From the sequence record OM386665.1: DNA of 64,000 nt. One strand, given 5' to 3'. How positions within the stretch are numbered: position 1 is the stretch's first letter; each line of letters starts with the position of its first letter. Shown here one piece after another: positions 1-64,000 of the stretch. The translations under genes and the position numbers were made by a program. The DNA comes from Escherichia phage vB_EcoM_ESCO56. The notes below the pieces were generated by a model, which was not told the DNA's origin, made no database searches, and saw only the letters and a program-made list of their open reading frames with translations.

Positions 1-390
1 TTGTGAAAAAATGTATTCAAGTCTGTTTGTTTCTTTATTAACTGTCATTGGAGATTGAAATGCAGTGTCGAGGGTAATGAAAGCGGCTTCAATGCTATTA
101 ACATTGATACGTTTATTCTCACAGTTATATAACTTTACACCCAAAAGGCATGAACTGTCAAATGGAATTTTAACAATTTCACTACAATTTCCTGAAATAA
201 ACGGTTTTCCACTCATTGGAGCATCAAGTAACCTGCAAATAGTGAAAACGTCAGAGGTTCCACCATCACTTACATAACCTGAAAGGCTGACCCTTGAGCC
301 AGCCTCTACAGATAACTCGTCAGTAATGATAAGAATACCTCTATACGAATGCACTCGTGTAGCATTTGAAATAGAGATAACTTCAGCCAT
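1..390 (-). CDS. hypothetical protein, partial (C-terminus beyond window start); downstream of portal, possibly head morphogenesis
   Basis: Minus-strand ORF starting ATG at 390-388 (MAEVISISNATRVHSYRG...) open to position 1; start overlaps portal stop (TAATG coupling). Absent from ORF track because it runs off the edge. Confidence 0.5.
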   Translation of the reverse strand, partial: MAEVISISNATRVHSYRGILIITDELSVEAGSRVSLSGYVSDGGTSDVFTICRLLDAPMSGKPFISGNCSEIVKIPFDSSCLLGVKLYNCENKRINVNSIEAAFITLDTAFQSPMTVNKETNRLEYIFSQ

Positions 391-1865
391 TATTTATTTG
401 CCTTATTTGCTGTGCTTGGGTCTTTCGCTGAAGGTGTCTTTGCAGTACCTTCTCCAGCGGTCTTATAACCGTCTCCTGAACGGCTTTGGGTATTTGGAGA
501 AAGCTTTTCAGATACTGGCTGAGACTCATCAGCAGGAGGAAGACCAATATGCTCTCTAAGCTTGTTAGATAGCTCTTTGTCAACTTCCAAAGCACCTACT
601 GCAACAGTCTTCTGGATATAAGAACCAATTGTTTCAAGGTCTGGAGTTTCGATATCATCATATGTGATTTGCACATGTTCTTCATCGTCCCACATATTAA
701 GAGCATAAGTCTGTGCAACTAAATCACGGTTAATTACGTTCTTAATTTGCTTCAGCAGAATACCTACTGACATTGCTAGTAAGCTTGTCTTAGAATCTGC
801 AAGAGAGAATGAACCATATTTTGACTGACCCATAGCAAGAACATCTGACATAAATGCCATCATAATCTGCTTGGAATATCTGTCAATAATAGAACCCGTA
901 TCATATGCTTTAGCACCCTGTCTAGAAACTAATGAGAACTCGAAAATATCCTCTTTAGTCTCTGGGTCGATATATCTAGGCCAGATTAAACCTGCTCTAT
1001 CATTAGCAATCATATCATTAACGACAGTTTTGCAGTATTGTACGAAAGCTTTCTTTTCAGGTTCTGCATTTTCATCCAGATAATCTGGTGGTAAACCAAT
1101 CTTTGGCATACCTACCAAGTCTCTTGAAACACCAACAGCTTCGTACTCTTCAATCTGGACTTTATACTTCCACGGTACATAGGCATTAAGTAATGGTGAA
1201 CGACCTTCTGGGTTTCCATATTCATCGTCATACTTAAACAGCATGAATTTAGCTCGTGGGAGTTTTCTTGTTAGTGGTCTTTCTCCGAGATTAATTGCTC
1301 CAGCAATATGTGAAACATTTCTCAGATTCTGTCTAACACCAGTAACTTTTCTAAAGTCTTCATCAAAATACCACTTATCAAGTGTTGATTGGTTTCTGAT
1401 TGGTAATTTAGCCCATCCAATTAGACCATCATCAAATTTTGACTGGTACTTTCCTTTTTTACCCTGTCGCTTCTTATAAACTTTCTCATTAACACAGAAC
1501 CCATAAGTGCAGAATGACATTACAGAATTAATAAAATCTGCCCAATCATGCTCCATGTCATCCATTAAAGAATTAAAGAAGTCTGCTCTTTCAAGCATTT
1601 TAGGGTCTTGCTCTTTTCCCTTTGGAGGTACGAATCTCCAGTTGACTTTTCTGACAAACATCTTAATAATATTTACAGATGCTGCTACAGCAGGGTCACG
1701 CATCATTAATTGGAAAGTTTTAATACTTTCAGGGAACCTTAGTGCCTGACGAGGTTCTTCATAGATTCTTCCATTCTTAACCTTCAGACCCAAAGAACCT
1801 ACTTCACCCATCCTAAATGGTGGTAAGCTTTCTTGTGTTTCTGTAATATCTGCCATTCTTCTCAC
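390..1865 (-). CDS. portal protein
   Basis: 491 aa ORF directly downstream of large terminase on same strand; size and acidic/basic C-terminal tail typical of portal proteins. Assignment by position and general features, not a verified motif. Confidence 0.7.
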   Translation of the reverse strand: MRRMADITETQESLPPFRMGEVGSLGLKVKNGRIYEEPRQALRFPESIKTFQLMMRDPAVAASVNIIKMFVRKVNWRFVPPKGKEQDPKMLERADFFNSLMDDMEHDWADFINSVMSFCTYGFCVNEKVYKKRQGKKGKYQSKFDDGLIGWAKLPIRNQSTLDKWYFDEDFRKVTGVRQNLRNVSHIAGAINLGERPLTRKLPRAKFMLFKYDDEYGNPEGRSPLLNAYVPWKYKVQIEEYEAVGVSRDLVGMPKIGLPPDYLDENAEPEKKAFVQYCKTVVNDMIANDRAGLIWPRYIDPETKEDIFEFSLVSRQGAKAYDTGSIIDRYSKQIMMAFMSDVLAMGQSKYGSFSLADSKTSLLAMSVGILLKQIKNVINRDLVAQTYALNMWDDEEHVQITYDDIETPDLETIGSYIQKTVAVGALEVDKELSNKLREHIGLPPADESQPVSEKLSPNTQSRSGDGYKTAGEGTAKTPSAKDPSTANKANK

Positions 1866-1872
1866 CTAGCTA

Positions 1873-3489
1873 TCAACGCCTAAGCCCCTCATATGGGTTT
1901 CCTCTCACTAAGTCTGTGTGAGCACCCATTGATGGTGGCTTGAATAATTTAACTTCGTTAAGACTGTTGAAAGCATCACTGGTAGCATCCACTTGGTCAT
2001 CTTTAGTTTTGCCATCACCACAAAAGCCTTCAAGCTCTTGAAAATAAGCTTCGTTCCAACTACCTCTCAAAACTTTTACAAGTCCAGCTTCAGAAGCAGC
2101 AGAAAACCCCGCAAATCGGGTAACTTTATCTTTATTTGTTGGTTTAGCTCTTGCACGATAGCCTTTCTCGGCAAGTTTCCTGATGAGGGATGTTGCGTAG
2201 GATTTACCAGCAGCGCCTGGGTCTTGAGGGATAAAAATACCAGTTCGCTTACCGTCACTTTCAGCAGTCAAATTAATTTGTGTTTCGACTCCAGAGGGTC
2301 TATCTCTAAATCTTACTACATCAATGATATAATAGCAACCGTCTTTTTTAGATTTACCCATCTTAACACCTGCTGTCCAGTCTGGATTAGGGTTAACCTC
2401 AGATGGTAAAGTTGCTGCTAAGTCCCATGCTCTAACATCAAATACATCTTCTGGGAGTGAATCAACAATCTCACACCATTGTCTTTGCCAGTAGTTTGAA
2501 CCTTCTGCACGAGCCTTCCAGTTACCAAAACGAAGTCTTGCAACGTTTACAGGAGTGTTGTTTTCCAACTTACCACGATACTTAGGTTCTAAGAAGTCAA
2601 GAATTGGGTTATCATCAATCGTACCAGAGATAAAGGTGTATGTTTGAGGAATCTCAAGAGGGAACATTTCAAGAATCTTGTCTCTCTCCCAATCAGAAAC
2701 CATCACACCATCATTCATTACATACCAACGAATACGACCACACTTTTCAGGGTCTGGATAACCTTCTTCATCTAAGAATGGTTCTACCCAATCGTAAATA
2801 AAGTGGTCTCTATCTGGGTTCATGGAAATCTTCATGTATGAATCACCATCAGCACCAGAACGTAGACGGGTTTGTAGGTATGAAATCTGTGAAGCAGAGA
2901 AGTGTGTACCTTCATCAAAGTAAATAGCTGAGTATTCAATACCCTGATGACCTTCAGCGTGCTTTTCAAGTTCTAGGTAGGTAAACTTGATAGTTGCCCC
3001 AGAAGGGAATGTGATAGTCATTTTCTGCTCGTGAGGAATCCCACCAAACTTACCAAATAGTTTCTTTGCAGCAGGCCATAAACCACCTTGTAACTGTGTT
3101 GTATTTCGACGGAAATACACAGCATTATAGTTAGGGTCTTCAATAAATCTTAAAGAGTCCATTAACAACGCGGCAGTCTTACCAGCACCAGCAGCACCAC
3201 CATAAAGAACCAAGTCAGCATTAGTGTTTAAAAAGACCTCTTGAGAACCCGGCTGAGGGGCTACATAGTTCTTATCAGTCATCAATTTAAAGATGAGGCG
3301 AACTTGGTCTGGTGTGTATCTTAATAAAGTCAGAATTTGAGTTGGAAGGAATTTAGAGGGGTCTTTACCGAATGATTTAATAATTTCTTTTACTTCATCA
3401 GAAAGCCCCAACTCTCCAGCTAGGACTTTCCTAACATCTTCCACTCGCTTCTGCTTAACAGTATTTAAGTCCATTAAGCGCCTCCGCAA
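1873..3489 (-). CDS. terminase large subunit
   Basis: 538 aa; Walker A P-loop YGGAAGAGKTAALL in N-terminal ATPase region followed by a nuclease-sized C-terminal domain; precedes portal gene. Confidence 0.85.
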   Translation of the reverse strand: MRRRLMDLNTVKQKRVEDVRKVLAGELGLSDEVKEIIKSFGKDPSKFLPTQILTLLRYTPDQVRLIFKLMTDKNYVAPQPGSQEVFLNTNADLVLYGGAAGAGKTAALLMDSLRFIEDPNYNAVYFRRNTTQLQGGLWPAAKKLFGKFGGIPHEQKMTITFPSGATIKFTYLELEKHAEGHQGIEYSAIYFDEGTHFSASQISYLQTRLRSGADGDSYMKISMNPDRDHFIYDWVEPFLDEEGYPDPEKCGRIRWYVMNDGVMVSDWERDKILEMFPLEIPQTYTFISGTIDDNPILDFLEPKYRGKLENNTPVNVARLRFGNWKARAEGSNYWQRQWCEIVDSLPEDVFDVRAWDLAATLPSEVNPNPDWTAGVKMGKSKKDGCYYIIDVVRFRDRPSGVETQINLTAESDGKRTGIFIPQDPGAAGKSYATSLIRKLAEKGYRARAKPTNKDKVTRFAGFSAASEAGLVKVLRGSWNEAYFQELEGFCGDGKTKDDQVDATSDAFNSLNEVKLFKPPSMGAHTDLVRGNPYEGLRR

Positions 3490-3495
3490 ATAGAA

Positions 3496-3696
3496 TTATT
3501 CAGAGTCTGTCGCAGTCTCTTCTTTCTTAACTTCGAACTTTGCATCAACAGCATCAAGAAGTGCATCCATAGATGCTTCTTTAATATCAATACCTGTTGC
3601 TACAGATAATCTATCTGCAATTGCCATGATAGTGTTCTGCATAAATTCTAGCTTTTTATTAGCTTCATAAAGTTCTTTATAAACGTTCTCGCTCAT
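3496..3696 (-). CDS. hypothetical small protein (66 aa)
   Basis: Track ORF 3496..3771 trimmed to internal ATG (MSENVYKELYE...) preceded by GGAGA 7 nt upstream; immediately upstream of terminase. Confidence 0.5.
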   Translation of the reverse strand: MSENVYKELYEANKKLEFMQNTIMAIADRLSVATGIDIKEASMDALLDAVDAKFEVKKEETATDSE

Positions 3697-3918
3697 TATG
3701 TTTTCTCCAAATGATAAATCTTGTTTCCCCTTAAAAAAGACGGCACGGAGACCGTCAAGGAGAAACCACAATGTACGTCAGAGACATACTGTATAAGTCT
3801 TCCTATAAAGTATAACTCTGTAAAAAAGCCCTGTCTAAAAATACTCTTCGGTAGCGAAAGGAAGAATACTTATAGCAGGGCATTATTATTATTTTAATTG
3901 AGAGAGAGTAAAATAACT

Positions 3919-3994
3919 TGGAGAATCCGAAGGGACTTGAACCCTTATAAACCTGTTTTGCAGACAGGCACATATCCATTTCTGTCACGGATTC
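3919..3994 (-). tRNA. tRNA-Cys (anticodon GCA)
   Basis: Hand-folded: acceptor GAATCCG/CGGATTC, anticodon loop CTGCAAA, T-arm AAGGG-TTCAAGT-CCCTT, discriminator U, encoded CCA. Confidence 0.8.
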
Positions 3995-3999
3995 AAAAT

Positions 4000-4092
4000 T
4001 GGAGGAAGATACCAGACTTGAACTGGTACACCGATTTCTCAGCTACTGGCAGTTTAGCAAACTGCTCCCTTACCTTTTAGGGTTAATCTTCC
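4000..4092 (-). tRNA. tRNA-Ser (anticodon GCU), class II with long variable arm
   Basis: Acceptor GGAAGAT/ATCTTCC, 3-bp D-stem, anticodon stem GCAGT/ACTGC with loop TTGCTAA, about 21-nt variable arm, T-loop TTCAAGT, encoded CCA. Confidence 0.7.
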
Positions 4093-4093
4093 A

Positions 4094-4828
4094 TTATCTT
4101 TGTAATGCGCTCTTCATTTCTGGTGTTGCAATAGTATCAATCACACCAGTTTTACAAGCATCATCAAACCAGTCTGGTAAGATACCTGCTAAGAACCCAT
4201 TGATATTCGTTTTAAGGTACTCTGCAATAAGGGCAGCTTCTTCTTCAATCATCTGCACAACTTCATCTGCATAAGCTGTAATCTTTGAGATACCTTCATT
4301 AATCTTACTAACAGCCTGATTAGCTAAATCAGAAATAGTCTCAAGACCCTCATCAATAGCGTCTTGTAAGTCACTTAACACACCGTTAACACTGTCTAGT
4401 GTGCTGTTAATCATGTCAATAGCTTGCTGACCATACTCTGTAGCAACACCCATAATACCACTAAATGGTGTACAACCAACTTGTTCTCCTGCTGCACCCA
4501 TAACATTGGAGTATCCCTTTGCTACCTGCATACGTGATGAAAACTCATCAATAGACTTTTGACCGTAGTCTGTTAGGGTCTTAGTAGTTGCTGTAGTGCT
4601 TGTAAGGCTTGTTGTAAAACTGTTTAGAAGGACTGTTGTAAGTCCAGCAGCAACAAGCTTCTCCTTCATTGTAGGGTCTGTTACAGAGCTAATAGAGCTT
4701 ACAAGTGATGTAGAGGCAGCTACGGTTCCACCGAGAACTGCTGCACCAGTAATAAGTGGGTTAGAAAACCCTCTACCGGTTTTTAAGAGATTAAAAATCT
4801 CCTTACCTTGTTCTGTCATCTCTTTCAT
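4094..4828 (-). CDS. hypothetical protein (Ser/Thr-rich, coiled-coil C-terminus)
   Basis: Track ORF 4094..4876 overlaps the tRNA at 4845-4923; trimmed to ATG at 4828 (MKEMTEQ...) with AAAGGTG RBS. Confidence 0.55.
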   Translation of the reverse strand: MKEMTEQGKEIFNLLKTGRGFSNPLITGAAVLGGTVAASTSLVSSISSVTDPTMKEKLVAAGLTTVLLNSFTTSLTSTTATTKTLTDYGQKSIDEFSSRMQVAKGYSNVMGAAGEQVGCTPFSGIMGVATEYGQQAIDMINSTLDSVNGVLSDLQDAIDEGLETISDLANQAVSKINEGISKITAYADEVVQMIEEEAALIAEYLKTNINGFLAGILPDWFDDACKTGVIDTIATPEMKSALQR

Positions 4829-4844
4829 TAAGCACCTTTGAAAT

Positions 4845-4923
4845 TGGTACTCCATATCGGATTCGAACCGATACATAACACAGATTTTAAGTCTGGCCTC
4901 TCTGCCAATTGGAGTAATGGAGC
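4845..4923 (-). tRNA. tRNA with anticodon UAA (Leu-decoding) but class-I length
   Basis: Acceptor GCTCCAT/ATGGAGT, Leu-like D-arm (3-bp stem, loop CAATTGGCAGA), anticodon loop CTTAAAA, short variable loop, T-arm ATCGG-TTCGAAT-CCGAT, A73, CCA. Confidence 0.65.
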
Positions 4924-4925
4924 AT

Positions 4926-5001
4926 TGGCGGGGGATGTTGGAATTGAACCAACTTCTTCGATTTCAAAGACCGAGGTTTTAACCTTGTAAACTAATCCCC
5001 T
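4926..5001 (-). tRNA. tRNA-Gln (anticodon UUG)
   Basis: Anticodon stem TCGGT/ATCGA with loop CTTTGAA, T-arm GTTGG-TTCAATT-CCAAC, discriminator G; 1:72 apparently unpaired. Confidence 0.75.
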
Positions 5002-5009
5002 TTAAATCT

Positions 5010-5567
5010 TTACTTTCTCAGTGGATGAATAAAGAATGCCAACATAACTCTTTCCCTTGAGAATGCTCTTTCTTCTGGGACAACGCTTTTTAGTTTCCAT
5101 CCAATATAAATTCTCCAGTAAAACTGTTTACCAAAGATTTTAATTGATGGGATAAAAGCGAATAATCCCCAAGCATTGCTATTCCACATTAGGAGATAAC
5201 CAGTCTGATTATCTTCAGGGTCAGAACTTACGTTGATATTACCTTTCCACTTAGTAACATCTTTTACATCTCTTCCTAATACATGGTAAGAGAAGTTATA
5301 AGCTTTGTTTCTCCAGAGCCATCCAACTCTCTGCATGTAGACACCCAGCTTACCAATCTCTCTAATCTTAGCCCAGCGTTTGACGTGGCCTTCATCACCA
5401 TCAATCGGGTTGTCATAGGTCTCCATCCATCTGAATCCAAAAGGTAGATGTCCTTTCTTCTCGCTGTAGAATGGAACCACGAAAGGTGCTAAGATGACTG
5501 CTAGGGTTGCTGCAAATGGTTCTAGTAAAGCTAGGAAAATCCATGAAGCATACTTCAAATATCTCAT
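5010..5567 (-). CDS. hypothetical protein (hydrophobic N-terminus, probable membrane protein)
   Basis: 185 aa ORF with AAGAGG RBS 9 nt upstream of ATG at 5567; N-terminal hydrophobic stretch WIFLALLEPFAATLAVILAPFVVPF. Confidence 0.6.
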   Translation of the reverse strand: MRYLKYASWIFLALLEPFAATLAVILAPFVVPFYSEKKGHLPFGFRWMETYDNPIDGDEGHVKRWAKIREIGKLGVYMQRVGWLWRNKAYNFSYHVLGRDVKDVTKWKGNINVSSDPEDNQTGYLLMWNSNAWGLFAFIPSIKIFGKQFYWRIYIGWKLKSVVPEERAFSRERVMLAFFIHPLRK

Positions 5568-5586
5568 CTAAATAGCCTCTTAAGAT

Positions 5587-5664
5587 TGGTGTTCCAAGAC
5601 GGATTCGAACCGTCACTAATACAAGGTTTGAGCTTGCATCCTCTGCCAATTGGGATACTGGAAC
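5587..5664 (-). tRNA. tRNA with anticodon CAA (Leu-decoding) but class-I length
   Basis: Acceptor GTTCCAG/TTGGAAC, D-arm TCC-CAATTGGCAGA-GGA, anticodon stem GCAAG/CTTGT with loop CTCAAAC, T-arm GACGG-TTCGAAT-CCGTC, A73, CCA. Confidence 0.65.
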
Positions 5665-5665
5665 A

Positions 5666-5740
5666 TGGTACTCACTAAAGGACTTGAACCTTTTTCTTCA
5701 TCTTGTAAGGGTGATGTTTTACCATATAAACTAAGCGAGT
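5666..5740 (-). tRNA. tRNA-Val (anticodon UAC)
   Basis: Acceptor ACTCGCT/AGTGAGT, D-stem GTTT/AAAC, anticodon loop CTTACAA, T-arm AAAGG-TTCAAGT-CCTTT, A73, CCA. Confidence 0.75.
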
Positions 5741-5835
5741 GTAGAAGAGGTCTGAAGTTGTGCCGCTAACTCAACTCCGTGGAATTTGTTACGGTCTTCA
5801 GTTGACACCAGCGGTCTTTCACTTGACCTCTGAAT

Positions 5836-5912
5836 TGGTGCTGCTCACAGGACTTGAACCTGCATTTCCATCCTTACAAGGGATGTGTAATAGCCAATTA
5901 TACGAAAGCAGC
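5836..5912 (-). tRNA. tRNA-Thr (anticodon UGU)
   Basis: Acceptor GCTGCTT/GAGCAGC, anticodon stem CATCC/GGATG with loop CTTGTAA, T-loop TTCAAGT, A73, CCA. Confidence 0.75.
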
Positions 5913-5919
5913 ATTAATT

Positions 5920-5996
5920 TGGTACACCTAGAGAGATTCGAACTCACACTGAGCAGATTCTAAGTCTGCTGCCTCTACCAGTTGGGCTATAGGTGC
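5920..5996 (-). tRNA. tRNA with anticodon UAG (Leu-decoding) but class-I length
   Basis: Acceptor GCACCTA/TAGGTGT, D-arm GCC-CAACTGGTAGA-GGC, anticodon stem GCAGA/TCTGC with loop CTTAGAA, T-loop TTCGAAT, A73, CCA. Confidence 0.65.
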
Positions 5997-6074
5997 ATTA
6001 AATCTTTTTAGAGAACTTCTAAGAACCTAAGCAACAAGGTTCCACAACAAGCTGTAATAACCTTAGAAGCCCTC

Positions 6075-6250
6075 TAAAAAGACCTAAAAAGGTCTTTGCA
6101 TAGTCTTGTTTAATCCGGTGACTAGAACCTTTGGAGAGCTTGATATTATCTCTTCTCCGTGACACCTGCTAGGTGCTTTATGAGTGTGTACGACAATACA
6201 CGCGGGATACCAAAGCAACACCCTAATGAAGCTTGGCTTTAAATCTTATT
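6075..6250 (-). ncRNA. candidate small structured RNA between tRNA genes, ending in an intrinsic terminator
   Basis: No tRNA fold found. Minus-sense sequence carries hairpins GTGTA-TTGTCG-TACAC, CACC-TAGCA-GGTG, GGAGA..TCTCC, then AGACC-TTTTT-AGGTCT followed by TTTT (6075-6096). 5' end not defined. Confidence 0.3.
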
Positions 6251-6253
6251 AGG

Positions 6254-6341
6254 CGGTAAGTAAAGGAGTCGAACCCTCACCGTATCTCTACAGTGGCAAC
6301 TGTTTTCAAGACAGTTTGGCTACCATTAGCCGCTACCTACC
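6254..6341 (-). tRNA. tRNA-Ser (anticodon UGA), class II
   Basis: Acceptor GGTAGGT/ACTTACC, anticodon stem ACTGT/ACAGT with loop CTTGAAA, about 20-nt variable arm, T-loop TTCGACT, G73; CCA not fully encoded. Confidence 0.7.
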
Positions 6342-6354
6342 CCTAATAAGACTT

Positions 6355-6437
6355 TGGCATGGGACGGAGGAGTTGAACCCCTTTGAAACGGTGTTGGAAG
6401 CCGTTGCTCATGCCTTAGAGTCTTAACATCGTCCCAT
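6355..6437 (-). tRNA. tRNA candidate, anticodon probably CCA (Trp); D region about 7 nt longer than canonical
   Basis: Acceptor ATGGGAC/GTCCCAT, T-loop TTCAACT, G73, CCA; anticodon register inferred from distance to T-loop (loop TTCCAAC); D-arm could not be folded canonically. Confidence 0.4.
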
Positions 6438-6580
6438 ACTATAATTCGAAGCTTACCGTATTATCTCAACACTGTAAAGCCCCTTCTCAGATTATTTACA
6501 TGTTCTGGAAAACATGAGATACAGACCACCTCCCTACAGGAAGACCCGCTTAGGTCGTCTAAGTAATCTGCTAACTAAAT

Positions 6581-6662
6581 TGGTCGAGGCGGCAGGACTC
6601 GAACCCGCATACTCCACTTACTCGGTTAACGTCTGTTTAGAAGACAGATGAGATACGCCCCG
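6581..6662 (-). tRNA. tRNA-like element (acceptor and T-arm present, anticodon-like loop CUUCUAA; no D-arm resolved)
   Basis: Acceptor CGGGGCG/CGCCTCG with one G-U, T-arm GCGGG-TTCGAGT-CCTGC, A73, CCA; only internal hairpin is TCTGT-CTTCTAA-ACAGA placed too far 5' for a canonical tRNA. Confidence 0.3.
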
Positions 6663-6910
6663 TAATTATCTTTAAAGACTCTCTTAGAAAGCCCTTAAAG
6701 ATGCCCACCTTATTAATCATACCGTGGGCTAGTACGCCAAATTCTTTGATGAGGGATTGGAAGACCTCACTGGTGTTTAGCCTATCAAGCTACTGCCAGA
6801 AAAACATTGTCGTTTGCATTTATTTTAAATTTGCAAAATAGACGCTACGCAACGAAAACTAAGGGTACTATAAAGTGGTCACATCACTATTCTGCTACAC
6901 TTCCATTAAA

Positions 6911-7050
6911 TTATCTTTGTAGATAAGCTACCCAGACTTGCTTAAGGTCTGTAGCGATGTGACTTTTTGGGTTTAAATCTAGAATTTACCCTTTCACCCT
7001 TTGTGGTCGCATACTCACAGGTAAGCTTAATAACTTATCTACAAAGATAA
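6911..7050. repeat. long inverted repeat (17-bp perfect arms, about 106-bp spacer) in tRNA-array spacer
   Basis: TTATCTTTGTAGATAAG at 6911-6927 is the exact reverse complement of CTTATCTACAAAGATAA at 7034-7050. Confidence 0.8.
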
Positions 7051-7098
7051 TTACCAGACCGTTGTTTATCATCTTAACTAGATATCTCATAAAGTGTT

Positions 7099-7186
7099 TG
7101 GTGTGCCGTGTAGGAGTCGAACCTACCGAGTCTCAATGACAAGGGATTTACAGTCCCCACCGCTACCATCTACGGGATAACGACAC
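7099..7186 (-). tRNA. tRNA-Tyr (anticodon GUA), class II
   Basis: Acceptor GTGTCGT/ACGGCAC, anticodon stem GGGGA/TCCCT with loop CTGTAAA, about 14-nt variable arm, T-arm GTAGG-TTCGACT-CCTAC, A73, CCA. Confidence 0.8.
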
Positions 7187-7255
7187 ATTTAATTTCTATT
7201 CAGGCTAAGGACTTGCACCTTACAAATCGGTGAGCAATCGCTTCTCTCCTGAATT

Positions 7256-7332
7256 TGGCGGTTAGTCAGGGATTCGAACCCTGTGCCATTCGCTTAACAG
7301 GCGACCGCACATACCTTATGTGCTTCCTAACC
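7256..7332 (-). tRNA. tRNA-Asn (anticodon GUU)
   Basis: D-stem GCAC/GTGC, anticodon loop CTGTTAA, T-arm CAGGG-TTCGAAT-CCCTG, G73, CCA. Confidence 0.8.
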
Positions 7333-7416
7333 ATGTTTAGTATTACCAGACCGTATCTTTCAATTTTTCCGCTAAAAATTTAATAAACATTGCTGTAAAC
7401 GGTCTTCTGTAAAATT

Positions 7417-7493
7417 TGGAGGCGGGTGCAGGAGTCGAACCTGCCGATACCATGCTAATGAGACATGTGAGACGCCCTTTCTCTATACCCGCA
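7417..7493 (-). tRNA. tRNA with anticodon CAU (Met, fMet or Ile2)
   Basis: Anticodon stem CATGT/GCATG with loop CTCATTA (position 37 is U, unusual), T-arm GCAGG-TTCGACT-CCTGC, CCA. Confidence 0.65.
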
Positions 7494-7623
7494 ATTCTTA
7501 ATGACCAGACCAAATCTCTTCTTTGTCCGATTTACCTTCAGATGAATAAGATTAAGTTTGCTGTAATTGGTCTTCTGTCAAAACTGGCGTTCCAGAAGGG
7601 ATTTGTCTACTGGAACATTAATT

Positions 7624-7700
7624 TGGTCTCTGTTGGAGGACTTGAACCTCCGGCCTTACCGCCCCAAACGGAACGCTCTACCAAGCTGAGCTAAACAGAG
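7624..7700 (-). tRNA. tRNA-Pro (anticodon UGG)
   Basis: Acceptor CTCTGTT/AACAGAG, D-stem GCTC/GAGC, anticodon loop TTTGGGG (G37), T-arm GGAGG-TTCAAGT-CCTCC, A73, CCA. Confidence 0.8.
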
Positions 7701-7817
7701 ATAAACTTTTTAAACTCTATGTAACCACTTTAACACTATTTTTTAGTGATTGTCAAGAACTTTTTTAAAATATTTTCAGTATCTTAGAAAAGCTCTCGTT
7801 TCGTTTCTATGTAGAAC

Positions 7818-7846
7818 ATATTAAAGGGTATCAAACACATTGTCAA
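7818..7846 (-). promoter_or_regulatory. sigma70-type promoter for the tRNA array, embedded in a palindromic operator-like element
   Basis: Minus strand reads TTGACA-N17-TAATAT; the -35 and spacer are flanked by inverted repeat AAGGGTAT (7824-7831) / ATACCCTT (7846-7853). Confidence 0.55.
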
Positions 7847-7864
7847 TACCCTTTTTAAAACTTT

Positions 7865-9280
7865 TTACCAGATATAACGGTCAACCATTACTGCTTTGAG
7901 CATTACGCTGATTGGGTCAAACTTCTCACCACCAAGTAGAGCTTTTAAAGTGGCTGGAGAGAAACCAGATACCATTGCTACACCGTTATCCTTAACAGAC
8001 ACTTCGCAAGTACCATTACGGTTTGCTAAGTACCAGAATACCAGTTGTGGCATCTCATATCCAGCTTTTTTGTACTTACTCTGAATTTCTTCAAAGTTTG
8101 TACGACCGTTAGCTCCATCAACCTGATTGAACTCCATATCGGAGAAGATGATAAGCTTACTTGGCATATCTTTCTGAGTCAAGTTATTTCTTTTACCTGT
8201 CTCAAGAATGCGGTCAAAAGCTGCTTGTAAGTTAGTTGAGCCATATTCAACGTGTCGCATCACCTGACGATGACGGTTTCGTAAATCACCACTCAGTTCG
8301 ATGAAGTGAGGGTTTGTTGAATAAACCATTAACTCATTCTTAAAGCAACCTGTATTGCGTTCTGCTACATACAATGCAAGTGAAACACCAATATCAAGAG
8401 CAGTAATTGAACCAAAATTCACCCAAGACATTGAGCATGAAACATCAGACATACATAGGATGTTTTCACCTTCTGCCATCCAGTTTGGTAGTGCCTTCCA
8501 CTGCTCATTAGCAACATCTGCATTACCATACTTAACAGATTTAATCACATCGTATGGGTAAACAGCACCAGCATTAATCTTAGCCTCACCCTTTGATAAG
8601 GACTCGATGTAGGCTTTGTAGCGCTCTCCATCTTTACGGTTAAACAGCTTTTGGTAACGTGCAGCAGCAAGTGAAGGAACCTTACTGTAGTCAATCTTAC
8701 CAAACTCGTTAGCAGAGATTTTTTGCTCAACTGTATCAGATAATGCAGACAACAGTGCGCGGTACTCTTTCTCACTCAAGTTGGCAAACTTGCAGAAACG
8801 TTTTACAAACTGCTTATGACGTGGTTTGACTCGTGGTAACCACTTGGCTGCCAAACCTGCTGTTGCAGGGTCTAGTAATGCTGCTTCTAAATGCTTGAAG
8901 GCATCTGTCTCAAAACGAGTGCCTACGAAGATTTTGAAGTCATCAAAACGACCAAGTTCTGCAATCTTATCCATAATGCGAAGAACCTGTGTAGGCTCTA
9001 AAACTTTGTCTTCAATCGCTTGAAGCAAAACAGTTCTGAAGGCTTTACGCTCACCCATACCTTCTCGTACATCTCGCATGTGCAGTAAAATACGAACTGC
9101 AACATCAACATCCTCACGCAAAGCTTTGTAGAACAGGTCTGGTAAGATTTCTACGTTGCTACGGCTTGAACCAGCAGCTTTGTAAAAGTCTACAAGGGCA
9201 GACATTGATGAAGTATGGTTTACAGCACCATTTTCAGTTCGACCTGCATGAAGGTGCGCATGTTTAAATAACTCGCTCAT
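7865..9280 (-). CDS. vWA-domain protein with MIDAS motif; N-terminal region possibly TROVE-like (Ro60-like)
   Basis: 471 aa; C-terminal hydrophobic strand then DVSCS (DxSxS MIDAS) within ILCMSDVSCSMSW; N-terminal alpha-rich region with TENGA...ALVDFY. Ro60-like call is from recalled family features, not a search. Confidence 0.5.
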   Translation of the reverse strand: MSELFKHAHLHAGRTENGAVNHTSSMSALVDFYKAAGSSRSNVEILPDLFYKALREDVDVAVRILLHMRDVREGMGERKAFRTVLLQAIEDKVLEPTQVLRIMDKIAELGRFDDFKIFVGTRFETDAFKHLEAALLDPATAGLAAKWLPRVKPRHKQFVKRFCKFANLSEKEYRALLSALSDTVEQKISANEFGKIDYSKVPSLAAARYQKLFNRKDGERYKAYIESLSKGEAKINAGAVYPYDVIKSVKYGNADVANEQWKALPNWMAEGENILCMSDVSCSMSWVNFGSITALDIGVSLALYVAERNTGCFKNELMVYSTNPHFIELSGDLRNRHRQVMRHVEYGSTNLQAAFDRILETGKRNNLTQKDMPSKLIIFSDMEFNQVDGANGRTNFEEIQSKYKKAGYEMPQLVFWYLANRNGTCEVSVKDNGVAMVSGFSPATLKALLGGEKFDPISVMLKAVMVDRYIW

Positions 9281-9361
9281 ATTTTACTCTCTTCTCTTAT
9301 TTGTTGTTTGATGTGACAGACTTTAGAGTTACTTTGTAGAGTCTGTCAACATCTTTTAAAA

Positions 9362-9733
9362 TTATTTTTTGAGAGTTGCAACAGCAGAGAACGTTGGTTT
9401 GTTATCTGTCTGAGACTGACCAGCATTATCAGGAGCCTTCTTAGTGTCTGCTGCAAGTGCTTTCATCTCACCTGCTGAGTGAGTAAAGATAGTTTTACCG
9501 ACCTCAATCATACTCTTGATGGTTACGTCGTCTGTGTTTAACCCGAACTCTGCAAGCTTAGCAGCATCCCTTGTAACAATCGCTTCAAACAACTTTGCAG
9601 CAAACTCAGCAGAATTATCAATGGTCAGTTGAGCTTTTACGAGAGAGCTTTTGTTACGGGAGCCTTTTGGTCTTCCAGATGGGTTTCCAGATTGGCCTTT
9701 TTTAAACTGGCCTTTGTTTGTTCTGTTTTTCAT
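9362..9733 (-). CDS. hypothetical basic protein with N-terminal GNPSGRPKG motif (possible DNA-binding, terminase-small-subunit-like N-terminus)
   Basis: 123 aa; N-terminus KGQFKKGQSGNPSGRPKGSRN resembles a motif I recall from phage small terminase / DUF5681 proteins. Confidence 0.4.
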   Translation of the reverse strand: MKNRTNKGQFKKGQSGNPSGRPKGSRNKSSLVKAQLTIDNSAEFAAKLFEAIVTRDAAKLAEFGLNTDDVTIKSMIEVGKTIFTHSAGEMKALAADTKKAPDNAGQSQTDNKPTFSAVATLKK

Positions 9734-9982
9734 TGGTATGCCTCTTATAAGACCTCTTAAAAGGCTTTTAAGATAAAAGATAGATATCCAGAAAGAAATC
9801 TATTTAAATAGCCTTTTTAGAGGAACCTTTTAAGTTATCTTCTAAGTATTTATAAGCCTATACCTTGTCAAGTGCTTTGTCAACAACTTTTTTAACTTGC
9901 AATAGTTCTTGACTTGTTGTATGGATTACTGTACCATCTTAATTAAAGCTGTAGGTCTGCCTTGTTCTACAAAGGAGACTTA

Positions 9983-10144
9983 ATGAGAAAATCAAATAAA
10001 CCGAAGAAAGGTAAGAATACCAATCACTGTAAGGAATCAAAAAGGGTAGAATTAATCTACTATTCATCCTCTGAAATTGGTCTGTACCTGTTCTTTCAAA
10101 ATTACAGAAGACAAGAGGATTATCTATGTGTAGTTCCCAATTAG
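9983..10144 (+). CDS. hypothetical small basic protein
   Basis: Track ORF 9962..10144 trimmed to ATG at 9983 with AAGGAGA RBS 6 nt upstream; first gene of plus-strand operon. Confidence 0.4.
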   Translation: MRKSNKPKKGKNTNHCKESKRVELIYYSSSEIGLYLFFQNYRRQEDYLCVVPN

Positions 10145-10359
10145 AAATCGCAGATATTATAGACTTATATCAAACTGCAAAGAGTCATGGCTATATAACC
10201 TCAATTGGAAAGAATAGTCACTATGATGCTTTGACTGGAATGTATTTCAGGGCAATGGCTCAATCTAGTGAACAACACTTAATGGTTTCTTCCAGTGAGT
10301 TTACTTCGTTTCTCTATTGCAGCAAAATTATAAACCGCAGGAGAACTGAAAAATGTTAA
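10126..10359 (+). CDS. hypothetical protein
   Basis: 77 aa ORF with AGAGGA RBS; start overlaps preceding ORF. Confidence 0.45.
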   Translation: MCSSQLEIADIIDLYQTAKSHGYITSIGKNSHYDALTGMYFRAMAQSSEQHLMVSSSEFTSFLYCSKIINRRRTEKC

Positions 10360-10943
10360 CAGTAAGTTTTAATTACAATAGTGATGGCTCTGTATCAATT
10401 AATTCACCGTATGCAAATGACCTATTGAAAGAGTTAGTTAATCAGTGCTGTAGAGGTCTTCACTATGTTCCAACTTCTTTTAAACAGAAGACTATTGCTA
10501 ATAACTTGATGCGTATAACAGTGACGACATCGAATCCAAATTATAACTTTGATAGTGAAAGTCCGTATTCATTAGTTGCGCTTGGAGAGAGCAGCCAATT
10601 CAAACTTGTTTGCCACGACTCAGAAACATTTCTTAAGGTATTTTCCAGCCTTATCCATAATAATAAGTACAGCTACGTTGATGGTAGTGTAAACTTCTAT
10701 CCAGCAAACTATACATGTTTGTTGGTTGATAATATGCGAAAAAGTAAGCAAGAGCCTACAAAAATTTCATTTGATGTGAACTCTAGTCCAGATGCAGAAA
10801 CAAGTAAGAACTTTGATATGAGTTACGCATTGTCACTCAGTAAGAAATCCGAGTTCATTGATTATGTCAATGGATTTGGTTTTAAGTTTGATGAGAGTAT
10901 GAATCTTAAAAAACTTAAGAACCTACTTAAGACCAAAACTTAA
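10353..10943 (+). CDS. hypothetical protein
   Basis: 196 aa ORF, GGAGA RBS, start overlaps upstream stop. Confidence 0.6.
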   Translation: MLTVSFNYNSDGSVSINSPYANDLLKELVNQCCRGLHYVPTSFKQKTIANNLMRITVTTSNPNYNFDSESPYSLVALGESSQFKLVCHDSETFLKVFSSLIHNNKYSYVDGSVNFYPANYTCLLVDNMRKSKQEPTKISFDVNSSPDAETSKNFDMSYALSLSKKSEFIDYVNGFGFKFDESMNLKKLKNLLKTKT

Positions 10944-10990
10944 GTGTGAATAGGGGCTAATGCCCCTTTAACTATTTATAAGGGTATTTA

Positions 10991-11365
10991 ATGCAAGCTA
11001 AGAGTGCAAAAGACTTTTATTGCTTCCTGCAAACCTATATCAATTCCGTGCAAAATGGTGAAAGGTACAACCTTAATGATGTTATCCCAACACCTTTGAC
11101 ATGGAGGCTCGATAAATGGCCTGAAGAAGATATTACACCAACAAGCGAACAGTGTACCTACAATCCTGAAATCAATCTTCCAGACTCTGAGAATCTATTA
11201 TATCCAATGTTCCATATTGTTGGTCTTGGAAGATTTCTTATGGATATCCAGTATGTAATTGGTAAAGATTATAAGGTTAAAGGTATTGTTGTTGGTGATG
11301 TATCTCCGCATCACAAAGGTTATTTTAGACTAAACGCACATTTAGAGGCTAAAAGAAATGATTAA
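10991..11365 (+). CDS. hypothetical protein; paralogous to the N-terminal domain of the downstream Ig-repeat protein
   Basis: 124 aa; shares motifs (FxxFVxxV..GxRY, ..LLY..G...F.MD.QY.I) with residues 1-115 of ORF 11358..12491. Confidence 0.6.
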   Translation: MQAKSAKDFYCFLQTYINSVQNGERYNLNDVIPTPLTWRLDKWPEEDITPTSEQCTYNPEINLPDSENLLYPMFHIVGLGRFLMDIQYVIGKDYKVKGIVVGDVSPHHKGYFRLNAHLEAKRND

Positions 11366-12491
11366 AGCAAAGACTTACCCAGACTTCAAAGAGTTTGTGA
11401 ATGGCTTCGTTGCAAATGTAAAGGCTGGTAAGAGATATGATTTTAGAACATATCAGGAGGCTATTTTACCGCTTACCTATAGTTCATATTGGCCTGAAGC
11501 TGATATTGCAGAAGTTGAGGAGTTTGACTACGAGCCAGACTACAAAGTTCCATTTAGTGATGAGTTGCTTTACAGCATCGGTGCTCAAATGAGGACTTCT
11601 GACTTCTTCATGGACTTACAATATGCAATTATCAATGATAAAGATGTTGATACGGTTTATTGTGAATGGTTGGCAAGAGTTAAACCATTCTCAATGCTGA
11701 ATGCTAAGTTGAAGGATGCTATCAAGCCACCAGTAATCACTCAACATCCAACCAATCAAACAGTAAATGAGGGTGGTACACTTACTCTAAGTGTTGTTGC
11801 AACGAATGCTACTGGATATCAATGGAAAAAGGATGGTGAGGATATCACTAGTGCCACATCTGCAACCTACACCAAAGAAAGTGCAACCACTGCTGATGCT
11901 GGTTCTTATACTTGTGTTGTGTCTGGAGAGGCTGGTACAAGTGTTACCTCAGATGCGGCAACAGTTACTATCAACGCACTGCCTGTGATTACACAGCAAC
12001 CTTCTAGCCAGACCATCAATGAGGGTGGAAACATTAACTTGGAAGTGACTGCAACAGGTGCAACAGGCTATCAGTGGAAGAAAGATGGCTCTGACATTCC
12101 TTCGGCTACAGAGGCTACCTATAGCAAGTCTGGTGCGCTTCCAGCAGATGCAGGTTCATACACTTGCGTTGTAACAGGTGCAGGTGGTTCTGTGGAATCT
12201 GATGCTGCAACAGTTACTGTGAATGCACTTCCGGTAATCACTCAACATCCAACCAGTCAAGAAATCACTGAAGGTGATACCTTAACGCTGAATGTTGTGG
12301 CAACTGGTGCAACAGGCTACCAGTGGAAGAAAGGTGAGGAGGACATCCTCGATGCAACTACTGCAACTTACACCAAAGAAGGTGCAACCGCTGCTGATGC
12401 AGGAGGCTACACTTGTGTAGTTACTGGTGCAGGTGGCTCTGTAATATCTCATACAGCAACAGTTACAGTTAACCCAGAAGGGGAGGCATAA
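11358..12491 (+). CDS. protein with three tandem Ig-like repeats
   Basis: 377 aa; after a 115-aa N-terminal domain, three 83-aa repeats each beginning PVITQ(H/Q)P..Q.(I/V)NEGG and containing GYQWKK and AGSYTCVV (I-set Ig-like signature). Confidence 0.7.
   Translation: MIKAKTYPDFKEFVNGFVANVKAGKRYDFRTYQEAILPLTYSSYWPEADIAEVEEFDYEPDYKVPFSDELLYSIGAQMRTSDFFMDLQYAIINDKDVDTVYCEWLARVKPFSMLNAKLKDAIKPPVITQHPTNQTVNEGGTLTLSVVATNATGYQWKKDGEDITSATSATYTKESATTADAGSYTCVVSGEAGTSVTSDAATVTINALPVITQQPSSQTINEGGNINLEVTATGATGYQWKKDGSDIPSATEATYSKSGALPADAGSYTCVVTGAGGSVESDAATVTVNALPVITQHPTSQEITEGDTLTLNVVATGATGYQWKKGEEDILDATTATYTKEGATAADAGGYTCVVTGAGGSVISHTATVTVNPEGEA
11730..12470 (+). repeat. three tandem coding repeats of about 249 bp (Ig-like domains)
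   Basis: Repeat starts near 11730, 11979 and 12228; nucleotide-level similarity visible (ccagtaatcactcaacatcca / ctgcctgtgattacacagcaac / cttccggtaatcactcaacatcca). Confidence 0.7.
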
Positions 12492-12955
12492 TGCAACTCT
12501 CAAGAAAAGGTTTAGAAGCTATTAAGTTCTTTGAAGGTCTTAAGCTAGAGGCTTACGAAGATTCTGCTGGAATCCCCACAATTGGGTATGGGACTATCCG
12601 TATTGCTGGTAAACCTGTTAAGATGGGTATGAAGATTACCGCTGAACAAGCTGAACAGTATCTTCTTGCAGATGTTGAAAAGTTCGTTGCAGCAGTGAAC
12701 AAAGCCATCAAGGTTCCAACTTCCCAGAATGAGTTTGACGCACTTGTAAGTGAAACATACAACATTGGCATCACAGCTATGCAGGATTCCACATTTATCA
12801 AGCGCCACAATGCTGGTAATAAGGTCGGTTGTGCAGAAGCTATGCAGTGGTGGAACAAGGTTACAGTCAAAGGTAAGAAGGTCACTTCAAACGGTCTTAA
12901 AAACAGACGTAGAATGGAAGCTGCCATTTATCTTGACAATCTATACCCAAAGTAA
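12491..12955 (+). CDS. endolysin, GH24 lysozyme (T4/lambda lysozyme fold)
   Basis: 154 aa; FEGLKLEAYEDSAGIPTIGYGT catalytic-Glu region typical of GH24 lysozymes; ATG overlaps upstream stop (TAATG). Confidence 0.85.
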   Translation: MQLSRKGLEAIKFFEGLKLEAYEDSAGIPTIGYGTIRIAGKPVKMGMKITAEQAEQYLLADVEKFVAAVNKAIKVPTSQNEFDALVSETYNIGITAMQDSTFIKRHNAGNKVGCAEAMQWWNKVTVKGKKVTSNGLKNRRRMEAAIYLDNLYPK

Positions 12956-12965
12956 TATCTTCATA

Positions 12966-12991
12966 GGCTCCTTCGGGAGCCTTTTTATTTT
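12966..12991 (+). terminator. intrinsic terminator
   Basis: GGCTCC-TTCG-GGAGCC hairpin followed by TTTTTATTTT, directly after the endolysin stop. Confidence 0.75.
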
Positions 12992-13005
12992 CTAAGGAGA
13001 AAACT

Positions 13006-13404
13006 ATGAAACTTTGGGCTAGTGACTTTGGAACTTTTAAGTACACTCGTGATGGTTCAATGGTGAGGATTATTGGCAGCCAGATTGTAGTAAGTGGTGA
13101 TGAGGTTTGTACAAAGTTCACTGTAGAGTTAGCTGAACTATCACCTATTACCCGTGCTAAGAATGGGTTTTTCAGGTTCGAGATTTACAAAGTAGATGAG
13201 TACGGTCGGTTCAACCCTCTTGGAGAGAGTGGATTAGATATTATTTCTGAACACCCATTGACAGCAGAGCAATTGTCAGGTTATTATAAAACTCTACTTG
13301 AAAGAGAGTTAGCAACACACGAGTGTGAAGCAAAATATCACATAGAGCGTTGTGAAACACTCAAAGAAAAGATAAAACTAGCAGAGAGAGGTTTTTATGA
13401 ATAA
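13006..13404 (+). CDS. hypothetical protein
   Basis: 132 aa ORF with AAGGAGA RBS. Confidence 0.6.
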   Translation: MKLWASDFGTFKYTRDGSMVRIIGSQIVVSGDEVCTKFTVELAELSPITRAKNGFFRFEIYKVDEYGRFNPLGESGLDIISEHPLTAEQLSGYYKTLLERELATHECEAKYHIERCETLKEKIKLAERGFYE

Positions 13405-13792
13405 TAACAGTCATATTCACGTTAAAGTTGATGTCAGCCGTTACAGCGAAAATGAGGAACTAGACCTGCAAGATGCTATTCTATTTGAGAAGAATGGTAA
13501 TCTCCATCTGCACTTCGAAGGTACAAACACATATCTCCACAGATGTCGAGATGATGCAGATGGTTGCCCTGTTTTTGCTTGGTATAATTTAGAGTTCCCT
13601 CTTTACGCAATCCACTACCCAGATGGTGGAGAAGACTGGACAACTCAGTCAATTTTTGATGAGCTTAACGGTGTTCCGGTTGAGCAAGAAGAGCAAGAGC
13701 CTGTCGAACTGACCTTCACCTTCGTCAAAGAAGAAACGGTTGGTGATTTGTCAGTAACTGAAGCTATTCAGGTAACACAGGTTATTCGTTAA
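13397..13792 (+). CDS. hypothetical protein
   Basis: 131 aa ORF, overlapping start/stop with neighbours. Confidence 0.55.
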   Translation: MNNNSHIHVKVDVSRYSENEELDLQDAILFEKNGNLHLHFEGTNTYLHRCRDDADGCPVFAWYNLEFPLYAIHYPDGGEDWTTQSIFDELNGVPVEQEEQEPVELTFTFVKEETVGDLSVTEAIQVTQVIR

Positions 13793-14085
13793 TGAGTAAA
13801 GTACAGGTTATTTTCCCTATTTGTGACTTCTCACTAGAGCGTGAACTTGACCTGTACGAAGAAATTACTGACGAAATTATCTGGTCTGTTGTAGAAGAGG
13901 CTATCAAGAAACTATATGGTGGCCTCTTAAACCCATCAAGTAAGAAGTTAAGCACTAAGCAAGTAGCTGACCCATATGTTTCATACGATGCCTACAACAA
14001 ACCTTTTGAGAATACCTGCTTTGACCTTATGGTAGGTAATAACAAAGTCAACTATTTCTTCGTCAGAGAGTTTAACGATGAGTAA
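13792..14085 (+). CDS. hypothetical protein
   Basis: 97 aa ORF, ATGA start/stop overlap with upstream gene. Confidence 0.5.
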   Translation: MSKVQVIFPICDFSLERELDLYEEITDEIIWSVVEEAIKKLYGGLLNPSSKKLSTKQVADPYVSYDAYNKPFENTCFDLMVGNNKVNYFFVREFNDE

Positions 14086-14422
14086 GCTCCATGTCACAGT
14101 GTACAAAAACTTCTCAGATATTAAAGAGTCTTTAACAAATAAGCTTGACTTACAACGTAAAAGGCTCTTTTTAATGTACGATATCGACAACTACGACCAT
14201 CCTAAAGAGTTTAACTACAAAGGTGGTACAAAGGTTGTTGAATTTGAAGACTCTGTGACGGTATATGTCAAGCATGACTTACCAGCAAAGGACATAGGGA
14301 TGTTAGAGTATTACATATTCAAACATACTGGTATGCGTGGTGAATCTGTCAAGATATCCTCTGTAGAAGTTTTTGAGAAACCTAACACACAACTTAAAAA
14401 GTATTTAATGAGGAAACTGTAA
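14078..14422 (+). CDS. hypothetical protein
   Basis: 114 aa ORF in same operon. Confidence 0.5.
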   Translation: MSKLHVTVYKNFSDIKESLTNKLDLQRKRLFLMYDIDNYDHPKEFNYKGGTKVVEFEDSVTVYVKHDLPAKDIGMLEYYIFKHTGMRGESVKISSVEVFEKPNTQLKKYLMRKL

Positions 14423-15003
14423 TGTCCGAAGAGCAACAGGATATCATTCCACAAGTAACACTGGTACAACATTTTGGAAATATTGAAGGGTGTATTGCAC
14501 TTTTTCAACCAAGTATCAACTCTCCTGCAAAAGTTTGCAAGTTGACTATGAATGTTAACAATATCAGTGTTTGCCTTGTGGAAGAAGTTCAATATTTCAA
14601 GTTTAACGACAGAGAGGTTGACGCTGCACTATTGAAGTATCGAGCAAGCCTCGAAAAAGATATTGACCACAAAGAACTTGTAACACTATTTGGTGACCTT
14701 CACAAGCTTCTTGAAAAGGTTATGAAACGCACATATTACATGAATAATGGTTCAATCATCACCACTTTGATTTCACCATGTATTTCAGAGCCAATTTTAA
14801 CTGATGACGGTGGATACTACGTGGTAGCATCAGCAGATTCTGATTGGTGGATGAAGAACACAGCACTTAAAACAGTGATTGAGGCTATCCGCGAACATAT
14901 CCCTACATTTAGTCCGTGGAAAGGTAAAAGTGATGATTTTATCGCACTATTGAGTGAAGAGAGCAACAAGCGCAGTGCATTACTGCCTAAAAAATACTCT
15001 TGA
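14422..15003 (+). CDS. hypothetical protein
   Basis: 193 aa ORF, start overlaps upstream stop. Confidence 0.55.
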   Translation: MSEEQQDIIPQVTLVQHFGNIEGCIALFQPSINSPAKVCKLTMNVNNISVCLVEEVQYFKFNDREVDAALLKYRASLEKDIDHKELVTLFGDLHKLLEKVMKRTYYMNNGSIITTLISPCISEPILTDDGGYYVVASADSDWWMKNTALKTVIEAIREHIPTFSPWKGKSDDFIALLSEESNKRSALLPKKYS

Positions 15004-15075
15004 CCGAGTATACAATATTGACTATGATGGGAGCTATTGAGAGATAGTTCCCTTTTTAGTTTCTGGAGAATAGAC

Positions 15076-15621
15076 ATGGCTAAAGTGAAAGAACACGATA
15101 AAATTATTTTGTATGTTAAACAGAATCCTTCAAAGAGTGTTGAGGCTGTTGTAACACACATCTCACACAATGGAACAGTTTATTTCCGACCACTGAAGAA
15201 CTTAGACTTTGACACAACACCAAACCACACATTCAGTTCTCCTGCAAGACTGTGTGCAGGGATTGTATACTCAACCGCTGAGATTGAGTCCTTATCTTTC
15301 ACAGGTGCTTACAAAAACTTTATAGGGATTGCTTTAAAGGACTCTGAGGAATCTTTTAAATTCTTCATGGAGACCAATAAAGGTTGTTACGCACATGTTA
15401 TGCCCGTCTATAAGAAAGTTGACACAGAACTTACAAGCAAGTGCGAAGAGCTTAGTAGTGACCTGAAGGAGCGTAAAACAGCTATTCAGAATGCCATTTA
15501 CATCATTGAGAGGGACCACTTAGAAGTTCTTTTCAGAGATATGCTAAAAGCAGGGTTTACCCCAAACGAAATTACAAGAGAAACACAACGCCAGTTCAGA
15601 AATGCTATGGTGAAAGAATGA
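15076..15621 (+). CDS. hypothetical protein
   Basis: Track ORF 15037..15621 trimmed to ATG at 15076 (MAKVKEHDK...) preceded by GGAGA. Confidence 0.55.
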   Translation: MAKVKEHDKIILYVKQNPSKSVEAVVTHISHNGTVYFRPLKNLDFDTTPNHTFSSPARLCAGIVYSTAEIESLSFTGAYKNFIGIALKDSEESFKFFMETNKGCYAHVMPVYKKVDTELTSKCEELSSDLKERKTAIQNAIYIIERDHLEVLFRDMLKAGFTPNEITRETQRQFRNAMVKE

Positions 15622-15836
15622 AAAAATTAACTACAGTTGAAGATTACTACAAACTATCCTTGTTAGAACAGTATCGCAGAAGCCAGAATATCAGAAAATG
15701 CTATGGTAGACACGCTGAATGTGACTTTTACCATTGCTATGATGCAGATTTAAAAGGTGTAACACCTAGAGGTAAAGTCCTACATAGGCTTGTTGACCTT
15801 GAATGGGACAAACGATTGAGAGAGGTTGGAAAATGA
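15618..15836 (+). CDS. hypothetical protein
   Basis: 72 aa ORF; ATGA overlap with upstream stop. Confidence 0.45.
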   Translation: MKKLTTVEDYYKLSLLEQYRRSQNIRKCYGRHAECDFYHCYDADLKGVTPRGKVLHRLVDLEWDKRLREVGK

Positions 15837-16336
15837 TTTACGAAGAAAGATACAAAATAGATTACCAGAAGACTGGTCATCATGTCTCCCTAAGAGTAAC
15901 CAAACCGAATGGAGATACCGGTATCATAGCACATTTTGGTGGTGATTATTGGTACGGCACAGGTTGCTTTGAAGGCTACAGTCAAGAATACTTGAAAGCT
16001 TTCTACAGAGACTTTACAAATGACTACAACAGGCTTGTTGACGAAAAGAATAAGTGCATTAAGCATGAACACCGTGCCAGAGGTTGCCTAAGTATTGTTA
16101 TGGTACTGGCGTTCTTCTTAGCAATGTTACTGACAGTATCAGTAATCAGTTGTATAGCTCAAGACTTGACCATTACACAGATTACTGCAAAGCTGCATGA
16201 TATCTGGTACTTGTATACTGTTCCTTTAGCTGGTATTATCATCTCACTAATGAGGTTCAGAGTTCATAAGAAACGACTTAAGGACTCTGAAGTTAAACTT
16301 GAAGAGGTAAGTAAAGAATGCAACCTACAATTATAG
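15833..16336 (+). CDS. hypothetical membrane protein
   Basis: Track ORF 15803..16336 trimmed to ATG at 15833; contains transmembrane stretch CLSIVMVLAFFLAMLLTVSVISCIA. Confidence 0.5.
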   Translation: MIYEERYKIDYQKTGHHVSLRVTKPNGDTGIIAHFGGDYWYGTGCFEGYSQEYLKAFYRDFTNDYNRLVDEKNKCIKHEHRARGCLSIVMVLAFFLAMLLTVSVISCIAQDLTITQITAKLHDIWYLYTVPLAGIIISLMRFRVHKKRLKDSEVKLEEVSKECNLQL

Positions 16337-16412
16337 CTTTATGTGTTCGTTTTGCAATCGCTGAAATGATTAACAAGGCAATCTTAAAAGACGCCTATGG
16401 AGAGACTAAGTA

Positions 16413-16637
16413 ATGATTAAGACACCTGTACCAATTTTTGGATTTCCTTCTATAGAAGAGTTTAAAGTTTATCTTGACAAAAACTTCTACAATGAGCAGC
16501 CTGTAACGCTTCTGAAGAGTGACTTATCAGAGCTTCTTGATATGATTATCAAGGCAACTTCTGAGAAGGAACCTGAACAGAAAGCTGAGAAGAAGACTAG
16601 TAAGAAATCCGATAAGAAGACTGAAAAGTCTGAGTAA
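16413..16637 (+). CDS. hypothetical protein with lysine-rich C-terminus
   Basis: 74 aa ORF; C-terminus KAEKKTSKKSDKKTEKSE. Confidence 0.45.
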   Translation: MIKTPVPIFGFPSIEEFKVYLDKNFYNEQPVTLLKSDLSELLDMIIKATSEKEPEQKAEKKTSKKSDKKTEKSE

Positions 16638-16689
16638 TAACTTAGGGGTTACTTGATAGCCCCTTTGTAGAAACTTAGAAGGTAGCGAA

Positions 16690-17100
16690 ATGAAAATTAA
16701 AGAAGTCGTTCAAAAAGCAATGCTTGACAACTCGACTAAAGATGAAATGTACAATGACATTTGTGATAAGTTGAATTGCTCAAGACATGCTGCTAAGGTT
16801 CTTGTACATTGTTTTATCTGGGAATGCTCAGAAGCTGGTGAGAATCTAAAAGAACCTGAAGTGAAAACAGTCCCTAAAGTTGGTAATGTTTACCGTCTTA
16901 AAGACTTCAAGACTGGAAAGATTGTTGCAAAAGGTGTAGTAGAGTCTGTCTATCATGATGGTAAATACTTACTTAAAATATTTGAGTATGATAGCCGCTA
17001 TACACACTTGTGTGGTCTTACATTTTTAGTAACAGAAGAAGACCTCATTAAAAACAATGACAACAAGTTTGCAGTACCAGACTTCCAAGTTTTACGATAA
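16690..17100 (+). CDS. hypothetical protein
   Basis: 136 aa ORF with GAAGGTAGCG..ATG context. Confidence 0.5.
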   Translation: MKIKEVVQKAMLDNSTKDEMYNDICDKLNCSRHAAKVLVHCFIWECSEAGENLKEPEVKTVPKVGNVYRLKDFKTGKIVAKGVVESVYHDGKYLLKIFEYDSRYTHLCGLTFLVTEEDLIKNNDNKFAVPDFQVLR

Positions 17101-17662
17101 TGGTGTGATAGCTATGGAAAAAGATAACTTAAAAGAAGTTGAAGGTAACTACCTAGTCCTTGACTGGAGTGATATTCGAGAAGCATTATCCAAAGAAAGC
17201 CTTGACATACTGGAGCAGCTTGTCTTTTCAGTACGACATATCAGAGAAGTTGAAAATGGTAAAGAGCCACTTGAAGGAATCTTTGTAGAGAAGTCTTATC
17301 CGTTCTATGAAGACACTTTGCAGAAAGTTAAAATGTACTTTAAACAGAAGAACCGTAAAGTGGTCACTATGGTATCTCTTGGTGGACAGAGTATGTCTGT
17401 GATGGAAGATATCAATCCTAAGAGACCGAGCAAAGGTGTCTGTATAAAAATCACAGGGCATGAAGAGTATATCTCAATTGATGATTTTAGTGCACTCTGT
17501 AATGGTTCTGCTGTCTTTAATGGGTTTCACTATGATATCCGAGTGTATCCAATCAAGGGGGATGCTGTTATGATGCAGATATTCGATATCAATGGTGGAT
17601 TTACTCATTTTTATCAGACAACCAAGTCATCATTGAAGACAGTTTTAGAAAGTCTGATTTAA
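17057..17662 (+). CDS. hypothetical protein
   Basis: 201 aa ORF; start uncertain (alternative ATG at 17114). Confidence 0.5.
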   Translation: MTTSLQYQTSKFYDNGVIAMEKDNLKEVEGNYLVLDWSDIREALSKESLDILEQLVFSVRHIREVENGKEPLEGIFVEKSYPFYEDTLQKVKMYFKQKNRKVVTMVSLGGQSMSVMEDINPKRPSKGVCIKITGHEEYISIDDFSALCNGSAVFNGFHYDIRVYPIKGDAVMMQIFDINGGFTHFYQTTKSSLKTVLESLI

Positions 17663-17674
17663 AATATCTTAAGA

Positions 17675-17700
17675 GCCTCCTTAATTGGGGGCTTTTTATT
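17675..17700 (+). terminator. intrinsic terminator ending the plus-strand operon
   Basis: GCCTCC-TTAATT-GGGGGC hairpin followed by TTTTTATT. Confidence 0.7.
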
Positions 17701-17890
17701 GAGTAAAATTTACGAAATTTATATTTTTTATAAAATTTATCGGTTGTACCAACCTCTGGGTCACCATCATATGTGAATAAAATATCTATCCTTCTTAACA
17801 ACCTTCTTAATCTTACTCTCTATATAGTTATATAGTATTATATAGTATCTTAGTAACTATCTAGTGGTCTTAATAGCCCATCTGTATAAC

Positions 17891-17962
17891 CCTTCTAACA
17901 AGCCTTCTAACAAGCCTTCTAACAAGCCCTCTAACAAGCCCTCTAACAAGCCTTCTTAACAG
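17891..17962. repeat. tandem 12-bp repeat, six units (CCTTCTAACAAG and variants)
   Basis: Direct inspection: ccttctaacaag x3, ccctctaacaag x2, ccttcttaacag x1. Confidence 0.9.
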
Positions 17963-18318
17963 CCTATACAATCACCTTAACCATCCCTCTACACCCTCTT
18001 AGAAGCTCCTATACACCTCTTAATCTCTAGGTAAGCTATGACACTCTCTATAGGTGTTCACTAGGCACTACTAAGCCTCTATATAGACTGTTTTAACAAA
18101 CTTAACAGGAATATCTTTACAGACCTTATCTCACAAGGTCTAACACGGTACTAACAAGGTATCTTATAAGCCTGTTTCTACCTGTATTTTAGAAAGACTG
18201 TATAGGTAATTATTCAGAATTTTAATTTTTTTATAAAATAAGACTGTCAAGCCATTTTTTAGGGTCTTTGAAGGAACTGAAAAATATCTGTAGAGGATGT
18301 ATATCTGTTTGGTAGCCC

Positions 18319-18594
18319 TTAACAGCTCTGTAACATCCCCTTTGCAAAATTTTAAAATATCATTAACAATCTCTTAACAACTCTCTCAAGTTCTTAACAT
18401 CTCTTCAGAGGTCTTAACAGTTTCTTAACAGTTTTAACAAGAGGGTAACAATTTCTTAACAGTTGATACATAGGCTTTACAGAATCTTAACAGATGATTA
18501 ACAAGAGCTAACAAGTTAATTTTTAAGGGTTATTTTGTTAAGATAATTAACAAGTTCCTAACAAGTATTTAATCTTTTTAACAAACTATTAACA
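18319..18594. repeat. array of at least 16 (C/T)TAACA(A/G) sites, mostly spaced 11 or 20 bp (helically phased)
   Basis: Site starts at about 18319, 18330, 18363, 18374, 18394, 18414, 18425, 18434, 18445, 18456, 18487, 18498, 18508, 18547, 18558, 18578, 18589. Confidence 0.85.
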
Positions 18595-18660
18595 TGGTCA
18601 CTACTCTTTTCTTATCGTTCCCTTTCCTTTCTTAGTGATACCTTAAAAATGCCTTTTAAA

Positions 18661-18682
18661 AGCTCTCTATAGCTCTCTATAG
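18661..18682. repeat. tandem 10-bp repeat AGCTCTCTAT x2 plus partial
   Basis: agctctctat agctctctat agactc. Confidence 0.8.
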
Positions 18683-18796
18683 ACTCTTTTTAGTCTCTCC
18701 CTAGTATTTACCCCTCAACTGTATGAATAGCCCTTTATAGGGCTTTACAGGGCTTTTAAGGCTATGCCAAAGGCTTTTACAAGGCTTTTACGTGGT

Positions 18797-18895
18797 CTTA
18801 ACAGAGATTTAACAAGGGGCTAACAAGTTGTTAACAAGTGTCTTAAAAGTATAACTATGTAGGATTTGTTAAGAAATTGTTAAGAAAATGTTAAG
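18797..18895. repeat. convergent set of TTAACA sites (four direct, then three inverted as TGTTAAG)
   Basis: cttaacag, tttaacaag, gctaacaag, gttaacaag, then ttgttaag, ttgttaag, atgttaag at 10-12 bp spacing. Confidence 0.8.
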
Positions 18896-18910
18896 GGGGC
18901 TAGCATTTAC

Positions 18911-18940
18911 GTAACTTTTGAGTAACTTTTGAGTAACTTT
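18911..18940. repeat. tandem 11-bp repeat GTAACTTTTGA x2.7
   Basis: gtaacttttga gtaacttttga gtaacttt. Confidence 0.8.
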
Positions 18941-19114
18941 ATAGCCCCTATAACATACTTTTTAGTGACTATCAAGCCCTTTTTAGTAGTTCACGAGATA
19001 CTAATCAGCCTATAAGCTTATACCCTTAAAAGATTCTTTTAAGGCTCTGTAAAGCCTTATAAAGGGCTTTTTAAGGTTAGTTAATGCAATCCCTTAAGTT
19101 ATATTGATAATGCT

Positions 19115-19134
19115 GTTATAGAGCGTTATAGAGC
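19115..19134. repeat. tandem 10-bp repeat GTTATAGAGC x2
   Basis: gttatagagc gttatagagc. Confidence 0.8.
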
Positions 19135-19312
19135 GTTTAAAGGTTTGCCCTTCCCTCTCGGGCTATGGGCTTGTATTTAAGTTGATTTGATAAAAGGCTA
19201 TAGGGTAGACTATAGAGTTATTGCTTTTTAAGGTATGAGATAAACTCTATCGAATCAGTGGGGAGATTCTAGAAAGGTGAGGAAAGGGATTGCATAAGGA
19301 TTTGATAGACGT

Positions 19313-19335
19313 AAAAAAGCCCCCATTTAAGGGGC
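19313..19335 (-). terminator. intrinsic terminator for the minus-strand early region
   Basis: Minus strand: GCCCC-TTAAATG-GGGGC hairpin followed by TTTTTT (plus-strand A-run 19313-19318). Confidence 0.65.
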
Positions 19336-19379
19336 TTTATAAAGGTATCTGGGGCTATTTAGCCCCGTTGATTGACAAT

Positions 19380-19910
19380 TTACAGATTTTTGATTGTATC
19401 ATCGATATCTTTTTCAATATCTTTTAAAGTTTTTTCTAAATTCTTGATATTGAAAGATAAGCCCTCTCCCAATGTCTTAGTGTAACCTTCAGGACGTGAG
19501 TTATATAGTTCAATTTCTTCCACTTCAAAGAGACTCACCGCCTCACCGTTTACATTGTAAGCCATTGAAACAGTATTTACAGGGGCTTTATAAAACTTGT
19601 TCAATGACTTGATTGAACGCTCATAAGTCATTTTATAACTGTTTAACAGGTTTTTAACGTGATTGTAAATGTTTTTACACTCATCTAAGTAAATCTCTAA
19701 GAATAACGGTAATAATTTTGCGACAGCTTGCATGAAATGAGAGACTACAACGGTTGCAACATTACGACGATGGACATAATAAGCCCCTTTTCCTGATTTA
19801 GTGATAGTTGCAAAATGTACACCATTGCAGCGAAATTCATATGTATCTTTGACAGGTTTAGACATTACAGCGCTTGAACGAATGAAGTTGATAGCTTGAA
19901 ATTTGTTCAT
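19380..19910 (-). CDS. hypothetical protein
   Basis: 176 aa ORF; GGAGA RBS; preceded by a family-1 promoter/leader cassette. Confidence 0.6.
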   Translation of the reverse strand: MNKFQAINFIRSSAVMSKPVKDTYEFRCNGVHFATITKSGKGAYYVHRRNVATVVVSHFMQAVAKLLPLFLEIYLDECKNIYNHVKNLLNSYKMTYERSIKSLNKFYKAPVNTVSMAYNVNGEAVSLFEVEEIELYNSRPEGYTKTLGEGLSFNIKNLEKTLKDIEKDIDDTIKNL

Positions 19911-19942
19911 TTTAGAATCTCCAGTTTAGGACTTTATTTAGT

Positions 19943-19962
19943 GGGGAGGTCATACCCTCCCC
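19943..19962 (-). repeat. leader hairpin, family 1 (GGGGAGG-loop-CCTCCCC), copy 1
   Basis: Lies between putative promoter and RBS of gene 19380..19910; repeated upstream of three other genes. Confidence 0.7.
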
Positions 19963-19972
19963 GTTGATTAGT

Positions 19973-20001
19973 AATTTACTTGGTTTGATATCTGATTGCA
20001 A
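19973..20001 (-). promoter_or_regulatory. sigma70-like early promoter (TTGCAA-N17-TAAATT)
   Basis: Minus-strand reading; followed by conserved hairpin leader and GGAGA RBS. Confidence 0.45.
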
Positions 20002-20136
20002 GCATTTTTTTTTTTTAAGTTTAGCTATAAAGAAATCTTTTAAGTGAATCCCTTTTAGATAAGCCCCCTCGAACAACATTATCAATGTCAAGGGGCGTTG
20101 TCAATACTTTTTTAAAAGTTTTTTGTAAGTTATTGA

Positions 20137-20478
20137 TTAACTGATGAATATTTTTTCAGGTTTTACATAGCTGATACGCTGATTTTTTAGAAGGTCATCC
20201 CAGATTAGCGCGGCAATATGAGAATAGCCGGATTCACGTAGAATCTTCATCGTTTTACATCTCGTTTCAAATCTGGTTGCATAGTACTCACTATTTAAAA
20301 CCGTTTTATTGCCTTCATTGTCCACATGTATAATTTGCATCACTTGAAAGGGGCTTACATCCTCGCCCTTGTTCCATTGTTCAAAGTATTTTAGGCACTG
20401 TATAGGTGTCATCTTGTCACTTACTTGAGTTGACCAAGATGAATCCTCTTTATCGGTAATTACGGTTACATAAGCCAT
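20137..20478 (-). CDS. hypothetical protein
   Basis: 113 aa ORF behind family-1 cassette. Confidence 0.55.
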   Translation of the reverse strand: MAYVTVITDKEDSSWSTQVSDKMTPIQCLKYFEQWNKGEDVSPFQVMQIIHVDNEGNKTVLNSEYYATRFETRCKTMKILRESGYSHIAALIWDDLLKNQRISYVKPEKIFIS

Positions 20479-20511
20479 ATTTTGAATCTCCAGTTTAGGA
20501 CTTTATTTAGT

Positions 20512-20531
20512 GGGGAGGTCATACCCTCCCC
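20512..20531 (-). repeat. leader hairpin, family 1, copy 2
   Basis: ggggaggtcataccctcccc; same context as copy 1. Confidence 0.7.
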
Positions 20532-20567
20532 GTTGATTAGTAATTTACAGATTTTTATCTGGCTTGT

Positions 20568-20801
20568 CTAGTCTTTTTCAATGATAATTTCATCTTGCCC
20601 GTCAACACTGTCAAAATAGATTCCGTCGTTATCTTCTGTCTTAAAGTAGCATTTAATATCATCACTGGCGGGGTAGTCTTGTCTTGCTATCTGGCAAACC
20701 TGAATAGCATTTTCTTTACTCCCTGTAAACTCCTCAAGCCCTTTAAAATCGCATGAATACCCATTACAGGTGGAAAGGATGAGATAAACGGTTGTAAGCA
20801 T
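20568..20801 (-). CDS. hypothetical protein
   Basis: 77 aa ORF. Confidence 0.45.
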   Translation of the reverse strand: MLTTVYLILSTCNGYSCDFKGLEEFTGSKENAIQVCQIARQDYPASDDIKCYFKTEDNDGIYFDSVDGQDEIIIEKD

Positions 20802-20867
20802 GATTAAAGCCCTCTAAAAGCCCCTACAAGGGGCTGAATAGTGTTTATAAGGTGATTGTATAGGTTA

Positions 20868-21410
20868 TTAGAAAAAGCTCCTTAAATCCTCTTCTGCGAT
20901 GTTTCCTGTTAGTGTATCCATGATGTCACAAAAAACCTGAATGCTGTCCACCTGTTGCACACTTTTAGCGAGAAGTTCTAGAGGCTCCTCAATATAGTTT
21001 AAATTCGGATTATCCAATGAAGGGAGACAGAAAGGTGAGTACATCGCATTAAATTCAGTGATGTAAACTTTTTTAATCCAGCTTATATCAAAATACTCTG
21101 TAAAACTTGCTACGCTAGACATATTATCGCAAGAATAATCATCATTTAGGTCATCTTCTGGAATATCAAGTTCTAAGATAACAATATTTTGAGTTTTCAT
21201 TTGAAAGGCCGCTGATATAGTGGCATTTCCTAGCGCTTGTTGAATTCCTTCCGATGTTATCTCTTGCTCATCGTCGCCATAGATTTTATTTTCTGGGTAC
21301 ACGTAGAAATTGCCGTCCATGTCCGAACAATTCCATGCACCTGATGGCTTATCACCGTTATTAATCAGGTTGATAAAATTTTCTTGAGTAGTGCCGTGAA
21401 AACATTTCAT
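20868..21410 (-). CDS. hypothetical acidic protein
   Basis: 180 aa ORF behind family-2 cassette. Confidence 0.55.
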   Translation of the reverse strand: MKCFHGTTQENFINLINNGDKPSGAWNCSDMDGNFYVYPENKIYGDDEQEITSEGIQQALGNATISAAFQMKTQNIVILELDIPEDDLNDDYSCDNMSSVASFTEYFDISWIKKVYITEFNAMYSPFCLPSLDNPNLNYIEEPLELLAKSVQQVDSIQVFCDIMDTLTGNIAEEDLRSFF

Positions 21411-21456
21411 TTTAGAATCTCCTAGTTTAAGGATTAAGTGATAAAGCTCTTTATCT

Positions 21457-21485
21457 GGGGCTTACTATATCGAACTATAAGCCCC
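21457..21485 (-). repeat. leader hairpin, family 2 (GGGGCTTA-loop-TAAGCCCC), copy 1
   Basis: ggggcttactatatcgaactataagcccc upstream of gene 20868..21410. Confidence 0.7.
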
Positions 21486-21500
21486 TTGTAAAGTACTTTA

Positions 21501-21701
21501 TCAATTATTTTTTACAACTTTTAAAACAGCAAGATAGCCTAAGCAATAGGAATCACCAAAGAGAGTCCGGCCCATGAATGAATCCTCCTTGATATCCTTT
21601 TCAGTGACGGTTTTTTCTACGCCGTGGGAGAGGACTACATCACCAACTTTAATATCTTTGATGTGAGTAGTCTCAATGTTTAAACCGTTAATAATAGCCA
21701 T
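21501..21701 (-). CDS. hypothetical protein
   Basis: 66 aa ORF behind family-1 cassette. Confidence 0.45.
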   Translation of the reverse strand: MAIINGLNIETTHIKDIKVGDVVLSHGVEKTVTEKDIKEDSFMGRTLFGDSYCLGYLAVLKVVKNN

Positions 21702-21736
21702 ATTTTGAATCTCCTAGTTTAAGGACTTTACTTAGT

Positions 21737-21757
21737 GGGGAAGGTCATTCCCTCCCC
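21737..21757 (-). repeat. leader hairpin, family 1, copy 3
   Basis: ggggaaggtcattccctcccc. Confidence 0.7.
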
Positions 21758-21805
21758 GTTGATGTGTAATTTAGTCTATCTAAAAACCAGTGTCAATAAA
21801 AATTT

Positions 21806-22210
21806 TTAGATTTCTGCATAAATTGAATCGCAGATATCGCGGAAGTCGTGGTTTGTCAAATTACGTTGCAACCAAGTAGCAAAGAAATCAGCGATTGCAA
21901 AATTCGCGCCATACTCGACGGATAGCCATACTTTCACGGCGAATCTGAACATTTTTAAATCAAGTTCTTTACTCATTACCTTAGATTTGCCCAACATGTC
22001 AGACATTTCATATTGTGCGCCGTCTAGCGTGATACCCGCTGCAACGTCAATCAGTGATTTTTTTACGCTTTCAACGTCTAAGATAACACTTTGAATCTTC
22101 CCGATAATGTTTTGCAGTGTTTCATCTGGCGCTGATGATGTCAGAGCATTAATCCGGTTAACGGTCAAACGTGCTTTTAAGATTAATAACTCACGGCTAT
22201 TAATAGTCAT
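21806..22210 (-). CDS. hypothetical protein
   Basis: 134 aa ORF behind family-2 cassette. Confidence 0.55.
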   Translation of the reverse strand: MTINSRELLILKARLTVNRINALTSSAPDETLQNIIGKIQSVILDVESVKKSLIDVAAGITLDGAQYEMSDMLGKSKVMSKELDLKMFRFAVKVWLSVEYGANFAIADFFATWLQRNLTNHDFRDICDSIYAEI

Positions 22211-22254
22211 TTTAGAATCTCCAATTTAGGATTTAGCGGTAAAGTTCTTTATCT

Positions 22255-22283
22255 GGGGCTTACTATATCGAACTATAAGCCCC
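22255..22283 (-). repeat. leader hairpin, family 2, copy 2
   Basis: ggggcttactatatcgaactataagcccc. Confidence 0.7.
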
Positions 22284-22295
22284 TTGTAAATTACT

Positions 22296-22568
22296 TTATA
22301 CTAAATGCAGCTTTTTGCCTTTTACCATGATGTAACTTGATGCGCTATTACTATATACATCCTGATAAATTCTGCGCAAACGTCCTTCATAGTGAACTTT
22401 CCAGCTCGTTGGTATCTTTTTCCCATATCCGGTAGCAGTTTTTTGAAGTCCAGCAATTTGCCAATCCAAAATATGTTGTTCCGCTTGTAAATCCTCAAAA
22501 TTCATCACGCCGTCTACATAGTGGCGTAGAGTGACATTTAGAGTACGGCCATTGTTAGTAGTATACAT
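22296..22568 (-). CDS. hypothetical protein
   Basis: 90 aa ORF behind family-1 cassette. Confidence 0.5.
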   Translation of the reverse strand: MYTTNNGRTLNVTLRHYVDGVMNFEDLQAEQHILDWQIAGLQKTATGYGKKIPTSWKVHYEGRLRRIYQDVYSNSASSYIMVKGKKLHLV

Positions 22569-22603
22569 CTTTTGAATCTCCTAGTTTAAGGACTTTACTT
22601 AGT

Positions 22604-22624
22604 GGGGAAGGTCATACCCTTCCC
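22604..22624 (-). repeat. leader hairpin, family 1, copy 4
   Basis: ggggaaggtcatacccttccc. Confidence 0.7.
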
Positions 22625-22634
22625 GTTGATGTGT

Positions 22635-22663
22635 AATTTAATATATCTAAAAATCAGTGTCAA
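22635..22663 (-). promoter_or_regulatory. sigma70-like early promoter (TTGACA-N17-TAAATT)
   Basis: Minus-strand reading, same architecture as promoter at 19973-20001. Confidence 0.5.
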
Positions 22664-22992
22664 CTGTTTTGTTTTCGTTTGCTCATTTCTTGAGCAATTA
22701 CAGCGTAGTAGTCTTTTAAGTTACTGATATTTAAAGCATTTAGTAGAGAGTTATAATCATCAACTAACTGGAAATCCTCTTTAAGGATGTCACTTATCTG
22801 ATAGGTTTCCGCTTTAAATCTAAAGCTCATCTCTAGCCGTTTTATTTGCTCATCGCTTAAACGCTCTAAAAAGCTCTCTACGAGGCTATTGCTAACCTGT
22901 TGTGTGATAGCCTTATCTGCTAAATTATAGGCGCTGTAAGCCTTATAAAGCGCTATAATGGCGATGATTGCAGTGATTCCCATCATTAACAT
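22660..22992 (-). CDS. hypothetical membrane protein
   Basis: 110 aa; N-terminal transmembrane helix MLMMGITAIIAIIALYKAY. Confidence 0.55.
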   Translation of the reverse strand: MLMMGITAIIAIIALYKAYSAYNLADKAITQQVSNSLVESFLERLSDEQIKRLEMSFRFKAETYQISDILKEDFQLVDDYNSLLNALNISNLKDYYAVIAQEMSKRKQNS

Positions 22993-23008
22993 GGTGTTTC
23001 CTCTTAAT

Positions 23009-23521
23009 TTAATTTTTAAAGATATTCATCACTGAATCTTTTAAGGCTTCTAGTTGTTCCATAACTTCAGATTCTGCGCCTGAATTGCTCACTTCCTCTT
23101 TTAGTCTATCTTCTAAATCAACGCCGTCGCTATAGCTCCAATCGAAAGCGTAACCAATAGAAAAACTATCTAAAACCGTTTTTCCGTTTGCGTCTACAAC
23201 TTTTGCAGATAGGTAATATTCTGAAGCCTCTAAATCCCTTTCTAGTTCTCTTTGTAAGCTCATGTAAGCCTCACGGGATGGATTTTCCCGGCCTTGTTTT
23301 GCATAGTCGCTTGAAATCTGTTTAAGGCTGTAATGTAAAGGGATTGCATATTTAAATTCATTGCGTTGATAGTTAGGATTTTTAATAGTCACACCGCCTT
23401 GATGGTCATCTGTAAACTCCCAATTTTCAAGGGCATGACTTGGTTCATACCAAGTAACAGCTTCATAAATGATTGAAAATTTTTCTTTTACAACTTCAAA
23501 GGTTGCGTCTACAGTTTTCAT
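23009..23521 (-). CDS. hypothetical protein
   Basis: 170 aa ORF behind family-2 cassette. Confidence 0.55.
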   Translation of the reverse strand: MKTVDATFEVVKEKFSIIYEAVTWYEPSHALENWEFTDDHQGGVTIKNPNYQRNEFKYAIPLHYSLKQISSDYAKQGRENPSREAYMSLQRELERDLEASEYYLSAKVVDANGKTVLDSFSIGYAFDWSYSDGVDLEDRLKEEVSNSGAESEVMEQLEALKDSVMNIFKN

Positions 23522-23565
23522 TTTTAAGTTCTCCAGTTTAGGTTTAGTGATAAAGCTCTTTATCT

Positions 23566-23594
23566 GGGGCTTACTATATCGAACTATAAGCCCC
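23566..23594 (-). repeat. leader hairpin, family 2, copy 3
   Basis: ggggcttactatatcgaactataagcccc. Confidence 0.7.
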
Positions 23595-23609
23595 TTGTAA
23601 AGTACTTTA

Positions 23610-24005
23610 TCAGTTAATTTTGAAGATAGTCACATATCCATCGCTCCCGATGATTTGAGAGACTCCAGCTTTTTCTACTGAATAGCCCATATTCTCAAGA
23701 TGATAAACAGCATCACCATAACCATATGCGCCGCCCTGATAGCGTCTCTTATTGCATTTTATCAGGTTTTTACCACGTCCAGCAAGTGCATTTAATACGG
23801 CTTTTTCACTTGAAAGCGTACCGTCTAACATTGTTGCCGTGTAATGATTGATTTTATTCCCGTTGATATCATACTTGAAATTGTATGCGTGAACAACAAT
23901 TATTTTATCGTTAAATTTTTCATCAAGCGCCTTCTCTAATACATTACGGAAATTTTCTTTATTGATGAATTTAGGTGCACGATATGTCATTTTTAAGTTC
24001 TCCAA
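23610..24005 (-). CDS. hypothetical protein
   Basis: 131 aa ORF behind family-2 cassette. Confidence 0.55.
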   Translation of the reverse strand: MENLKMTYRAPKFINKENFRNVLEKALDEKFNDKIIVVHAYNFKYDINGNKINHYTATMLDGTLSSEKAVLNALAGRGKNLIKCNKRRYQGGAYGYGDAVYHLENMGYSVEKAGVSQIIGSDGYVTIFKIN

Positions 24006-24035
24006 TTTAGGATTTAGCGGTAAAGCTCTTTATCT

Positions 24036-24064
24036 GGGGCTTACTATATCGAACTATAAGCCCC
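24036..24064 (-). repeat. leader hairpin, family 2, copy 4
   Basis: ggggcttactatatcgaactataagcccc. Confidence 0.7.
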
Positions 24065-24079
24065 TTGTAAAGTACTTTT

Positions 24080-24286
24080 TTAGATTTCGTAGTAGTAAAC
24101 TGCTGTCTGTCTTATGTGCTTTCTTGTGTTTCTTGTAAGATAGCAATTAGAGTCTATAGCCGTTTCTACATAATTGCAATAATCAGACTCTGAAATTCTG
24201 GACCATGCACCGCAAATTTGCATGTAAAAACGCTTTACATTTGTGTTAACGTTAGTTGTGACCATCAATTCACGACCGTATAGCAT
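24080..24286 (-). CDS. hypothetical protein
   Basis: 68 aa ORF, first gene after the 24.3-24.8 kb repeat region. Confidence 0.45.
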   Translation of the reverse strand: MLYGRELMVTTNVNTNVKRFYMQICGAWSRISESDYCNYVETAIDSNCYLTRNTRKHIRQTAVYYYEI

Positions 24287-24339
24287 TTTTAGATTCTCCT
24301 AGTTTAAGGCTATTGGGCTTGTTTGCCTGTCTGATGAAA

Positions 24340-24368
24340 ATACTAAATGACCATATCCAGAGAGTCAA
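24340..24368 (-). promoter_or_regulatory. sigma70-like promoter (TTGACT-N17-TAGTAT) with A-rich UP-like region
   Basis: Minus-strand reading; upstream of gene 24080..24286. Confidence 0.5.
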
Positions 24369-24546
24369 TAAAAAATTTTAAAAATATTTTCAGGAATTGC
24401 CAGAGAGGAACGGGTGCGCGCGAATACCACAAAACAGAACACAAATCAAGAATTATTTTTCAATCCGCTACAAATTTTTCTGTTGACTTTTCTTTTTGGA
24501 TGTGGTAGCCTTGTGAGAAATGGCGACATCCCCGCCTAGACCCGCT

Positions 24547-24726
24547 TACCTGCACAATTCTAAAATGATTTTTCTTGCCCGACCTGATTTTTCTCTGCAC
24601 GTTTTGAAAATGAAAAAGCTCTTTGGAGATTACCTGCACAGTTTGAAAATGAATTTTCTCTTTGGAGTTCAAAATTTTCTCTACAGATTTCTCTATAGAA
24701 ATATACCTGCACAATTCTGAAATGAA
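24547..24726. repeat. three direct repeats of about 22 bp TACCTGCACA(A/G)TT(C/T)T(A/G)AAATGA
   Basis: Copies at 24547-24567, 24631-24652, 24705-24726; also duplicated TTGAAAATGAA..CTCTTTGGAG near 24603 and 24644. Confidence 0.8.
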
Positions 24727-24798
24727 AAAGCCCTCCTTACCTGAAAAATTTACCAGATAAGAAAGGCTTAGTCTATTGTGAATATTCTACAGAGTTTC

Positions 24799-25584
24799 TT
24801 AGTTCTTTGCGTCTAAGAAGGTAACTTCTGGTGAAGAGAAGATTGCCTCGATATCCTCATCAGTTCTTGCATAAATGTAAGCATCGGCATCACTACCAAA
24901 TGTCACAGCAATTCTGTGATTGCTCTTCGACAGGTGGGTAACTAGAGCGTTACTTAGAGACATCTTTTCAACCGGAGGGTTACTTTGATGTATCTTACCT
25001 TTTCTTCGTCTGAAGAGGGTAACTGCGTTATCTGTGAACACAACTACACCTGCAAAGTATTCTGGTTCACAGTAGTTTTTCCAACCTGAGTGTAACTTGT
25101 TGTACATCTCTGTCTCGTAGACATACAGATAAACATCTACGCTCTTCATAACCTGATTGATGATAACTGTGACAGCTTGAGGGTCAAGTCCACCGATACC
25201 TGCACCAATCATAGGTAAACCAACTTTCTTCAACTGGTTAACTTCACAGTATCTGTTAAGTTGCTTCAAAGATGACTCTAAAGCACTGTATCGGGCGTCT
25301 TTACCAGTCTTAAGCTGAGTGTAAAGGTTAGCTATACGACCTTGTTTTAAACGTGCTACAGAGAAATTACCCAGTAAATTTTCACAGGGTTTGTGACCTA
25401 TACCACCTGCATAGATGTAAACTTCTGTATCGGTCTCATATGCTTTTGGGTAAAGTTTAGAAATCTTGTCAGCGATACCTGCACCCATTAAATTCATACA
25501 GTTGCAACCGTGACCAATGATGTCAAACTTACCTTTATCAAAGGCGTCAAAGATATCACCATTGATGATTTTTACAATACCCAT
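24799..25584 (-). CDS. macro-domain protein (ADP-ribose binding/hydrolase fold) with C-terminal domain of unknown function
   Basis: 261 aa; N-terminal IINGDIFD, GHGCNCMNLMGAGIA and GLPMIGAGIGGLDP match macro-domain glycine-rich loops; about 110-aa C-terminal extension unassigned. Confidence 0.65.
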   Translation of the reverse strand: MGIVKIINGDIFDAFDKGKFDIIGHGCNCMNLMGAGIADKISKLYPKAYETDTEVYIYAGGIGHKPCENLLGNFSVARLKQGRIANLYTQLKTGKDARYSALESSLKQLNRYCEVNQLKKVGLPMIGAGIGGLDPQAVTVIINQVMKSVDVYLYVYETEMYNKLHSGWKNYCEPEYFAGVVVFTDNAVTLFRRRKGKIHQSNPPVEKMSLSNALVTHLSKSNHRIAVTFGSDADAYIYARTDEDIEAIFSSPEVTFLDAKN

Positions 25585-25785
25585 TTAACATCTCTCCCAA
25601 GATTCTTTATCTCCTGAAGGCTTTACACGTTGCCCTTCGTGGTCTACCCAGATGCACCCACATCCTTCACAGATTACTGGCATTGCATAACCAGCTTTAA
25701 AGTCATCTTCAGTGATAAGACCTTTTAAGTCACCTGTATCACGTCCAAACATTTCGATAGAACAGTCTTTGCAGAAGTCAGCCAT
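25585..25785 (-). CDS. hypothetical Cys-rich small protein (possible zinc ribbon)
   Basis: 66 aa with CKDC...CEGCGC. Confidence 0.5.
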   Translation of the reverse strand: MADFCKDCSIEMFGRDTGDLKGLITEDDFKAGYAMPVICEGCGCIWVDHEGQRVKPSGDKESWERC

Positions 25786-25797
25786 ATAATATACACC

Positions 25798-26025
25798 TTA
25801 TAGTTCGGTTTCTCGTAATTCTTTACCTTCATCATAGAAGCATTTATAGAATGTGTCTATAGAGATTCTGGCAAAGGTGAGGTCTTCAAAGTATTCCTCT
25901 GGAGTTGTCCCTGTAAAACTAAAACTGTCGAGGCTGTAAAATGGTATCACTGTGTCGTGACTCACGAAAACACATGCTGACGTGACTTCTCCAGTATCTT
26001 TGTCAATTACCTCTAGAGCTTTCAT
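25798..26025 (-). CDS. hypothetical protein
   Basis: 75 aa ORF. Confidence 0.45.
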   Translation of the reverse strand: MKALEVIDKDTGEVTSACVFVSHDTVIPFYSLDSFSFTGTTPEEYFEDLTFARISIDTFYKCFYDEGKELRETEL

Positions 26026-26326
26026 AGCTTACCTTTTCGGTTAGTTCATATAAATCAACATGCTCAATACTGTCAATGTTGATATCAATCTTTTTGAAAC
26101 GTTCTATCACTTCGTTGTCAGTCATCCATATCAGACACCAATGATTCTTGATGGATTCTTCAAGAAGGTCAACACAATCTTTAAAGGTTTTTGTATCACT
26201 CCTTGTTCCAACTACTGCAATTGTCCCATATAGCCACTTACCATTGCCATGAGTTACTTGTGCTACGCCAACCTCTTTATCTTTCTCGTAGTAAACGGCT
26301 ACAAAGTCTCTTCCATTAATCTGCAT
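26003..26326 (-). CDS. hypothetical protein
   Basis: 107 aa ORF. Confidence 0.5.
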   Translation of the reverse strand: MQINGRDFVAVYYEKDKEVGVAQVTHGNGKWLYGTIAVVGTRSDTKTFKDCVDLLEESIKNHWCLIWMTDNEVIERFKKIDINIDSIEHVDLYELTEKVSYESSRGN

Positions 26327-26328
26327 AG

Positions 26329-26598
26329 TTACTTCCTCGTTTTAAGAACTGCTAAGATTTCTTTAGAGTCTGGTAAGAACCATGTGTAGTGATTTTCTTT
26401 GATTTCTGGATGAGTGTCAACCTTTATTTTGCACTCTTTACCAACATACTTAAGTTGTGCTGTGACACCTTGCATAAAGATATGGCACATCACATTATCC
26501 ATAATGGTTGGTGAGAAATCAATTCGCATATAAGTTTCTTTTGGTCGTGGTAACAGTAAGTAACCCTCTACATAGAAAGTATCTTGATTCTCTGTCAT
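26329..26598 (-). CDS. hypothetical protein
   Basis: 89 aa ORF. Confidence 0.5.
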   Translation of the reverse strand: MTENQDTFYVEGYLLLPRPKETYMRIDFSPTIMDNVMCHIFMQGVTAQLKYVGKECKIKVDTHPEIKENHYTWFLPDSKEILAVLKTRK

Positions 26599-26864
26599 TG
26601 CTGCTTATTCCCTAGTAAAATCATGTCAATAAGGTTGTTAGCTTTGATTGTGCACTGGTAAAAGCCGTCACGATAGAACTCAAGTGCTGCTGCTACATCA
26701 CTGCCTGTGTTGCCTTTGATGATATACCGTGACTCTTCTTGAGTGTACTTATCACTCTCACTTACTTGGGAGTTTTTGAATGTACTGCTCACTTTGTTCG
26801 TTGAACACCCTGACATAGTTATCAGTAACACAAACATTATAAAACTCTGGCTTAGTTTTTTCAT
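26595..26864 (-). CDS. o-spanin-like outer-membrane lipoprotein
   Basis: 89 aa; signal peptide with lipobox (LLITMSGC); start lies inside the 3' part of the upstream gene in another frame. Confidence 0.5.
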   Translation of the reverse strand: MKKLSQSFIMFVLLITMSGCSTNKVSSTFKNSQVSESDKYTQEESRYIIKGNTGSDVAAALEFYRDGFYQCTIKANNLIDMILLGNKQQ

Positions 26865-27105
26865 ATGTTAGTACCTCTTTTGTATGCTTATTCTTAGCAA
26901 GCACATCTTTCAAATCATTTTTGTAATTGGTGCTCAGTGTGACTAATCCTTCCTGATAAGCATCTTTAGCAACACTTACGAGCTTCTGATTGTTTAGCTC
27001 AGCTTCAGCAACTTTATAGTCTCTGTAAGAGTATCCTCCCCAGACACCTGCCCCAACTAAGAAAACAATTATGAAAGTAGCTTGACAGAACTCTTTAAAT
27101 GTCAT
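26758..27105 (-). CDS. i-spanin-like protein (N-terminal TM helix plus coiled coil)
   Basis: 115 aa; TM segment FIIVFLVGAGVWGGYSY; 3' end overlaps the lipoprotein gene. Confidence 0.5.
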   Translation of the reverse strand: MTFKEFCQATFIIVFLVGAGVWGGYSYRDYKVAEAELNNQKLVSVAKDAYQEGLVTLSTNYKNDLKDVLAKNKHTKEVLTYEKTKPEFYNVCVTDNYVRVFNEQSEQYIQKLPSK

Positions 27106-27125
27106 TTAACAATCTCCTAAAATGG

Positions 27126-27145
27126 AAAAGGCTCCAGAAGGAGCC
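27126..27145 (-). terminator. hairpin with T-run (terminator or leader element)
   Basis: GGCTCC-AGAA-GGAGCC; minus strand followed by TTTTCC; lies between Dam gene end and spanin RBS. Confidence 0.5.
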
Positions 27146-27148
27146 TGT

Positions 27149-27177
27149 ATATTACTCTTGACTGTAATAGTTGACAA
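27149..27177 (-). promoter_or_regulatory. sigma70-like promoter (TTGTCA-N17-TAATAT)
   Basis: Minus-strand reading, upstream of the spanin pair. Confidence 0.45.
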
Positions 27178-27259
27178 GTGAAATTGTTTGATTCATCAAC
27201 AGCTTATCAGTCTGTGCTCCGCGACCAGCTTGTAATGCTAGTTGGTATAACTTTATACC

Positions 27260-28150
27260 TTAGTTGTGGATAATTACTTCGCTAATACCTTTGCTTCCCT
27301 GTGCATGTATTGTGTATGAATGATTAACCTCTGTCAAGTGAAAATTTTCAGGAATTAGGTTTGACCATCCGTCCCACTGAGAGTTTGACATCAGCACCTT
27401 AGAGCCTAACTCCCCCCAATCAGATATATCTTTGCACAATTTCACAGACATTGAAACGTCAAACTTTGCGCCATATTTCTGGTTGGTGTTTATATATGGT
27501 GGGTCACAGTAAATGACCGTCCCTTCTCCATGCTTTATGTCAACCATGTCATAAGGGTGACTACTGAGGACAACCCTCTCATCAGTGATGAAGTTATAGA
27601 ACTCCTTTAGTGCTTCTTCAGTCTTTGTAAAGAAAACTTCTTCTTCTATCAAATAGCCGCAAGGTGTTGCATAGTGCCCTTTCATCTCTTTAGTTGTCTG
27701 CCATACACCACCAAAACTTAGTTTCTGAAGGAAAAACTGTCTGGCATAGTATCTGTAGTCATAGACACCAGATTCACCAAGTGTGAGAAGCTCATCTCTT
27801 ACACTGTAGTACATCTTATAACGTAATCGGTTATGGCGTTGCCCCTTCATAGCGTACTCTTCCTGCATAGGTAATGCTAAGTACCTTTTTGCCAAGTACC
27901 AAAACTCTTCCATGAATTTGTCGTAATCATCCCTGAAGGTTATGTAAAGTTCTATGATATGTTTGTTTATTTCATTAATAAATATTTTTGCATCTGGGTA
28001 CTTATCATAAGCCCAGATAGCTACTGAGCCGCCACCTGAAAACAGGTCATAGAAGTTTTCACAGTTGTCTGGAAAGACACCTAAACGCTCATATTCTTTC
28101 AGTATTCTTGTTTTACCACCAAGATACTTAAACATTGGTTTCATTAGCAC
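27260..28150 (-). CDS. dam: DNA adenine methyltransferase (Dam-like N6-adenine MTase)
   Basis: 296 aa; FKYLGGK, DLFSGGGSV (SAM-binding FxGxG) and DPPY catalytic motif. Confidence 0.8.
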   Translation of the reverse strand: MLMKPMFKYLGGKTRILKEYERLGVFPDNCENFYDLFSGGGSVAIWAYDKYPDAKIFINEINKHIIELYITFRDDYDKFMEEFWYLAKRYLALPMQEEYAMKGQRHNRLRYKMYYSVRDELLTLGESGVYDYRYYARQFFLQKLSFGGVWQTTKEMKGHYATPCGYLIEEEVFFTKTEEALKEFYNFITDERVVLSSHPYDMVDIKHGEGTVIYCDPPYINTNQKYGAKFDVSMSVKLCKDISDWGELGSKVLMSNSQWDGWSNLIPENFHLTEVNHSYTIHAQGSKGISEVIIHN

Positions 28151-28161
28151 TCCTTGAATTT

Positions 28162-28182
28162 AAAAAGGCTCCCGAAGGAGCC
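28162..28182 (-). terminator. intrinsic terminator
   Basis: Minus strand GGCTCC-TTCG-GGAGCC followed by TTTTT. Confidence 0.7.
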
Positions 28183-28194
28183 TGTATCTTAACC

Positions 28195-28659
28195 TTAACC
28201 GAGGACTTTAGCAAGGATATTTGCAGCCATCGAAGAAGCTTTTGCAGCAGCAACTACGCCAGCTTTGACAGTGCTATCCTTAATAGCAGATACCGTTGCA
28301 GCATCAGTAAAGAGATAAGTGATTGTTTTAGAACCACTTGTAAAGGAAAGCATAAGAGCAGTTTCCAGATTGAAAGAGCGATACGGAGCACCTTCTTTAA
28401 CGATACCTTCAGCACCTAACTCTGAAGCCTTACCCATATCATAGATAGTCATCAGGTTTTCTTTGTGTGCAGTCGTTGAACCATAGCCTTTTACGTGTTT
28501 CTTAACATTTAAGAGAGCACGATACTCCCGGATGTTACCGTCTGCTTTTACATTGACAGCGCGGAAGATTTTACCCTCAAAGTTGTTCTTGATAATGTTA
28601 CGAACCACTTCAGATTTGTTTGCCGTAACGTCCAGTGCTACCGTGATAATGTTGTTCAT
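28195..28659 (-). CDS. hypothetical protein
   Basis: 154 aa ORF. Confidence 0.55.
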   Translation of the reverse strand: MNNIITVALDVTANKSEVVRNIIKNNFEGKIFRAVNVKADGNIREYRALLNVKKHVKGYGSTTAHKENLMTIYDMGKASELGAEGIVKEGAPYRSFNLETALMLSFTSGSKTITYLFTDAATVSAIKDSTVKAGVVAAAKASSMAANILAKVLG

Positions 28660-28669
28660 AAGTTTTCTC

Positions 28670-29365
28670 TCAATGTTTAACTAACATGGTTTTGATGTGT
28701 GGAAGGATTCTGTTCACCTTCTGCACATTCTTCTCTGTATCTTCTATAAAACATACTATATTAAAGTAAGGCAGAATGCAAGACTGAATCATCCTCACTT
28801 TCAAACTTTCTGCACTTATAGAGTTAGTCCCAAAACCACGCATAAAAAGCATGTAGTCATGCTCTATGTTATGCCTTAAAAACATCTCAGTAGGTATTCT
28901 CTGAGACTCACCTCTGGCTGTCAAGAGTCCAACAGCAGCATGATTAGCAATTGCATCAATGATATTGAAAACATACGTTGGTTTTGCTCTTACAGAGTCA
29001 AGAAGATTAGTGTACTGTGAAAATGACCCATCAGTCAACTCCGTTGAACAATCTTCGTGATTAAAATTTGTAAGAACGCCATCAATATCTGCTAAGATGA
29101 GATTCCCTTTTTCTACAAGGTCTTTATTGACTATGACTAAGCTATCACGGCTTACACCTATAGTTTGTCCAGTCTCTTTATCTACAACATTCACAATTGG
29201 CTCTGATGTGTGGAACTCTTCAAGTGAACATACAACTTCTCTTGCTGTGTCTTCAAAATCCCTGCACTGTTCTGGAGTCCATGCAAAGGAATCAATACCT
29301 AACTCATGAGGATGTAAGTCATAAGCATGACACAAGACTTCATCAGACTTTCTTAATTTTTTCAT
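28670..29365 (-). CDS. HAD-superfamily phosphatase (possible 5'-deoxynucleotidase or polynucleotide 3'-phosphatase)
   Basis: 231 aa; LILADIDGVLTNF matches HAD motif I (DxDGx). Confidence 0.5.
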   Translation of the reverse strand: MKKLRKSDEVLCHAYDLHPHELGIDSFAWTPEQCRDFEDTAREVVCSLEEFHTSEPIVNVVDKETGQTIGVSRDSLVIVNKDLVEKGNLILADIDGVLTNFNHEDCSTELTDGSFSQYTNLLDSVRAKPTYVFNIIDAIANHAAVGLLTARGESQRIPTEMFLRHNIEHDYMLFMRGFGTNSISAESLKVRMIQSCILPYFNIVCFIEDTEKNVQKVNRILPHIKTMLVKH

Positions 29366-29891
29366 GATTTACCTTAGAAATGTTTGTTGCAAATTCACAT
29401 TGAGCGATGACTCTCATATTGTTATAGACATCTTGAGAATACTTCTTAGCTTTAGGGATTCTATACGAATAACCAGCATTGTATGATGCTAAAACTTTTT
29501 GTAAAGTCTTCTTTGACTTTGGCTGACCATGTACCTTTGTCCAAAACTCAAGCTCTTTGTGAGTTTCCTTCGCAGCATAGTTAAAGTCTTTTAAAAGTTT
29601 CTTTTTAGCCACATTAGGACTAATTTTGTTACGCTTTACAACAGTCTTCAAGTGATTCTGGAAAATACCATAATCGTGTGTCTTTTTATTCTCTACCTTC
29701 AGACCTAACTCTGACTCTTGTAAGGCTATAGCAGCTAGAGTGATACCCCAACCTTTACCCATGTTATTCTCACCATACTGGTAAGCTTTTAACATGTTTA
29801 CTTTTTGACTAATTGATAGCTCTGGGCAGTCAACTGCATAAGATAAGTGTGCTATAAACATTAAGCACAAACCTAGAATCAATTTCTTCAT
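29343..29891 (-). CDS. secreted SLT-domain lytic transglycosylase-like protein
   Basis: 182 aa; N-terminal signal peptide MKKLILGLCLMFIAHLSYA; ALQESELG ... DYGIFQ resembles SLT catalytic region. Confidence 0.55.
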   Translation of the reverse strand: MKKLILGLCLMFIAHLSYAVDCPELSISQKVNMLKAYQYGENNMGKGWGITLAAIALQESELGLKVENKKTHDYGIFQNHLKTVVKRNKISPNVAKKKLLKDFNYAAKETHKELEFWTKVHGQPKSKKTLQKVLASYNAGYSYRIPKAKKYSQDVYNNMRVIAQCEFATNISKVNHEKIKKV

Positions 29892-29953
29892 TGGTTCTCC
29901 TGTTTAGTTTATCGTAACAACAATTATACAGCACTCTGCACAAAATACAAATA

Positions 29954-29978
29954 AAAAAGGCCGCCGAAGCAGCCTTTT
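29954..29978 (-). terminator. intrinsic terminator (bidirectional shape)
   Basis: A-run, GGCCGC-CGAA-GCAGCC hairpin (one mismatch), T-run. Confidence 0.6.
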
Positions 29979-29980
29979 AG

Positions 29981-30241
29981 TTACATTACGTAGAGATTCC
30001 CAAAACCTGTAGGTTTCCCATTACGAAAGTTACGACGCTTAACAGGTAACTTAGTGATAGTCTTCGTCTTCTCTAAGTCTATAAAGGTCTGTGTAAAATC
30101 CGATGGGAGGTATTTTTTACCAAACTTTGCAGAGAGGTACTCTGCTACTTCGTATTGTGTAGCTGCCCCCAGATACTTGAGAGCAACTCTTACCATCATC
30201 TTTTTAACTTGCATATCAGTCCTTATAAGCTCTAAATGCAA
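29981..30241 (-). CDS. hypothetical protein
   Basis: 86 aa ORF. Confidence 0.5.
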   Translation of the reverse strand: MHLELIRTDMQVKKMMVRVALKYLGAATQYEVAEYLSAKFGKKYLPSDFTQTFIDLEKTKTITKLPVKRRNFRNGKPTGFGNLYVM

Positions 30242-31055
30242 CGTCAGCTTGTGACATTACATAACCTTGAAACACACCACCATTCTGGTCATACTGGGTC
30301 TTCATGGCATCTAAGAAGCTGCTTACAGACCCATCATCATCACGGTAGTCCAACCAGAACTTTGTAGCCTTTTCAGGGTTTTCTTTGAAGCTCTTAAGCA
30401 TTGCTGCCATAATTGGAGCGGAATACTTTTTACGCAGTTCACATTTCTGCTTAACACCGTTTACAGTCTTCTCTTTGTACTTATCCATCTCATCCTTATC
30501 AATGCCAAGTGCATCAATAAGTTTAAGCTCTTCTTGATAGAGTACAAATGCTTCATCAAGGCATCCACGGAGACCTAATAAGGCCCACACACCAGCACCA
30601 GTAAATTTCTTGGTGAACGCTGTCTGTGGCTTATAACCAGAGCGTAGTATTGCAGTTGTAATTTGGTCACCATTCGTAGCTCGTGAGTCCAGTGAGTTTT
30701 CTTGGTCGTAGAGGAAATCTACTTCTTCCTGTGAATTAACAGCAAACAGGGTCACATAGACAAGGCCGTTCTTGGGAGCACCTAATTTACCATTCTTCCA
30801 GTTCTCTACACGAGCATGAGAATCAATGTTGATAACTTCTCCATTGAACAGTACACCCGTAACACGGGAACGTAAATCCACCTCACGAAGTTCTTCATTA
30901 AGGTAAGGTTTAGCAATTCGTCGTTCAATGCTACGGTTTGCTGAGTAAGGCTTTGCACAGTTAGCCCAATCCATGTACCCCATGAAGAAGGAAGCTACAC
31001 CACAAACGAAATCAATCTTGCAAGGTGTTTTGCTCTGGAACTCTTTGAATTTCAT
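30216..31055 (-). CDS. hypothetical protein
   Basis: 279 aa ORF, no motif recognised. Confidence 0.6.
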   Translation of the reverse strand: MKFKEFQSKTPCKIDFVCGVASFFMGYMDWANCAKPYSANRSIERRIAKPYLNEELREVDLRSRVTGVLFNGEVINIDSHARVENWKNGKLGAPKNGLVYVTLFAVNSQEEVDFLYDQENSLDSRATNGDQITTAILRSGYKPQTAFTKKFTGAGVWALLGLRGCLDEAFVLYQEELKLIDALGIDKDEMDKYKEKTVNGVKQKCELRKKYSAPIMAAMLKSFKENPEKATKFWLDYRDDDGSVSSFLDAMKTQYDQNGGVFQGYVMSQADVAFRAYKD

Positions 31056-31116
31056 AGTTGCTCTCTCTCTCTCATCTACTAGGTTTGTTTACAGGTATAC
31101 TATATAAATTCTTTTA

Positions 31117-32016
31117 TTAATGCAAGTGTTTTTCTAAAGTATTTATAATTTCTTGTGAGTTGATAGAGCCTGCATGACTCAGTGCAAAACCATCTCTCAA
31201 ATCACTAAACCATTCTTGTTTGATTGCTGAGTAAAGACCTTCTACGTGTGGTTCGATAAACTGTTTCACTGACACCTTATCTTTATCTGGTTCAAAAACC
31301 TTCACAGTGCCAGCCTTACGACCATGTGTAATAATCGTGAACAAGTCTTTTCCATCCAGTTTACCTAAAACACCTACTGGCTGTTCTTTACCATCAATCT
31401 TGTGGCATGGTGGCCTATATAGTGTGAATTTCTCACGCTTATAGACTCTTACGCCATCAACTATCGCAGGGGCAATCTTACAAATTTTATCTGTCCGTTT
31501 TTGTCTCTTCCAGATTTGGAAGTTACAGCGTAGTGATGATTCTTTTGCTGAGTAGGTAACTCCATCAATCCTTTCAAAATGAAGGTTAGGTAGTTCTACT
31601 TCGGCAATGCAGGTGTACTCCCTGCTAAGTCTGCTAAGATTCTTCTTCCCAAAGTTAATAGGGACTAAGAAGCAAATGTAGTCTGGATTCATTGTAGCAG
31701 CCTTGTTAAAGAACTTTGTAGACAGACTGTTTGCCTTACCGAATGGAGGGTTAGTAACAATCGCAAAAGGCTTATCTGGAATCTCTAAGTCATCTTTCAG
31801 GAAGTCTCTTGTACTAACATCTTCAGAGTCTGGTTCGATGTCGTATAGTACAACATCTTTACAAACCCTCTTAAAAGAGTCTTTCCATCTTCCGTCACCT
31901 GCACAGGGGTCTATAATACACGAAATAGAGCCTTTAAAGACCCTTTGTAGCTCATCTTCACACACTCTTATTACTTCGTCTGGTGTGTAGTATTTATCAA
32001 GTTCTGCTTTAGCCAT
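31117..32016 (-). CDS. DNA methyltransferase (amino-MTase, NPPF catalytic motif)
   Basis: 299 aa; YYTP, DPCAGDG (SAM binding) and NPPF motifs. Confidence 0.7.
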   Translation of the reverse strand: MAKAELDKYYTPDEVIRVCEDELQRVFKGSISCIIDPCAGDGRWKDSFKRVCKDVVLYDIEPDSEDVSTRDFLKDDLEIPDKPFAIVTNPPFGKANSLSTKFFNKAATMNPDYICFLVPINFGKKNLSRLSREYTCIAEVELPNLHFERIDGVTYSAKESSLRCNFQIWKRQKRTDKICKIAPAIVDGVRVYKREKFTLYRPPCHKIDGKEQPVGVLGKLDGKDLFTIITHGRKAGTVKVFEPDKDKVSVKQFIEPHVEGLYSAIKQEWFSDLRDGFALSHAGSINSQEIINTLEKHLH

Positions 32017-32031
32017 TCATCCTCCCATATC

Positions 32032-32053
32032 AAAAAAGGCTACCGAAGTAGCC
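32032..32053 (-). terminator. intrinsic terminator
   Basis: Minus strand GGCTAC-TTCG-GTAGCC followed by TTTTTT. Confidence 0.65.
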
Positions 32054-32065
32054 TATTGTAAACTA

Positions 32066-33172
32066 TTAAACACGTGCTGTCTTGGAGATTAACTCACCGT
32101 GAGAACCAATCACCACACGATACCCACCAGAGCCAGAGTGGGACTTGATAACTTTACGATTGCTGTCAACAATCGCAAAAGACTCATAAGTTGATACACG
32201 CATCTTCATGTCATTGTAATCAACGGGTACGGATACAACATCTCGTGGATGGACACGAACTTTCAGGATGGTATCACCTCCAAAGCAGGATACATACTCC
32301 CATGCACCAACATGTAAACCCTGAGAGCAAGTGCGGTTAGGGTCACTATCAACCATCCAACGGGGCATCTCAACTAAGTTGCCCAAATCGTTAGGTACTT
32401 TGTGTGTGTGGCTGTCTACCAGAGAGCCATCAGCTTTGCTTTGTACCTTTTTCCAACCAATGATGTAACCTTCTTCATCAATTTCAACATCAAGGTGGGA
32501 TACGAAGCCCCAAAGTTGTTCTACGGAGTCTTTAGATGGGTTTTCCATCAGTTTTTCGAAGAACATTACAAGGCGTTCAAAACCTTTATCTCCAGTCTTC
32601 ATCATGTGAAGAATACGGTCAACCAGAGTAGAACGCATCTCAACAGCACCATAGAATAACTTGTCACCTTTGATAGTGATAGTACCCTGAGTGAAGTTTT
32701 CGATAGACTTACGAATGTTCATCAGTTCGAAAGCTTTCTTATATTCACCGGATATAACAGCCATCACGATTTCTTTGTAGTTCGGGTGGGTAGATTCAAC
32801 GATTTCAGAGTCTGCACCGAAAATCATGATAACAGAGTCGCCGGTAATCATGTACTCAATCTGGTTGTCATTCTGCATAGCTTCATGCAGTTTATTTACC
32901 GGAGCTTTCTGTACATCCTCTTTAACAGCCTTTTTAACTGGCTTATCAGCTTTCTTTTTAAAGGTCTTAGCAACTTGCTTTAAAGTCTTCGTAGCTGGTG
33001 TAGAAGTTGCCTTTTTATTCCCTTTTAAGGTTGCTTCATGACGCTCTACAGCACGACCGACTGAACGGGTTGAGGTGTTAAATTTCTGTGCAATAGCTGT
33101 TTTAGTCAGCTTACCCTCTTTAACCAGTTTGTAAATTTCTGCGTCAATCTGTGCTTTAGTTTTAGTAGTCAT
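32066..33172 (-). CDS. rIIB: rIIB-like protein (putative)
   Basis: 368 aa, immediately downstream of the rIIA-like gene; N-terminal HTH-like segment; assignment mainly by synteny. Confidence 0.4.
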   Translation of the reverse strand: MTTKTKAQIDAEIYKLVKEGKLTKTAIAQKFNTSTRSVGRAVERHEATLKGNKKATSTPATKTLKQVAKTFKKKADKPVKKAVKEDVQKAPVNKLHEAMQNDNQIEYMITGDSVIMIFGADSEIVESTHPNYKEIVMAVISGEYKKAFELMNIRKSIENFTQGTITIKGDKLFYGAVEMRSTLVDRILHMMKTGDKGFERLVMFFEKLMENPSKDSVEQLWGFVSHLDVEIDEEGYIIGWKKVQSKADGSLVDSHTHKVPNDLGNLVEMPRWMVDSDPNRTCSQGLHVGAWEYVSCFGGDTILKVRVHPRDVVSVPVDYNDMKMRVSTYESFAIVDSNRKVIKSHSGSGGYRVVIGSHGELISKTARV

Positions 33173-33251
33173 CTTATTACTCTCTCTTGTTAGTTAATAA
33201 ATCATTTTGTGAGGATATTCTAAGGGACTTTGAAGCCCCTTGTCAAGCACT

Positions 33252-35618
33252 TTAATCGTAAAGTGTAGTTCCTTCTGGAACACACTTCACGTCAAAGCCT
33301 AAGAGCTTACTCACTTCAATAGGTGACACTTTATTCCAATCTAAATGGGAAAGCAAGAAGTTTTCTTGTTTTCTTTTTGAAAGGTAGTCTGTCACCTTAA
33401 TAACCATACGGTCACCAGCTTTCCTGATTTTCTTGTAAAGCTTTGTGTTATTGTCAAGACACCCTTTCAGAGTTTGCAAGACACTAGTGGTGTAAGTGTA
33501 TGCAAATGGTGCAGCAACATACTGGATTTTACCGAAAATTGCCTCTACAGCATCCTCATTACCTTCTAGGAAGATAGTTTTGTTAGTATCTCGTGAATAG
33601 CAATAACCACGAGAAATCTTCCTGTTATTGAATGTAAAGTTTCTGGCAATAATCCAACTGCTTGTAAGGTCAAGAACACCATTCATGTAGATGCGTGTCA
33701 TATACCTGTTATGATTAATCCAATGAACATCAGTTAAGCTGTCGTTCAAGAGCTTCTCCTCTACTTCAATCCAGTCTTCTGGTATCTTTTTCCAATTTGC
33801 TTTTCGGAAAACATAGACTGTCTTCCCTATAACATTAGCAACTGACTTAGCTACATCTTCTGGAGATGAGCAAAAACATTCACCATCAACTGTGTCACCG
33901 ACTGCCTTAATGTAAAGCTGAGGTTCTTCAATTGTGCCTAAGTCTTCTGACACCTCTTTGTAGGAGGCTACACCTTCTGCCGGAACTGCTTTCCAGAGTT
34001 TTACAACACTCCTGACAGCTTCTTTACGCTGGTAATGGTGCTCCTTATCAGACATTTTCACAATCTTTAACAAACTTTTATCAAGTTTGTGTAGATTGAT
34101 TAAATCATCTAACTCTTTTTCAGTCGAGAATACAAACACAATACCACTGTATCTGTGAAACAGTCTTGACTCGTTGGCGTAGTCTCGACATGCACCACGC
34201 AAGATTTGATTGCGTCCTACAGTCTTCTCAGTACCGTTTTTATTGCGACGGTCATTAATAACAAACAAAAACTGTTCAACTTGGCTTTTACGCATTGCAC
34301 CAAAGATATTGAACATACTTGCCTCTTGAGTGTAGGAAAGTGCTGTTGCACGAATCTTACTCTCTAAAGAGTTAAACTTAACATAAGCAACTGGGTTATA
34401 AAGATAATCTACTTTAGGGATGTTGTTTCCGTTCTTATCAACCTTAAAATTACCTTTGCCGTCACGTTCATAGATGACTGAGCCGTCTTCTGCGTAGATA
34501 ATTCCACGACGAATGTTTAACAATTCTTCTTCCAGAGAGTCAAGCTTAACACCTCCCCACTCTAGCTTTGGACACACAGCACTAAACATTTCTCGTGAGT
34601 TCAAACGTAACTCTGCATAAGCCTGTGCAGCATCCATGAGTGTAGGTTGGTTATTAACTCCCTTAATAACGTCCCTTGTAATTGCTTCAGTTATCTTTTT
34701 GGTAGCCTCGATAATGACATTTTTTGTCGTATCATTCATCTGCAATGCTTCACGAGAAGCTGCAATAGCAACTGCACCAATAGGCATGTAGATGTTTACA
34801 AGGTCTACACTTCTACGGAAAAACTCTGGCAAGATTTTGAAGAAATCATCGCCAAGTAATGCTTCCATATTAACTGGATAGGCAATATTACCCATCACCA
34901 CATTAAACCCTGTTCTGTTAATACTAGAACGCCAGCTTTGCTTATGAATCATGGCATCATAAACACCTTCTTCACGGGCAATGACGTTCATATCTGCTAA
35001 CACGTCATCATATACAATATTACTTTCTGGTTTTACAGCAAAGTATGAGTATACGTGACCAGCCTCTTCAAAGAACTTTGAAATACGATGGTCAGCAACA
35101 GCCACACGTACAGCTAAGCCGTTAGGTTCATTTGTTTGGTTAGTAGTAAGCTTAGTTACTTGAGGGATATCATTCTCAAGGTAAACAGAGTATTTATTAA
35201 CAACACCATCAACATAGCTAGACACTGTGAATGACTGAGCAATCGCAAACGGTGACTTTGAGCCGATACCCATTGCACCAATGTAGTCATTAGAATCATT
35301 CTTCGTAGAAGCCCCATAGTTCAGATACAAATTCATTACTTTGTCATGGGTTAAACCAGTTCCAAAGTCACGGACTTCAAAGTAAGGCTCAAATCGAGTA
35401 GGTAAATGCACATGGAATGGGATGTTCTCTTTTCCAGCTTCTTTCTGAGCATCTACTGCATTACATGACAGTTCACGAATCACTGCTCTTTCTTTAAAGG
35501 TATATACATCAGAACTCAGGAGGCTGAACATCTCAGGTGTCATTATAATCTGTGCTTGAGATGTCTCCAAAGAAGTTGAACTCTTAATCACTTCTGCGTG
35601 GTCGTTTACCATGCGCAT
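33252..35618 (-). CDS. rIIA: rIIA-like protein with N-terminal GHKL (histidine-kinase-like) ATPase domain
   Basis: 788 aa; N box ELSCNAVDA, G1 box DFGTG, G2 box GAMGIGSKS. Confidence 0.7.
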   Translation of the reverse strand: MRMVNDHAEVIKSSTSLETSQAQIIMTPEMFSLLSSDVYTFKERAVIRELSCNAVDAQKEAGKENIPFHVHLPTRFEPYFEVRDFGTGLTHDKVMNLYLNYGASTKNDSNDYIGAMGIGSKSPFAIAQSFTVSSYVDGVVNKYSVYLENDIPQVTKLTTNQTNEPNGLAVRVAVADHRISKFFEEAGHVYSYFAVKPESNIVYDDVLADMNVIAREEGVYDAMIHKQSWRSSINRTGFNVVMGNIAYPVNMEALLGDDFFKILPEFFRRSVDLVNIYMPIGAVAIAASREALQMNDTTKNVIIEATKKITEAITRDVIKGVNNQPTLMDAAQAYAELRLNSREMFSAVCPKLEWGGVKLDSLEEELLNIRRGIIYAEDGSVIYERDGKGNFKVDKNGNNIPKVDYLYNPVAYVKFNSLESKIRATALSYTQEASMFNIFGAMRKSQVEQFLFVINDRRNKNGTEKTVGRNQILRGACRDYANESRLFHRYSGIVFVFSTEKELDDLINLHKLDKSLLKIVKMSDKEHHYQRKEAVRSVVKLWKAVPAEGVASYKEVSEDLGTIEEPQLYIKAVGDTVDGECFCSSPEDVAKSVANVIGKTVYVFRKANWKKIPEDWIEVEEKLLNDSLTDVHWINHNRYMTRIYMNGVLDLTSSWIIARNFTFNNRKISRGYCYSRDTNKTIFLEGNEDAVEAIFGKIQYVAAPFAYTYTTSVLQTLKGCLDNNTKLYKKIRKAGDRMVIKVTDYLSKRKQENFLLSHLDWNKVSPIEVSKLLGFDVKCVPEGTTLYD

Positions 35619-35646
35619 AATATTCCCCTCTTAGTTTACTGTTAAA

Positions 35647-35823
35647 TTACTTATTAAACATTTTACCAGAGCCGCCACACATAGGGCAACAACCTGCTCT
35701 TGTATAACCTTCTCCATTACAGTAATCACACTTCTTGTGCTCTGCATAGTAATTGCAAAGAAGGTAAACAAAGATTGCTATGCTACCAAGTGACAGTAAA
35801 ATTTCTATCCAATATACTTGCAT
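35647..35823 (-). CDS. small membrane-anchored protein with DnaJ-type zinc finger repeats (CxxCxGxG x2)
   Basis: 58 aa, not in ORF track: MQVYWIEILLSLGSIAIFVYLLCNYYAEHKKCDYCNGEGYTRAGCCPMCGGSGKMFNK. Confidence 0.5.
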   Translation of the reverse strand: MQVYWIEILLSLGSIAIFVYLLCNYYAEHKKCDYCNGEGYTRAGCCPMCGGSGKMFNK

Positions 35824-36140
35824 GACTCACCTCTCATATTTTTGTAAAGGGTAAAGCTTCTGTCATGGACGATACTTGTAGATACTGAAAAGTTACTTTC
35901 AAGCATCTGTTTGTTTGGATTGTAGAAGCTTTCTTTAAACTCATCAAGAGCAAATTGGTGATTGTCTGGGAGACCTTTTACACAAACCTTTATTGTGATT
36001 ACTGCTGCAATCTTGTCAGTCAGTTCTTCTTTAGCTGCTACTAAAAACTTGTTAAGAAACTTTTTACCATCTTCAGGCTTCTTAATGTTTTCCCAACGTT
36101 CTTCTAGGACAACGCTAATGTTCATTTCTTTGATTCTCAT
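35805..36140 (-). CDS. hypothetical protein
   Basis: 111 aa ORF. Confidence 0.5.
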   Translation of the reverse strand: MRIKEMNISVVLEERWENIKKPEDGKKFLNKFLVAAKEELTDKIAAVITIKVCVKGLPDNHQFALDEFKESFYNPNKQMLESNFSVSTSIVHDRSFTLYKNMRGESCKYIG

Positions 36141-36157
36141 AGTCTTCTCCAGAAATT

Positions 36158-36178
36158 AAAAAGGCTCCCATAGGAGCC
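36158..36178 (-). terminator. intrinsic terminator
   Basis: Minus strand GGCTCC-TATG-GGAGCC followed by TTTTT. Confidence 0.7.
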
Positions 36179-36198
36179 TCTTATCATATACTTTTAAA

Positions 36199-36366
36199 GC
36201 TGCTTGTCAATATTGTTTCGAATATCGCCAAGAGTTGTGTAACCGAACTGCTTAGAGTCACTAAAGACTAAACGTAAAGCACAAGCTGGGTGGTCAAGTA
36301 CATCTGCAAAACTCTGGAATCCATAGCCATCTACAGCTTTCAGCTTATCACCATCCCACATAGGTG
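36199..36366 (-). CDS. hypothetical small protein (55 aa)
   Basis: Below ORF-track length cutoff: MWDGDKLKAVDGYGFQSFADVLDHPACALRLVFSDSKQFGYTTLGDIRNNIDKQL. Confidence 0.35.
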
Positions 36367-36405
36367 TACGCCACCAAAGGCAGATTTCTTAACACCACTA
36401 TCTGT

Positions 36406-36726
36406 TTACTGAGCCACTTTCAAGATGCTTGTGAATGAAATCTCACTCTCATCCATAAACTCTTTTGCTTCTCCAGTAACTTTTACAAAGTTATCTAGGC
36501 AGATAATCTTCTTATCTTTCTTGCTATAGGTTAGCTTAACCTTTTCAATATCTTTCTTAGAGCTTTCCTCTTCATTAAAGAGCTTTACAGCTTCTTTGAA
36601 TGGGAGGTATGAGCCATCATCGTCGCTAATAAAACCTGTACCACAATAGTAGAAGTTATATTCTTTAGCCATAAACTGGCACAGTACGAAAATCTGTAAT
36701 TTGCGAGTGTTATAAACTTTGCTCAT
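36406..36726 (-). CDS. hypothetical protein
   Basis: 106 aa ORF. Confidence 0.5.
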   Translation of the reverse strand: MSKVYNTRKLQIFVLCQFMAKEYNFYYCGTGFISDDDGSYLPFKEAVKLFNEEESSKKDIEKVKLTYSKKDKKIICLDNFVKVTGEAKEFMDESEISFTSILKVAQ

Positions 36727-36728
36727 GA

Positions 36729-36986
36729 TTATTTAGCCTTCTTATTACGTTTATGGTTACGAGCTTTCTTAGCTGCTCGTTTAATAGCTGCTGCACCAGA
36801 CGGACGGTGGGCTTGTTTCTTACCACCTTTATCACGGCCTACATAGGTACTTTTCATAAACTCATTAGCCAGCTTCTCCTCCATCTTAAAGTTCTGCATA
36901 AGATGAGTCACATCAACGCCAGTGAGCATACCTAATGAAGCTAGTGCTGCTTTTACTTTTGATTTAAAGCTATTCCAGATTCCCAT
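36729..36986 (-). CDS. hypothetical basic protein
   Basis: 85 aa; Lys/Arg-rich C-terminus. Confidence 0.5.
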   Translation of the reverse strand: MGIWNSFKSKVKAALASLGMLTGVDVTHLMQNFKMEEKLANEFMKSTYVGRDKGGKKQAHRPSGAAAIKRAAKKARNHKRNKKAK

Positions 36987-37109
36987 TTCATATCTCTCTC
37001 AATCTTTTCACAAATGTTTTAAGTTCTCCTTCAGTGACACCAATGGTTAAGTTTGTTCTGTAGAACATTGTAAAGTGGTCTTTACCGATAACCTACTTTA
37101 CAATGAGAT

Positions 37110-37595
37110 TTACTCTGCTCTCCACTGACAATCACCTTGCCACCCATACTCTTTTCTCCAGAGAATTTGGTTATCAGAACCACGATATGGTTTAGTTGTT
37201 GGTTTAGATAAATCATACTTGCCATCAATCACCACGTCAATGTATTTCATCACATCAAGGTGAATTTTTTCGTGTAGTTGAAAACCTGTCCAAAGCCATA
37301 TAGACTTCTCTGGATAAATAGTTTTAATACGTTTACATATATTGGTAACCTCTTGAATATTTCTATCATCCAGAGGTTCTCCACCAAGTATTGACAAACC
37401 ACTGACAGCATTATCACCCATTAGCTGGATGATTCCATAGAGGTTTGCATAAGTAAACTCTTTACCAGCATTAAACTTCCAAGACTCCCTGTTAAAGCAG
37501 CCTTCGCAGTGATGCTTACAACCAGCTACGAAGAGGCTTACACGAACCCCTTCACCATTAGCTGTATCAAATGGTCTAATATCCATGTAATTCAT
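37110..37595 (-). CDS. nrdG: anaerobic ribonucleotide reductase activating protein (radical SAM)
   Basis: 161 aa; CKHHCEGC radical-SAM cysteine cluster; adjacent to nrdD. Confidence 0.85.
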   Translation of the reverse strand: MNYMDIRPFDTANGEGVRVSLFVAGCKHHCEGCFNRESWKFNAGKEFTYANLYGIIQLMGDNAVSGLSILGGEPLDDRNIQEVTNICKRIKTIYPEKSIWLWTGFQLHEKIHLDVMKYIDVVIDGKYDLSKPTTKPYRGSDNQILWRKEYGWQGDCQWRAE

Positions 37596-37659
37596 ATAGT
37601 TACCTCACCAATAAAAAGGTGATGTAAGCCTATCAAAACCCACACCACCTTGTCAAGTT

Positions 37660-38607
37660 TTACATAGAAACCCTATCCTTAATTTCTGCCATCTTAGCGT
37701 CATTCATTCGAGACTGACCTTTAATTTTTGTGAATGACAAGTACCCGCACACCCTGTTAATCACAGAGATATCGTGTGAATGACAAACCTCACATTCTTC
37801 AACATCAGCCTTTGGTCTGTTACCACAATGTTCACAGATTGCTAAGTCAAAGTTAAGTCCCTGATAGAAACCTTTCAACATCCCCCTTGTAATACAACTT
37901 TTAAGTGCTGATAAGTTTTCTGGATTAGCTACCCTTACATACTGGATTCTGCCGCCTCTACAGATATGGAAGAAGGGTTCTTCTAAGTCCTGCTTCTCAA
38001 ATGGTGTAATGTCTGCTGCAACATTCATATGGAAACTGTTTGTAAAGTATTCCTTGTCAGAAACACCTTTGATAACACCAAACATATCTCTGAACTGTTT
38101 TAGCTGAGTCCCACAAAGTGATTCTGCTGGAGTGCCATAGACTGCATATAAGAAGCCATCTTCATTTTTAAACTCTTCAGTTTTCATGTTGATGTATGCC
38201 AGAACATCATATGCAAAACTACAGCTTCCAACTTCATGGAGTCGTTTACCCTCAGCAAGAACAGACAACTCATCAAGAGCAGTAACCCCAAAAGAGGCTG
38301 TGAAAGACTTCACGATATCCCAACCAACCTTATCAGTAGGCTTCTTAGTCCCTTTGTACAGACCACCTTGCGTAAATGCAAGAGGGTTAGAACTTGCTGG
38401 CATATTAGCAATCATTTCGTAACGTTTCTTGTGGAAGCTGCGAATCATCTCTAGGTGCTTATCAAGCTCTTTCCAGAAATCTAAACCATTCTCTTTGGTG
38501 TACTGGTAAATCATTGGTAAGTTCAAAGATACAGCACCAATGTTAGCACGACCTACATAAAACTCTTCACCATGTTCGGTGTGGTATGGTGATAAAAATG
38601 CTCTACA
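37660..38607 (-). CDS. nrdD: anaerobic ribonucleotide reductase NrdD, exon 2
   Basis: C-terminal part with glycyl-radical motif RVCGYL and Cys cluster CEHCG...CEVC; reading frame extends upstream of the track start to the proposed 3' splice site. Confidence 0.75.
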   Translation of the reverse strand, partial: CRAFLSPYHTEHGEEFYVGRANIGAVSLNLPMIYQYTKENGLDFWKELDKHLEMIRSFHKKRYEMIANMPASSNPLAFTQGGLYKGTKKPTDKVGWDIVKSFTASFGVTALDELSVLAEGKRLHEVGSCSFAYDVLAYINMKTEEFKNEDGFLYAVYGTPAESLCGTQLKQFRDMFGVIKGVSDKEYFTNSFHMNVAADITPFEKQDLEEPFFHICRGGRIQYVRVANPENLSALKSCITRGMLKGFYQGLNFDLAICEHCGNRPKADVEECEVCHSHDISVINRVCGYLSFTKIKGQSRMNDAKMAEIKDRVSM

Positions 38608-38923
38608 CTTGTTGTTCAGGTAAGTTCGCTAAGCTTACCCCGCTTTATTCAAGCTGCTTACTGTCGCCAGTAAGTCCAGACTATATCTTCTACTTATTTC
38701 TAAGTAGCGTACCATTTCGAGTCGCTTGACCCTACACCGCTACATTCATCACGGTTAGTCGTTCGGCATTTAGATGTACTCAAACTCATATTCGAAGTTA
38801 TTCGGTATGTAAGACTCCTACGTTGTATATTTTCTTACATCGTACATCATTTAGCACAGGATTGTCTACATCTGTAGAGTTTCCCTGTTTAGGCACGTTT
38901 TAGATGAGCTATAGAGCTTGTTA
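38608..38923 (-). ncRNA. group I self-splicing intron in nrdD (ORF-less)
   Basis: Separates two nrdD halves in different frames; contains P-like AACAGGGAAACTC, Q-like AATCCTGTGC, R-like GAACGACTAA and S-like AAGATATAGTC (R/S form GACUA/UAGUC P7); U before 5' splice site, G before proposed 3' splice site. Splice sites approximate. Confidence 0.7.
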
Positions 38924-40120
38924 ACCCATCGGTGAAATAACCTTACCAGAACGCTCAAAAGCCTCTGCTACAGCACCATGACCAGATACACTTAAGAAAT
39001 CTGGATACATTGCTTTAGAGCAACACTCAATGGCTTTACTGTACAGGTGTCCTTGACAGATATCCTCATCGTGTCTCTTCTGGTCATAAATATAAACCAG
39101 TTTAGGGAATACAACAGGCTTCTTGCTCTTACCTTGTCCATTCATACGAACATCTAGGAGAGTGCTCGCAATCATGTATTGCAGTCGGTTATCTTCATTA
39201 GACATATCTGAGTCAAGTAACCCGAATGTCAAAGTTGTGAATGCAAAATCCCCACGGCTACAAGGTACAGTATTTAGTTTCATTTCAAGTGACTGGAAAC
39301 CTTGAGTCAGTTCAATCTGTAGCTGCTCCATGACATAATTGTGGTAATGTTCTTTAGGAATACCATAAGATGCTGCTTTCTCAGCATGATAGCGTAGAGA
39401 CTTCTTAGCATACGGCACAAGTACCTTATCAATCTCTGCTAAAGTAAAACCACCAAATTGCTGTGCAGTTGCTGAAAGAACTACGTCACCAATAACCTGT
39501 AAGGCCGACAGTACAGACTTCGGTTCACAATATTCAATGCCAGACATTTCAAAGCCACCTTTCAGGACTTTACCAATGTCAAACAGACAACAGTTGATAC
39601 CACCAAAAATTAGGTCTCTTAAATCATGGATATAGATAAACCCTTTTTCAATGGCTTCAAGTTCCTCTGGTGTTAAATGGTACTGTTTAAAGATTTCTTT
39701 AGTCAGATAACCACGAATAATTGAGCCTTTTGTAGAAATTAAACTGCTGTCAAAGTTAGCATTCTCTCTGTCACCTAAGAAGAGTGTATCTTTGGTCTTC
39801 TGGTAAAGTTCATCCCAATTTTGAGCAACTTCTTTACGGTAATTTCTATATGTTGAGTAAGACTCATAAATCTCGTGGTTGACTTCTGCCAAAGCACCCT
39901 CAACAATACTGTGAATATCATTTACTGAAATGAGTAAATTATTCTGCTTAGTGGATTTTACCAGAACCCTCATAAATGCTGACTCAAGAGCTTGGGTAAC
40001 ATCTGGTGGAAGCTCTTTATAACCAACTCTGTTAGCTGACTTTGTGACTGCTGTTAAAACTTTTTTGATATCAGGTTCTTCGAGTGAGCCATTCTTTTTA
40101 ATAATCTGTACTTTGTTCAT
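38924..40120 (-). CDS. nrdD: anaerobic ribonucleotide reductase NrdD, exon 1
   Basis: 399 aa N-terminal part beginning with ATP-cone-like MNKVQIIKKNGSLEEPDIKKV; spliced product predicted about 714 aa. Confidence 0.8.
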
Positions 40121-40139
40121 TATTGCCCCTTTACATTCT

Positions 40140-40160
40140 AAAAAGGTCTCCGAAGAGACC
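40140..40160 (-). terminator. intrinsic terminator
   Basis: Minus strand GGTCTC-TTCG-GAGACC followed by TTTTT. Confidence 0.7.
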
Positions 40161-40168
40161 CTTTCATT

Positions 40169-40375
40169 TTAAATCTTTTTAGAAAACTTCGCAAAGAGTT
40201 CTCTTAGTTTTTCAGTGATACCTAACTGTATCTCTAATATTTCAAAGATAACCCATAGTAACATGGCTCCAAACAACGAACCTTGTTCAAAGTCAGTAAA
40301 TAGGTTAACAATAAGCATACCAATCACAATAGCTGGTGCATCAACAACCAAACCTTCCCAAATGCGTTTAAGCAT
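40169..40375 (-). CDS. hypothetical small membrane protein
   Basis: 68 aa; hydrophobic segment PAIVIGMLIVNLF. Confidence 0.45.
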   Translation of the reverse strand: MLKRIWEGLVVDAPAIVIGMLIVNLFTDFEQGSLFGAMLLWVIFEILEIQLGITEKLRELFAKFSKKI

Positions 40376-40610
40376 TATTCACCTCTGCCATAAAATTCTG
40401 TAGCGTCCCAACAGGTTTTAGGTTTTGTCCATCAGTTTTCATGATGAATGGCATCTGACGAACTGGCATCTGTGCAATATCCATTAGTTCTGATAGCTCA
40501 TAATCCTGCCCTAGCATTCTCACAACATGGTCAATACCACGAGCTTTTGCAAAATTCTTTGCAGTCTCACACTGAGGGCATCCAGTTTTGGAGTAAATTA
40601 CATAAGTCAT
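40368..40610 (-). CDS. glutaredoxin-like protein (CPQC active site)
   Basis: 80 aa; YSKTGCPQCETAK near N-terminus; sits between nrdD and nrdB. Confidence 0.7.
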   Translation of the reverse strand: MTYVIYSKTGCPQCETAKNFAKARGIDHVVRMLGQDYELSELMDIAQMPVRQMPFIMKTDGQNLKPVGTLQNFMAEVNNA

Positions 40611-41683
40611 TAAGGAACCTCTAAAAATCCACTATTCAAATCGTCTACAACAGTATTCAATAGGTACGCACCGTTCTGTTGCTCCTGATTAGCATTCTGC
40701 TCTTTATCAATTTCCATCTTCTTAATCATGTACTTCAAAGGTGGTTCTTTAGGAGCTACAAAATCTCTTTGAATACCAAACATATCATACAGCGGGGCAG
40801 CATTATAGTAAACCCACTCATGAAGAATCTTTGTATTTAAGCCAACTACAGCACGTCCTTCGGAGAAGATATAATACGACCATTTCTCTTCACTTTCAAC
40901 TACTTCATCTAAGATTACTTTAATCTCTGGAAGAATTTGTTGAAAGGCTTTCTGCCACTCATCGTCTCTTAAAGTTTCTTTTAAAACTTCAATATCAATT
41001 TTAGTGTGAAGGATTTCGTCAAGCATAATTTTCTGGACAGCTTGAGCAATACCCTGAAATTTATCTTGAGCATCAAGTGCAAAGGTACATGCAAAGGATG
41101 CCATAAAAGATATACCTTCAAGCGCAGTCACTGCAAACAGCCCTTTCAGAATCACTTTATGGAAGTGTAAAGGGTCTTTGTCCAGAAGTGAGTCACGCAC
41201 ATAACTCAGACGATAGTTTATACCTTCATCCAGTAATTCTTCAAGAACACGATTCACAGTTTTTAATCGGTCTTGCACAGCAACATTCTGGTTAATCTCA
41301 TCTAAGATTGTTTCAGGGTTTTTAATACATTGCCTTACAATCTCTGAGTAAGTAAGAGCATGGAGGTTTTCAATCTCAGACTGCTTCATAATTGCAGTTG
41401 CATAGATGTCATCAGAGATAAATGGTGCAAAGGCAAATGCCAAGCTCTTAGCAACTTGAGTGTCTGCTTCCCATTGCCACTTAAGAATCTCAAGCATTAC
41501 ACCTGACATTGATGCTGGGACACTCTCAAAATCAAGACGTGATTGTTCAAAAGGGAACTCATCTTCTGACCAGTCTTGTGCTTTTTGTTGTTTATAAAGT
41601 TCAAAGATTTTTGGGTAGTGTTTATTAAGTGAGTCAAAAGTTTTTCTCTCACCACCTAAAAAGATTGGGTGCTGGTTAATCAT
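40610..41683 (-). CDS. nrdB: ribonucleotide reductase small subunit (class Ia beta)
   Basis: Track ORF 40610..41743 trimmed to ATG at 41683 (MINQHPIFLGG...) with GGAGA RBS; ferritin-like di-iron protein next to nrdA. Confidence 0.85.
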   Translation of the reverse strand: MINQHPIFLGGERKTFDSLNKHYPKIFELYKQQKAQDWSEDEFPFEQSRLDFESVPASMSGVMLEILKWQWEADTQVAKSLAFAFAPFISDDIYATAIMKQSEIENLHALTYSEIVRQCIKNPETILDEINQNVAVQDRLKTVNRVLEELLDEGINYRLSYVRDSLLDKDPLHFHKVILKGLFAVTALEGISFMASFACTFALDAQDKFQGIAQAVQKIMLDEILHTKIDIEVLKETLRDDEWQKAFQQILPEIKVILDEVVESEEKWSYYIFSEGRAVVGLNTKILHEWVYYNAAPLYDMFGIQRDFVAPKEPPLKYMIKKMEIDKEQNANQEQQNGAYLLNTVVDDLNSGFLEVP

Positions 41684-41937
41684 AGTGTGATTTCTCCTTT
41701 CTTTATCATTTCTGAGGCTTGTTTTCTGTCTAAAACTTCCCAATTTTCTTTGTTGAACATCTCATAAGGTCTTGCGTAGACTTTACCATCTGCTGTAGAG
41801 ATGTAAGAGATACCAGCAACCCATGAGTCATCCTTTTGTTTTATCATCATGTCTGTGCTACTCACATAGTACATCGTTTTCCGAGGCTTGTGGAGCAAGT
41901 ATATAGGCCGCTCATGTTTTTCTATTAAGTCTTTCAT
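41680..41937 (-). CDS. hypothetical protein
   Basis: Track ORF 41680..42021 trimmed to ATG at 41937 (MKDLIEKHERP...) with GGAGAG RBS; between nrdA and nrdB. Confidence 0.45.
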   Translation of the reverse strand: MKDLIEKHERPIYLLHKPRKTMYYVSSTDMMIKQKDDSWVAGISYISTADGKVYARPYEMFNKENWEVLDRKQASEMIKKGEITL

Positions 41938-41992
41938 GGTCTCTCCAAAGTTATTTTTAGAGGGTCTTTTACGACCCTCATAGTTGTTAAAA

Positions 41993-44227
41993 CTAAACAC
42001 CACAACCCTCGCAATAAGCATCTTGCAGTGCAGATTTACCTACACCAATGCGACTGTTAAGGTAGTACATGGTTTTCATACCTACCGAGTTGGCATAAAT
42101 CATGTACTTCAGAGCTTGAGCCAATGATACCTTTTTAGACTTTGCATAGTCAACATAGAAATCTGAAGAGATAGCTTGACCAGTGAACTTTTGAACAATT
42201 GCATAACAATCAATCAGGTCAAAGGTGTCAATACCCCAAGCAATTTCATAAACATACTTCAACTCTTCATAATCTGGAACAATAAACAGCACGTTACCAG
42301 TTGCAGACTTTTTAGTTAAAATAAAGTCACGAATTGGGTACAAGCCATTTGTCGTATTAGTTGCTAGTGAAGAACTCTCATTAGGCATGTAAGCTTCTAA
42401 TACAGAGTTTCGGATTCCACCATTTTCTTTGATACGTTGTGCTAAGTCATCCCAATCATATCGTAGTTTTGCATCATGCTTTTCATCAATCTTCTTGTTA
42501 GCTGTCTTCGGAGGAACCCAGCCTTCAGGATACTTAGTGAACTTCATGTACTCTGGAACGCCACGCTCTTTAGCAAGTCTCAGAGAGGCTTCATGCAGAT
42601 AGTAAGAGTGCATCTCTGCAAGTTCATGAAGTTTCGTCTTACCTGCTCGTGAAGAGTAGTTCACGTAGTTCTTCGCAAGGTAATGAGCCACATTTGTAAG
42701 GCCAATCCCAACAGAACGACGCTTCTGTACATGGTTACGCATCGACGGATACGGATAATCCATAAGGTCAATAACGGAGTCAACCATTGCAAGAGCATAA
42801 TAAGCAACGTCAGCGTATTCATCTTCTGAAATTCTCCCTGCAACCAAACTAGCTAGGAAGCAAAGAGCCACCTCACCATCCTCTTTCACAGCATCATCTC
42901 TGTAAAGGTCTGTCTCTTTCTCAAAACCATACACTGGCAACACAATTTCCATACAAAGATTTGACATCTTCAATGGTTCTTTAAATGGTGTATGTGTGTT
43001 CGCATTGTTAGTGAAGAATGGATACACACGACCTGTAGCATAACGCTGTTGGATAAACAGCTTAGCAATTTCACGAGCCTTTACCCGTCTGTGCTTAACT
43101 CCTGAATGTACTGCGTGACCAACTGCCATAGCAAACTCATCAGCAGATGCTGTGTAGAACATGTCATAGAGTTTTGGTGCATCTTTGTAAGAGAATAGCA
43201 ACCAATCTGTATCATACTGAACACACTGCCAGAAATAATCGTTTGTGCCGAATGAGTAGTCCATCTCATTAATACGTTTAGAAGGAACCGTTGTAGGGTG
43301 CTTCAAACGCAGTAAATCTTCAATCTGCGGGTCTAGAGCAGTGTAGAAGTTATTAGCTGAACCACCACGACTCTTCTGTTTGTTTGCCTCTACAGATGAA
43401 CGTACAAGCTTGTAATAAGGTAGTTTACCCATGTGCTCAATCGTATTTTGACGGATACCATCACCGATAGTACGTGTCTCCATCAGCATACCAATACCAG
43501 CTTGCTTTGTGGTCATATCATAAGCAACCTTTGCAGCAATACCAAGTGATTCAGCAGTATCATTTGCCTTAATCAAACAGCATGACGCATAGCCTGACTT
43601 GGTGGCTCTTAAACCGTTTAAATAAGGTGTAGGAGCGTTAATCTTCAGGTCAGATAGGTAAGTGTACAGCTTGATAACATCTTGCAGTCTACGGTGCTTT
43701 GGTTGCTTCTCAAAGGCTTTCATAGCCATACCTATAAACATAAATTGTGGTGACTCAAAAAGTCTCCCAGTTTTAATATCACGGATACCGTACTTGTCTC
43801 TGAACTGTTTCAATACTGCATAACCGTAAGAGATATCTTTTGAGTGTACGATGTAACCTTGCAGGTATTCAAGCTCTTCCTGTGAATAATCCATCTTCTC
43901 CCAAAGTCCTGCTCTCTCCATATTTTTAACGAAGGTAACCAGCGTAGGAACCTTAGTAAAGCCTCCAAAGGCTTCTTTGTAGATAATACCCAAAAGTAGC
44001 CGTCCAGCCATATCTGAGTATTCTTGAGTTTGTTTATCAACACAAACATCAATCATGGCTTGGTGCATCTCTTTTGTAGTGCAACCTTCATAGACACGTT
44101 TCATAGCTTCCATAGTGACTTCTGACCAGATAATTCCACGTTTATCTGCCCATGATGCCCACTTATTCAGTCTTTCTGGGTCAAAGCTTACTACTGTACC
44201 GTTTGATTTTTTAATTGTCTTAATCAT
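41993..44227 (-). CDS. nrdA: ribonucleotide reductase large subunit (class Ia alpha)
   Basis: 744 aa; N-terminal ATP-cone-like region; C-terminal CEGC(G) redox-tail motif. Confidence 0.9.
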   Translation of the reverse strand: MIKTIKKSNGTVVSFDPERLNKWASWADKRGIIWSEVTMEAMKRVYEGCTTKEMHQAMIDVCVDKQTQEYSDMAGRLLLGIIYKEAFGGFTKVPTLVTFVKNMERAGLWEKMDYSQEELEYLQGYIVHSKDISYGYAVLKQFRDKYGIRDIKTGRLFESPQFMFIGMAMKAFEKQPKHRRLQDVIKLYTYLSDLKINAPTPYLNGLRATKSGYASCCLIKANDTAESLGIAAKVAYDMTTKQAGIGMLMETRTIGDGIRQNTIEHMGKLPYYKLVRSSVEANKQKSRGGSANNFYTALDPQIEDLLRLKHPTTVPSKRINEMDYSFGTNDYFWQCVQYDTDWLLFSYKDAPKLYDMFYTASADEFAMAVGHAVHSGVKHRRVKAREIAKLFIQQRYATGRVYPFFTNNANTHTPFKEPLKMSNLCMEIVLPVYGFEKETDLYRDDAVKEDGEVALCFLASLVAGRISEDEYADVAYYALAMVDSVIDLMDYPYPSMRNHVQKRRSVGIGLTNVAHYLAKNYVNYSSRAGKTKLHELAEMHSYYLHEASLRLAKERGVPEYMKFTKYPEGWVPPKTANKKIDEKHDAKLRYDWDDLAQRIKENGGIRNSVLEAYMPNESSSLATNTTNGLYPIRDFILTKKSATGNVLFIVPDYEELKYVYEIAWGIDTFDLIDCYAIVQKFTGQAISSDFYVDYAKSKKVSLAQALKYMIYANSVGMKTMYYLNSRIGVGKSALQDAYCEGCGV

Positions 44228-44244
44228 TTTCGAATCCTACAGAT

Positions 44245-44267
44245 GAAAAGAGCCTCCGAAGAGGCTC
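44245..44267 (-). terminator. intrinsic terminator
   Basis: Minus strand GAGCCTC-TTCG-GAGGCTC followed by TTTTC. Confidence 0.65.
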
Positions 44268-44273
44268 CCTAGT

Positions 44274-44612
44274 TTAAATCTTGAAAATTTGCTCATTCTG
44301 CCACATATCGTAAAACTTATCGCTTACTTTTGTGACTGAAGAGGTGTGCATACAATTCAGGGAGAACCATGATGGTGTATTATCATCCCTAAGTGTTTCA
44401 AGTTTTTGTGTAGCGTTCACATCCATGTCTGCAACAACGTAATTACCTCGCATCTTGCAAACAATTCTTCCAAACAAGATTGCACTTCTGCCTCTTCGGT
44501 CATCACAGTACATAACTGTGTCTCCGTGCTTGATGTCTTGTCCGATACTGTCAACACCTAACTTAGCACCTGAGATGATGTCATCATAAGATAGCTTTTT
44601 TGTTTTAGACAC
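44274..44612 (-). CDS. hypothetical protein
   Basis: 112 aa ORF. Confidence 0.5.
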   Translation of the reverse strand: MSKTKKLSYDDIISGAKLGVDSIGQDIKHGDTVMYCDDRRGRSAILFGRIVCKMRGNYVVADMDVNATQKLETLRDDNTPSWFSLNCMHTSSVTKVSDKFYDMWQNEQIFKI

Positions 44613-44937
44613 AGTATCTCTCCAAGTTTCTTTTCAGATACAGCCAACCATAGTCAGTCCTTTCTACACCCATAAAGAGCGGAGCCATCACAACTTTACC
44701 AAAAGTATTCCTGTGTTGGCAGATTTCAAAAGAATACTCTTTCTCAATGTCAATCCCGTATTTGTACAGGACTGCTTTTAAAACTTGTTCATTATCCAGA
44801 AGTGTATCTGGAGTCTCACCATACTTTTCAAGTAACGGGTCATTCATAAACACCGTCATAGAAATATTGTAGTTTGAGAAGTGGCTCTTCTGAGCCACAC
44901 CCTCTTTATTAATGTTCTGTGAATCCATTATAACCAA
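44605..44937 (-). CDS. hypothetical protein
   Basis: 110 aa ORF. Confidence 0.5.
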   Translation of the reverse strand: MVIMDSQNINKEGVAQKSHFSNYNISMTVFMNDPLLEKYGETPDTLLDNEQVLKAVLYKYGIDIEKEYSFEICQHRNTFGKVVMAPLFMGVERTDYGWLYLKRNLERYCV

Positions 44938-45664
44938 CCCCTTTTAACCAGCACTTCAGGTTATTAGCATCATAATTCAGTTTCGGGTATGAGGTTACAT
45001 GGAACTGCTCACCATCATAGTAGACAATATCTGCAATCCATAGTCCATTCTCTTTACAGAAATCTTTATCTGCTTTAGAGGTAATTGGATTAACTTCTAC
45101 AAAACCATCTACACCCAAATCCTTTAAGCTACCTACAAGACCTTTGCAGATAACGCATGTCTCAGATACTACCACAAAAAGTTCTTGGCTTTCAAGCTCT
45201 ACAATGTATTCACCAAGCTGTACTTTAGGGAGGTTTGATTGCTTCATAATCTTCCCATCGGCTGCACGAACAATCGCATACCACTCTTTACCATCAACTA
45301 CTGACATTCTGATAATACACTCTTGACCAGTACGCTTTTCAATGTCTGCAAGACGTTTTAAAGCTTCTTCATAGTCATCTGTGTACTTCAGGTCGTTATT
45401 ATGGCAAACAGCTTTCATAGCACCATTATGGTCATGTTGTGACAGGTAAATCAAACCGTCAAGAACATATTGCAAATCTGCCTGAGCATCCAGTGTCTCA
45501 ATGGGGTCTTTCTCTTCAATTGCTTTTACAAGCTCTTTTGCTTCTTCAAGCATACACAGAGATTGAGATTTTAAAGATTCCCAATACTCATCACTATAAG
45601 GTTGCTTTTGAGTGTTTCCACAACGAAGGTTCCAGTTTTTTACTGATTCTCTTGAGTTAAACAT
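44909..45664 (-). CDS. protein with N-terminal MazG-like NTP-pyrophosphohydrolase-like helical domain (putative)
   Basis: 251 aa; LEEAKELVKAIEEKDPIETLDAQADLQYVLDGL resembles MazG/HisE EExxE..D motif region; C-terminal half unassigned. Confidence 0.4.
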   Translation of the reverse strand: MFNSRESVKNWNLRCGNTQKQPYSDEYWESLKSQSLCMLEEAKELVKAIEEKDPIETLDAQADLQYVLDGLIYLSQHDHNGAMKAVCHNNDLKYTDDYEEALKRLADIEKRTGQECIIRMSVVDGKEWYAIVRAADGKIMKQSNLPKVQLGEYIVELESQELFVVVSETCVICKGLVGSLKDLGVDGFVEVNPITSKADKDFCKENGLWIADIVYYDGEQFHVTSYPKLNYDANNLKCWLKGVGYNGFTEH

Positions 45665-45903
45665 TTGGACTCCTTAAAATATTTGTTAACCTTTAGCTCT
45701 CGTGTTTCAATATATTCTAGATGCTCACGTAGCTCTTGACGTTTAAGAATTAGGTGCTGCATTTGAGATTCAACAGCTTCAACTTCTTTAATTATTGACT
45801 CTCTAGCATTTGCAAGGATGCGCTCAAGTTCTTCAATCTTGCTGTCAACTTTTGCTACATGACTCACAGCCTTACTTTTGTTAAACATTTTACTCTCTCT
45901 CAA
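45640..45903 (-). CDS. hypothetical coiled-coil protein
   Basis: 87 aa ORF. Confidence 0.45.
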   Translation of the reverse strand: MRESKMFNKSKAVSHVAKVDSKIEELERILANARESIIKEVEAVESQMQHLILKRQELREHLEYIETRELKVNKYFKESKCLTQENQ

Positions 45904-45909
45904 TAGTTA

Positions 45910-46407
45910 TCAAGCACAATTTGCTTTCATTACCTTGTGGATTCTTTTTTCAGCATCTTCATAAGTTTCTTTAGTAATAAACTTAATTGCTGCAATGTTG
46001 GCATTGTAGAAGAGTCTGAGCTTAGAGTCAATCCTTTTTGTCATTACATCGAATTTATGTTGAAGGTTTGCTTCACCATAGACTAGGCCACCTTTTGTGT
46101 AGTAGGTCTGAATAATGTAAAAGTCAAAAAATTCTTTCCCAAAACTCTCAATATCTTTTTTAATATACTCAGAAGAAGTCTCGTAAGTCATCCAATCACT
46201 TTCCTTAGTGACTATCTTCTTCCGAATCTTCCCAGCAACTTTTCTTTTTGTCACACTGTTAAGGTGTTTCTTTCCGATATAATACTGTCCAGTCTTCTTA
46301 CAGTGTACTAAATAGACAAAACCAAAATGTTTAGTGGGGTCAACTTCCCCACATAAAGATACCCAATGACCATAGGTAGGGCAATTGCCAAATCCTTTAA
46401 TCTTCAT
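45910..46407 (-). CDS. GIY-YIG-like nuclease-domain protein (putative)
   Basis: 165 aa; GFVYLVHCKKTGQYYIGKK resembles the GIY-(10-11)-YIG motif. Confidence 0.45.
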   Translation of the reverse strand: MKIKGFGNCPTYGHWVSLCGEVDPTKHFGFVYLVHCKKTGQYYIGKKHLNSVTKRKVAGKIRKKIVTKESDWMTYETSSEYIKKDIESFGKEFFDFYIIQTYYTKGGLVYGEANLQHKFDVMTKRIDSKLRLFYNANIAAIKFITKETYEDAEKRIHKVMKANCA

Positions 46408-47437
46408 TCATACACGGCTCCCAATTATATTTCTTAAAAGTGAAATCGTCTTTCTTGTTTCTTTCCTGATAAGCTAAGAAAAAGTGTTGCTGCATTAACT
46501 CTAAAGGTGTTCTGGTGATTGTTTGACCATCCCACGAGACATAAGTGTATGACTCTTTCTTAGCATAAAGCTCATAAATTGCATCAAGACACTCTTTGTA
46601 GGTGGTTTTACCTTCAAGTGCTTTCATTACAGTAGCCTTACCAACGCCCTTTAAACCAAAATAATTATCCGCGTTATCACCAGCCACAGCTTGGTAACAA
46701 AGGAATTTAAAACCTACACCAACTGTCTTCTTAGCTTTTGGTGTTGATTTTATTGGGCAATCCCAAATTTCACCAACGTTGTTATCAGCAATGAAAATCA
46801 AAGGTGACTTTTCATAGGTCATATCGATGCAGTAAGTCCCTTCAGCTTGGCGAAGGTCTTTATCAATACTCATTAAGGCAGCCTTTTTACCCATCTTTTC
46901 AGCTTTAGCAATAACGATAGAGTCAGCTTCAAATCCATCAAGAATTAGTTTGAACTCTGGTCTGGATAAAAGATATTCACGACAAGCAACTAGGTGTGTT
47001 GGTGTGACAGCATCTTTGCGGTTACCTTGATATTGGTGCTCAAGACCTTTAATGTCTTTATGCTTATGCACACCTTTCTCTGTTAAATAGCCTACCCAAG
47101 TTCTCTCTTTACCAACAACCTTAAGCCATTCCTGAAGCACCTGTTGAGTAGCCATGATAGCTTCTTTTTCACTCTTAGCTTCTTTCCAAGTCTGTCTTTC
47201 CCATTCATCTTCATCAAATGTCAGGCCAAGCTCTTCCACAAGGATTCTCTGGTCTGCTAACCATCTTGCAGCATCTTTCGCATTATCAAATGGTTCAGAT
47301 TCTTCTGCTGTGAGTTTATTGACGTATTTATATTTTGCTTTCTCAACTACACAAGCGCCTTTATAGGCAATACTGTCAGAGTCAATAAAGACGTGTGTAA
47401 CTGAATCGGGAAGTTTTGTTAATGTGTACTTCTCCAT
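46397..47437 (-). CDS. 5'-3' exonuclease / flap endonuclease (RNase H-like, PIN plus H3TH)
   Basis: 346 aa; N-terminal HVFIDSDSIAYKGA and H3TH motif AVAGDNADNYFGLKGVGKATVMKAL. Confidence 0.8.
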   Translation of the reverse strand: MEKYTLTKLPDSVTHVFIDSDSIAYKGACVVEKAKYKYVNKLTAEESEPFDNAKDAARWLADQRILVEELGLTFDEDEWERQTWKEAKSEKEAIMATQQVLQEWLKVVGKERTWVGYLTEKGVHKHKDIKGLEHQYQGNRKDAVTPTHLVACREYLLSRPEFKLILDGFEADSIVIAKAEKMGKKAALMSIDKDLRQAEGTYCIDMTYEKSPLIFIADNNVGEIWDCPIKSTPKAKKTVGVGFKFLCYQAVAGDNADNYFGLKGVGKATVMKALEGKTTYKECLDAIYELYAKKESYTYVSWDGQTITRTPLELMQQHFFLAYQERNKKDDFTFKKYNWEPCMNED

Positions 47438-47452
47438 TATGGCTCTCCATAT

Positions 47453-47480
47453 GAAAAAGCCCCATACTGAGTACAGGGCT
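47453..47480 (-). terminator. intrinsic terminator (large-loop hairpin)
   Basis: Minus strand AGCCC-13 nt-GGGCT followed by TTTTCAT. Confidence 0.45.
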
Positions 47481-47499
47481 TTAAAGTAACTTTTAGAGA

Positions 47500-48354
47500 T
47501 TAGTCTTCTGTATCGAAGTCTTCATCTTCTTCGTCATCTGGGTCTGGCAAATCTTCTTCATCATCATCAGAATCATTCGAAGGTTTGTGGTCTGTTGCGT
47601 CTTCTTCAGTGACTTCACCGTTATCTTCAACACCATCAAGACCAAGCATAGCCAGTTCATCTTCATCCAGTTCAGGTTCACCATTAGCACCGTTACCGCC
47701 AGCGTAAGGTACAAGAGTATCAATGATAAACTGTTCCTGAATAGGTTTTGTCAGAACATTGTTCTCAAAAGTGTAGAAGTGAGTAGAAAGAATCACACTA
47801 CCGAAAGAACCGTTACCAACTGCAATGTCTGGATGAATTACATCATAGTTCTTGTCATCTTCATGTTTATCAGATGCTTGAGCTTTGATTTTCTTCATCG
47901 GCTGTTTAACAGCTACACGCTTACCATTTACTTCTTCAATCAGCATTACAGGGAATGACTGTTTAGCTGTCCATACAGCACCATCTTTATAAGCTGCTGC
48001 ACGACTTACTTTCAAGATGTGGTAAGTGTCTGCTTCAAAAGGTGGTTTACAACCAAACTTCTCTTCGAAGTCATCTGCATCAACTGCTTCAGTAGTGACT
48101 TTATCCCAACCTTCTGGGTTCTTCTTAGACTTAGTAAACTCTTTAAATAGTTTGTTACCGTCTTCTGCCAGAATTGATACGCTGTAGTTGCAGTCTTTGC
48201 CTGGGAATTTCTTATCAATAGACTTACCTTTCCCCGGACGTGGTGAAGTGTTCAGGTAATAAAACCAGACGTCTTTCAGCAGGTAACGCAGAGTTTGACG
48301 TTCAGTGCCATTGTACTTCTCTACCGGAGCTTTCATTTTAACAACTTTAGACAT
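47500..48354 (-). CDS. single-stranded DNA-binding protein-like (acidic C-terminal tail)
   Basis: 284 aa; C-terminus DSDDDEEDLPDPDDEEDEDFDTED ending near an aromatic residue, reminiscent of T7 gp2.5-type SSB tails. Confidence 0.5.
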   Translation of the reverse strand: MSKVVKMKAPVEKYNGTERQTLRYLLKDVWFYYLNTSPRPGKGKSIDKKFPGKDCNYSVSILAEDGNKLFKEFTKSKKNPEGWDKVTTEAVDADDFEEKFGCKPPFEADTYHILKVSRAAAYKDGAVWTAKQSFPVMLIEEVNGKRVAVKQPMKKIKAQASDKHEDDKNYDVIHPDIAVGNGSFGSVILSTHFYTFENNVLTKPIQEQFIIDTLVPYAGGNGANGEPELDEDELAMLGLDGVEDNGEVTEEDATDHKPSNDSDDDEEDLPDPDDEEDEDFDTED

Positions 48355-48426
48355 AATTTAAACCTCTATCTCAATTTATGAAGAGTACCAATTCTAATTT
48401 GTTGATACTCTATTGTCAAATACTAA

Positions 48427-48576
48427 TTACTTGGAGTTGTGATTCTCTTTAGAAGCTGCTTTACGTGCAGTTTTTCCAGTTCTTACACGTTTTTCTTCAT
48501 AGTATTTTGCTGGTTTTCCAGCAGTGGATTTTAAGGAGTCCCCAAAAACTTTTTCAAATGCTTTAGAGTGTTTCAT
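48427..48576 (-). CDS. hypothetical small basic protein (49 aa)
   Basis: Not in ORF track: MKHSKAFEKVFGDSLKSTAGKPAKYYEEKRVRTGKTARKAASKENHNSK; GGAGA RBS 6 nt upstream; ATGA overlap with upstream ORF stop. Confidence 0.5.
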   Translation of the reverse strand: MKHSKAFEKVFGDSLKSTAGKPAKYYEEKRVRTGKTARKAASKENHNSK

Positions 48577-48866
48577 GATATTCTCCGATATACTTGGTAT
48601 TCAAACACGTTTTCTTTCATTATAAACAGCCAACTAATATTATGCTGAGGTAGCGTAATGACGACTGTAATCATGCTCTGGTGGAAATCTTCTTTTACCT
48701 CAACTTCCCCATCGCATTTCATGAGGAGCATTCTATAGAACCTATCAAGCTTTGTCAAACACTCTTCCTGAAATTTATTTAAACTTTTTTCTTCAAAGAA
48801 GGGTGTGAACCCCTCTCTTTTATAACTATCACTCAGTTTCGAATGGGCAGTCATCTGCATCCTCAC
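48573..48866 (-). CDS. hypothetical protein (start uncertain)
   Basis: 97 aa track ORF overlapping the 3' end of the primase-helicase gene; stop overlaps the start of the small basic gene. Confidence 0.35.
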   Translation of the reverse strand: MRMQMTAHSKLSDSYKREGFTPFFEEKSLNKFQEECLTKLDRFYRMLLMKCDGEVEVKEDFHQSMITVVITLPQHNISWLFIMKENVFEYQVYRRIS

Positions 48867-50820
48867 TTAATACAGGTGGAATCGTTGAGCTTTGACGCTG
48901 CTCTTCAGTATAGACTTCACCAGTATCACGGTCAAACACTTCATCCTCATAATGTGGCAAAGAATCATCGTAATGGTCTTCAGCTTCACCAATACCAAAC
49001 TGTTGGCGAATATTTTCTGCTGCACCATCAATGTCAACTCCACAACCAGATGCTTTGATAAGACGCCCTGTATCTGGATTGTACCAAGTATGACCAGCAA
49101 TACCCGTTGACTTACCGTGACGACGACACTTAGTTAACTTGATTTTTGTCAAGTTTTTCTTAACAGGGTCTGGGTCAACCTTGTTACGCATTAACAGAAT
49201 GTTGTTCATAGAAATCTGGAAATACGCACCAGAGCCTTTAATATCCTCTTCAGAGATATCTCCACCTTCAGAGTTAGCCTTCTGACCACCTGCACTCTTA
49301 CGAACGTGACAGACGTTTACCTGTGCATACTGGTAGCGTTTGCAACGACGCAATAGCTCAGACAAAACTTCCTCTTCATCCGTATCTGAACGTGATAGAG
49401 CCAACGTAATAGGGTCAAGAATAATAATCTTACAGTCTAAACTGTTAACAAGATAGTCAACAAACTCCAGCAAGTTATCTTGGTCAATTGCCCCTTGATG
49501 GTCTACGATGTGGATACGACGACCTTTAGATAGTTCTGCGTGTGCCTCCTTCAATTCATCCCAATCACGTTCGTCATAAGGAATCTCAGAAATCTGCTTG
49601 CTAAGGTGGATTGCACAGAGCATCTCCATCAACTCTTCATAGGTATCTTCTACAGGAATTACACCAATGTTGTAATCGGTATCTTTCCAAGCAGTATAAA
49701 TCATTTCACGAGTGTATGCAGATTTACCCACTGAAGATGGTGCTGCCAGAGTTGTAATCTCACCTAAACCATAACCACCATAAGTCAGCCTGTTCAAATC
49801 TCCGAAAGATTCTGGGAAAGGAATCAATGGAATCTGACCACGATTCTTCATTGCCTCAAACCCATCTGCAAAGTTCTTGATACCAGCAGGGCAGTAACGA
49901 GGTGCATTGTAGATACGCTGCTTAAACCCTTCAAGAACTGTATCTTTCTCTTTATAGAACTTTGTCCACCATTCGTTAAGGTCTTTTACACCCTCTGGAT
50001 ACTGGAATAAACGAACCTTCTCAATAGGTAGGATACCAGCAGCCTCTTTAGTGGCTTTAGCACCTGCTTCATCGTTATCAAAGCACAAGTAAATTTCATC
50101 AAATGATGTGATGTACTGATAGTTATCCTTGATAGACTTAATGTTTGCACCTGATGGAACAGATACGTGACAGTAATTCTTACGACGAGACTTATCTTTA
50201 ATCGCCAAAGAAGTCATATAGATTGCTGTCGCACATTCCATCTCACCTTCCCAGATGAATAGACGGTTACCACCTTCTGGAGCAATCCATGAACCGAACA
50301 TTGCCAGTTCACCTTTAATGTCTCCAACACCACCTGAGAAGTCTTTTAGCTTACCTCGTAGGTGTTCTTTTGGATGGTCTTCTGGGTAACGGTGACGAAC
50401 ACGGTAGCCAACATGCTCTAGCTTGCCATCTTCATTACGTTTGTAAGTTGGATAGAAGTGCGCATCAATTTCACCGTCACTGTCAATGTCAACCTTGATA
50501 CCTAAGCGTTCAAGGACTTTTGCAGGAATCTTCCTGTCCTTTAAGTCCATTGCTTCAAGGTTTTCTTTCACATCGTCTAAATCCATCCCACGGAAAGTAC
50601 GGTTTTTATTGTCTGAACCAGTAGAATAAGTGCTCACGATTTGTCCTTTATCAAAATCCCACTCTGGGAAACCTTTGTTACAACTAAAGCAAGTCATCGA
50701 ATAAGAATCATCGTCATGATGATAGATTGAACCAGCATCTGATGAACCACAACGTGGACATGCACAATGACCAATAAACTGACCAGCCTCTTTCAATTTA
50801 CGACCTTTAGACATTAGCAC
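48829..50820 (-). CDS. bifunctional DNA primase-helicase (T7 gp4-like)
   Basis: 663 aa; N-terminal zinc ribbon CPRCGSSD...CFSCNKGF, central TOPRIM-like region, C-terminal DnaB-type helicase with Walker A APSSVGKSAYT. Confidence 0.85.
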   Translation of the reverse strand: MLMSKGRKLKEAGQFIGHCACPRCGSSDAGSIYHHDDDSYSMTCFSCNKGFPEWDFDKGQIVSTYSTGSDNKNRTFRGMDLDDVKENLEAMDLKDRKIPAKVLERLGIKVDIDSDGEIDAHFYPTYKRNEDGKLEHVGYRVRHRYPEDHPKEHLRGKLKDFSGGVGDIKGELAMFGSWIAPEGGNRLFIWEGEMECATAIYMTSLAIKDKSRRKNYCHVSVPSGANIKSIKDNYQYITSFDEIYLCFDNDEAGAKATKEAAGILPIEKVRLFQYPEGVKDLNEWWTKFYKEKDTVLEGFKQRIYNAPRYCPAGIKNFADGFEAMKNRGQIPLIPFPESFGDLNRLTYGGYGLGEITTLAAPSSVGKSAYTREMIYTAWKDTDYNIGVIPVEDTYEELMEMLCAIHLSKQISEIPYDERDWDELKEAHAELSKGRRIHIVDHQGAIDQDNLLEFVDYLVNSLDCKIIILDPITLALSRSDTDEEEVLSELLRRCKRYQYAQVNVCHVRKSAGGQKANSEGGDISEEDIKGSGAYFQISMNNILLMRNKVDPDPVKKNLTKIKLTKCRRHGKSTGIAGHTWYNPDTGRLIKASGCGVDIDGAAENIRQQFGIGEAEDHYDDSLPHYEDEVFDRDTGEVYTEEQRQSSTIPPVLSEDADDCPFETE

Positions 50821-51007
50821 CTCTCCGTTGTAGTTCTACCTTCAGTCCATTTTCAATCTTGTCCAGTTCATGAATTTCATCTGCAATCTCTTTCCTTCGT
50901 GATTCAACTCTCTTAAGACGTTCAATCATTACCTCATTGGAAAGAGATGAGAGTTCCACTAAACGGTGGTCAATAACTTTAAAATTGTCTTTTACTCTCA
51001 TCTTCAT
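50807..51007 (-). CDS. hypothetical protein
   Basis: 66 aa ORF upstream of primase-helicase. Confidence 0.4.
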   Translation of the reverse strand: MKMRVKDNFKVIDHRLVELSSLSNEVMIERLKRVESRRKEIADEIHELDKIENGLKVELQRRGANV

Positions 51008-51015
51008 TCTCTCTT

Positions 51016-51759
51016 TTAAATCTTCAGGATAGCTCTTAGCTTGCTCTCAAGGTCTTCAATAGTACCATTATTATGAATAATGTCACGCTCATATTTTGTA
51101 GAAATGCCATTTTCTGAAACATGTGATGAAACTTTGCCCACATTGTCTCTTTTTACTTCAATAGTTTGGTGTGCAAGTCTACTCAGCCACTCAGCCTCAG
51201 AGTCAAATCTTAAATCACTGATTAAAACAACACCTTCTTGATTTCTAAGTGAGCAAACGTCAAAGAAATTTACCATTCGTTTTTCGAGGTCTTTAGCCCA
51301 GAACTTGTCACCCATAACTTTACGGATAACTTCAGTGCCCCAAATCTGTTGAATTTGTCTTGATGAGAATTTATACTTTTTACTAAATCCCAGACGTGTT
51401 AATAGAGTCGGTTTAGCAACCTTCTTAAGCTCCATGATTAATCGTCCGGTTAACTCTGACATAAGCTTAAAGTCCATATGGTAACGTTCGCCTTTGAAGG
51501 TGAACTCCGTAGCTTCGGTAACTTTTAACATTAGTTCAGGATATGATAAGTCAAATACCTGTGGAGCCTCTTTAGTTTCACCGTACAGGTCATTCCAAGT
51601 CAAGTCAAATATCTTTGATGCAGATAGTTTAAGGTTGTCTGCAAAGGCCATTACTTCAACATTGTAGCCATACTCATCCTCTAAGATGTTCTTCACAATA
51701 GAACATGAGGTGTCTTTTCCAGAACGTGCCTTTCCAGTAAATGCAATGATTTTACTCAT
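51016..51759 (-). CDS. deoxynucleoside monophosphate kinase
   Basis: 247 aa; P-loop GKARSGKDT at N-terminus, size like T4 gp1-type dNMP kinases. Confidence 0.7.
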   Translation of the reverse strand: MSKIIAFTGKARSGKDTSCSIVKNILEDEYGYNVEVMAFADNLKLSASKIFDLTWNDLYGETKEAPQVFDLSYPELMLKVTEATEFTFKGERYHMDFKLMSELTGRLIMELKKVAKPTLLTRLGFSKKYKFSSRQIQQIWGTEVIRKVMGDKFWAKDLEKRMVNFFDVCSLRNQEGVVLISDLRFDSEAEWLSRLAHQTIEVKRDNVGKVSSHVSENGISTKYERDIIHNNGTIEDLESKLRAILKI

Positions 51760-51820
51760 TTTATCTCCATTAATTACTAAAAAGCCCCCAACTAAGGAGG
51801 CTTGTAAGATTTATAAAGAC

Positions 51821-52621
51821 TTAGTGCAGTTGCTCAGCAGACTCTTTTTCTGCCATAGCTGAGAGTTGCTTCACAAAATCATCACCGAAGTTAATGCGTA
51901 GTTTCTCTTCAATGATTGAAGCACCAATGTTCACCAAAACATCATTGATTGCTTGCATACTAACACCACCAGTCATCTCCTCAATGAACTCCATACTCAC
52001 ACCCATCACCTGTGAAAGTTGGATTAGTGCAACGATATTCATCATTGTAGAGATAGCTGGAATCATCAGTGCAACTTTCACCTGAAGTGGCTCTATATCA
52101 GCTACAAAGTCATTCTCAACAGCTTCTTCCAAAGACTCTTTGGTTTGCTGGATAATCTCTTTGATTCGTGGGTTTAGTTCTTCTACGCCCCAATCAAGCT
52201 TTTCATATCGTGACAGCTTTTCTTCCATACGCTTCTCAAGAACAGCCATAACAGCACTCGTTGATGAGATAAGTGTATCAATAATGAAATCAGTGTCCTT
52301 AGTCAGTAACAGTTCCTTATCTTCGTCTGACATCCTGATATAGTCATTCTTTTGCATTTCATAAAAAATGAACTCAGCAAGTGCATCAACACCAACCGCA
52401 ATAGATGCCAGAGCAAGCGTAGTGTCTGTCAACATCATGTTAACCTGTTCTGCAAAAGCATCGTTATCAGACTTGTCTTTAGGCAGATTGTAGCTTGCAG
52501 GCATAAACTGTTCTGTGTAGTTGTTTCCACGAAGAATCATAGCCATACTTTCTACGGCATTGATTAAGAACGCTTCGTCAATACCCTTTTCTTCAAGCAT
52601 CTTTTCTACATCGATATTCAT
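51821..52621 (-). CDS. hypothetical acidic protein
   Basis: 266 aa ORF. Confidence 0.55.
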   Translation of the reverse strand: MNIDVEKMLEEKGIDEAFLINAVESMAMILRGNNYTEQFMPASYNLPKDKSDNDAFAEQVNMMLTDTTLALASIAVGVDALAEFIFYEMQKNDYIRMSDEDKELLLTKDTDFIIDTLISSTSAVMAVLEKRMEEKLSRYEKLDWGVEELNPRIKEIIQQTKESLEEAVENDFVADIEPLQVKVALMIPAISTMMNIVALIQLSQVMGVSMEFIEEMTGGVSMQAINDVLVNIGASIIEEKLRINFGDDFVKQLSAMAEKESAEQLH

Positions 52622-52622
52622 A

Positions 52623-53045
52623 TTATTTCTCTCTCAGTTGGTTAAGTTTCTTTCTAGAACATTTTAAGTTTTCGGATGAAGAAAAGTCAAGTGTCTTTTC
52701 AGAACGTGGATAATAGTGCCTATCCCAAGAAGTTTCAACATCGTTAATCAGTGACGCTAGATTACACAGGTCTGTACCACTTTGCAACCTCTTTTTAAGA
52801 GAATCTAGTAAAGCAACTGTGTCTTTAGCTTTACGTCTTGCTGTAGCAACATCTTTCATATGCTCAAATACAGAGCATTTTAAGTCATCTTCATAGTTTT
52901 CAGACAACTCTATTTCATGTTGTATATCAACCATTCTCCTGTGATGGTGAGCATATTCCCGTTGAGCAGCAATGTCAAGTTCTTCCAACTTCTGCAAAGC
53001 TCTAACAAAGTCAGCTATGTCTGGGTGAACAAACATTTTCTGCAT
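52623..53045 (-). CDS. hypothetical protein
   Basis: 140 aa ORF. Confidence 0.55.
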   Translation of the reverse strand: MQKMFVHPDIADFVRALQKLEELDIAAQREYAHHHRRMVDIQHEIELSENYEDDLKCSVFEHMKDVATARRKAKDTVALLDSLKKRLQSGTDLCNLASLINDVETSWDRHYYPRSEKTLDFSSSENLKCSRKKLNQLREK

Positions 53046-53302
53046 GTAAGCCTCTTTTAAGTAACTATTAAGTTTTAATCTTTTATCTTAACGTATTCTA
53101 TACGTTATACTTTAAAGCTTTTTAAAAGCTATTAAATAATCTTTTAAGAGTTTTAAAGTATCTGTATAGTTAAACTGTTAAGTAACCTTTTAAGTAAAAA
53201 CCCACTTCGCAAAGATTAACACCTTGTCAAGTACATTGTCAACTTGCTTTTTATAATTTTTTGCAGTAATGTATGAGGTTAATGATTGTAGAGGGAGTAA
53301 AA

Positions 53303-56002
53303 ATGGAAAACGTAGATTTTAAAAACTTACATTTAGTTGGCGATACAGAAACTGATGGTTTGCTCCTTGAGTTCACTAAAGTGCACGTAATGGCTTTCGC
53401 AGACTATAAATCTGACGATGAAGAGCCACCTGTATGGGTCTTTACAGATGAGCCTATCCTCGGTCACAAGTACACTAAGTACCTTAAGGGTGGTTTACGT
53501 GAAGGTGTTGAGTTTGCGTTAAAGGCAAAACGTCTTTGCATCCATAACGGTCTAGGTTATGACTGGTGGGTTTTCAATCACATTGCACCTGATTTATGGA
53601 ACTTTGATAATCCAAAGTGTAAACCGTGGAGTAATTTCTTTCAGGATTCTCTCATCCAGTCTCGTGTTCAGTGGATGGATAGGCCAACTCCAAAGGGTTA
53701 TAAAGGTGCTCATGGCTTGGCTGCATGGGGTGCTCGTGTTGGTGTTCGTAAACCAGAGATTGAACATTGGGGTGTGTGGAATGCAGAAATCTTCACTCGT
53801 GTTGTAGATGATATCCGTATTAACGCCAAAACTAAACGGGCACTTGATAACGAGTATCTCAAGCTTAAGAAGTGTGGCATAGACACTTATGAAACCTACA
53901 TGCGAGCTAAAGAAACATCTTTCTGGATGAGTCAACAAGCTATCAATGGTTGGAAAGCTGATAAAGAGCTTATGGAGTTCCATGTGAAGGAACTTGACAA
54001 GTTGACTAATGAGCTTGCTTCAGAGGTTGAACCACATCTTCCTCCAACTATTAAGACCAAAGGTAAAGTCACTGGAGAAGAGTTTGCAAAAGCTTGGAAT
54101 GAGTATGTTGAAACATTTGGTCATGCAGATGGACTGAAGAGAATTACCAAGTACCCTAAGACAAAGTATCGTCAGCAGGTACGTAATGGTGAGATGCAGA
54201 CTTATGAAATCAAACCATTTGGTAAGCCAACTACAAAGATTTTTAACATTGAAAAGAGAAATTGCTATACACCAACCAACACTGTAACTGGTGAAGAGTA
54301 CAAGGAAGGTTTTGTAGCAATGAAGGATGCTCGTGCAATTTGCAATGAGTTGAATGCAAAGATTGGTAAGAAGTGCAAAGACTGGAAGCCAGTAAAAACA
54401 GTCAAAACTGTGAAGTATTATAACAGCCACGTTGTTAACCACTTTGAACTTGAGTCAAGTCGCTACACAGGTTTGATTGATGCACCATATACACCAATTG
54501 AGTTTGAAGTTTCTCGTATGACTCAGGTAGCAGTTGTTAAAGACTACTTGAAATCAGTTGGTTGGATTCCAGATGACTGGAACTACAAGAAAGACTCAGA
54601 TGGTCGCCCTGTCAAAGTTTGTCGTTTCAAAGACAATAAAAAGATGATTACAAAGCATCCTAAGTGGCAGGAAATGGTTGAGCGGTGTGGTTTGAGTTAT
54701 GTTGAACATGAAGGTGTCCAGTACATTGAGCATAACTGGTCTGTGAAGAAATACACAGATTTGCTTGAGCCTTGCTTAATCCGTACTTCACCAAAACTTA
54801 CTGAATCATCTTATGATACGATTGAAGGTGAACTTGGACAGAAGATTGCTAAATACTATACTTTGATGCACCGACGCAGAACTATTGAGAACTCAAAGGA
54901 TGATGAAAAAGGTTGGTTGAACCAGATTCGTCCTGATGGTCGCCTTAGTGCTGGTGCAATGGTGTTTGGTACTTCAACTGGACGTATGACACAATATGGT
55001 ATTGTAAACGTACCGTCTGGTGCTGCTGTCTATGGAGCGCCTATGAGGGAAGTGTGGACTTGTGAAGATGGTACAGATATCATCTCCGTAGACCAAAACT
55101 CAGCCCAGCTAGTTCTTCTTTGTAACTTTATGGGTGATGAAGACTTCACTAAAGCGGTAACTGAGGGTAAAGAGTCAGTAGAGTTCACTAAGCAAGATGA
55201 TGGCAGATACTACTGTAAGCATCTTGACAAGTATCTTAACCCAGAAACTGACAAGTATCTTCGTTATGATGCTGAGAACGACCTCTATGAAGTCTACACA
55301 GGGACTGATGCGCATACACTGAACAGTATTTACTTTGGTCTGAACAAGGAAGAAGATATTGTTCGTTGTAGGGAGACACAGGATGAGGAACTTCTTCACG
55401 AGATTACAAAAGGTCGTAAGAAGAGCAAAAATGGCATCTACGCCCTGTTATTTGGAGCCGGAGACGAGAAGTTTGCAAAAACTATCAAGGCATCATCTAC
55501 GGAAGAAGGTGCATTGACTAAACAAACTTACTTTGTGCGTCTACCTAAGATTAAAAAGCTGCTCGATAGACTAGAGGAAGACTTCAAAGCAACTAAGAAA
55601 GCACTTGAAGAGGTTTTTGGAAAAACTTCTGCAATTGCCAAAGGTGGTTATATCAAAGTTGCTGGAGCGTGGTTATGGTGTAAATCTCCACATAAGTTAT
55701 TAAATTTCACACTTATGGGCAGTGAGGCGCAGGTGCAGAATGAGGGTATTAACTTGGCTAACAGAGAGTTAACAGAGCGCAAGCTTACAGTCCTAAATGG
55801 TCGGAAACCAGCTATTGGTGCTAGATGGGTCTGTAGTTACCACGACGAAGTTTCTTTAGAGGTTCCAACAAAAGATGTACCAGATGTTAAGGAGATTATT
55901 GATAGAATGTATGGTCAAGCATCAAAAAATCTTGGATTAAAGAGTAAGACGCTTGTTACAGGCACTGGTAAGGTAGGTAAGACATGGTACGCCGTACACT
56001 AA
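53303..56002 (+). CDS. DNA polymerase, family A, with 3'-5' exonuclease domain
   Basis: Track ORF 53273..56002 trimmed to ATG at 53303 (GAGGGAG RBS); Exo I motif LVGDTETDGL; polymerase motif C VCSYHDEVSLEV. Confidence 0.9.
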   Translation: MENVDFKNLHLVGDTETDGLLLEFTKVHVMAFADYKSDDEEPPVWVFTDEPILGHKYTKYLKGGLREGVEFALKAKRLCIHNGLGYDWWVFNHIAPDLWNFDNPKCKPWSNFFQDSLIQSRVQWMDRPTPKGYKGAHGLAAWGARVGVRKPEIEHWGVWNAEIFTRVVDDIRINAKTKRALDNEYLKLKKCGIDTYETYMRAKETSFWMSQQAINGWKADKELMEFHVKELDKLTNELASEVEPHLPPTIKTKGKVTGEEFAKAWNEYVETFGHADGLKRITKYPKTKYRQQVRNGEMQTYEIKPFGKPTTKIFNIEKRNCYTPTNTVTGEEYKEGFVAMKDARAICNELNAKIGKKCKDWKPVKTVKTVKYYNSHVVNHFELESSRYTGLIDAPYTPIEFEVSRMTQVAVVKDYLKSVGWIPDDWNYKKDSDGRPVKVCRFKDNKKMITKHPKWQEMVERCGLSYVEHEGVQYIEHNWSVKKYTDLLEPCLIRTSPKLTESSYDTIEGELGQKIAKYYTLMHRRRTIENSKDDEKGWLNQIRPDGRLSAGAMVFGTSTGRMTQYGIVNVPSGAAVYGAPMREVWTCEDGTDIISVDQNSAQLVLLCNFMGDEDFTKAVTEGKESVEFTKQDDGRYYCKHLDKYLNPETDKYLRYDAENDLYEVYTGTDAHTLNSIYFGLNKEEDIVRCRETQDEELLHEITKGRKKSKNGIYALLFGAGDEKFAKTIKASSTEEGALTKQTYFVRLPKIKKLLDRLEEDFKATKKALEEVFGKTSAIAKGGYIKVAGAWLWCKSPHKLLNFTLMGSEAQVQNEGINLANRELTERKLTVLNGRKPAIGARWVCSYHDEVSLEVPTKDVPDVKEIIDRMYGQASKNLGLKSKTLVTGTGKVGKTWYAVH

Positions 56003-56487
56003 CACTTCAAGATTACAAGGATAATTTTATTTACGACCCCGACAAAGGGGTCTTCTACAACAAGTATGACAGGAATAGGCAAGCTAAAGCTGGTCAGGTT
56101 GCCGGAGGAAGTGATGCTTATGGTTACAGGGTACTTAAATTCAAAGGTGTTGTAATAAAAGTACATCACCTTGTTTGGTGGTTTGAGCATGGTTACAAAC
56201 CTACTAAGATGATAGACCACATTGATGGTAATAGGAGTAATAACCACATTTCTAATCTTAGAGAGGCCGATAAATATGGAAACGCTCAAAACAGAGTAAA
56301 GCAGACGACTAACAAATCAGGTTACAAGGGTGTATATTACTTTAAAGACTGCAATAAGTGGAGGGCAGCTATAACATGCAGAGGTAAAAGGACATCACTT
56401 GGTTTATTTGACACACCTGAAGAAGCCCATAAAGCTTACTGTGAAGCTGCTGTAAAACTCCACGGAGAGTTTGCAAAACTAAGTTGA
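55984..56487 (+). CDS. HNH homing endonuclease with AP2-like DNA-binding domain
   Basis: 167 aa; HHLVWWFEHGY...IDHIDGNRSNNHISNLR (HNH) and YKGVYYFKDCNKWRAAITCRGKRTSLGLFDTPEEAHKAY (AP2-type); overlaps the last 19 nt of the polymerase gene. Confidence 0.8.
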   Translation: MVRRTLTLQDYKDNFIYDPDKGVFYNKYDRNRQAKAGQVAGGSDAYGYRVLKFKGVVIKVHHLVWWFEHGYKPTKMIDHIDGNRSNNHISNLREADKYGNAQNRVKQTTNKSGYKGVYYFKDCNKWRAAITCRGKRTSLGLFDTPEEAHKAYCEAAVKLHGEFAKLS

Positions 56488-56538
56488 CAAGGTGCTCAGG
56501 GAAGAGTACCTTATACTATATCTTATATAGGAGGGCTT

Positions 56539-56757
56539 ATGACACTTTCAGAGATTGAAGTTCAGTTGCAATGTGCTGGTTATTCTCAAAAAGAGATTGA
56601 AGGGATGTTTATTGTTCTTTGCAGTGGTTCCAGAAATTTGAAGGTAAGTCCTGAATTTCTGCGTAGAGTAGATATCTTTATTGCTGGAGGCAAAATTGCA
56701 AAAGACAAGACAGGGTACTTAAAAGGTGAGCGTGTAAATATTGAGAGTTTACTATGA
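56539..56757 (+). CDS. hypothetical protein, paralog A
   Basis: 72 aa; shares C-terminal motif GKIAKDKTGYLKGERVNIESL with ORF 56945..57178. Confidence 0.55.
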   Translation: MTLSEIEVQLQCAGYSQKEIEGMFIVLCSGSRNLKVSPEFLRRVDIFIAGGKIAKDKTGYLKGERVNIESLL

Positions 56758-56963
56758 GCCACCGTGGAAGAACCCATGCAGCGATGATGAAAGGTGCTTC
56801 AAAGGAAACTATCAAGAACCGTAAGCAGAAGTTGTTTGAGAGAATGAACAGGTTAATTGGCAATTCATCTCTTTCAGGTTCTGAGAAGGTTTTCTTGAAA
56901 GGTAATCTGAAAAGCATTGCACAAGAACTTATTGACATTGAGTATTGGAGACATCAAAAATGA
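56754..56963 (+). CDS. hypothetical basic protein
   Basis: 69 aa ORF between the two paralogs. Confidence 0.45.
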   Translation: MSHRGRTHAAMMKGASKETIKNRKQKLFERMNRLIGNSSLSGSEKVFLKGNLKSIAQELIDIEYWRHQK

Positions 56964-57178
56964 CACTTGCAGATGTTATTCAGCAACTTCACGACAATTG
57001 CTATACTCAAGAGATGATTCAGGAGATACCCATTGTAGTGATGCCTAGTAAGTTCGTAAAAACTTTTAATGGTGACTCTTTAAGGGCTGCACATATCCTT
57101 ATTGTTGACGGCAAGATTGCAAGAGACCGTACAGGAGTCCTTAAGGGCGAACGTATTAATATTGACTTATCCTTTTAA
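56945..57178 (+). CDS. hypothetical protein, paralog B
   Basis: 77 aa; C-terminal GKIARDRTGVLKGERINIDLSF. Confidence 0.55.
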   Translation: METSKMTLADVIQQLHDNCYTQEMIQEIPIVVMPSKFVKTFNGDSLRAAHILIVDGKIARDRTGVLKGERINIDLSF

Positions 57179-57187
57179 GGGAAAACG

Positions 57188-57394
57188 ATGGAAGTCCTAG
57201 TAAACTATACCTATCGTTATGATGTTGTTCACTCCACTACAACCGTAGCTCAACGTAATCCAATCGTCCCACGAGAAGGTGAGTTTGTTCGCATTGAGGG
57301 TTGGACTTACACTGTGGAAAGCATCATTCACAAGTTTGATGTTGCTGGTGATGTTCAAGTTATCGACGTAGAGATTGGTGGTAAGAGAAAATGA
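57188..57394 (+). CDS. hypothetical protein
   Basis: 68 aa ORF. Confidence 0.45.
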   Translation: MEVLVNYTYRYDVVHSTTTVAQRNPIVPREGEFVRIEGWTYTVESIIHKFDVAGDVQVIDVEIGGKRK

Positions 57395-58491
57395 CAACAC
57401 TGTACAAACAAAATAAAGATGGCTCTTTCAACGTCTGGTCATGCGTTGCTGTAGGTGACAAAGTTATTACAACCTACGGTAAAGAAAATGGCAAGATGAT
57501 GTTTGAAGAGTACACAGCAGAACCTAAAAACATCGGTAAAAAGAATGAGCGTAACGCTGAACAGCAAGCTCTCTTTGAAGTTGCTGCTAAGTATAAAAAG
57601 CAAGTTGACCGCAAAGGTTACGCTTACACAAAAGAGTCTGCACAGAATACTGAGAAGGTAGGTGTACAGCTTGCTCATGATGCTGCAAAGGTTAGCCATG
57701 CAAAGTATCTGAAGTTCCCTGCTGATGCTCAACCAAAACTTGATGGTGTACGTTGTAGAATTTCAAGAGATGCTGATTCAGTTAGCTTCACAGCTTATTC
57801 TCGTGAGAATACTGTTTACAACGTTCCAGCAGAACTAATCCCAGATTTGCTTTTGTTGCTTAAATTACATCCACAAGTTGAAGACTTTGATGGAGAGATT
57901 TATGCTCATGGTTGGGACTTAGAAGATATTGTGTCTATGATTAAGAATGCTGACAATCCAGACCGTCACCTTCTTAAATTCTACTGGTATGATATCTGTG
58001 ACAATTCAAAATCTTGGCCTGAGCGTCGTGAAGTTATTGATAACTCACCCATTGTTGAACTTGGGGATACCTGTAGAGTTGTTCCTGTACAGACTGTCCG
58101 TGTAAATTCTTGGGAAGAGTTTGATGAAGCTCATGATAAGTGGGTTGAAGCTAAGTTTGAAGGTGCAATGTACCGTTCAATCTCTGAAGACTCCTTCTAT
58201 GAGTGTTGTCACCGTTCATACTTCTTGATTAAGCACAAGAAGATGCACACTGAAGAGTTTAAAGTGACTGGTGTCAAGACCGATAAGCGTGGTCATGGTA
58301 AGTTCGTTGTAGAGACTCTTCCTAACGTCTTTGTAGATGTCTCATGGAAGACTACTCATGAGAAGAAACAGTATCTTGCTGAGCATCCTGAAGAGTTTAT
58401 CGGGAAGCCTTTAACGGTACAGTTTCAGAAGATGACTCGTAAGGGGTCTTTACAGTTCCCTGTTGGGCTAGTTATTCGAGATTATGAATAA
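57391..58491 (+). CDS. ATP-dependent DNA ligase
   Basis: 366 aa; motif I KLDGVRC, motif III FDGEIYAHG, motif IV EGAMYRS, motif V LIKHKK. Confidence 0.8.
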   Translation: MTTLYKQNKDGSFNVWSCVAVGDKVITTYGKENGKMMFEEYTAEPKNIGKKNERNAEQQALFEVAAKYKKQVDRKGYAYTKESAQNTEKVGVQLAHDAAKVSHAKYLKFPADAQPKLDGVRCRISRDADSVSFTAYSRENTVYNVPAELIPDLLLLLKLHPQVEDFDGEIYAHGWDLEDIVSMIKNADNPDRHLLKFYWYDICDNSKSWPERREVIDNSPIVELGDTCRVVPVQTVRVNSWEEFDEAHDKWVEAKFEGAMYRSISEDSFYECCHRSYFLIKHKKMHTEEFKVTGVKTDKRGHGKFVVETLPNVFVDVSWKTTHEKKQYLAEHPEEFIGKPLTVQFQKMTRKGSLQFPVGLVIRDYE

Positions 58492-58498
58492 AAAGTTG

Positions 58499-58526
58499 TT
58501 GACATAGAAAATTTGGTGAGTATACT
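58499..58526 (+). promoter_or_regulatory. sigma70-type promoter (TTGACA-N16-TATACT)
   Basis: -35 at 58499-58504, -10 at 58521-58526; nearly 350 nt of ORF-free sequence follow. Confidence 0.6.
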
Positions 58527-58532
58527 GAGCAG

Positions 58533-58700
58533 CATAAACCAACGGGTACTCACCAGCATCACTTAAGAGTCTTTTAAAAGGGTTTTTAAGTGATGTATGG
58601 TCATGCACGGTTTGGCCTGGTGTGGTAAGGCGCGGCTCGGCGAGGTGCGGTGAAGTATGGGTAGTCAGTCTCAGCTACATTAAAATGAGACTCACCTTTT
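58533..58700 (+). ncRNA. candidate sRNA (module copy A) carrying a period-5 GG tract and ending in a hairpin plus T-run
   Basis: Downstream of promoter 58499-58526; GG tract 58609-58664; GTCTCA-12 nt-TGAGAC hairpin then TCACCTTTTT at 58665-58700. Ends are inferred. Confidence 0.35.
58609..58664 (+). repeat. period-5 GG-phased tract, copy A
   Basis: ggttt ggcct ggtgt ggtaa ggcgc ggctc ggcga ggtgc ggtga agtat gggta. Confidence 0.85.
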
Positions 58701-58728
58701 TAAAAGGTCTTTAAGAGGGTCTTTTAAT

Positions 58729-58793
58729 AAGGTAAGGTAGGGCAAGGTGAGGTCAGGTCAGGTACGGTAAGGTAAAGCATGGGTGGATGGTAG
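58729..58793 (+). repeat. period-5 GG-phased tract, copy B, with flanking conserved module
   Basis: aaggt aaggt agggc aaggt gaggt caggt caggt acggt aaggt...; preceded by AAAAGGTCTTTAAGAGGGTCTTTTAATAAGG and followed by hairpin GGTAG-16 nt-CTACC (58789-58814). Confidence 0.85.
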
Positions 58794-58872
58794 TAGCCAC
58801 ATTAAAAATCTACCAAGTTTCTAAAGAGTCTTCTGTTGAGGGTTCTTTACAAACAACTTAACAATAAACTAA

Positions 58873-59478
<606 letters not shown>

Positions 59479-59480
59479 TT

Positions 59481-59921
59481 ATGAATACAAAAGCATTAGC
59501 AGCAAAGTTTAGTTACGGCGACACTGTATCACATTCTGAGATGGACACCTTCTTAGGTATTGTGAAGCCAACTTATCAAGGCGACATTGTTAAGTACGAA
59601 GATGAAATGAAGGCTTATGCACTTACACGTCTAAACCGACTTGAGAAGTTTATTGAGAAGCTTCTTAAAGAAGAGAAGATTTATCTGGTTGCTTCAATGG
59701 GTGTTGGTTATCGTGTGGTTGAACCTAAACATCAAGCAAATATTGCAAAACGTAAAATGTCTGGTAAGATTGGTCGTGCTTTAAAACAAGCCACTCAAGC
59801 AATTGAGAATGTGAACACTATGGCACTTAGCCATCAAGAACGTTCACGACTGATTGAACAGCAAAACCATTTAGCTGCTATGAAGGCTAACATTAACAAG
59901 CAACGCAGAAAACCTTTCTAA
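59481..59921 (+). CDS. hypothetical protein
   Basis: 146 aa ORF immediately after the preceding gene. Confidence 0.55.
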   Translation: MNTKALAAKFSYGDTVSHSEMDTFLGIVKPTYQGDIVKYEDEMKAYALTRLNRLEKFIEKLLKEEKIYLVASMGVGYRVVEPKHQANIAKRKMSGKIGRALKQATQAIENVNTMALSHQERSRLIEQQNHLAAMKANINKQRRKPF

Positions 59922-59932
59922 GTTGACTAGGT

Positions 59933-59955
59933 AGCCTCTTCGGAGGCTCCTTTTT
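59933..59955 (+). terminator. intrinsic terminator
   Basis: AGCCTC-TTCG-GAGGCT hairpin followed by CCTTTTT. Confidence 0.7.
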
Positions 59956-59983
59956 AAAAGGTCTTTAAACAGGGTCTTTTAGT

Positions 59984-60057
59984 AAGGCATGGCTAGGTGA
60001 GGTCTGGTAGGGTAGGGTGAGGTGGGGTTGGGTTGGGTTTGGTATGGAAGGATGGCA
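59984..60057 (+). repeat. period-5 GG-phased tract, copy C (contains a G-quadruplex-type motif)
   Basis: aaggc atggc taggt gaggt ctggt agggt agggt gaggt ggggt tgggt tgggt ttggt; preceded by AAAAGGTCTTTAAACAGGGTCTTTTAGTAAGG, followed by hairpin GGCAG-16 nt-CTGCC (60054-60079). Confidence 0.85.
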
Positions 60058-60171
60058 GTAGCCTTATAAAAAATCTGCCAAATAAGCTATAAAATCTGTT
60101 GACAAGTCAGGTGTTATAGCTTATTTTTATACTCAACGTAATACAAAATTTAATATAACTTTGAGGTCATT

Positions 60172-60555
60172 ATGAAAAAGATTTTATTAGCTACTGCAAT
60201 GGTTATGGCAATGAATTTACCAGTCAATGCAACAGAACTTCCAAATGTGGACTTATCAGGTGTTCCAGAAGACACTTGCCAGATTGTAAAAGGTGTTGCT
60301 TTATACAAAGGTGAGCTACTTAAACCAATCTCTGAAGAATCTTTAACAGAGATGACTGATAAAGTAACTGACTACCAGTATCGTGTTCTTGCAGAGTATT
60401 TCCTGCAATCTGCAAATATTAAAGAGAAACACCATGATGATATTGATGTACAGGCTATGCTCAACCACCGTATCCAGTTTAAAGAAGATTTGATGCAAAA
60501 AGCTATGTATGGTGTTGAGTATTTCTTAGAAAACAGAAGCTGCACAGGTATTTGA
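60172..60555 (+). CDS. hypothetical secreted/periplasmic protein
   Basis: 127 aa; N-terminal signal peptide MKKILLATAMVMAMNLPVNA. Confidence 0.6.
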   Translation: MKKILLATAMVMAMNLPVNATELPNVDLSGVPEDTCQIVKGVALYKGELLKPISEESLTEMTDKVTDYQYRVLAEYFLQSANIKEKHHDDIDVQAMLNHRIQFKEDLMQKAMYGVEYFLENRSCTGI

Positions 60556-60556
60556 T

Positions 60557-60769
60557 ATGGCTCTTAAAAAGTTACATCCCAGAAGCGGTTATGGTAAGAT
60601 AATTGACGATACAGACGGCGTTACAGTCTTTACAGTTATCTGTCAAGATGATTCACAGATTGAAAAGGTTCTTGACGATTATCTTAACGATGAGCGTGAA
60701 AAGGTTAGGGCTACAAACATAGATTCATTGATTGATACTTCACACAAACGGAAGAAGAAAGATGAATGA
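60557..60769 (+). CDS. hypothetical protein
   Basis: 70 aa ORF. Confidence 0.5.
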   Translation: MALKKLHPRSGYGKIIDDTDGVTVFTVICQDDSQIEKVLDDYLNDEREKVRATNIDSLIDTSHKRKKKDE

Positions 60770-61061
60770 GGTTTTCGACCCTTATGCCCCACAAGATGAT
60801 TGGGAGGCTGATAGAGAGGCTGAAATGGAGAGTTATATTTGTCCAATGGATGTAGACGAAATGAGAGACTTCGTTGCACATCGTTTTAAGAGAGAGATTA
60901 AATCCAGAGGTCTTTCTCAAGAACAAGTTGCTAAAATTTGTGGTATCTCTCAGGCTCGTGTGTCCAACATAATCCATCTCACTGGTAACGTCTCCCTTGA
61001 GTATATGTTGGGAGTGTGTGAAAAATTTGGTGTTAATTTCAATTTAAGGTTGGCAGATTAA
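60762..61061 (+). CDS. helix-turn-helix protein (XRE-like, putative transcriptional regulator)
   Basis: Track ORF 60732..61061 trimmed to ATG at 60762 (ATGAATGA overlap with upstream stop); LSQEQVAKICGISQARVSNIIHL is an HTH signature. Confidence 0.55.
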   Translation: MNEVFDPYAPQDDWEADREAEMESYICPMDVDEMRDFVAHRFKREIKSRGLSQEQVAKICGISQARVSNIIHLTGNVSLEYMLGVCEKFGVNFNLRLAD

Positions 61062-61062
61062 T

Positions 61063-61422
61063 ATGAAACGTGAAAACATTATCTACTCTGAAAACTTCGC
61101 ATTAGGCTTTTACGGTGTACCTACTCACCTTGAAAAGTATTATGGTGTAAAGATTCTTTCCAATCTTATTATGGCTTACAAAGATGGTAAGATTAAGCAT
61201 ACTGAGAAGAAACGTGTCATGGGTTATATGGCTGTAGGTTCAGCAATCTCAAATATTAAGTTGGAAACAACTAGCAGTCAGATTGTGAAAGACCACTTCA
61301 TCAAAGAGCTTTACCAGAATCTTGATGGTGTAGATGTTCAGGCTGTTTGGCTGGATGTTGACGGTCATAACTACACAAGTTTTGTTTTCAAAAACGATGA
61401 CATTAAGTGCCTGTTCCCATAA
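61063..61422 (+). CDS. hypothetical protein
   Basis: 119 aa ORF. Confidence 0.55.
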   Translation: MKRENIIYSENFALGFYGVPTHLEKYYGVKILSNLIMAYKDGKIKHTEKKRVMGYMAVGSAISNIKLETTSSQIVKDHFIKELYQNLDGVDVQAVWLDVDGHNYTSFVFKNDDIKCLFP

Positions 61423-61674
61423 TAGGTGATTAGCTATGATTGATGTCTACTTACAAGATGCTCATGCAGATTTCCTTAAAGAGATGCTTAAAAGTTTATT
61501 GCTTCACAGTATGAGAATGAAGCATCTTTTAAAATAGTTACATGTGGCGACGAAGCTGGTTTTGTTATGAGCTTCTTCGACTTCGTTCCTAAGAACTTTG
61601 ATGGTATTCTGGATGAAGAAGATGACTGTGTAGACTTTATATTGGTTCTTGAGCCAGTTTTTGAGGTTAAGTAA

Positions 61675-61935
61675 ATGAAAATTGAACACTGCTATGAGTC
61701 TGATGGAACACCTATCCGATGTCCACATTGCGGGTGTACAGACTTACAAGGTGAGGTAAGTGAAATAGTCAACGGTCATATTGCTGAAGAGAGTACAAGG
61801 TGTACAAGATGTAATGAAATCATTGCTTTCTGGGCTTATGGTTCATACCAACCTACACCACACTTAGTCTACCATAGCAATAAAGCTGTGAAGAATGTTA
61901 TCAACTGGTTCATTAAGAAAGGATTTACAAAATGA
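61675..61935 (+). CDS. hypothetical zinc-ribbon protein
   Basis: 86 aa; CPHCGC ... CTRCNE. Confidence 0.55.
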   Translation: MKIEHCYESDGTPIRCPHCGCTDLQGEVSEIVNGHIAEESTRCTRCNEIIAFWAYGSYQPTPHLVYHSNKAVKNVINWFIKKGFTK

Positions 61936-62477
61936 TTAAATTAATCTTTGCAAGTGGTGAAAATGGGGAGTTTGGTACTCCAACTGGTATGCCGTGGCCT
62001 CGACATAAGCAAGATATGCAAGAGTTTAAGAGACTCACTAAAGACAACTTAGTAGTTATGGGTAATGAGACTTTTAAGACTCTAGGTAGTAAGCCTTTAC
62101 CAGAACGTGAAAATCTTATCTTAACAAACTCTGTGCCATATTTTGGTATAGACTTTGACAAAGACGATGTAATGTATGCTAAGGCTAGTAAAGAGTCCTT
62201 TGGAGCATTTTTGAAGTATCTTGATAGCTCTATTGATGAAGACGTCTTTGTAATTGGTGGTGCAGGTGTTCTTGTCGATGCTTTGCCGTATGCTGATGTA
62301 GTTTTCCATACAGTTTTCCATAAAGTTACTGAAGAGGCCACTGTGTATTTACCTTTTGAAAACTTCTTCGATAAACTGTATGATAGCCGTGTATTTGCAA
62401 AGGTGCAGTCAAGACCTTCAGATGATGGTAAAGCAACCTTTGAGATTTATGTTCCACAAGTAAAAGGACACTTTTGA
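61932..62477 (+). CDS. folA: dihydrofolate reductase
   Basis: 181 aa; N-terminal LIFASGENGEFGTPTGMPW and VVMGNETFKTLG match DHFR; directly upstream of thymidylate synthase. Confidence 0.85.
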   Translation: MIKLIFASGENGEFGTPTGMPWPRHKQDMQEFKRLTKDNLVVMGNETFKTLGSKPLPERENLILTNSVPYFGIDFDKDDVMYAKASKESFGAFLKYLDSSIDEDVFVIGGAGVLVDALPYADVVFHTVFHKVTEEATVYLPFENFFDKLYDSRVFAKVQSRPSDDGKATFEIYVPQVKGHF

Positions 62478-62478
62478 T

Positions 62479-63378
62479 ATGTCACAAGCTGATTTGAGTT
62501 ACAAAAATATCCTGAACCATGTTTTATCCGTTGGTGAACTGCGTACTACACGAACTGGAGATGTTATCTCTGCATTTGCTCCACCACAATTTCGTTTTGA
62601 TATGAGAACTGGTTTCCCACTCTTAACATCTAAACAGGTGTTTACACGGCAAGTTATTGGGGAAGCTTTATGGTTCCTGAATGGTGAGAATAAACTTGGT
62701 GAACTCCGTTATCGTACTTGGGGTGAAAATGATGGGGAACGCTGGACTATCTGGTCAGATGATTTTAAACGCTGGTTAAGCTCTAACTATTCTTCTGAAC
62801 AAGACTGGCTAGAAGATGCAGGTGGTAGAATCTACGGGGTTCAGTGGAGAAACTTTGAAGGTCATAATGGTTGTGTTGTAGACCAGTTAGAGACCTTAGT
62901 AACGAAGATGAAAGGTGATATCACAGACCGTTACATGCTTGTTAATGCTTGGAATGCAGCAGATATTGCAGCCAACTCGATGGCTTTAGCACCTTGTCAT
63001 GTTCTGTTTCAGATTTATATCACTAACGAAGGTGAAGTTGACTTACAATGGTATCAACGTTCTGTAGACACCTTTTTAGGACTTCCGTTTAACATTGCAT
63101 CTTATGGTTTTATTCTGGAAGTTCTTTGCAAGATGACTGGATACACTCCACGGTACTTGATAGGTGTCTTTGGAGATACTCAGATTTATCAGAACCATAT
63201 GAAGCAGGTTTATGAACTGATGAACAATGAAGATTTTCATGCACCTACTTTTGAGATTGGTGTGCAGCTTAATACTCTAAGTGATTTAAAACATCTTACT
63301 GCAAGTGATTTTATTGGTGGCATTAACAACTACCAACATGCAGGAAAGATTGAAGCACCTTTGTCAGTAGGTAAGTAA
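62479..63378 (+). CDS. thyA: thymidylate synthase
   Basis: 299 aa; ThyA-like regions (e.g. LAPCHVLFQIY with catalytic Cys context); uninterrupted ORF. Confidence 0.9.
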   Translation: MSQADLSYKNILNHVLSVGELRTTRTGDVISAFAPPQFRFDMRTGFPLLTSKQVFTRQVIGEALWFLNGENKLGELRYRTWGENDGERWTIWSDDFKRWLSSNYSSEQDWLEDAGGRIYGVQWRNFEGHNGCVVDQLETLVTKMKGDITDRYMLVNAWNAADIAANSMALAPCHVLFQIYITNEGEVDLQWYQRSVDTFLGLPFNIASYGFILEVLCKMTGYTPRYLIGVFGDTQIYQNHMKQVYELMNNEDFHAPTFEIGVQLNTLSDLKHLTASDFIGGINNYQHAGKIEAPLSVGK

Positions 63379-63381
63379 AAC

Positions 63382-63415
63382 AAAAAAGGCTCCCGTAAAA
63401 AGGAGCCTTAAAATT
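63382..63415. terminator. bidirectional intrinsic terminator between convergent genes
   Basis: CAAAAAA-GGCTCC-8 nt-GGAGCC-TTAAAATTTT. Confidence 0.65.
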
Positions 63416-63421
63416 TTATTT

Positions 63422-63787
63422 TCAGTGTTCTTCTGTATTCTTCTCAGTAATAGCTTGGAGGGCTGATACTGATTGAGCCAGATTATTCACACTGTCAGAG
63501 AATTTATCAAGAGTTTTGGTAAGTTTTGCGTTTTCACCCTTAACATTCTCTAACTGAACTTTCTGGTTCTCCATCCCTAACTGAAGCAGTCTCATGTCAG
63601 ACTGTAAATCACGAATAGCTGAATAGTTATTACTTGTGTAATTATCCAACTGTTGTAACTTTGTTTTGACAGACACCTCTTGTTTACCACTTGACACTTG
63701 CATGGTGGTATACATTCCGATAACACTAAAAATACCAACTACAATTGCACCAATATTGTTTTTAAAAGCTTCCTCTAGCCACTTCAT
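63422..63787 (-). CDS. hypothetical membrane/coiled-coil protein
   Basis: 121 aa; N-terminal TM helix IGAIVVGIFSVIGMYTTM followed by coiled-coil. Confidence 0.55.
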   Translation of the reverse strand: MKWLEEAFKNNIGAIVVGIFSVIGMYTTMQVSSGKQEVSVKTKLQQLDNYTSNNYSAIRDLQSDMRLLQLGMENQKVQLENVKGENAKLTKTLDKFSDSVNNLAQSVSALQAITEKNTEEH

Positions 63788-63982
63788 TTATTTCTCCCCC
63801 TTAAAAGCTTTTTCTAAGTTATCTACGAACTCATCATCAATAGGTGTGTCTGTTTTACTCGCAAGATATCTTGCAAGCTTAAAGAACACTTTCTCAATCA
63901 TGTATTCACTTAGAAGGGATAAAATGAGCTTCCAGAAGAAGCTACCTAGATTTTTTAGGAGAATTGCTAGGATTGTAGGCAT
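63788..63982 (-). CDS. hypothetical small membrane protein
   Basis: 64 aa; hydrophobic N-terminus; adjacent to previous gene. Confidence 0.45.
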   Translation of the reverse strand: MPTILAILLKNLGSFFWKLILSLLSEYMIEKVFFKLARYLASKTDTPIDDEFVDNLEKAFKGEK

Positions 63983-64000
63983 TTAATCACCTCATCAGCC

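Follow-up and report, generated by a model that had tools for sequence, protein, structure and literature searches.

In a 64,000-nucleotide stretch of DNA from Escherichia phage vB_EcoM_ESCO56 (OM386665.1; the window), which belongs to a Felixounavirus (Felix O1 group), we found a two-domain protein of 261 amino acids whose N-terminal macrodomain is placed by its sequence motifs in the Poa1p-like phage clade of T4 Tk.4 and Adpp (PHROG 335). Its second domain is confined to its own phage lineage, and the protein is a member of the Tk.4/Adpp clade that carries a lineage-specific orphan domain and is encoded away from the pathway it possibly serves. Our best reading, drawn from homology, is that of an anti-defense hydrolase that would act at the C1'' position of ADP-ribose. 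The gene lies on the minus strand, which the sequence-only reading had not given, and is flanked as follows.

24799..25584, minus strand: complete CDS, 261 amino acids plus stop, an ATG-to-TAA ORF read from the sequence
25592..25598, minus strand: Shine-Dalgarno-like GGGAGAG, 7 nt before the macro-gene ATG, read from the sequence
25585..25785: upstream gene of 66 amino acids, whose stop codon abuts the macro-gene ATG
24728..24769, minus strand: intrinsic-terminator-like hairpin of 17 pairs with a T-run behind it, 30 nt past the macro-gene stop

A rho-independent terminator is annotated at the place equivalent to this hairpin in phage wV8. Over 3.2 kb around the gene, the DNA is 98.6% identical to that of Escherichia phage ESCO50, and at least 80% of these 3.2 kb is covered in 194 phage records. 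The gene itself is intact here, with 97-99% identity to relatives. Its orthologue in phage Bas63/JohannRWettstein, bas63_0095, is 97% identical at the protein level and is named a "putative phosphatase"; "phosphatase" is the usual database annotation of this gene, and some GenBank records label the protein "O-acetyl-ADP-ribose deacetylase". The Cys-rich product of the 66-amino-acid upstream gene was considered as a fixed partner and rejected, as the gene is kept only in Felixounavirus and Mooglevirus and not in the more distant syntenic contigs.

The N-terminal macrodomain with glycine-rich loops, first recognized in the sequence-only reading, was confirmed, and the residues that matter most for its function can be located in the window.

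25117..25584, minus strand: macrodomain, residues 1-156 (Pfam Macro, PDB profile search, AlphaFold2 with Foldseek, alignment and tree)
25510..25512, minus strand: codon of His25 in the HGCNC motif, equivalent to Poa1p His23 and Gary Adpp His24, invariant in the family
25501..25503, minus strand: codon of Asn28, equivalent to PhiKZ AdfM Asn23, invariant in the family
25315..25317, minus strand: codon of Gln90 in NLYTQ, at the position of DarG Lys80 and TARG1 Lys84, invariant in the family

Pfam Macro (PF01661) matched residues 25-141 over profile positions 2-117 of 118 with 32.6 bits, against a gathering cut-off of 22, and PHROG 335 ("phosphatase") matched the protein over its full length (E 1e-112). 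When a profile of 31 family members was searched against the PDB, it found human TARG1 (E 4e-17), M. tuberculosis DarG (5e-16), SCO6735 (3e-15), and yeast Poa1p (4e-15). The AlphaFold2 model, built on the 31-member family alignment, had a pLDDT of 91 and a pTM of 0.89, and its N-terminal 156 residues gave Foldseek TM values of 0.83-0.87 to TARG1 (E 2e-10), 0.80 to DarG, and 0.76-0.77 to Poa1p; no match among solved structures reached past residues 1-156. Both glycine-rich loops (M33-G-A-G-I-A38 and I126-G-A-G-I-G-G-L-D134) are conserved, and the model predicts a three-layer alpha/beta/alpha macro fold in which they would bind ADP-ribose. A lack of profile support or a loss of catalytic or binding residues had been named as grounds for abandoning the assignment, and neither was found, as the fold is supported and the loops for binding and catalysis are preserved. 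His25, Asn28, Thr89, Gln90, Gly127, and Gly129 are among the residues invariant in the 31 family members. Gln90 falls in the DarG Lys80 column by both HMMER and MAFFT alignments and is common to T4 Tk.4 and the macro proteins associated with NARP1, the NAD+ reconstitution pathway of phages. Selection on the macrodomain within Felixounavirus is strongly purifying, with a dN/dS of 0.05-0.06.

The motifs that define the clade are HxCNC in loop 1, a [T/G]Q catalytic loop, and G(A/C)G(I/L)xGG in loop 2, which here read HGCNC, NLYTQ, and GAGIGG. PHROG 335 also takes in T4-like Tk.4 (E 1e-71) and PhiKZ gp104 (AdfM; E 8e-43). In pairwise comparisons, our protein was 34% identical to T4-like Tk.4 (83 bits), with 39% identity over 134 residues against the real Tk.4 of T4, and 27% identical to Gary Adpp (52 bits); Tk.4 and Gary Adpp were 39% identical to each other (85 bits). 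Judged by tblastn score, the protein appears about equidistant from the T4-like Tk.4 proteins (83-84 bits) and a NARP1-associated protein of Pseudomonas phage PPSC2 (81 bits). Neighbor-joining recovered the Tk.4-like proteins (bootstrap 100), the two-domain proteins of Ounavirinae (100), and the NARP1-associated groups (98-100), with less than 50% support for either Tk.4 or the NARP1-associated proteins as the sister of the Ounavirinae clade, while DarG and PhiKZ gp104 clustered apart from the HxCNC/Q clade with 100% bootstrap. The NARP1-associated macro proteins are single-domain, with Q motifs NLYGQ, NVYGQ, and NAYTQ and a GxGLxGGDW loop.

The C-terminal part of the protein, left without assignment in the sequence-only reading, still has no known match, and it proved to be a folded domain of about 105 amino acids.

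24802..25116, minus strand: linker helix (residues 158-167) and orphan C-terminal domain, residues 157-261 (AlphaFold2, no relatives, dN/dS)

AlphaFold2 predicts a helix, six beta strands, and a short terminal helix. The pLDDT of this domain is about 90 as part of the whole protein and 76 for the domain folded alone, which, along with the pTM of the full-length model, suggests that it packs against the macrodomain. Pfam, NCBIfam, and PADLOC gave no match to this domain for any of 18 family members, a BFVD fold search matched only its own orthologue in phage SUSP2, and a word-indexed homologue search with the domain alone returned zero matches. A profile search of 1.84 billion representative proteins found only the same two-domain family, its fragments, and repetitive proteins; the matches beyond the family (a truncated copy, a fragment, and repetitive surface proteins) were taken as spurious. 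The domain is thus confined to the two-domain proteins of Ounavirinae, without a sequence or fold relative in these searches. The distant members of the family all sit at the same syntenic place, on contigs with rIIA, rIIB, Dam, lysin, and kinase genes.

Within Felixounavirus, the dN/dS of the C-terminal domain is 0.18-0.22 versus the much lower value of the macrodomain, and identity to the Mooglevirus orthologue is 50% in the C-terminal domain versus 76% in the macrodomain. Selection on the C-terminal domain is purifying but relaxed, and we regard it as a genuine folded domain. In Kolesnikvirus, the orthologue ends in a tail of equal length that does not match the family profile and was either replaced or has diverged past recognition. 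A conserved enzyme with a fast-changing appendage would fit a module that faces a variable partner, and we infer that the C-terminal domain could be a targeting or partner-binding module for DNA or protein. Charge offers no clue to DNA binding or DNA mimicry, as the pI ranges from 4.6 to 9.5 across the family and the net charge is variable, with no consistent signature. Identity with aRad1, an inhibitor that binds the RES-domain defense proteins (aRES), was rejected because neither BLASTP nor a profile comparison showed similarity to aRad1a or aRad1b. A DarT-binding domain was likewise rejected, as PADLOC and NCBIfam have full-length DarG models and neither finds a match in the C-terminal domain; this comparison used the models, and the 120 listed DarG proteins are all of 250 amino acids or less and mostly macro-only.

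The macro gene is the last of a long leftward block of replication/early type, which runs in the order nrd genes, NARP1 (in relatives), rIIA, rIIB, lysin, HAD-type polynucleotide kinase, spanins, four small genes, macro gene, and terminator. Other features of the window that bear on its context are the following.

27260..28150: Dam, 1.7 kb and six genes from the macro gene
28670..29365: HAD-type polynucleotide kinase/phosphatase gene, in the macro-gene block
31117..32016: second methyltransferase-like gene
36197..36405: last ~70 codons of Namat, the remnant of NARP1

The position of the gene beside Dam and a second methyltransferase had been read as consistent with an anti-defense role. This argument did not hold, as Dam is at some distance and both genes are accessory insertions that Bas63 and ESCO50 lack at these places. 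The informative context is NARP1, which lies upstream in relatives and is deleted here, rather than the methyltransferases. NARP1 was discovered experimentally in Felixounavirus Bas63, where its genes 79 (Adps) and 80 (Namat) are found 15 genes and 7.8 kb upstream of the macro gene on the same strand. In the window, Adps is absent, and the remaining end of Namat adjoins a small endonuclease-like ORF. The deletion is recent in this genome, and besides ESCO56 its junction is found in one piece only in phage ESCO45; retention of the macro gene therefore proves little. In the phage collection, 253 records carry an Adps with more than 60% identity to that of Felixounavirus, and 243 carry the macro fusion, again at more than 60% identity, so the Ounavirinae lineage nearly always has both, and both are present in the Erwinia-infecting Kolesnikviruses. 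Among Escherichia phage records, 993 carry the macro clade versus 178 with Adps, indicating that a NARP1-independent role must exist.

Tested relatives give the anti-defense role a firmer foundation than gene position did. A T4 transposon library grown on a DarTG2 host gave tk.4 as the sole significant hit, and a clean tk.4 knock-out was sensitized to DarTG2; the protein was named AdfM, for anti-DarT factor, macrodomain (bioRxiv 10.1101/2025.11.20.689424). The DarG-like PhiKZ gp104, also named AdfM in a 2026 paper, strips DarT2-made ADP-ribose off DNA in vitro, and its activity is reduced by the N23A mutation (2026 paper). A literature search turned up no paper that links DarTG with Bas63. [quoted passage not shown] In the same work, purified Adpp of Vibrio phage Gary turned ADPR-1P into ADPR, the three-gene operon overrode aRES, and the anti-aRES effect was lost in the H24A mutant (bioRxiv 10.64898/2026.01.28.702374). 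Through these homologues, Tk.4/AdfM at 39% identity and Gary Adpp at 27% with His24 matching His25, the anti-defense role suggested in the sequence-only reading is now well founded. Its narrower proposal, that the protein reverses a host defense based on ADP-ribosylation, stays a live candidate by homology to Tk.4 and Adpp, with the substrate to be chosen between DarT2-modified DNA and ADPR-1''-phosphate. Degradation of an ADP-ribose-derived signal found no support, as the documented small-molecule substrate of the clade is an NAD+ breakdown product and not a signal.

We propose that this two-domain enzyme would be expressed from the leftward block, at an early time if the type of the block is a guide. 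The macrodomain, which we take to be catalytically competent, would grip the ADP-ribose moiety through both glycine-rich loops. Hydrolysis at ribose C1'' would involve His25 and Asn28 from loop 1 and Gln90 from the loop in which DarG and TARG1 have their catalytic Lys. In the reading that we tentatively prefer, to which we give somewhat less than an even chance, the protein is AdfM-like and erases ADP-ribose placed on phage DNA by DarT2: thymidines modified by this host toxin on phage ssDNA would be stripped of ADP-ribose and replication would be rescued. Where relatives such as Bas63 still bear NARP1, this active site would probably also turn ADPR-1''-phosphate into ADPR. The second domain would lie against the macrodomain as a fast-evolving, lineage-restricted, beta-rich module, perhaps with a targeting or partner-binding function.

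The DarT2 reading is supported by the homology to T4 Tk.4, by matches to DarG models that involve only the macro part (NCBIfam, E 6e-13, model positions 3-153 of 338; PADLOC, E 2e-13, model positions 14-147 of 329), and by the loss of NARP1 with the macro gene intact. It is preferred because erasure of DarT2 marks is the sole documented role of the clade that would still pay off in this genome, where NARP1 is deleted. Against it, Lys80, which is catalytic in T. aquaticus DarG and inactivates the enzyme when mutated (review PMC8120803), is Gln here; the case from T4 is a genetic one, made in a single preprint, and the only biochemistry in the clade is ADPR-1''-phosphate hydrolysis. The tree is ambiguous between Tk.4 and the NARP1-associated proteins, and the charge of the C-terminal domain gives no pointer to DNA binding or mimicry. 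Furthermore, Ounavirinae nearly always bear NARP1, which for the lineage as a whole favors an Adpp acting in trans. The protein would then be mainly an ADP-ribose-1''-phosphate phosphatase and, in this genome, a recently orphaned leftover, a distinctly possible alternative to which we nevertheless would not give even chances. Loop 1 has the HxCNC form of Poa1p and Gary Adpp with the His invariant (the site of H24A in Adpp and of H23A in Poa1p, the counterpart of His25), the Q motif and a GxGLxGGDW-type loop are common to the NARP1-associated macro proteins, and it is for Gary Adpp that the conversion of ADPR-1P was seen with purified protein and the operon was seen to beat aRES. NARP1 itself was discovered in Bas63, is near-universal in the subfamily, and is on the same strand as the macro gene there, and aRES is present in E. 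coli, Klebsiella, and Enterobacter (bioRxiv 10.64898/2026.01.28.702374). The distance between the genes in Bas63 is more than the two genes from the Adps-Namat operon by which Adpp is recognized, and the macro gene is outside the NARP1 operon, which speaks against an Adpp. However, the count in that preprint was limited to macro genes no more than two genes away from NARP1, and its table has zero phages of Escherichia, Salmonella, Erwinia, Klebsiella, or Citrobacter (bioRxiv 10.64898/2026.01.28.702374), so the Ounavirinae arrangement is outside its net and a distant-gene case would have escaped it. It also speaks against an Adpp that Gary Adpp scores 52 bits at 27% identity compared with about 80 bits at 34-39% for Tk.4, that NARP1-associated proteins have a single domain and it is not obvious why a phosphatase of small molecules would need 105 extra residues, that most phages with the macro clade are T4-like and have no NARP1, and that, with Adps and most of Namat gone, the pathway cannot run here. 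The AdfM-like and Adpp-like readings are not mutually exclusive. A broad specificity for C1'' substituents shared by both is plausible to us given the closeness of Tk.4 and Adpp.

A combined version of these two readings, in which the C-terminal domain is a new type of binding module that docks DarT2 or aRES, or else the replisome or ssDNA, while the macrodomain erases the product of the NAD+-using host enzyme, and the same active site serves both against DarTG2 and in NARP1-dependent evasion of aRES, seems unlikely to us as a whole. Under such a dual mode, a docking C-terminal domain would amount to the logic of DarG, an eraser joined to a toxin-binder, evolved independently, and the NARP1 of Bas63 would in effect be a split three-gene pathway. 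Equally improbable in our estimate is a hydrolase for some other ADP-ribose conjugate, anti-defense or regulatory, that concerns neither DarT2 nor aRES, with Glu/Asp protein mono-ADP-ribosylation (as for TARG1 or SCO6735), O-acetyl-ADP-ribose, ADP-ribosylated RNA ends, or the marks of other ADP-ribosyltransferases, of host or phage, as the candidate substrates. TARG1, SCO6735, and Poa1p are among the closest solved relatives with nearly equal scores, SCO6735 (5e3b) removes Glu-linked ADP-ribose although it has no Lys/Asp dyad, the deacetylase name is found in GenBank, and a HAD-type polynucleotide kinase/phosphatase is encoded in the same block; nonetheless, no tested member of the phage clade has such a role, and the database names are automatic transfers. 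Macrodomains can also act as pure readers, and the canonical Lys of DarG and TARG1 is missing here, so a non-catalytic binder that sequesters an ADP-ribose-derived molecule (e.g., a Thoeris-type signal) or a reader that targets the C-terminal domain can be imagined. We consider this very improbable, as the residues for catalysis are invariant, with His25 matching Adpp His24 and Asn28 matching PhiKZ AdfM Asn23, the nearest tested relatives are enzymes or behave as such, and the macrodomain evolves under strong purifying selection (dN/dS 0.05).

Two preprints of 2025-2026 give closely related phage macrodomains different jobs, the erasure of DarT2 marks in one and the feeding of ADPR-1''-phosphate into NAD+ reconstitution in the other. 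The protein of the Felix O1 group is a convenient test of whether the clade is bifunctional, in the lineage where NARP1 was found, and the same protein can test whether the NARP1 phages that resist aRES far exceed the reported 15%. As felixounaviruses are used for phage therapy and Salmonella typing, there is practical value in knowing which host defenses they bypass. The C-terminal module, folded, selected, and restricted to one lineage without a relative, may also lead to the discovery of a new interaction.

Compared with known systems, the protein resembles several macrodomain enzymes without being a copy of any of them. Human TARG1/OARD1 was the top profile match and the top fold match among solved structures, but its catalytic dyad is gone, with Lys84 replaced by Gln90 and Asp125 by Gly131, and identity with TARG1/OARD1 was rejected on this basis. 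DarG is a precedent for joining a macrodomain to a domain that binds a partner, and it shares with our protein the macro fold (TM 0.80 to Thermus aquaticus DarG), the Asn of loop 1, and the two-domain outline; nevertheless, catalytic Lys80 is replaced by Gln90, and no darT adjoins the gene, whose neighbors are phage genes. A DarG antitoxin was rejected, as the NCBIfam equivalog NF048014 scored 48.7 bits against a cut-off of 250. With Gln in place of the catalytic Lys, a score far under the family cut-off, and no DarT-binding domain, the protein is not a DarG. PhiKZ gp104 differs in that it keeps the DarG-type "PTK" lysine.

Yeast Poa1p (PDB 6LFQ-6LFU) matches loop 1 nearly residue for residue (LIHSCNC..WGGGIA, here IGHGCNC..MGAGIA). 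It differs in having Ser30 aligned with Leu32 and no C-terminal domain, and as a eukaryotic housekeeping enzyme, an ADP-ribose 1''-phosphate phosphatase of tRNA splicing. Gary Adpp has the same Poa1p-like macrodomain, with the essential His of HxCNC kept, an xQ motif, and the second Gly loop, and the lineage of our protein likewise has NARP1 on the same strand; however, Adpp is a single-domain protein with 27% identity that is encoded in the Adps-Namat operon or no more than two genes from it. T4 Tk.4 is also a single-domain protein (155-159 amino acids), without the 105-residue C-terminal domain, and no NARP1-type gene was seen in T4 in these searches, whereas the Felix O1 lineage normally bears NARP1. 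The function of Tk.4 has been tested in T4 only, and the Ounavirinae proteins are a separate clade. Nonetheless, HGCNC, NLYTQ (with Gln for the DarG Lys), and IGAGIG are common to both proteins, and Tk.4 is, like ours, the product of an early-region gene in a virulent enterobacterial myovirus.

The macro gene has an orthologue in Kolesnikvirus, in Erwinia phage vEam_W_25, which retains the macrodomain at 43% identity and is similar in total length.

2998-3780 of vEam_W_25, macro gene orthologue, 260 aa

[quoted passage not shown]

The immediate neighbor of the macro gene encodes a Cys-rich, zinc-ribbon-like protein with a CxxC...CxxC arrangement.

25585-25785, minus strand, 66-aa gene of unknown function (PHROG 2210), with its stop codon abutting the macro gene start

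In Felixounavirus as well as in Mooglevirus this small gene is kept beside the macro gene, with 74% identity for the Michonne copy, and the corresponding position of a distant syntenic contig holds an unrelated small CxxC protein. On the other side, immediately past the macro gene's terminator, lies a ~500-bp non-coding gap in which a ~30-nt element, TTACCTGCACA[A/G]TT[C/T][T/G]AAAATGA..., recurs as a direct repeat three to four times at 24540-24745. The repeats may be multiple copies of a phage promoter or of an operator site serving the next leftward transcription unit.

Three genes are extra at their positions compared with Bas63 and ESCO50.

27260-28150, minus strand, Dam-type (D12 class) methyltransferase gene
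30216-31055, minus strand, 279-aa ORF of unknown function
31117-32016, minus strand, second methyltransferase-like gene

A D12 methyltransferase between rIIB and lysin is also present in distant syntenic metagenomic contigs. Elsewhere, the window carries a tRNA cluster.

3919-7700, minus strand, 13 clustered tRNA genes (Cys, Ser x2, Leu x3, Gln, Val, Thr, Tyr, Asn, Met, Pro)

The NAD+ reconstitution pathway NARP1, which consists of Adps plus Namat and has been validated in Bas63, is deleted from the ESCO56 genome at 35619-37110, where ~5.5 kb of ESCO50 and Bas63 sequence is absent.

36197-36405, minus strand, Namat remnant, approximately its last 70 codons and the sole part left
36194-36361, minus strand, 55-aa ORF at the remnant
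36406-36726, 106-aa ORF adjoining the remnant, at a place annotated as HNH endonuclease in ESCO45

ESCO45 is the only other phage in which this deletion junction was found in one piece.

The anaerobic ribonucleotide reductase gene nrdD of ESCO56 is seen as two ORFs (38921-40120 and 37660-38526) because a group I intron interrupts it.

38657-38981, minus strand, group I intron (Rfam RF00028, 53.5 bits, E 2e-11)

In ESCO50, by contrast, nrdD is a single unbroken gene.

Follow-up and report, generated by a model that had tools for sequence, protein, structure and literature searches.

A conserved small gene upstream of rIIA in Escherichia phage vB_EcoM_ESCO56, predicted to encode a membrane-anchored zinc-knuckle miniprotein, and two further small open reading frames

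Introduction

Do three small open reading frames (ORFs) of Escherichia phage vB_EcoM_ESCO56 encode proteins, and does the one directly upstream of rIIA serve the rII proteins as a chaperone? The phage is a Felixounavirus, Felix O1-like, and the window analysed here is a stretch of 64,000 nucleotides of its genome (OM386665.1). An initial annotation, made from the sequence alone, had proposed three plausible genes that were missing from the ORF track, here called ORF A, ORF B and ORF C, and had singled out the first as a membrane-anchored protein with a DnaJ-type zinc finger that might bind proteins in a chaperone-like manner next to the membrane-associated rII proteins. All three are absent from the track because the default cut-off of the ORF lister is 60 aa, and in that respect "missing" was correct; in GenBank, however, the ESCO56 record does list ORFs B and C (UPW39795.1 and UPW39813.1). 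As to their being genes, ORFs A and C are conserved (dN/dS 0.08 and 0.11–0.15, respectively), whereas ORF B is a remnant of nadV. The features discussed below are collected in Table 1.

Table 1. Features of the ESCO56 window discussed in the text (positions within the window).
Feature	Position	Strand	Description
rIIA	33252..35618	minus	28 nt downstream of ORF A; annotated rIIA in relatives
ORF A	35647..35823	minus	58 aa, PHROG 3931; predicted single-pass membrane helix and one predicted Cys4 zinc knuckle
ORF A, predicted zinc-knuckle segment	35662..35730	minus	residues 32-54, C32-x2-C35-x-G-x-G ... C46-x2-C49-x-G-x-G-K54
ORF A, hydrophobic core of the predicted transmembrane helix	35755..35811	minus	residues 5-23, Kyte-Doolittle mean 2.14 over 19 residues
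111-aa gene	35805..36140	minus	PHROG 4262, function not assigned; overlaps ORF A by 19 nt
Shine-Dalgarno of ORF A	35827..35835	minus	GAGAGGTGA; inside the 3' end of the 111-aa gene
Sigma-70-like promoter and terminator-like hairpin	36159..36210	minus	TTGACA-16-TATGAT, from a consensus scan; hairpin directly after
nadV remnant	36194..36407	minus	NadV residues 524-593 of 593, frameshift near 36367; ORF B (36194..36361) inside
Deletion junction	36399..36407	minus	9-bp microhomology AAACAGATA, at both ends of a 3.3-kb segment of Bas63 (overlapping blastn segments)
ORF C	48427..48576	minus	49-aa basic miniprotein, PHROG 4424; equals bas63_0054
GGAGA ribosome-binding site of ORF C	48582..48586	minus	ORF C ATG (48576-48574) overlaps the TGA of an upstream 97-aa ORF

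Results

ORF A lies exactly where the initial annotation had placed it and looks as described there, with 58 aa, an N-terminal helix, two CxxCxGxG repeats and a position just upstream of rIIA. Its translation (MQVYWIEILLSLGSIAIFVYLLCNYYAEHKKCDYCNGEGYTRAGCCPMCGGSGKMFNK, 58 aa) matched PHROG 3931 over its full length (E 2.4e-32; residues 1-58 aligned to positions 1-59 of the 59-position profile), and tblastn recovered a homologue in 306 phage records, those of the Felixounaviruses being full-length and 84-93% identical. The reading frame is under constraint: dN/dS was 0.084 for the whole gene and 0.043 for its knuckle half, while the two alternative frames gave 0.98-1.83, and variable sites at codon positions 1, 2 and 3 numbered 8, 7 and 30. 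Conservation in related phages, which the initial annotation had named as a check, therefore speaks for the gene, which is kept across genera. A word-index protein search with a single query returned 3 proteins only, and exhaustive HMMER and profile searching placed the family in Ounavirinae and Krischvirus-type phages only; the remaining matches were set aside as unrelated proteins with a pair of CxxCxGxG motifs, among them true DnaJ, large proteins with many repeats and further phage proteins. Frameshifted alleles of ORF A occur in several records. Elsewhere the family goes by names such as "hypothetical membrane protein" (Felix O1, NP_945023.1) and "membrane protein" (Bas63, bas63_0083, hereafter gene 83); no function has been assigned to it, and none of the family annotations seen mentions a zinc knuckle. 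On sequence grounds ORF A is a genuine protein-coding gene, conserved across genera. It carries no annotation in the ESCO56 GenBank record, which thus misses one conserved gene, whereas many relatives do annotate it.

The surroundings of ORF A carry recognizable expression signals. In Citrobacter phage Mijalis a ribosome-binding site is annotated at the same place as the Shine-Dalgarno sequence of ORF A, and the overlap between the 111-aa gene and ORF A, also 19 nt, recurs in Felixouna-, Moogle- and Suspvirus. The 111-aa gene itself is restricted to Ounavirinae (257 records); for its product we considered a fold like the C-terminal domain of IF3 and rejected it, since the similarity was not significant (AF2 pLDDT 66; Foldseek E 0.03, TM ~0.47). 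The promoter-like site and the terminator-like hairpin are conserved in three genera, with the -35 element of the promoter falling within the last codons of nadV, and this promoter is likely the start of a putative transcription unit comprising the 111-aa gene, ORF A and rIIA. An Rfam search of positions 35000-40500 returned the nrdD intron only and nothing at the three ORFs, and in the literature we found no Felixounavirus transcriptome. T4 rIIA.1, tried as a positional analogue of ORF A, proved to be an unrelated soluble protein that contains neither Cys nor a hydrophobic helix.

The transmembrane helix proposed for ORF A was borne out by prediction. Besides the hydrophobic 19-mer of ESCO56 (Table 1), every family member has one (Kyte-Doolittle 2.0-2.6), and an AF2 model places a helix at residues 3-28 (pLDDT 72-82); E7 and S11 are invariant within the helix in the family alignment. 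The model was computed from a 6-sequence alignment, and its knuckle (pLDDT 50-59) was of low confidence and not used as evidence for a fold; a Foldseek comparison of the model with viral structures gave no match. A reading of the helix as a signal-anchor-release or antiholin domain was rejected on composition (4/19 small residues, not Gly/Ala-rich). Since no Lys or Arg precedes the helix in any member and at least one follows it in all, the N-terminus is most likely outside and the C-terminus cytoplasmic. The Lys/Arg residues after the helix are strongest in the Krischvirus (PLKKCKHC) and Felixounavirus members; the Moogle- and Suspvirus homologues have a net acidic C-terminal flank, so that the positive-inside argument is weak for those members.

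The cysteine motif, overall C-x2-C-x-G-x-G-x6-C-x2-C-x-G-x-G, consists of CDYCNGEG and CPMCGGSG, and CxxCxGxG occurs nowhere else in the six frames of the window. Across 12 sequences, down to 41% identity, C32, C35, G37, G44, C46, C49, G51, G53 and K54 are invariant. A fifth cysteine, C45, stands beside C46 in nearly all members; P0032 has Pro there, so the conserved core of the family is four Cys. The loop between the two CxxC pairs differs among genera, and a conserved binding surface is therefore not evident. ORF A ends 4-7 residues past the knuckle and is without a C-terminal helix.

How far does the likeness to DnaJ go? The family profile found the Cys-rich domain of E. coli DnaJ (1EXK) as its best PDB match (E 4.4e-6), with 2CTT at E 2e-3, so the resemblance to a DnaJ zinc finger that had been noticed initially is real. 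The Pfam families DnaJ_CXXCXGXG and DUF5351 gave weak matches in 12/12 family members; against PF00684, ORF A scored 15.3 bits where the cut-off is 32.7, all 12 members being sub-threshold with a best E of 0.0047, and all Pfam matches of the family lie below the curated cut-offs. Type I DnaJ/Hsp40 proteins (1EXK, 2CTT; PF00684) share the CxxCxGxG consensus, but their four motifs build two zinc centres, and they carry a J domain as well as substrate-binding domains at the C-terminus, whereas ORF A has only two motifs. ORF A also lacks a J domain with its HPD motif: there was no J-domain Pfam match, and its N-terminal half is the membrane helix. Because only half of a DnaJ zinc domain is present and the J domain is absent, ORF A is by these comparisons DnaJ-like and not a DnaJ; its sequence, which could form only one of DnaJ's two zinc centres, does not imply the term "chaperone-like".

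Two other proteins offer parallels in design. Anti-TRAP of Bacillus (AT, RtpA; 3LCZ/3LD0; PF15777) is likewise a miniprotein with one site made of two CxxCxGxG motifs and the same Cx2C-x10-Cx2C spacing; in its 53 residues the two motifs bind zinc, and it is the zinc that oligomerisation and function depend on (PMC2896485). C32-x2-C35-x10-C46-x2-C49 of ORF A aligns column for column with residues 10-34 of 3LCZ, at a marginal profile E of 0.095, and the PF15777 profile matched 4/12 family members at E 0.49 or worse, which does not make them members of that family. Anti-TRAP acts by binding and blocking another protein, not as a chaperone; it is soluble and oligomerises (trimers) via a C-terminal helix, whereas the helix of ORF A is N-terminal and predicted to lie in the membrane. 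The plant thylakoid protein FIP (At5g02160) has an anchor and a C4 zinc finger, lacks a J domain and binds the membrane protease FtsH5 (PMC5915565). As in ORF A, the anchor comes first and the two CxxCxGxG repeats follow on the stromal, cytoplasm-equivalent side, the orientation shared with ORF A being a predicted one; FIP differs in being eukaryotic and organellar and in having a transit peptide, and the likeness, compared by published description, is one of design. A DnaJ-like zinc finger anchored in the membrane and encoded by a phage did not turn up in our literature search. With ORF A, the phage miniproteins, whose number is growing, would gain a compact member with a membrane anchor and one predicted zinc knuckle.

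ORF B exists and is 55 aa long, but it occupies 36194-36361 and not 36199-36366, a difference of 5 nt from the initial annotation, and it did not hold up as a plausible gene. Comparison with nadV of Bas63 (bas63_0080; blastn/tblastn) identified it as the terminal 55 codons of a nadV gene 594 codons long, equal to NadV residues 539-593 at ~96% identity, and the 13 NadV codons that precede it are still present, out of frame. PHROG 15800 matched the remnant at the very end of the profile (positions 271-322 of 322, E 1.6e-15). A 3.3-kb deletion has taken the homologues of bas63_0077 and bas63_0078, prs and most of nadV; with it more than 90% of the NadV enzyme is gone in ESCO56, the catalytic domain (NAPRTase, ~590 aa) included, and what remains does not qualify as a NadV. 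This deletion, which ran between the 9-bp repeats, together with the frameshift left ORF B behind. Could the fragment nevertheless function as a small gene, the C-terminal end of NadV having been domesticated as a peptide? Its frame is open for 55 codons from an ATG start, and it is annotated as a CDS in four phages: ESCO56 (under one of the two accessions given above), ESCO45, FG1m and FM4b. Against this, it equals the NadV tail with its preceding codons kept out of frame, its upstream boundary is the deletion junction with the microhomology, it is present only in the few phages that share the deletion (of 215 records, 3 reach a query coverage of 80% or more), and in PHROG it has no independent family, matching only the ends of NadV profiles. 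Its retention is explained by the promoter and the terminator embedded at and after its 3' end: the nadV tail has probably been kept for its -35 element and terminator, which downstream genes use. We give a functional ORF B next to no chance of being right, and by its sequence ORF B is a non-functional remnant, not a gene.

For ORF C the initial description was accurate in its position, its length, its Lys-rich composition (11 Lys and 3 Arg in 49 aa), the GGAGA ribosome-binding site and the ATGA coupling. Its residues 1-47 aligned with positions 1-47 of the 49-position PHROG 4424 profile (E 2.5e-32), which makes ORF C a member of that family; dN/dS was 0.15 among members of the genus and 0.11 between genera, with variation at third positions, and CGGAG together with ATGA is kept in 28 related loci. 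It is already annotated in relatives, as it is in ESCO56. Pfam gave no match for ORF C or for the 97-aa and 284-aa proteins, and ORF C had no match when searched by sequence against the PDB. The fitness values of its Bas63 counterpart, gene 54, on S17 were +0.51/+0.79/+1.32. ORF C is a real, conserved basic miniprotein gene, to judge by these signals translationally coupled, in a replication-gene block.

Discussion

The account that joins these results, and that we consider quite probable, is that ORF A encodes a membrane zinc-knuckle accessory factor, that ORF B is a nadV remnant and that ORF C is a real, coupled miniprotein. ORF A would be a single-pass inner-membrane miniprotein with its helix at about residues 4-26, whose 30-residue C-terminal tail is predicted to fold as one tetra-cysteine zinc knuckle, kept only a few residues from the cytoplasmic surface of the membrane. 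It would be made probably early, from the sigma-70-type promoter, by translational coupling to the upstream 111-aa gene and probably by co-transcription with rIIA. There it may bind a membrane-proximal protein via the knuckle, the polar helix face formed by E7 and S11, or both, as anti-TRAP binds TRAP and plant FIP binds FtsH5, and it would act as an accessory, condition-specific factor, being neither a J-protein chaperone nor required for rII function.

The position of ORF A invites the different proposal that it is a membrane-anchored DnaJ-type chaperone for the folding, membrane association or function of RIIA and RIIB. The DnaJ-like motif is real, as the profile match shows, and ORF A precedes rIIA closely, is probably co-transcribed with it and stands in the same order in all Ounavirinae examined; these genomes are collinear, however, so that the repeated adjacency counts as a single observation. 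In Krischvirus the homologue (Phi1 ORF046, 29502-29660) adjoins nrdH and lies ~27 kb from rIIA (1-2109), and T4, like other rII-bearing phages, has rIIA and rIIB and no homologue of ORF A. ORF A, moreover, lacks a J domain and could form a single zinc centre. Published genetic data from Bas63 point the same way: on QatABCD cells, PhageMaP knock-outs of gene 83 were fit (+0.77/+0.66/+0.81) whereas those of rIIA (-1.26/-1.30/-1.61) and rIIB (-1.05/-2.46/-2.45) were strongly depleted. The link to the rII proteins drawn in the initial annotation is thus not supported, and we regard a chaperone role there as very unlikely. Fitness of the gene 83 knock-outs was at least about zero on S17, in a second laboratory-host sheet and in three defence-file sheets; in these five PhageMaP sheets of about sixteen, gene 83 is dispensable in Bas63 under the conditions screened. 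With frameshifted alleles in nature and knock-outs free of cost in the conditions tested, the benefit of ORF A is thus unobserved.

Two further readings concern the side of the membrane and the chemistry of the cysteines. The helix might be a signal anchor of the opposite topology with a periplasmic, disulfide-bonded tail, acting in superinfection exclusion or lysis timing. Small envelope proteins of T-even phages with periplasmic domains do exist, for example T4 RI; ORF A also neighbours membrane- and lysis-related genes (rIIA and rIIB, with the Bas63 spanins a few genes further), and the stretch following the helix carries a net negative charge in the Moogle- and Suspvirus members. Yet the distribution of Lys and Arg around the helix speaks against this topology, CxxCxGxG pairs bind zinc in DnaJ and anti-TRAP, both of them cytoplasmic, and the helix lacks the Gly/Ala-rich composition of signal-anchor-release domains, which leaves a periplasmic tail improbable. 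Alternatively, the cysteine cluster might be redox-active, or might bind another cofactor, for instance an Fe-S cluster shared across a dimer with the help of the fifth Cys, with a role in ribonucleotide-reductase or glutaredoxin metabolism. C45 is indeed kept in nearly all members, in Krischvirus the homologue and the 3' end of nrdH overlap, and nrdD and nrdG lie 1.3-4 kb upstream in the window; but P0032 carries Pro at C45, leaving a core of four Cys, the glutaredoxin-like gene is ~10 kb off in Ounavirinae, and Pfam and profile searches gave no oxidoreductase similarity. We hold this reading to be most unlikely. Some membrane proteins of plants with DnaJ-like zinc fingers are reported to carry out thiol-disulfide chemistry.

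A more specific form of the accessory-factor account, by analogy, makes ORF A a membrane-tethered counterpart of anti-TRAP or FIP whose knuckle, at the inner membrane face, captures or inhibits a specific host inner-membrane protein, helped by recognition within the membrane through Glu7 and Ser11. Stated so narrowly it is speculative and rather unlikely to be right. If it were true, the gene would matter only on hosts that carry the target, and such a restricted role would explain its conservation in nature yet its dispensability in the laboratory; strict conservation set against laboratory dispensability makes ORF A a candidate host-specific or defence-specific factor. Example targets would be FtsH or a membrane component of a defence system.

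The ORF B fragment bears on how the phage is read in another way. The record labels this 55-aa piece nicotinamide phosphoribosyltransferase, which could mislead an inference of NAD salvage, while the fragment in fact marks the loss of prs, nadV and a GIY-YIG gene. In Bas63 these three are validated counters to the Sir2-HerA, Ec86, hhe and Ec67 defences, and from their loss we would expect ESCO56 to be sensitive to defence systems that deplete NAD.

Conservation and expression signals of ORF A

The gene order on the minus strand, which carries every gene treated here, is nrdD, nrdG, 85 aa, 106 aa (DUF7390), ORF B (55 aa), 111 aa, ORF A (58 aa), rIIA and a 368-aa gene that occupies the rIIB position. 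Across positions 35300-36800 the DNA shares 97.9% identity with Escherichia phage vB_EcoM_ESCO45 and 90-95% with over 200 Felix O1-like phages, and exact look-ups of three proteins (ORF B, ORF C and the 111-aa protein) assign the window to phage vB_EcoM_ESCO56 or a close neighbor of it. We also observed that nrdD contains a group I intron, which exceeded the gathering score of Rfam RF00028 with 53.5 bits and differs from the Bas63 nrdD intron in having no homing-endonuclease ORF.

Features of the window and their counterparts in phage Bas63
Feature	Position	Strand	Remark
ORF A	35647..35823	-	58 aa; PHROG 3931
111-aa gene	35805-36140	-	PHROG 4262; ESCO56_00085 (exact protein look-up)
bas63_0081 difference	36138-36142		Bas63 locus L054 11512-11856; exact ATG-to-ATG
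Sigma-70-like promoter TTGACA-16-TATGAT + hairpin	36159-36210	-	upstream of 111-aa gene
ORF B	36194..36361	-	55 aa; UPW39795.1 (exact protein look-up)
nadV end	36407-36138		last 215 nt of Bas63 nadV + downstream spacer, 97.8%
Other side of junction	36842-36399		matches Bas63 region ending just past bas63_0076
Deletion comparison	36399-36842		Bas63 locus L054 7462-11511; 3.3-kb block lost
Group I intron in nrdD	38657-38981	-	between ORFs 38921..40120 and 37660..38526
284-aa gene	47500..48354		acidic C-terminal tail
Promoter TTGACA-17-TAGAAT	48391-48419	-	near consensus; directly after ORF C
ORF C	48427..48576	-	49 aa; PHROG 4424; UPW39813.1 (exact protein look-up)

ORF A was found exactly where the initial annotation had placed it. 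Its N-terminal half is hydrophobic, and its two CxxCxGxG motifs are the only ones in a six-frame translation of the whole window. It matched PHROG 3931 over its full length (E 2.4e-32), and tblastn confirmed conservation of the frame in related phages (306 records), with identities of 84-95% in Felixounavirus, 45-54% in Mooglevirus and Suspvirus, and about 44% over 50 residues in Krischvirus (RB49, Phi1, JSE). Relatives, e.g., Bas63 bas63_0083 and the Tribble homologue, whose annotation cites Felix O1 NP_945023.1, are labeled "(putative) membrane protein"; ORF A is without annotation in ESCO45 and, since no entry of the protein collection is identical to it, in the present phage too. In a comparison of 20 distinct alleles from Felixounavirus, variable sites were distributed 8/7/30 by codon position and pooled dN/dS was 0.084 (helix half: 0.20; half with the C-terminal Cys4 segment, hereafter the knuckle: 0.043); the other two frames gave 0.98 and 1.83 in the same allele set, and the Moogle/Susp group gave 0.10 for ORF A. 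Judged from its sequence, ORF A is a genuine gene that has been conserved. No family members were found beyond Ounavirinae and Krischvirus-type phages by exhaustive HMMER (1.84 billion representatives) or profile search (5.8 billion clusters). At least five records or contigs carry frameshifts at differing positions (P0003, P0007, P0036, P0040, P0041; from phiWec177, NJ12, a 109-kb NCBI contig and two metagenome contigs), all entering one common out-of-frame 63-aa tail. These may be true loss-of-function alleles or sequencing errors, and their presence in a few records fits a gene that is dispensable in culture.

The ORF A ATG is preceded, at a distance of 3 nt, by a strong Shine-Dalgarno sequence, GAGAGGTGA. 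This site is still part of the 111-aa gene, whose end shares 19 nt with ORF A, an overlap seen in three genera. The -35 element of the promoter upstream of the 111-aa gene falls in the last nadV codons and a terminator-like hairpin follows directly; both are kept in Felixouna-, Moogle- and Suspvirus, and the predicted transcription start is at or inside the 5' arm of the hairpin. This layout may block read-through from nadV and pass promoter-initiated transcripts, and we infer a putative early unit of 111 aa, ORF A and rIIA driven by host polymerase. The 111-aa gene is restricted to Ounavirinae and was absent from Krischvirus; its AF2 model has a beta-alpha-beta-alpha-alpha-beta-beta fold (pLDDT 66) that only weakly resembles the IF3 C-terminal domain (Foldseek E 0.03). 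Bas63 and Tribble have a further 345-bp gene, bas63_0081 (114 aa), that the present phage lacks; the difference extends exactly from one ATG to the next, so that the 111-aa gene takes over the leader and RBS of bas63_0081.

ORF A resembles single zinc knuckles on a predicted membrane anchor

Every ORF A family member contains a 19-residue stretch of mean hydropathy 2.0-2.6, with no Lys or Arg N-terminal of it and at least one within the 12 residues after it. In the AF2 model residues 3-28 form a single helix (pLDDT 72-82). Applying the well-established positive-inside rule, the knuckle most likely lies on the cytoplasmic side, 2-8 residues off the membrane. A 12-sequence alignment revealed invariant M1, E7, S11, C32, C35, G37, G44, C45, C46, C49, G51, G53 and K54; in one further member, P0032, Pro replaces C45, reducing the conserved core to four cysteines, C-x2-C-x10-C-x2-C.

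The family profile matched solved structures of the Cys-rich domain of DnaJ (1EXK, E 4.4e-6), the zinc finger of DNAJA3 (2CTT, E 2e-3) and anti-TRAP (3LCZ, E 0.095, with identical cysteine spacing in the alignment); Pfam DUF5351 and DnaJ_CXXCXGXG matched 12 of 12 members, all below curated cut-offs. The "DnaJ-type zinc finger" of the initial annotation therefore stands as a likeness of motif but not as DnaJ membership, since ORF A has no J domain and room for one zinc center only. Anti-TRAP is alike in size, with 53 residues and two CxxCxGxG motifs that bind zinc, on which its assembly and function depend (PMC2896485). ORF A, like ORF C, belongs to an already cataloged family without known function; what we add is a putative assignment at motif level, a membrane anchor that carries one zinc knuckle of the anti-TRAP/DnaJ type.

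Evidence opposes a link between ORF A and rII

A chaperone-like connection of ORF A with the rII proteins had been proposed, and the evidence that we add opposes it. Adjacency to rIIA recurs only among collinear genomes of one subfamily: the Krischvirus homologue, Phi1 ORF046 (29502-29660), overlaps the end of nrdH and is followed by gene 55.2, with rIIA at 1-2109. T4 has rIIA and rIIB, yet tblastn found no ORF A homologue there, and T4 rIIA.1, upstream of rIIA, is a soluble protein without Cys. In PhageMaP knock-out data for Bas63, rIIA (g84) and rIIB (g85) were reported as QatABCD counters, clean deletions costing 10^4-10^5 in plating efficiency; the QatABCD scores (g84: -1.26/-1.30/-1.61; g85: -1.05/-2.46/-2.45) are opposite to those of the ORF A homologue g83 (+0.77/+0.66/+0.81), which also scored about 0 or above on S17, a second laboratory-host sheet, TerY-P cells and one further defense sheet and goes unmentioned in the article text (bioRxiv 10.1101/2024.10.10.617714).

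By analogy, ORF A is most likely a membrane-tethered protein-binding knuckle and an accessory, condition-specific factor: held at the membrane, the knuckle would bind a protein partner and would be needed only under certain conditions. Anti-TRAP provides a precedent for a single zinc knuckle serving as protein inhibitor, and plant FIP for a membrane anchor joined to a zinc finger (stromal, with two CxxCxGxG repeats, no J domain and FtsH5 as partner; PMC5915565). Glu7 and Ser11, both invariant and separated by one turn of the helix, suggest a specific contact by the helix itself.

The two-motif CxxCxGxG module was also seen, in the form of a short insertion, within many larger and unrelated phage proteins (IMG/VR loci L039-L053; ~430-880 aa, without known function, one 483-aa protein starting with the motif) and in true phage-encoded DnaJ proteins. 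The pair looks like a mobile zinc-knuckle module.

ORF B is a remnant of a lost counter-defense block

ORF B does have the proposed 55 aa, but its coordinates were 5 nt off and it did not hold up as a plausible gene. Family matches were solely to C-terminal ends of nicotinamide phosphoribosyltransferase profiles. The two Bas63 alignments flanking the junction share 9 nt, and in Bas63 the junction sequence, AAACAGATA, occurs at each end of the 3.3-kb segment that is missing here. Lost are bas63_0077, bas63_0078, prs (bas63_0079) and, from its start, 1.57 kb of nadV; tblastn revealed NadV residues 524-536 and 537-593 in differing frames and no trace of other deleted genes in the window. ORF B thus runs from an internal NadV Met to the stop, and on this comparison is a gene remnant, i.e., deletion debris. 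It is common only to the few phages with the deletion (ESCO45, ESCO56, FG1m, FM4b), in which the leftover is labeled "nicotinamide phosphoribosyl transferase", a CDS now recognized as a fragment. That it persists is attributed to its 3' end, where the promoter and the terminator are located.

In Bas63, prs (g79) with nadV (g80) counters Sir2-HerA, Ec86 and hhe, and g77 GIY-YIG counters the Ec67 retron, as validated experimentally (bioRxiv 10.1101/2024.10.10.617714). The remnant therefore marks a lost counter-defense block, whose three validated genes are gone from the present phage lineage.

ORF C is a conserved basic protein

All proposed features of ORF C were recovered: 49 aa with 11 Lys and 3 Arg, a GGAGA site and an ATGA stop/start overlap. 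It matched PHROG 4424 (E 2.5e-32), is annotated in ESCO56 and in relatives (bas63_0054), and its conservation was confirmed in 262 phage records, including one Pectobacterium phage at 59.5% identity. dN/dS was 0.15 within Felixounavirus and 0.11 across genera (first 34 codons), and the CGGAG site and ATGA overlap were preserved in 28 of 28 loci examined. By these sequence measures ORF C is a real gene. Pfam and PDB searches gave no similarity. The Bas63 homologue g54 is dispensable on S17 (PhageMaP fitness +0.51/+0.79/+1.32; bioRxiv 10.1101/2024.10.10.617714). ORF C lies between a primase/helicase and the 284-aa acidic-tailed protein, and its basic composition and place hint, as a guess, at binding to nucleic acid or the replisome. 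The near-consensus promoter after ORF C precedes the 284-aa gene.

Follow-up and report, generated by a model that had tools for sequence, protein, structure and literature searches.

The td intron of phage T4 is a classic self-splicing group I intron of subgroup IA2, which in the classification of Michel and Westhof is defined by two extra helices, P7.1 and P7.2 (the T4 td/nrdB/sunY type). T4 nrdD, the host gene of the sunY intron, is interrupted after codon 180, and the endonuclease gene of this intron (I-TevII), annotated as GIY-YIG, follows the catalytic core. A survey of phage RNR genes named nrdD as the one that is most often split (PMC3653736). In phages UAB_Phi87, HB-2014 and JH2, nrdD was reported to be split by a homing endonuclease gene with 53% identity to the endonuclease of phage JSE (PMC4837284). 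Felix O1 has no introns according to its authors (PMC3185647), and phage SPJ41 was described as having 'two introns' among its ncRNAs, with no detail given (PMC9951933). Our search of the literature found neither a splicing experiment for any Felixounavirus nrdD intron, including the one described here, nor a description of an ORF-less form of this intron. The element described here is a group I intron of an ordinary and well known phage type and is nothing new in kind. Its relevance is mostly one of annotation: about 90 Felixounavirus records divide nrdD into two genes or label it 'similar to', whereas the correct annotation is one intron-containing nrdD with a joined CDS.

The window, by which we mean the entire 64-kb stretch of DNA analysed, is Felixounavirus (Felix O1-like phage) DNA. 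Over the 3.5 kb around the intron, many Felixounavirus genomes, among them those of Salmonella phage Mushroom, UAB_Phi87 and Escherichia phage momo, match the window with 94-96% identity. The minus strand carries nrdB, a gene for a glutaredoxin, nrdD and nrdG, and nrdD is present as two exons (Table 1). Exon 1 consists of 399 codons, ends with ...ISPMG and encodes the ATP-cone and the first part of the NRDD domain; its frame is closed by an in-frame UAA (38923-38921), which is formed by the first three bases of the intron. Exon 2, the coordinates of which include the stop codon, begins with UGU, the codon of Cys400. The 316 nt that separate the exons (38923..38608) cause a frame shift of 1 between them. 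Two nrdD halves in different frames, about 316 nt apart, had been noticed in the initial annotation, and both the ORF list and an alignment with the nrdD of phage wV8 confirm this arrangement. The gap between nrdD and nrdG, which in the window is 64 nt long (37596-37659), is a second variable spot of the operon. In wV8 it contains four small ORFs in about 1 kb, and in Mushroom a free-standing endonuclease gene with an annotated NUMOD3 domain.

The intron boundaries were set by alignment to the uninterrupted 714-codon nrdD of wV8, a close relative, which reads ...ISPMGCRAFLSPY... across the insertion point. Compared with this gene the insert is exactly 38923..38608, 316 nt, with U at position -1 and G as the last base. 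The intron starts with UAA and ends with ...ACAAG, its terminal G being 38608. The junction ...ISPMG/CRAFLSPY... predicted from the sequence at the outset, with U at the 5' splice site and G at the 3' end, is thus exact in the wV8 alignment. The joined exons encode a 714-aa NrdD without a stop codon, of which 695 of 714 residues (97%) are identical to wV8 NrdD, and the spliced protein has one Pfam NRDD match (residues 119-712) that spans the junction. The insertion point is between the codons for Gly399 and Cys400. The aligned motif in T4 NrdD is PMGC(290)RS, and Cys400 is the equivalent of T4 Cys290. The T4 protein has Cys at 290 and Gly at 580, which are the active-site cysteine and the radical glycine in its structure (Logan et al. 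1999). The intron therefore directly precedes the codon of a catalytic residue. Such a location is common among phage group I introns.

The initial annotation had suggested a search with the Rfam group I model as a check. RF00028 (Intron_gpI) matches 38657..38981 on the minus strand with 53.5 bits, which exceeds the gathering score of 50 by only 3.5 bits; the E-value is 9e-11 for both strands of the window and 1e-12 for a stretch of 751 nt. The ends of this match are not the ends of the intron, for it takes in 58 nt of exon 1 as the P1/P2 of the model and halts after P9. An E-value scan of the whole window with Rfam did not find a second intron. Among ten related loci searched at the gathering threshold, Rfam found only the T4 nrdD, phiA009 and FBPa36 introns, and missed the endonuclease-bearing Felix-type introns as well as those of JSE, nepoznato, F97 and T4 td and nrdB; those recovered were only the introns with a core that is not split by an ORF. 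The boundaries of the JSE, nepoznato, F97 and Felix-type introns were taken from protein alignments, because Rfam missed these introns. The marginal Rfam score is the one point in favour of a chance resemblance to an intron within a frameshifted or disrupted gene. However, removal of the insert is precise and colinear with wV8, covariation is strong, homology to the T4 td intron is evident and the same element recurs in 93 phage records. The colinearity, the covariation and the 93 records already refute this explanation, the probability of which we regard as negligible.

The secondary structure of the intron was drawn by hand and consists of P1, P3, P4, P5, P6, P6a-c, P7, P7.1, P7.2, P8, P9, P9.1 and P9.2. 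The S-like element AAGAUAUAGUC (38679-38689) and the R-like element GACUA (38756-38760), which the initial annotation had pointed out as the two sides of P7, are both present and pair. The 5' strand of P3 is at 38892-38897 and its 3' strand at 38708-38713. P4 is formed by 38883-38888 with 38856-38861, P5 by 38874-38878 with 38865-38869, P7 by 38756-38760 with 38679-38683, and P8, closed by a GAAA loop, by 38701-38707 with 38690-38696. The loop of P9 is a GCGA tetraloop. A fold of the 316 nt by energy only (MFE -80.9 kcal/mol, z = -3.13 relative to shuffles) recovered every helix except P1 and the pseudoknotted P7.

Table 1. Features of the interrupted nrdD gene, in window coordinates
Feature	Position	Strand	Evidence
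nrdD exon 1	38924..40120	-	ORF list; wV8 nrdD alignment; Pfam on spliced protein
Group I intron, 316 nt, IA2-like	38608..38923	-	Rfam RF00028; wV8 boundaries; covariation; MFE fold
P10 intron strand GCUCUAUA (intron 7-14)	38910..38917	-	sequence reading
Internal guide GCUCAU (intron 15-20)	38904..38909	-	sequence reading; same guide in JSE, nepoznato, F97
P3 5' strand, P4 and P5	38856..38897	-	covariation; fold; coordinate placement
P6/P6a/P6b/P6c arm, once the site of the endonuclease gene	38766..38855	-	P6a covariation; fold; coordinates
HNH endonuclease gene remnant	38770..38820	-	alignment with Mushroom, EC106 and ORF-less variants; translation
Catalytic core (P7, P7.1, P7.2, P3 3' strand, P8)	38679..38760	-	Rfam; covariation; fold; coordinates
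P9, P9.1, P9.2 and 3' tail to terminal G	38608..38674	-	covariation; fold; coordinates
nrdD exon 2	37660..38607	-	ORF list; wV8 alignment; T4 NrdD comparison; translation

Covariation was examined in an alignment of six introns (window, Mushroom, JSE, nepoznato, Vibrio phage F97 and T4 td), in which the long P6a loop, the place of the endonuclease gene in the relatives, had been replaced by GAAA beforehand. With a structure derived from one of only six sequences, and a td P1/P2 region that is not truly aligned, the 70-pair structure is 95.9% paired, compared to 34-41% after a shift of the 3' partners by 1-3 columns, and 33 of the 70 pairs have compensatory changes on both sides. None of 500 shuffles reached any of the five measures. 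All 7 pairs of P6a covary, as do 4 of 6 in P3 and 4 of 6 in P9.2; P7 is invariant in all six sequences. P7.1 (ACCG/CGGU) and P7.2 (GGGUC/GACUC), each with compensated changes, lie between P7 and the 3' strand of P3, as in the IA2 subgroup. Four independent lines, namely the Rfam match, the intronless homolog, the covariation and the homology to the td intron and to other nrdD introns, support the interpretation of 38608-38923 as a group I intron without an ORF and with PMG/CRAF as its junction.

The guide GCUCAU pairs with the last six bases of exon 1, AUGGGU (38924-38929), to give P1 with a U(-1).G15 wobble at the splice site. It is found at an equal distance from P3 in JSE, nepoznato and F97, where U(-1).G15 is conserved. 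The shorter P1 proposed originally, GGGU with GCUC, was right as a pairing, but GCUC is present in two copies, of which the second (intron 15-20) aligns with the guide of the relatives. The upstream copy (intron 7-10) provides an alternative and weaker register of only 4 bp, and both registers result in identical splice sites. The element GCUCUAUA, directly 5' of the guide, is complementary at 8 of 8 positions to the start of exon 2, UGUAGAGC (38600-38607). A P10 strand immediately 5' of the P1 guide is the expected layout of a group I guide. The chance of finding an 8-bp P10, with G.U allowed, is by our own estimate about (6/16)^8 = 4e-4. P10 was checked sequence by sequence because the splice-site ends are out of register in the alignment. 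The 8-bp pairing supersedes the ACA/UGU originally suggested for P10, which is the version in JSE and nepoznato; F97 likewise has a short P10, compared with the 8 bp of the window. At the 5' end of the window intron (38904-38918, minus strand) there is a near-tandem repeat of the guide, AGCUCUAU followed by AGCUCAUCU, which supplies both the P10 strand and the P1 guide. A single copy is present in JSE, nepoznato and F97.

The initial annotation had also allowed for a 3' splice site 21 nt upstream, which would give ...PMG/RTYLNNKCRAF.... This site is preceded by G and would leave the reading frame open. However, the seven extra residues before the cysteine are absent from wV8, T4, JSE, nepoznato and F97. 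The site falls within the P9.2 loop, and compensated changes are present in 4 of the 6 pairs of this helix. The 8-bp P10 aligns the downstream site instead. With no homolog that carries the extra residues and a position inside a hairpin, the upstream site was rejected, and we consider its use very improbable.

The T4 td intron is 71% identical to the window intron over about 160 nt of the core. The two share the P3-P9.2 architecture with P7.1 and P7.2, as well as an in-frame UAA from the first three intron bases. They differ in their host genes, in the presence of P2, which td has and the window intron lacks, and in the type of endonuclease, which is GIY-YIG for td (I-TevI) and HNH for the Felixounavirus relatives. 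The T4 nrdD intron (105 bits with Rfam) is a group I intron in the same host gene, but its insertion point is about 110 codons upstream of that in the window and its endonuclease gene is not in the P6 loop. The window intron does not share the insertion site of the T4 nrdD (sunY) lineage.

Related introns are found at the same site in other phage families. In JSE (Krischvirus), nepoznato (Phapecoctavirus) and Vibrio phage F97 the codon boundary is identical (PMG/CR or YMG/CR), exon 1 ending with ...MG and exon 2 opening with CRS.... All three have the P1 guide GCUCAU and a homologous core, and the JSE intron is 77% identical to that of the window. Unlike the window intron, they keep a homologous HNH_3 endonuclease gene with an I-HmuI-NUMOD in the P6 loop, and many helix changes relative to the window are compensated. 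With close relatives of the intron at this codon in three further phage lineages, the site is a neat example of how introns are transferred between phages that are not related, here next to the codon of a catalytic residue. Around intron positions 151-195 (window ~38729-38773), in the P7/P7.1/P7.2 region, a stretch of 42 nt is 97.6% identical to unannotated places in numerous Tequatrovirus genomes and in phages of 135-143 kb. These matches probably mark further related introns.

Within the Felixounaviruses, the nrdD introns of Mushroom, UAB_Phi87, JH2 and VSe102 occupy the same site, are 95-99% identical to the window intron outside the endonuclease gene and share the exon-2 flank allele of the window. 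In these four the P6 loop contains an intact 154-aa HNH_3 gene, whereas the window has a 426-nt deletion and a mutated start. The same intron with the intact gene, 742 nt in total, is found in Mushroom and many other Felixounaviruses, and the window intron matches it on both sides of a clean in-frame gap of 426 nt (142 codons). The initial annotation was correct in stating that no homing endonuclease is encoded inside the intron, and alignment with Mushroom and EC106 adds that a remnant of one is present. The remnant retains a ribosome-binding site, UAGGAG (38815-38820), and a dead start at 38803-38808, where AUG CCA has become AUA CCG. The deletion junction is between 38803 and 38802. Beyond it are the last ten codons and the stop of the gene, NNFEYEFEYI* (38770-38802), which overlap the 3' strand of P6a. 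The intact endonuclease gene that distinguishes a mobile group I intron is not present in the window intron.

EC6, D1-2, IME338 and SP4 also have ORF-less introns with the same deletion junction, in which the start is still AUG CCA. All of the ORF-less introns examined therefore appear to go back to a single deletion. The window intron is not primitively ORF-less; its ancestor was mobile and carried an endonuclease gene, which was lost by deletion. Other states of the endonuclease region are found in related phages. Escherichia phage EC106 (L002:2350-2622) has a full-length HNH gene with a one-base insertion, annotated as a 90-aa fragment, which is a decaying copy. The ORF-less intron of Salmonella phage vB_SAg-RPN213 (L013) is only 292 nt long, since a further deletion of 24 nt has taken away the 3' strand of P6b along with the former ribosome-binding site.

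Seven ORF-less sequences were compared. Their substitutions are in the P6 arm, in the loops L5, L9 and L9.2 and in the exons; the only substitution in the other helices is one G-C to G.U change in P9.2, and the catalytic core has none. A fixed core together with a drifting P6 arm is the pattern that selection for splicing would be expected to produce. It has a direct bearing on the idea that the element is a splicing-dead relic, which would make nrdD either a pseudogene or a gene for two polypeptides that assemble, as in Aeromonas phage Aeh1 with its split nrdA. Three points fit such a relic: the endonuclease gene of the intron is gone, related GenBank records annotate two separate nrdD CDSs (or a misc_feature), and split RNR genes that function without splicing have been described (PMC3653736). 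However, the core is identical across the ORF-less variants while the P6 arm drifts, and both exons are intact, the protein being 97% identical to its uninterrupted homolog. Furthermore, the first in-frame start within exon 2 is 27 codons past the junction, so that a C-terminal polypeptide translated separately would not include the catalytic cysteine. We consider the relic improbable.

The best explanation, to which we assign a probability of about 0.92, is that the element is an nrdD group I intron that lost its endonuclease gene by deletion and is spliced to give a 714-aa NrdD. The splicing chemistry, and splicing in vivo, are presumed by analogy with what is known of group I chemistry. Pairing of the guide GCUCAU with the end of exon 1 would give P1 and place U(-1) in the U.G wobble, and a free guanosine bound in P7 would attack the 5' splice site. 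P10 would then be formed by the adjacent GCUCUAUA and the first bases of exon 2, the terminal G would enter the P7 site, and the exons would be ligated as ...PMG-CRAF.... On unspliced transcripts ribosomes would be expected to halt at the UAA of the first three intron bases. The ancestral intron had a gene for an I-HmuI-like HNH homing endonuclease in its P6 loop, which a single in-frame deletion of 426 nt removed. With this gene deleted, the intron can no longer drive its own homing, and it would be maintained through vertical inheritance or through recombination in co-infected cells.

The phage collection contains 93 records that hold at least 80% of the intron, and 61 that hold the endonuclease segment, which leaves about 32 that are ORF-less. 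The nrdD region is matched at 80% identity or more by about 289 records, and hence about two thirds (~200) are without the intron, Felix O1 itself among them. The first 45 nt of exon 2 (38563-38607, minus strand) differ from intronless wV8 at 13 of 45 bases (29%), whereas every other interval within 450 nt on either side differs by 2-8%. They change three amino acids, with H408, T409 and H411 in place of the F, N and D of wV8. Furthermore, a 421-nt query matched intronless phages in the exon-1 flank only. The start of exon 2 probably represents a co-conversion tract or an endonuclease target that has diverged. It is conceivable, if rather doubtful, that the ORF-less intron is a non-autonomous mobile element that is still spreading among Felixounaviruses in trans. 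The HNH endonuclease of a co-infecting relative would cut intronless nrdD alleles, and during repair the ORF-less intron could be copied along with the exon-2 flank that is distinctive of it. If this were true, the ~32 ORF-less, ~61 endonuclease-bearing and ~200 intron-free records would be a snapshot of a live homing cycle, running from gain through endonuclease decay to loss.

The Felixounavirus nrdD site as a whole presents several stages of the homing cycle: the empty site, the intact gene, the frameshifted gene, the deleted gene and the eroded P6 arm, with imprecise loss as a possible further stage. Salmonella phage ST11 (MF370225; L003:2501-2599) has no intron, and the first 8 bases of exon 2 are also missing. 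The sequence reads ATGGGTTA/ATTTTTATC, which leads to a stop codon, and the exon-2 allele is that of intron-bearing phages. The nrdG of ST11 is also annotated in two pieces. This state is either imprecise intron loss or an assembly error. Two unannotated records, MG065664 and MG065668 (Campylobacter phages A132 and A126), contain a Felixounavirus nrdD-nrdG region at 94.5% identity, and the A132 record carries the ORF-less intron. Both are probably mislabelled or mixed assemblies.

Elsewhere in the window, Rfam located a cluster of 12 tRNA genes on the minus strand (3922-7700). Eleven of these are above the gathering score, and the twelfth (6584-6662) was found in the E-value scan. A long-armed tRNA at 6254-6341 also has a sub-threshold tRNA-Sec-like match.

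Follow-up and report, generated by a model that had tools for sequence, protein, structure and literature searches.

A probably functional, free-standing HNH-AP2 homing endonuclease gene at the 3' end of a Felixounavirus DNA polymerase gene

Does the short ORF that overlaps the 3' end of the DNA polymerase gene of Escherichia phage vB_EcoM_ESCO56 encode a working homing endonuclease, and is it one of several selfish elements moving through the replication module, as had been proposed from the sequence of a 64,000-nt stretch of this genome (OM386665.1; hereafter the window)? The window belongs to a Felixounavirus (Felix O1-like) and is 98% identical to phage ESCO45. Its family-A DNA polymerase gene (53273–56002, plus strand; Pfam DNA_pol_A match) is uninterrupted and ends with a TAA at 56000–56002; in annotated relatives, the polymerase start is the ATG equivalent to 53282. 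The ORF under study (55984–56487, plus strand) extends from an ATG to a TGA and encodes 167 aa. Its start is fixed at 55984 because a TAA lies in frame at 55978–55980, and the 19-nt overlap with the polymerase gene is as originally described. Based on its domains, the conservation of key residues, purifying selection, the polymorphism of the site, the existence of four divergent types, their patchy distribution and their linkage to the polymerase sequence, we put at roughly 80% the probability that this ORF is a functional, free-standing HNH-AP2 homing endonuclease gene lodged just after the Felixounavirus polymerase gene.

The architecture claimed for the protein, an HNH domain together with an AP2 domain, was recovered by profile searches. 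The HNH_3 catalytic domain of Pfam matched residues 59–101 (56158–56286) with 47.2 bits (E 1.7e-12; cut-off 24.8), which supports the HNH assignment, and the AP2 DNA-binding domain matched residues 112–161 (56317–56466) with 41.7 bits (E 1.4e-10; cut-off 33.3). The protein also matched phrog_99, "HNH endonuclease," in PHROG (E 5.7e-66). All three scores are far above those expected by chance. The best solved relative of the HNH core is I-HmuI (PDB 1U3E; E 4e-5), whose DH...N...N motif aligns with D78-H79, N91, and N100. Residues D78, H79, N87, N91, L92, R93, and N103 are invariant in the four types of endonuclease (A–D) found at this site. Because N100, which aligns to the I-HmuI Asn, is replaced by Ser in some types and N103 is invariant, the metal ligand could be either of these two residues. 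The AP2 region had weak matches to plant AP2/ERF structures (WRI1, E 3.7e-4; ERF096, E 6e-3), and an AlphaFold2 model built from the single sequence had a pLDDT of 38.9, too low for a fold comparison; the predicted HNH and AP2 folds are assigned here from sequence profiles.

The original prediction called for alignment with relatives that lack the insert, and this alignment identified 14 empty loci, showing that the ORF is not present at the site in all relatives. Our sample for the state of the site consisted of 36 sequences (35 loci and the window). The empty loci were those of ESCO49, UAB_Phi87 and 12 metagenomic loci, and 20 loci plus the window carried one of four divergent HNH-AP2 types (nine type A, with the window included, and 12 belonging to types B–D); two loci of the sample were left without a type. 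Alignment with the empty alleles and anchor analysis delimit the inserted DNA proper to 481 nt (56003–56483, plus strand), which stand in place of six nucleotides, TTAGTA, of the empty alleles and are flanked on the left by the polymerase stop codon and on the right by the conserved TTGACAAGG. An empty allele therefore reads ...AAGAGCTGGTATGAGGTACACTAATTAGTA followed directly by TTGACAAGG, and a filled allele reads ...AAGACATGGTACGCCGTACACTAA, the 481 nt and then TTGACAAGG. This is a presence/absence polymorphism at a single site with limits defined to the base. Every type tested matched both HNH_3 and AP2, the AP2 match of type B being below the Pfam cut-off (26.1 vs. 33.3 bits), and identity between types is 39–49%. 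The full-length type A gene occurs in 17 GenBank phage records. An HNH-AP2 gene follows the polymerase gene in 157 of 263 relatives (~60%), and the remaining ~40% have no gene at all there.

All eight type A copies examined are intact and free of stop codons, and with dN/dS values of 0.03–0.25 at dS of up to 0.49, the gene is under purifying selection. These copies are scattered over different phage backbones: for six of the eight type A loci, the nearest neighbor as judged by the 5' part of the polymerase gene carries another type. Over the first 1.6 kb of the gene, the window has 95–98% identity with all Felixounavirus loci, but over the last 0.9 kb it maintains that level only with type A loci and falls to 72–76% with most others. 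Type A genomes are 87–100% identical along the whole region compared, whereas identity to genomes without type A drops from 95–100% upstream to 54–86% from about 54983 on, reaching its lowest values (54–63%) at 55683–55882. The diverged stretch thus occupies 54983–56002 (plus strand), its left edge being approximate. Only 17 of 293 phage records, all type A-like, have ≥90% identity over 55560–56002; the agreement of this number with the 17 records of the type A gene is a comparison of counts, and the linkage itself was seen directly in eight copies. A search of the 293 records for a possible donor lineage, with this diverged polymerase 3' end but lacking the endonuclease gene, found none; Erwinia and Hafnia relatives reach ~66% identity here.

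The distribution of type A thus departs from the backbone phylogeny, and a stretch of ~1 kb of the polymerase 3' end is tied to it. Scatter combined with a linked, diverged stretch is the pattern expected of homing with co-conversion of the flanks, and we read 54983–56002 as a putative co-conversion or immunity tract. Instead of repeated homing, a single mosaic recombination, long past and passed on by descent, could account for the stretch.

If the gene is a homing endonuclease gene, its mode of action can be outlined as follows. A consensus scan of 55700–56800 found promoter and terminator signals no more often than in a shuffled control, with no terminator detected. Since there is no promoter or terminator consensus between the two genes, the endonuclease gene is probably co-transcribed with the polymerase gene, and translation would start from its own ATG inside the last polymerase codons, behind the Shine-Dalgarno-like AAGGTAGG. 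On co-infection with a relative that lacks the gene, binding of that relative's DNA by the AP2 domain would be followed by nicking or cutting by the HNH domain, in or adjoining the polymerase 3' end. Repair by recombination with the genome of the carrier would then copy the endonuclease gene along with the polymerase 3' sequence beside it; the carrier itself would presumably be protected by its own diverged polymerase sequence and the disrupted junction. Our literature search found no cleavage assay for this HNH-AP2 protein or for any Felixounavirus orthologue.

Several other explanations for the locus were weighed. Homing endonuclease genes often decay after fixation, and the presence of type A in just 17 records might be taken as the sign of a remnant, inactive or in decay, that is passively carried, with the polymorphism reflecting an old insertion and its loss. 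We regard this as improbable since a remnant would not be expected to be full length and without stops in eight of eight copies, to have the low dN/dS values given above, or to keep its catalytic residues across types that are only 39–49% identical. Strong purifying selection would also fit a protein that mainly serves the phage, either by excluding markers of competing Felixounaviruses or as an AP2-based regulator of the early genes downstream, homing being secondary. Some phage homing endonucleases, such as I-TevI and those of the T4 seg genes, double as repressors or in exclusion, four types are maintained at the one site, and the gene ends against a 50-nt intergenic region that begins with TTGACA and is kept in all relatives. 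However, the gene is dispensable because ~40% of relatives have none at the site, the TTGACA gave no promoter match in the consensus scan, and marker exclusion by cleavage is the same mechanism as homing. A primary service to the phage is consequently unlikely, if slightly less so than decay. A role in packaging, by analogy with HNH proteins encoded beside terminase genes, was considered and rejected, as the gene is located in the replication module and is missing from many relatives.

A further alternative is collaborative homing, for which there is precedent (reviewed in PMC2790892 and PMC3984707): the endonuclease would act in trans on the intron site of the polymerase gene and so mobilize the ORF-less polymerase intron of relatives. 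Those relatives have a group I intron, either ORF-less or with an Endonuclease_7 ORF, at the equivalent of 55445/55446 in the window; this position corresponds to motif B, about 555 nt upstream, and lies within the diverged stretch linked to type A. In addition, of 45 listed phages whose polymerase intron lacks an ORF, at least 30 also carry an HNH-AP2 gene behind the polymerase gene. This co-occurrence (at least 67%) does not rise above the ~60% occupancy seen overall (157/263), however, and does not support the idea. Moreover, types A and C are found both with and without the polymerase intron, the window itself has the endonuclease gene and no such intron, and divergence is strongest 250–450 nt downstream of the intron site. 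We consider collaborative homing highly improbable, the least probable of the explanations weighed. A more speculative possibility, which we regard as doubtful though better placed than any of the preceding alternatives, is that the site after the polymerase gene is a multi-allelic battleground, in which at least four HNH-AP2 types replace one another by recombination and each is accompanied by a cleavage-resistant allele of the polymerase 3' end. Such exchanges would need two crossovers, one within the polymerase gene and a second within the last 60–90 nt of the AP2 coding region, which the types share. If this were true, the polymerase C-terminus, including the region of catalytic motif C, would owe its diversification to the endonucleases, which might also interact with the polymorphic intron at motif B.

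The wider claim of selfish-element traffic in the replication module stands for the HNH-AP2 gene and for the intron in nrdD, both of which are polymorphic, and gains no evidence from the second nuclease gene. That gene (45910–46407) is on the minus strand, a detail absent from the original prediction, and encodes a protein of 165 aa. Its GIY-YIG domain was confirmed: residues 21–138 matched PF19835, SegE_GIY-YIG, with 96.4 bits (E 1.8e-27; cut-off 25), the translation has the motifs GFVY (29–32) and YYIG (42–45), and the protein also matched phrog_447 in PHROG. Within these 165 aa, we found no second Pfam domain and no separate DNA-binding domain, and a search of the PDB for sequence relatives returned chance matches only. 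At least 190 of 237 relatives have the gene in this position, with identity resembling that of the backbone. Being so conserved, it is not evidently mobile, and we consider it a conserved backbone gene, as judged from sequence comparison, in which neither the variable presence nor the DNA-binding domain of a Seg-like homing endonuclease was seen. It is frequently annotated as "NAD synthetase." No NCBIfam families were returned for the HNH-AP2 or GIY-YIG proteins, and phmmer searches of all ORFs in the 64-kb window revealed no paralogues of either.

The nrdD intron was predicted correctly. It is a group I intron of 316 nt without an ORF (38608–38923, minus strand), situated between two ORFs, one matching the N-terminal and the other the C-terminal half of NRDD in Pfam, and its limits were set by alignment with the intronless allele of FO1a. 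The Rfam model RF00028 (Intron_gpI) matched at 38657–38981 on the minus strand with 53.5 bits, just exceeding the gathering score of 50. At the junctions, exon 1 ends in T (U in the RNA) and the intron ends in G, so that covariance match, junctions, and intronless allele all agree with a group I intron. In relatives, this intron is absent, ORF-less or supplied with an HNH ORF.

The HNH-AP2 observation is a correct reading of a known feature, one annotated in Felix O1 and many relatives, and a selfish nuclease gene that is present in some relatives and missing from others is ordinary for large lytic phages. The gene is of the textbook free-standing type and has little importance beyond annotation. 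Its surroundings have practical consequences: the last ~1 kb of the polymerase gene and the region downstream are recombination mosaics and, therefore, unfit as phylogenetic markers for Felixounavirus. The locus also offers a convenient natural series, in which the site is empty or holds one of four endonuclease types and the polymerase intron has or lacks an ORF of its own; how endonucleases replace one another and co-evolve with their target could be studied with it.

The closest known counterparts of the window gene are in its own genus. ESCO45_00052, annotated "homing endonuclease," has 99.6% DNA identity to it. ORF95 of Felix O1 (Felix01p176, NP_944955), annotated "HNH endonuclease," is an orthologue that occupies the same site and likewise overlaps the polymerase gene by 19 nt; it is 94% identical in DNA and 95% in protein. 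The window has the nrdD intron and Felix O1 does not; otherwise there is no substantial difference at the endonuclease gene. Felix O1 has six HNH endonuclease genes (PMC3185647), and a passage of PMC5318435 credits the AP2-HNH endonucleases of Felix 01 to Magnani 2004. The ICP1-like subclass of HNH-AP2 proteins ("IPA-HNH," Barth et al. 2023) is encoded by genes found most often near polymerase genes (PMC10448857). The family likeness extends to an N-terminal HNH domain, a C-terminal AP2 domain, and a free-standing gene beside an essential replication gene. ICP1-type HNH domains are, however, too divergent for Pfam HNH_3 (PMC10448857), which the window protein matches directly.

I-HmuI, the enzyme with the closest solved HNH core, is from Bacillus phage SPO1. 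Like the window gene, it is associated with a phage polymerase gene. It is a nicking enzyme encoded inside a group I intron and has DNA-binding modules other than AP2, in contrast to the free-standing, AP2-containing endonuclease described here. The window's GIY-YIG protein resembles the Seg proteins of T4 only in matching the SegE catalytic domain, and its gene is conserved as noted above. MobE (HNH) and Seg (GIY-YIG) of T4 are encoded in intergenic positions adjoining conserved nucleotide-metabolism or replication genes and spread by cleavage of relatives that lack the endonuclease, markers on the flanks being co-converted (PMC2790892, PMC2988022); they differ from the window endonuclease in their DNA-binding domains and in the phage lineage to which they belong.

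The window comes from a Felixounavirus (Felix O1-like myovirus); over its 53000-58500 segment it shares 98.2% identity with Escherichia phage vB_EcoM_ESCO45 and 96.7% with Salmonella phage Felix O1. The ORF at 55984-56487 (+) encodes 167 amino acids from an ATG start, its N-terminus being fixed by an in-frame TAA immediately before the ATG, and overlaps the family-A DNA polymerase ORF (53273-56002, +) by 19 nt. Its product matched HNH_3 (residues 59-101, 47.2 bits versus a cut-off of 24.8) and AP2 (residues 112-161, 41.7 bits versus 33.3) in Pfam, and phrog_99, "HNH endonuclease," in PHROG (E 5.7e-66). The nearest solved protein by sequence is I-HmuI of SPO1 (1U3E, E 4e-5), whose DH...N...N motif pairs with D78-H79, N91, and N100, and the C-terminal part has weak matches to plant AP2/ERF structures. 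Based on these matches, the original prediction of an HNH-AP2 endonuclease overlapping the 3' end of the polymerase gene was correct.

Alignment with insert-free relatives, as had been proposed, defined the insertion site. In the empty alleles of ESCO49 and UAB_Phi87 a conserved 61-nt spacer alone separates the polymerase stop codon from the next gene. The empty allele aligns as ...AAGAGCTGGTATGAGGTACACTAA TTAGTA TTGACAAGG... and the filled allele as ...AAGACATGGTACGCCGTACACTAA [481 nt] TTGACAAGG.... The newly created endonuclease start codon falls among the final codons of the polymerase gene, whose product ends in KTWYAVH in the window versus KSWYEVH in empty alleles, and the endonuclease stop codon lies within a conserved TTGACA. 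All relatives, with either an empty or a filled site, share the 50 nt 3' of the endonuclease gene (window 56484-56537, +), beginning TTGACAAGGTGCTCAGGG, at 90-98% identity; scoring gave no sigma-70 consensus promoter there.

We assigned site states in 35 related loci (5 + 2 GenBank records and 28 IMG/VR contigs) and the window. The site is empty in 14 loci, holds the endonuclease type of the window (type A) in eight loci and the window, holds one of three other divergent types (B, C, and D) in 12 and is untyped in two. The tested representatives of these three other types have HNH_3 and AP2 matches, that of type B to AP2 being under the Pfam cut-off (26.1 versus 33.3 bits). These types are just 39-49% identical to the window protein, and D78, H79, N87, N91, and N103 are the same in all four types. 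The common junction at which all types end and the similarity of the final 60 nt (83-100% identical to the window), with a drop to 30-50% farther upstream, point to type-for-type replacement at the site via recombination. Among GenBank phages, the full type A gene is present in 17 records and some match to it in 157, compared with 263 that have the polymerase-ligase region, which suggests that the site is empty in approximately 40% of relatives.

Besides the invariant residues, several observations favor an active, mobile gene. The eight type A copies that we examined are all intact, with dN/dS values of 0.03-0.25 at dS up to 0.49. Across the 5' 1.6 kb of its polymerase gene, the window shares 95-98% identity with every Felixounavirus locus. 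From ~54983 on, its identity to genomes without type A drops to 54-86% (lowest at 55683-55882, 54-63%), and identity to type A genomes in this 3' stretch stays at 87-100%. The polymerase protein of the diverged stretch is 78% identical to that of ESCO49 with zero gaps, and the YHDE motif C is kept. This diverged end is strictly linked to type A: identity of ≥90% over 55560-56002 was found in just 17 of 293 records, the same number as have the type A gene, with membership of the two sets directly checked for the eight analyzed copies. In the 5' part of the polymerase gene the nearest neighbor of six of the eight type A loci is another type, indicating a cassette on differing backbones. Types C and D, as well as one empty locus, also have the A-like haplotype from ~55080 to 55480 and lack it further downstream, which shows additional recombination within the stretch. 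These patterns are what would be expected of homing with co-conversion of flanking markers, in which the endonuclease would cleave its target site by a nick or a double-strand break.

The polymerase gene of the window is intronless. In 107 phage records, a group I intron splits the gene within motif B (IYA|LLFGAG), at a position homologous to that between 55445 and 55446. It occurs as an ORF-less form of 268 nt (Rfam 62 bits in one relative, L035) and a form of ~800 nt that carries an Endonuclease_7 ORF; our sequences of relatives with the motif B intron are L035 (3281-3564), L062, L063, and L030-L034. We tested whether the downstream endonuclease mobilizes the ORF-less intron and found no support for this, as their co-occurrence (at least 30 of 45) is not above the ~60% base rate.

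The predicted nrdD intron was borne out as an ORF-less group I intron of 316 nt at 38608-38923 (-), its limits taken from alignment with the intronless allele of the relative FO1a. It scored 53.5 bits to Rfam Intron_gpI, slightly over the gathering score of 50, and two flanking ORFs encode the halves of NrdD; the last base of exon 1 is T and that of the intron is G. Relatives have nrdD in three states: intronless (Felix O1/FO1a), with an ORF-less intron as in the window, or with this intron interrupted after window position 38803 by a 426-nt insertion containing an HNH ORF (Si3, UAB_69, and Alf5).

The ORF at 45910-46407 (-) is, judging from its Pfam match, a GIY-YIG protein (SegE_GIY-YIG, 96.4 bits, residues 21-138 of 165), with no second domain found in Pfam; "NAD synthetase" is a frequent annotation in relatives. 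The GIY-YIG assignment stood. At least 190 of 237 relatives have the ORF in the same place, at backbone-like identity, and it gives no sign of current mobility. In the window it overlaps an exonuclease gene (46397-47437, minus strand) by 11 nt. At this junction (46397-46407, -) an HNH endonuclease gene of ~490 nt is inserted in VpaE1, VSe102, HMD-P8, and FG1m, making the junction an apparent second hotspot for endonuclease insertion.

Downstream of the HNH-AP2 gene are two paralogous small genes (56539-56757 and 56945-57178, +; phrog_4230, E 1e-35 and 3e-39) and an intact DNA ligase gene (57391-58491, +). The copy number of these paralogs, and the small genes of the polymerase-ligase interval, vary across relatives independently of endonuclease type, and many relatives (skuden, radambza, momo, tootiki) have two CDS annotated "DNA ligase," which may reflect an insertion or annotation alone. 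The window has 11 tRNA genes, clustered at 3922-7700 (-), as expected in a Felix O1-like phage. Felixounavirus DNA at 94-97% identity is also present in GenBank entries GU169904 (Staphylococcus phage SA1), MG065664 and MG065668 (Campylobacter phages A132 and A126), records named for unrelated hosts that are probably chimeric or contaminated assemblies.

The finding of a homing endonuclease is real and was interpreted correctly, and the gene is a previously annotated member of a known family. Its ESCO45 ortholog, with an identical polymerase gene overlap, is labeled "homing endonuclease" and that of Felix O1 (ORF95, Felix01p176) "HNH endonuclease." Felixounavirus is already known as a genus rich in homing endonuclease genes, and the allelic series at the polymerase-downstream locus offers specialists a modest lead. 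In the Felix O1 genome paper (PMC3185647), the phage is reported to have six HNH endonuclease genes and to be free of introns, and PMC5318435 cites Magnani et al. (2004) for the AP2 domains of HNH endonucleases from "Bacteriophage Felix 01." For HNH-AP2 endonuclease genes of the ICP1-like subclass, the commonest location is likewise near polymerase genes (Barth et al., 2023; PMC10448857).
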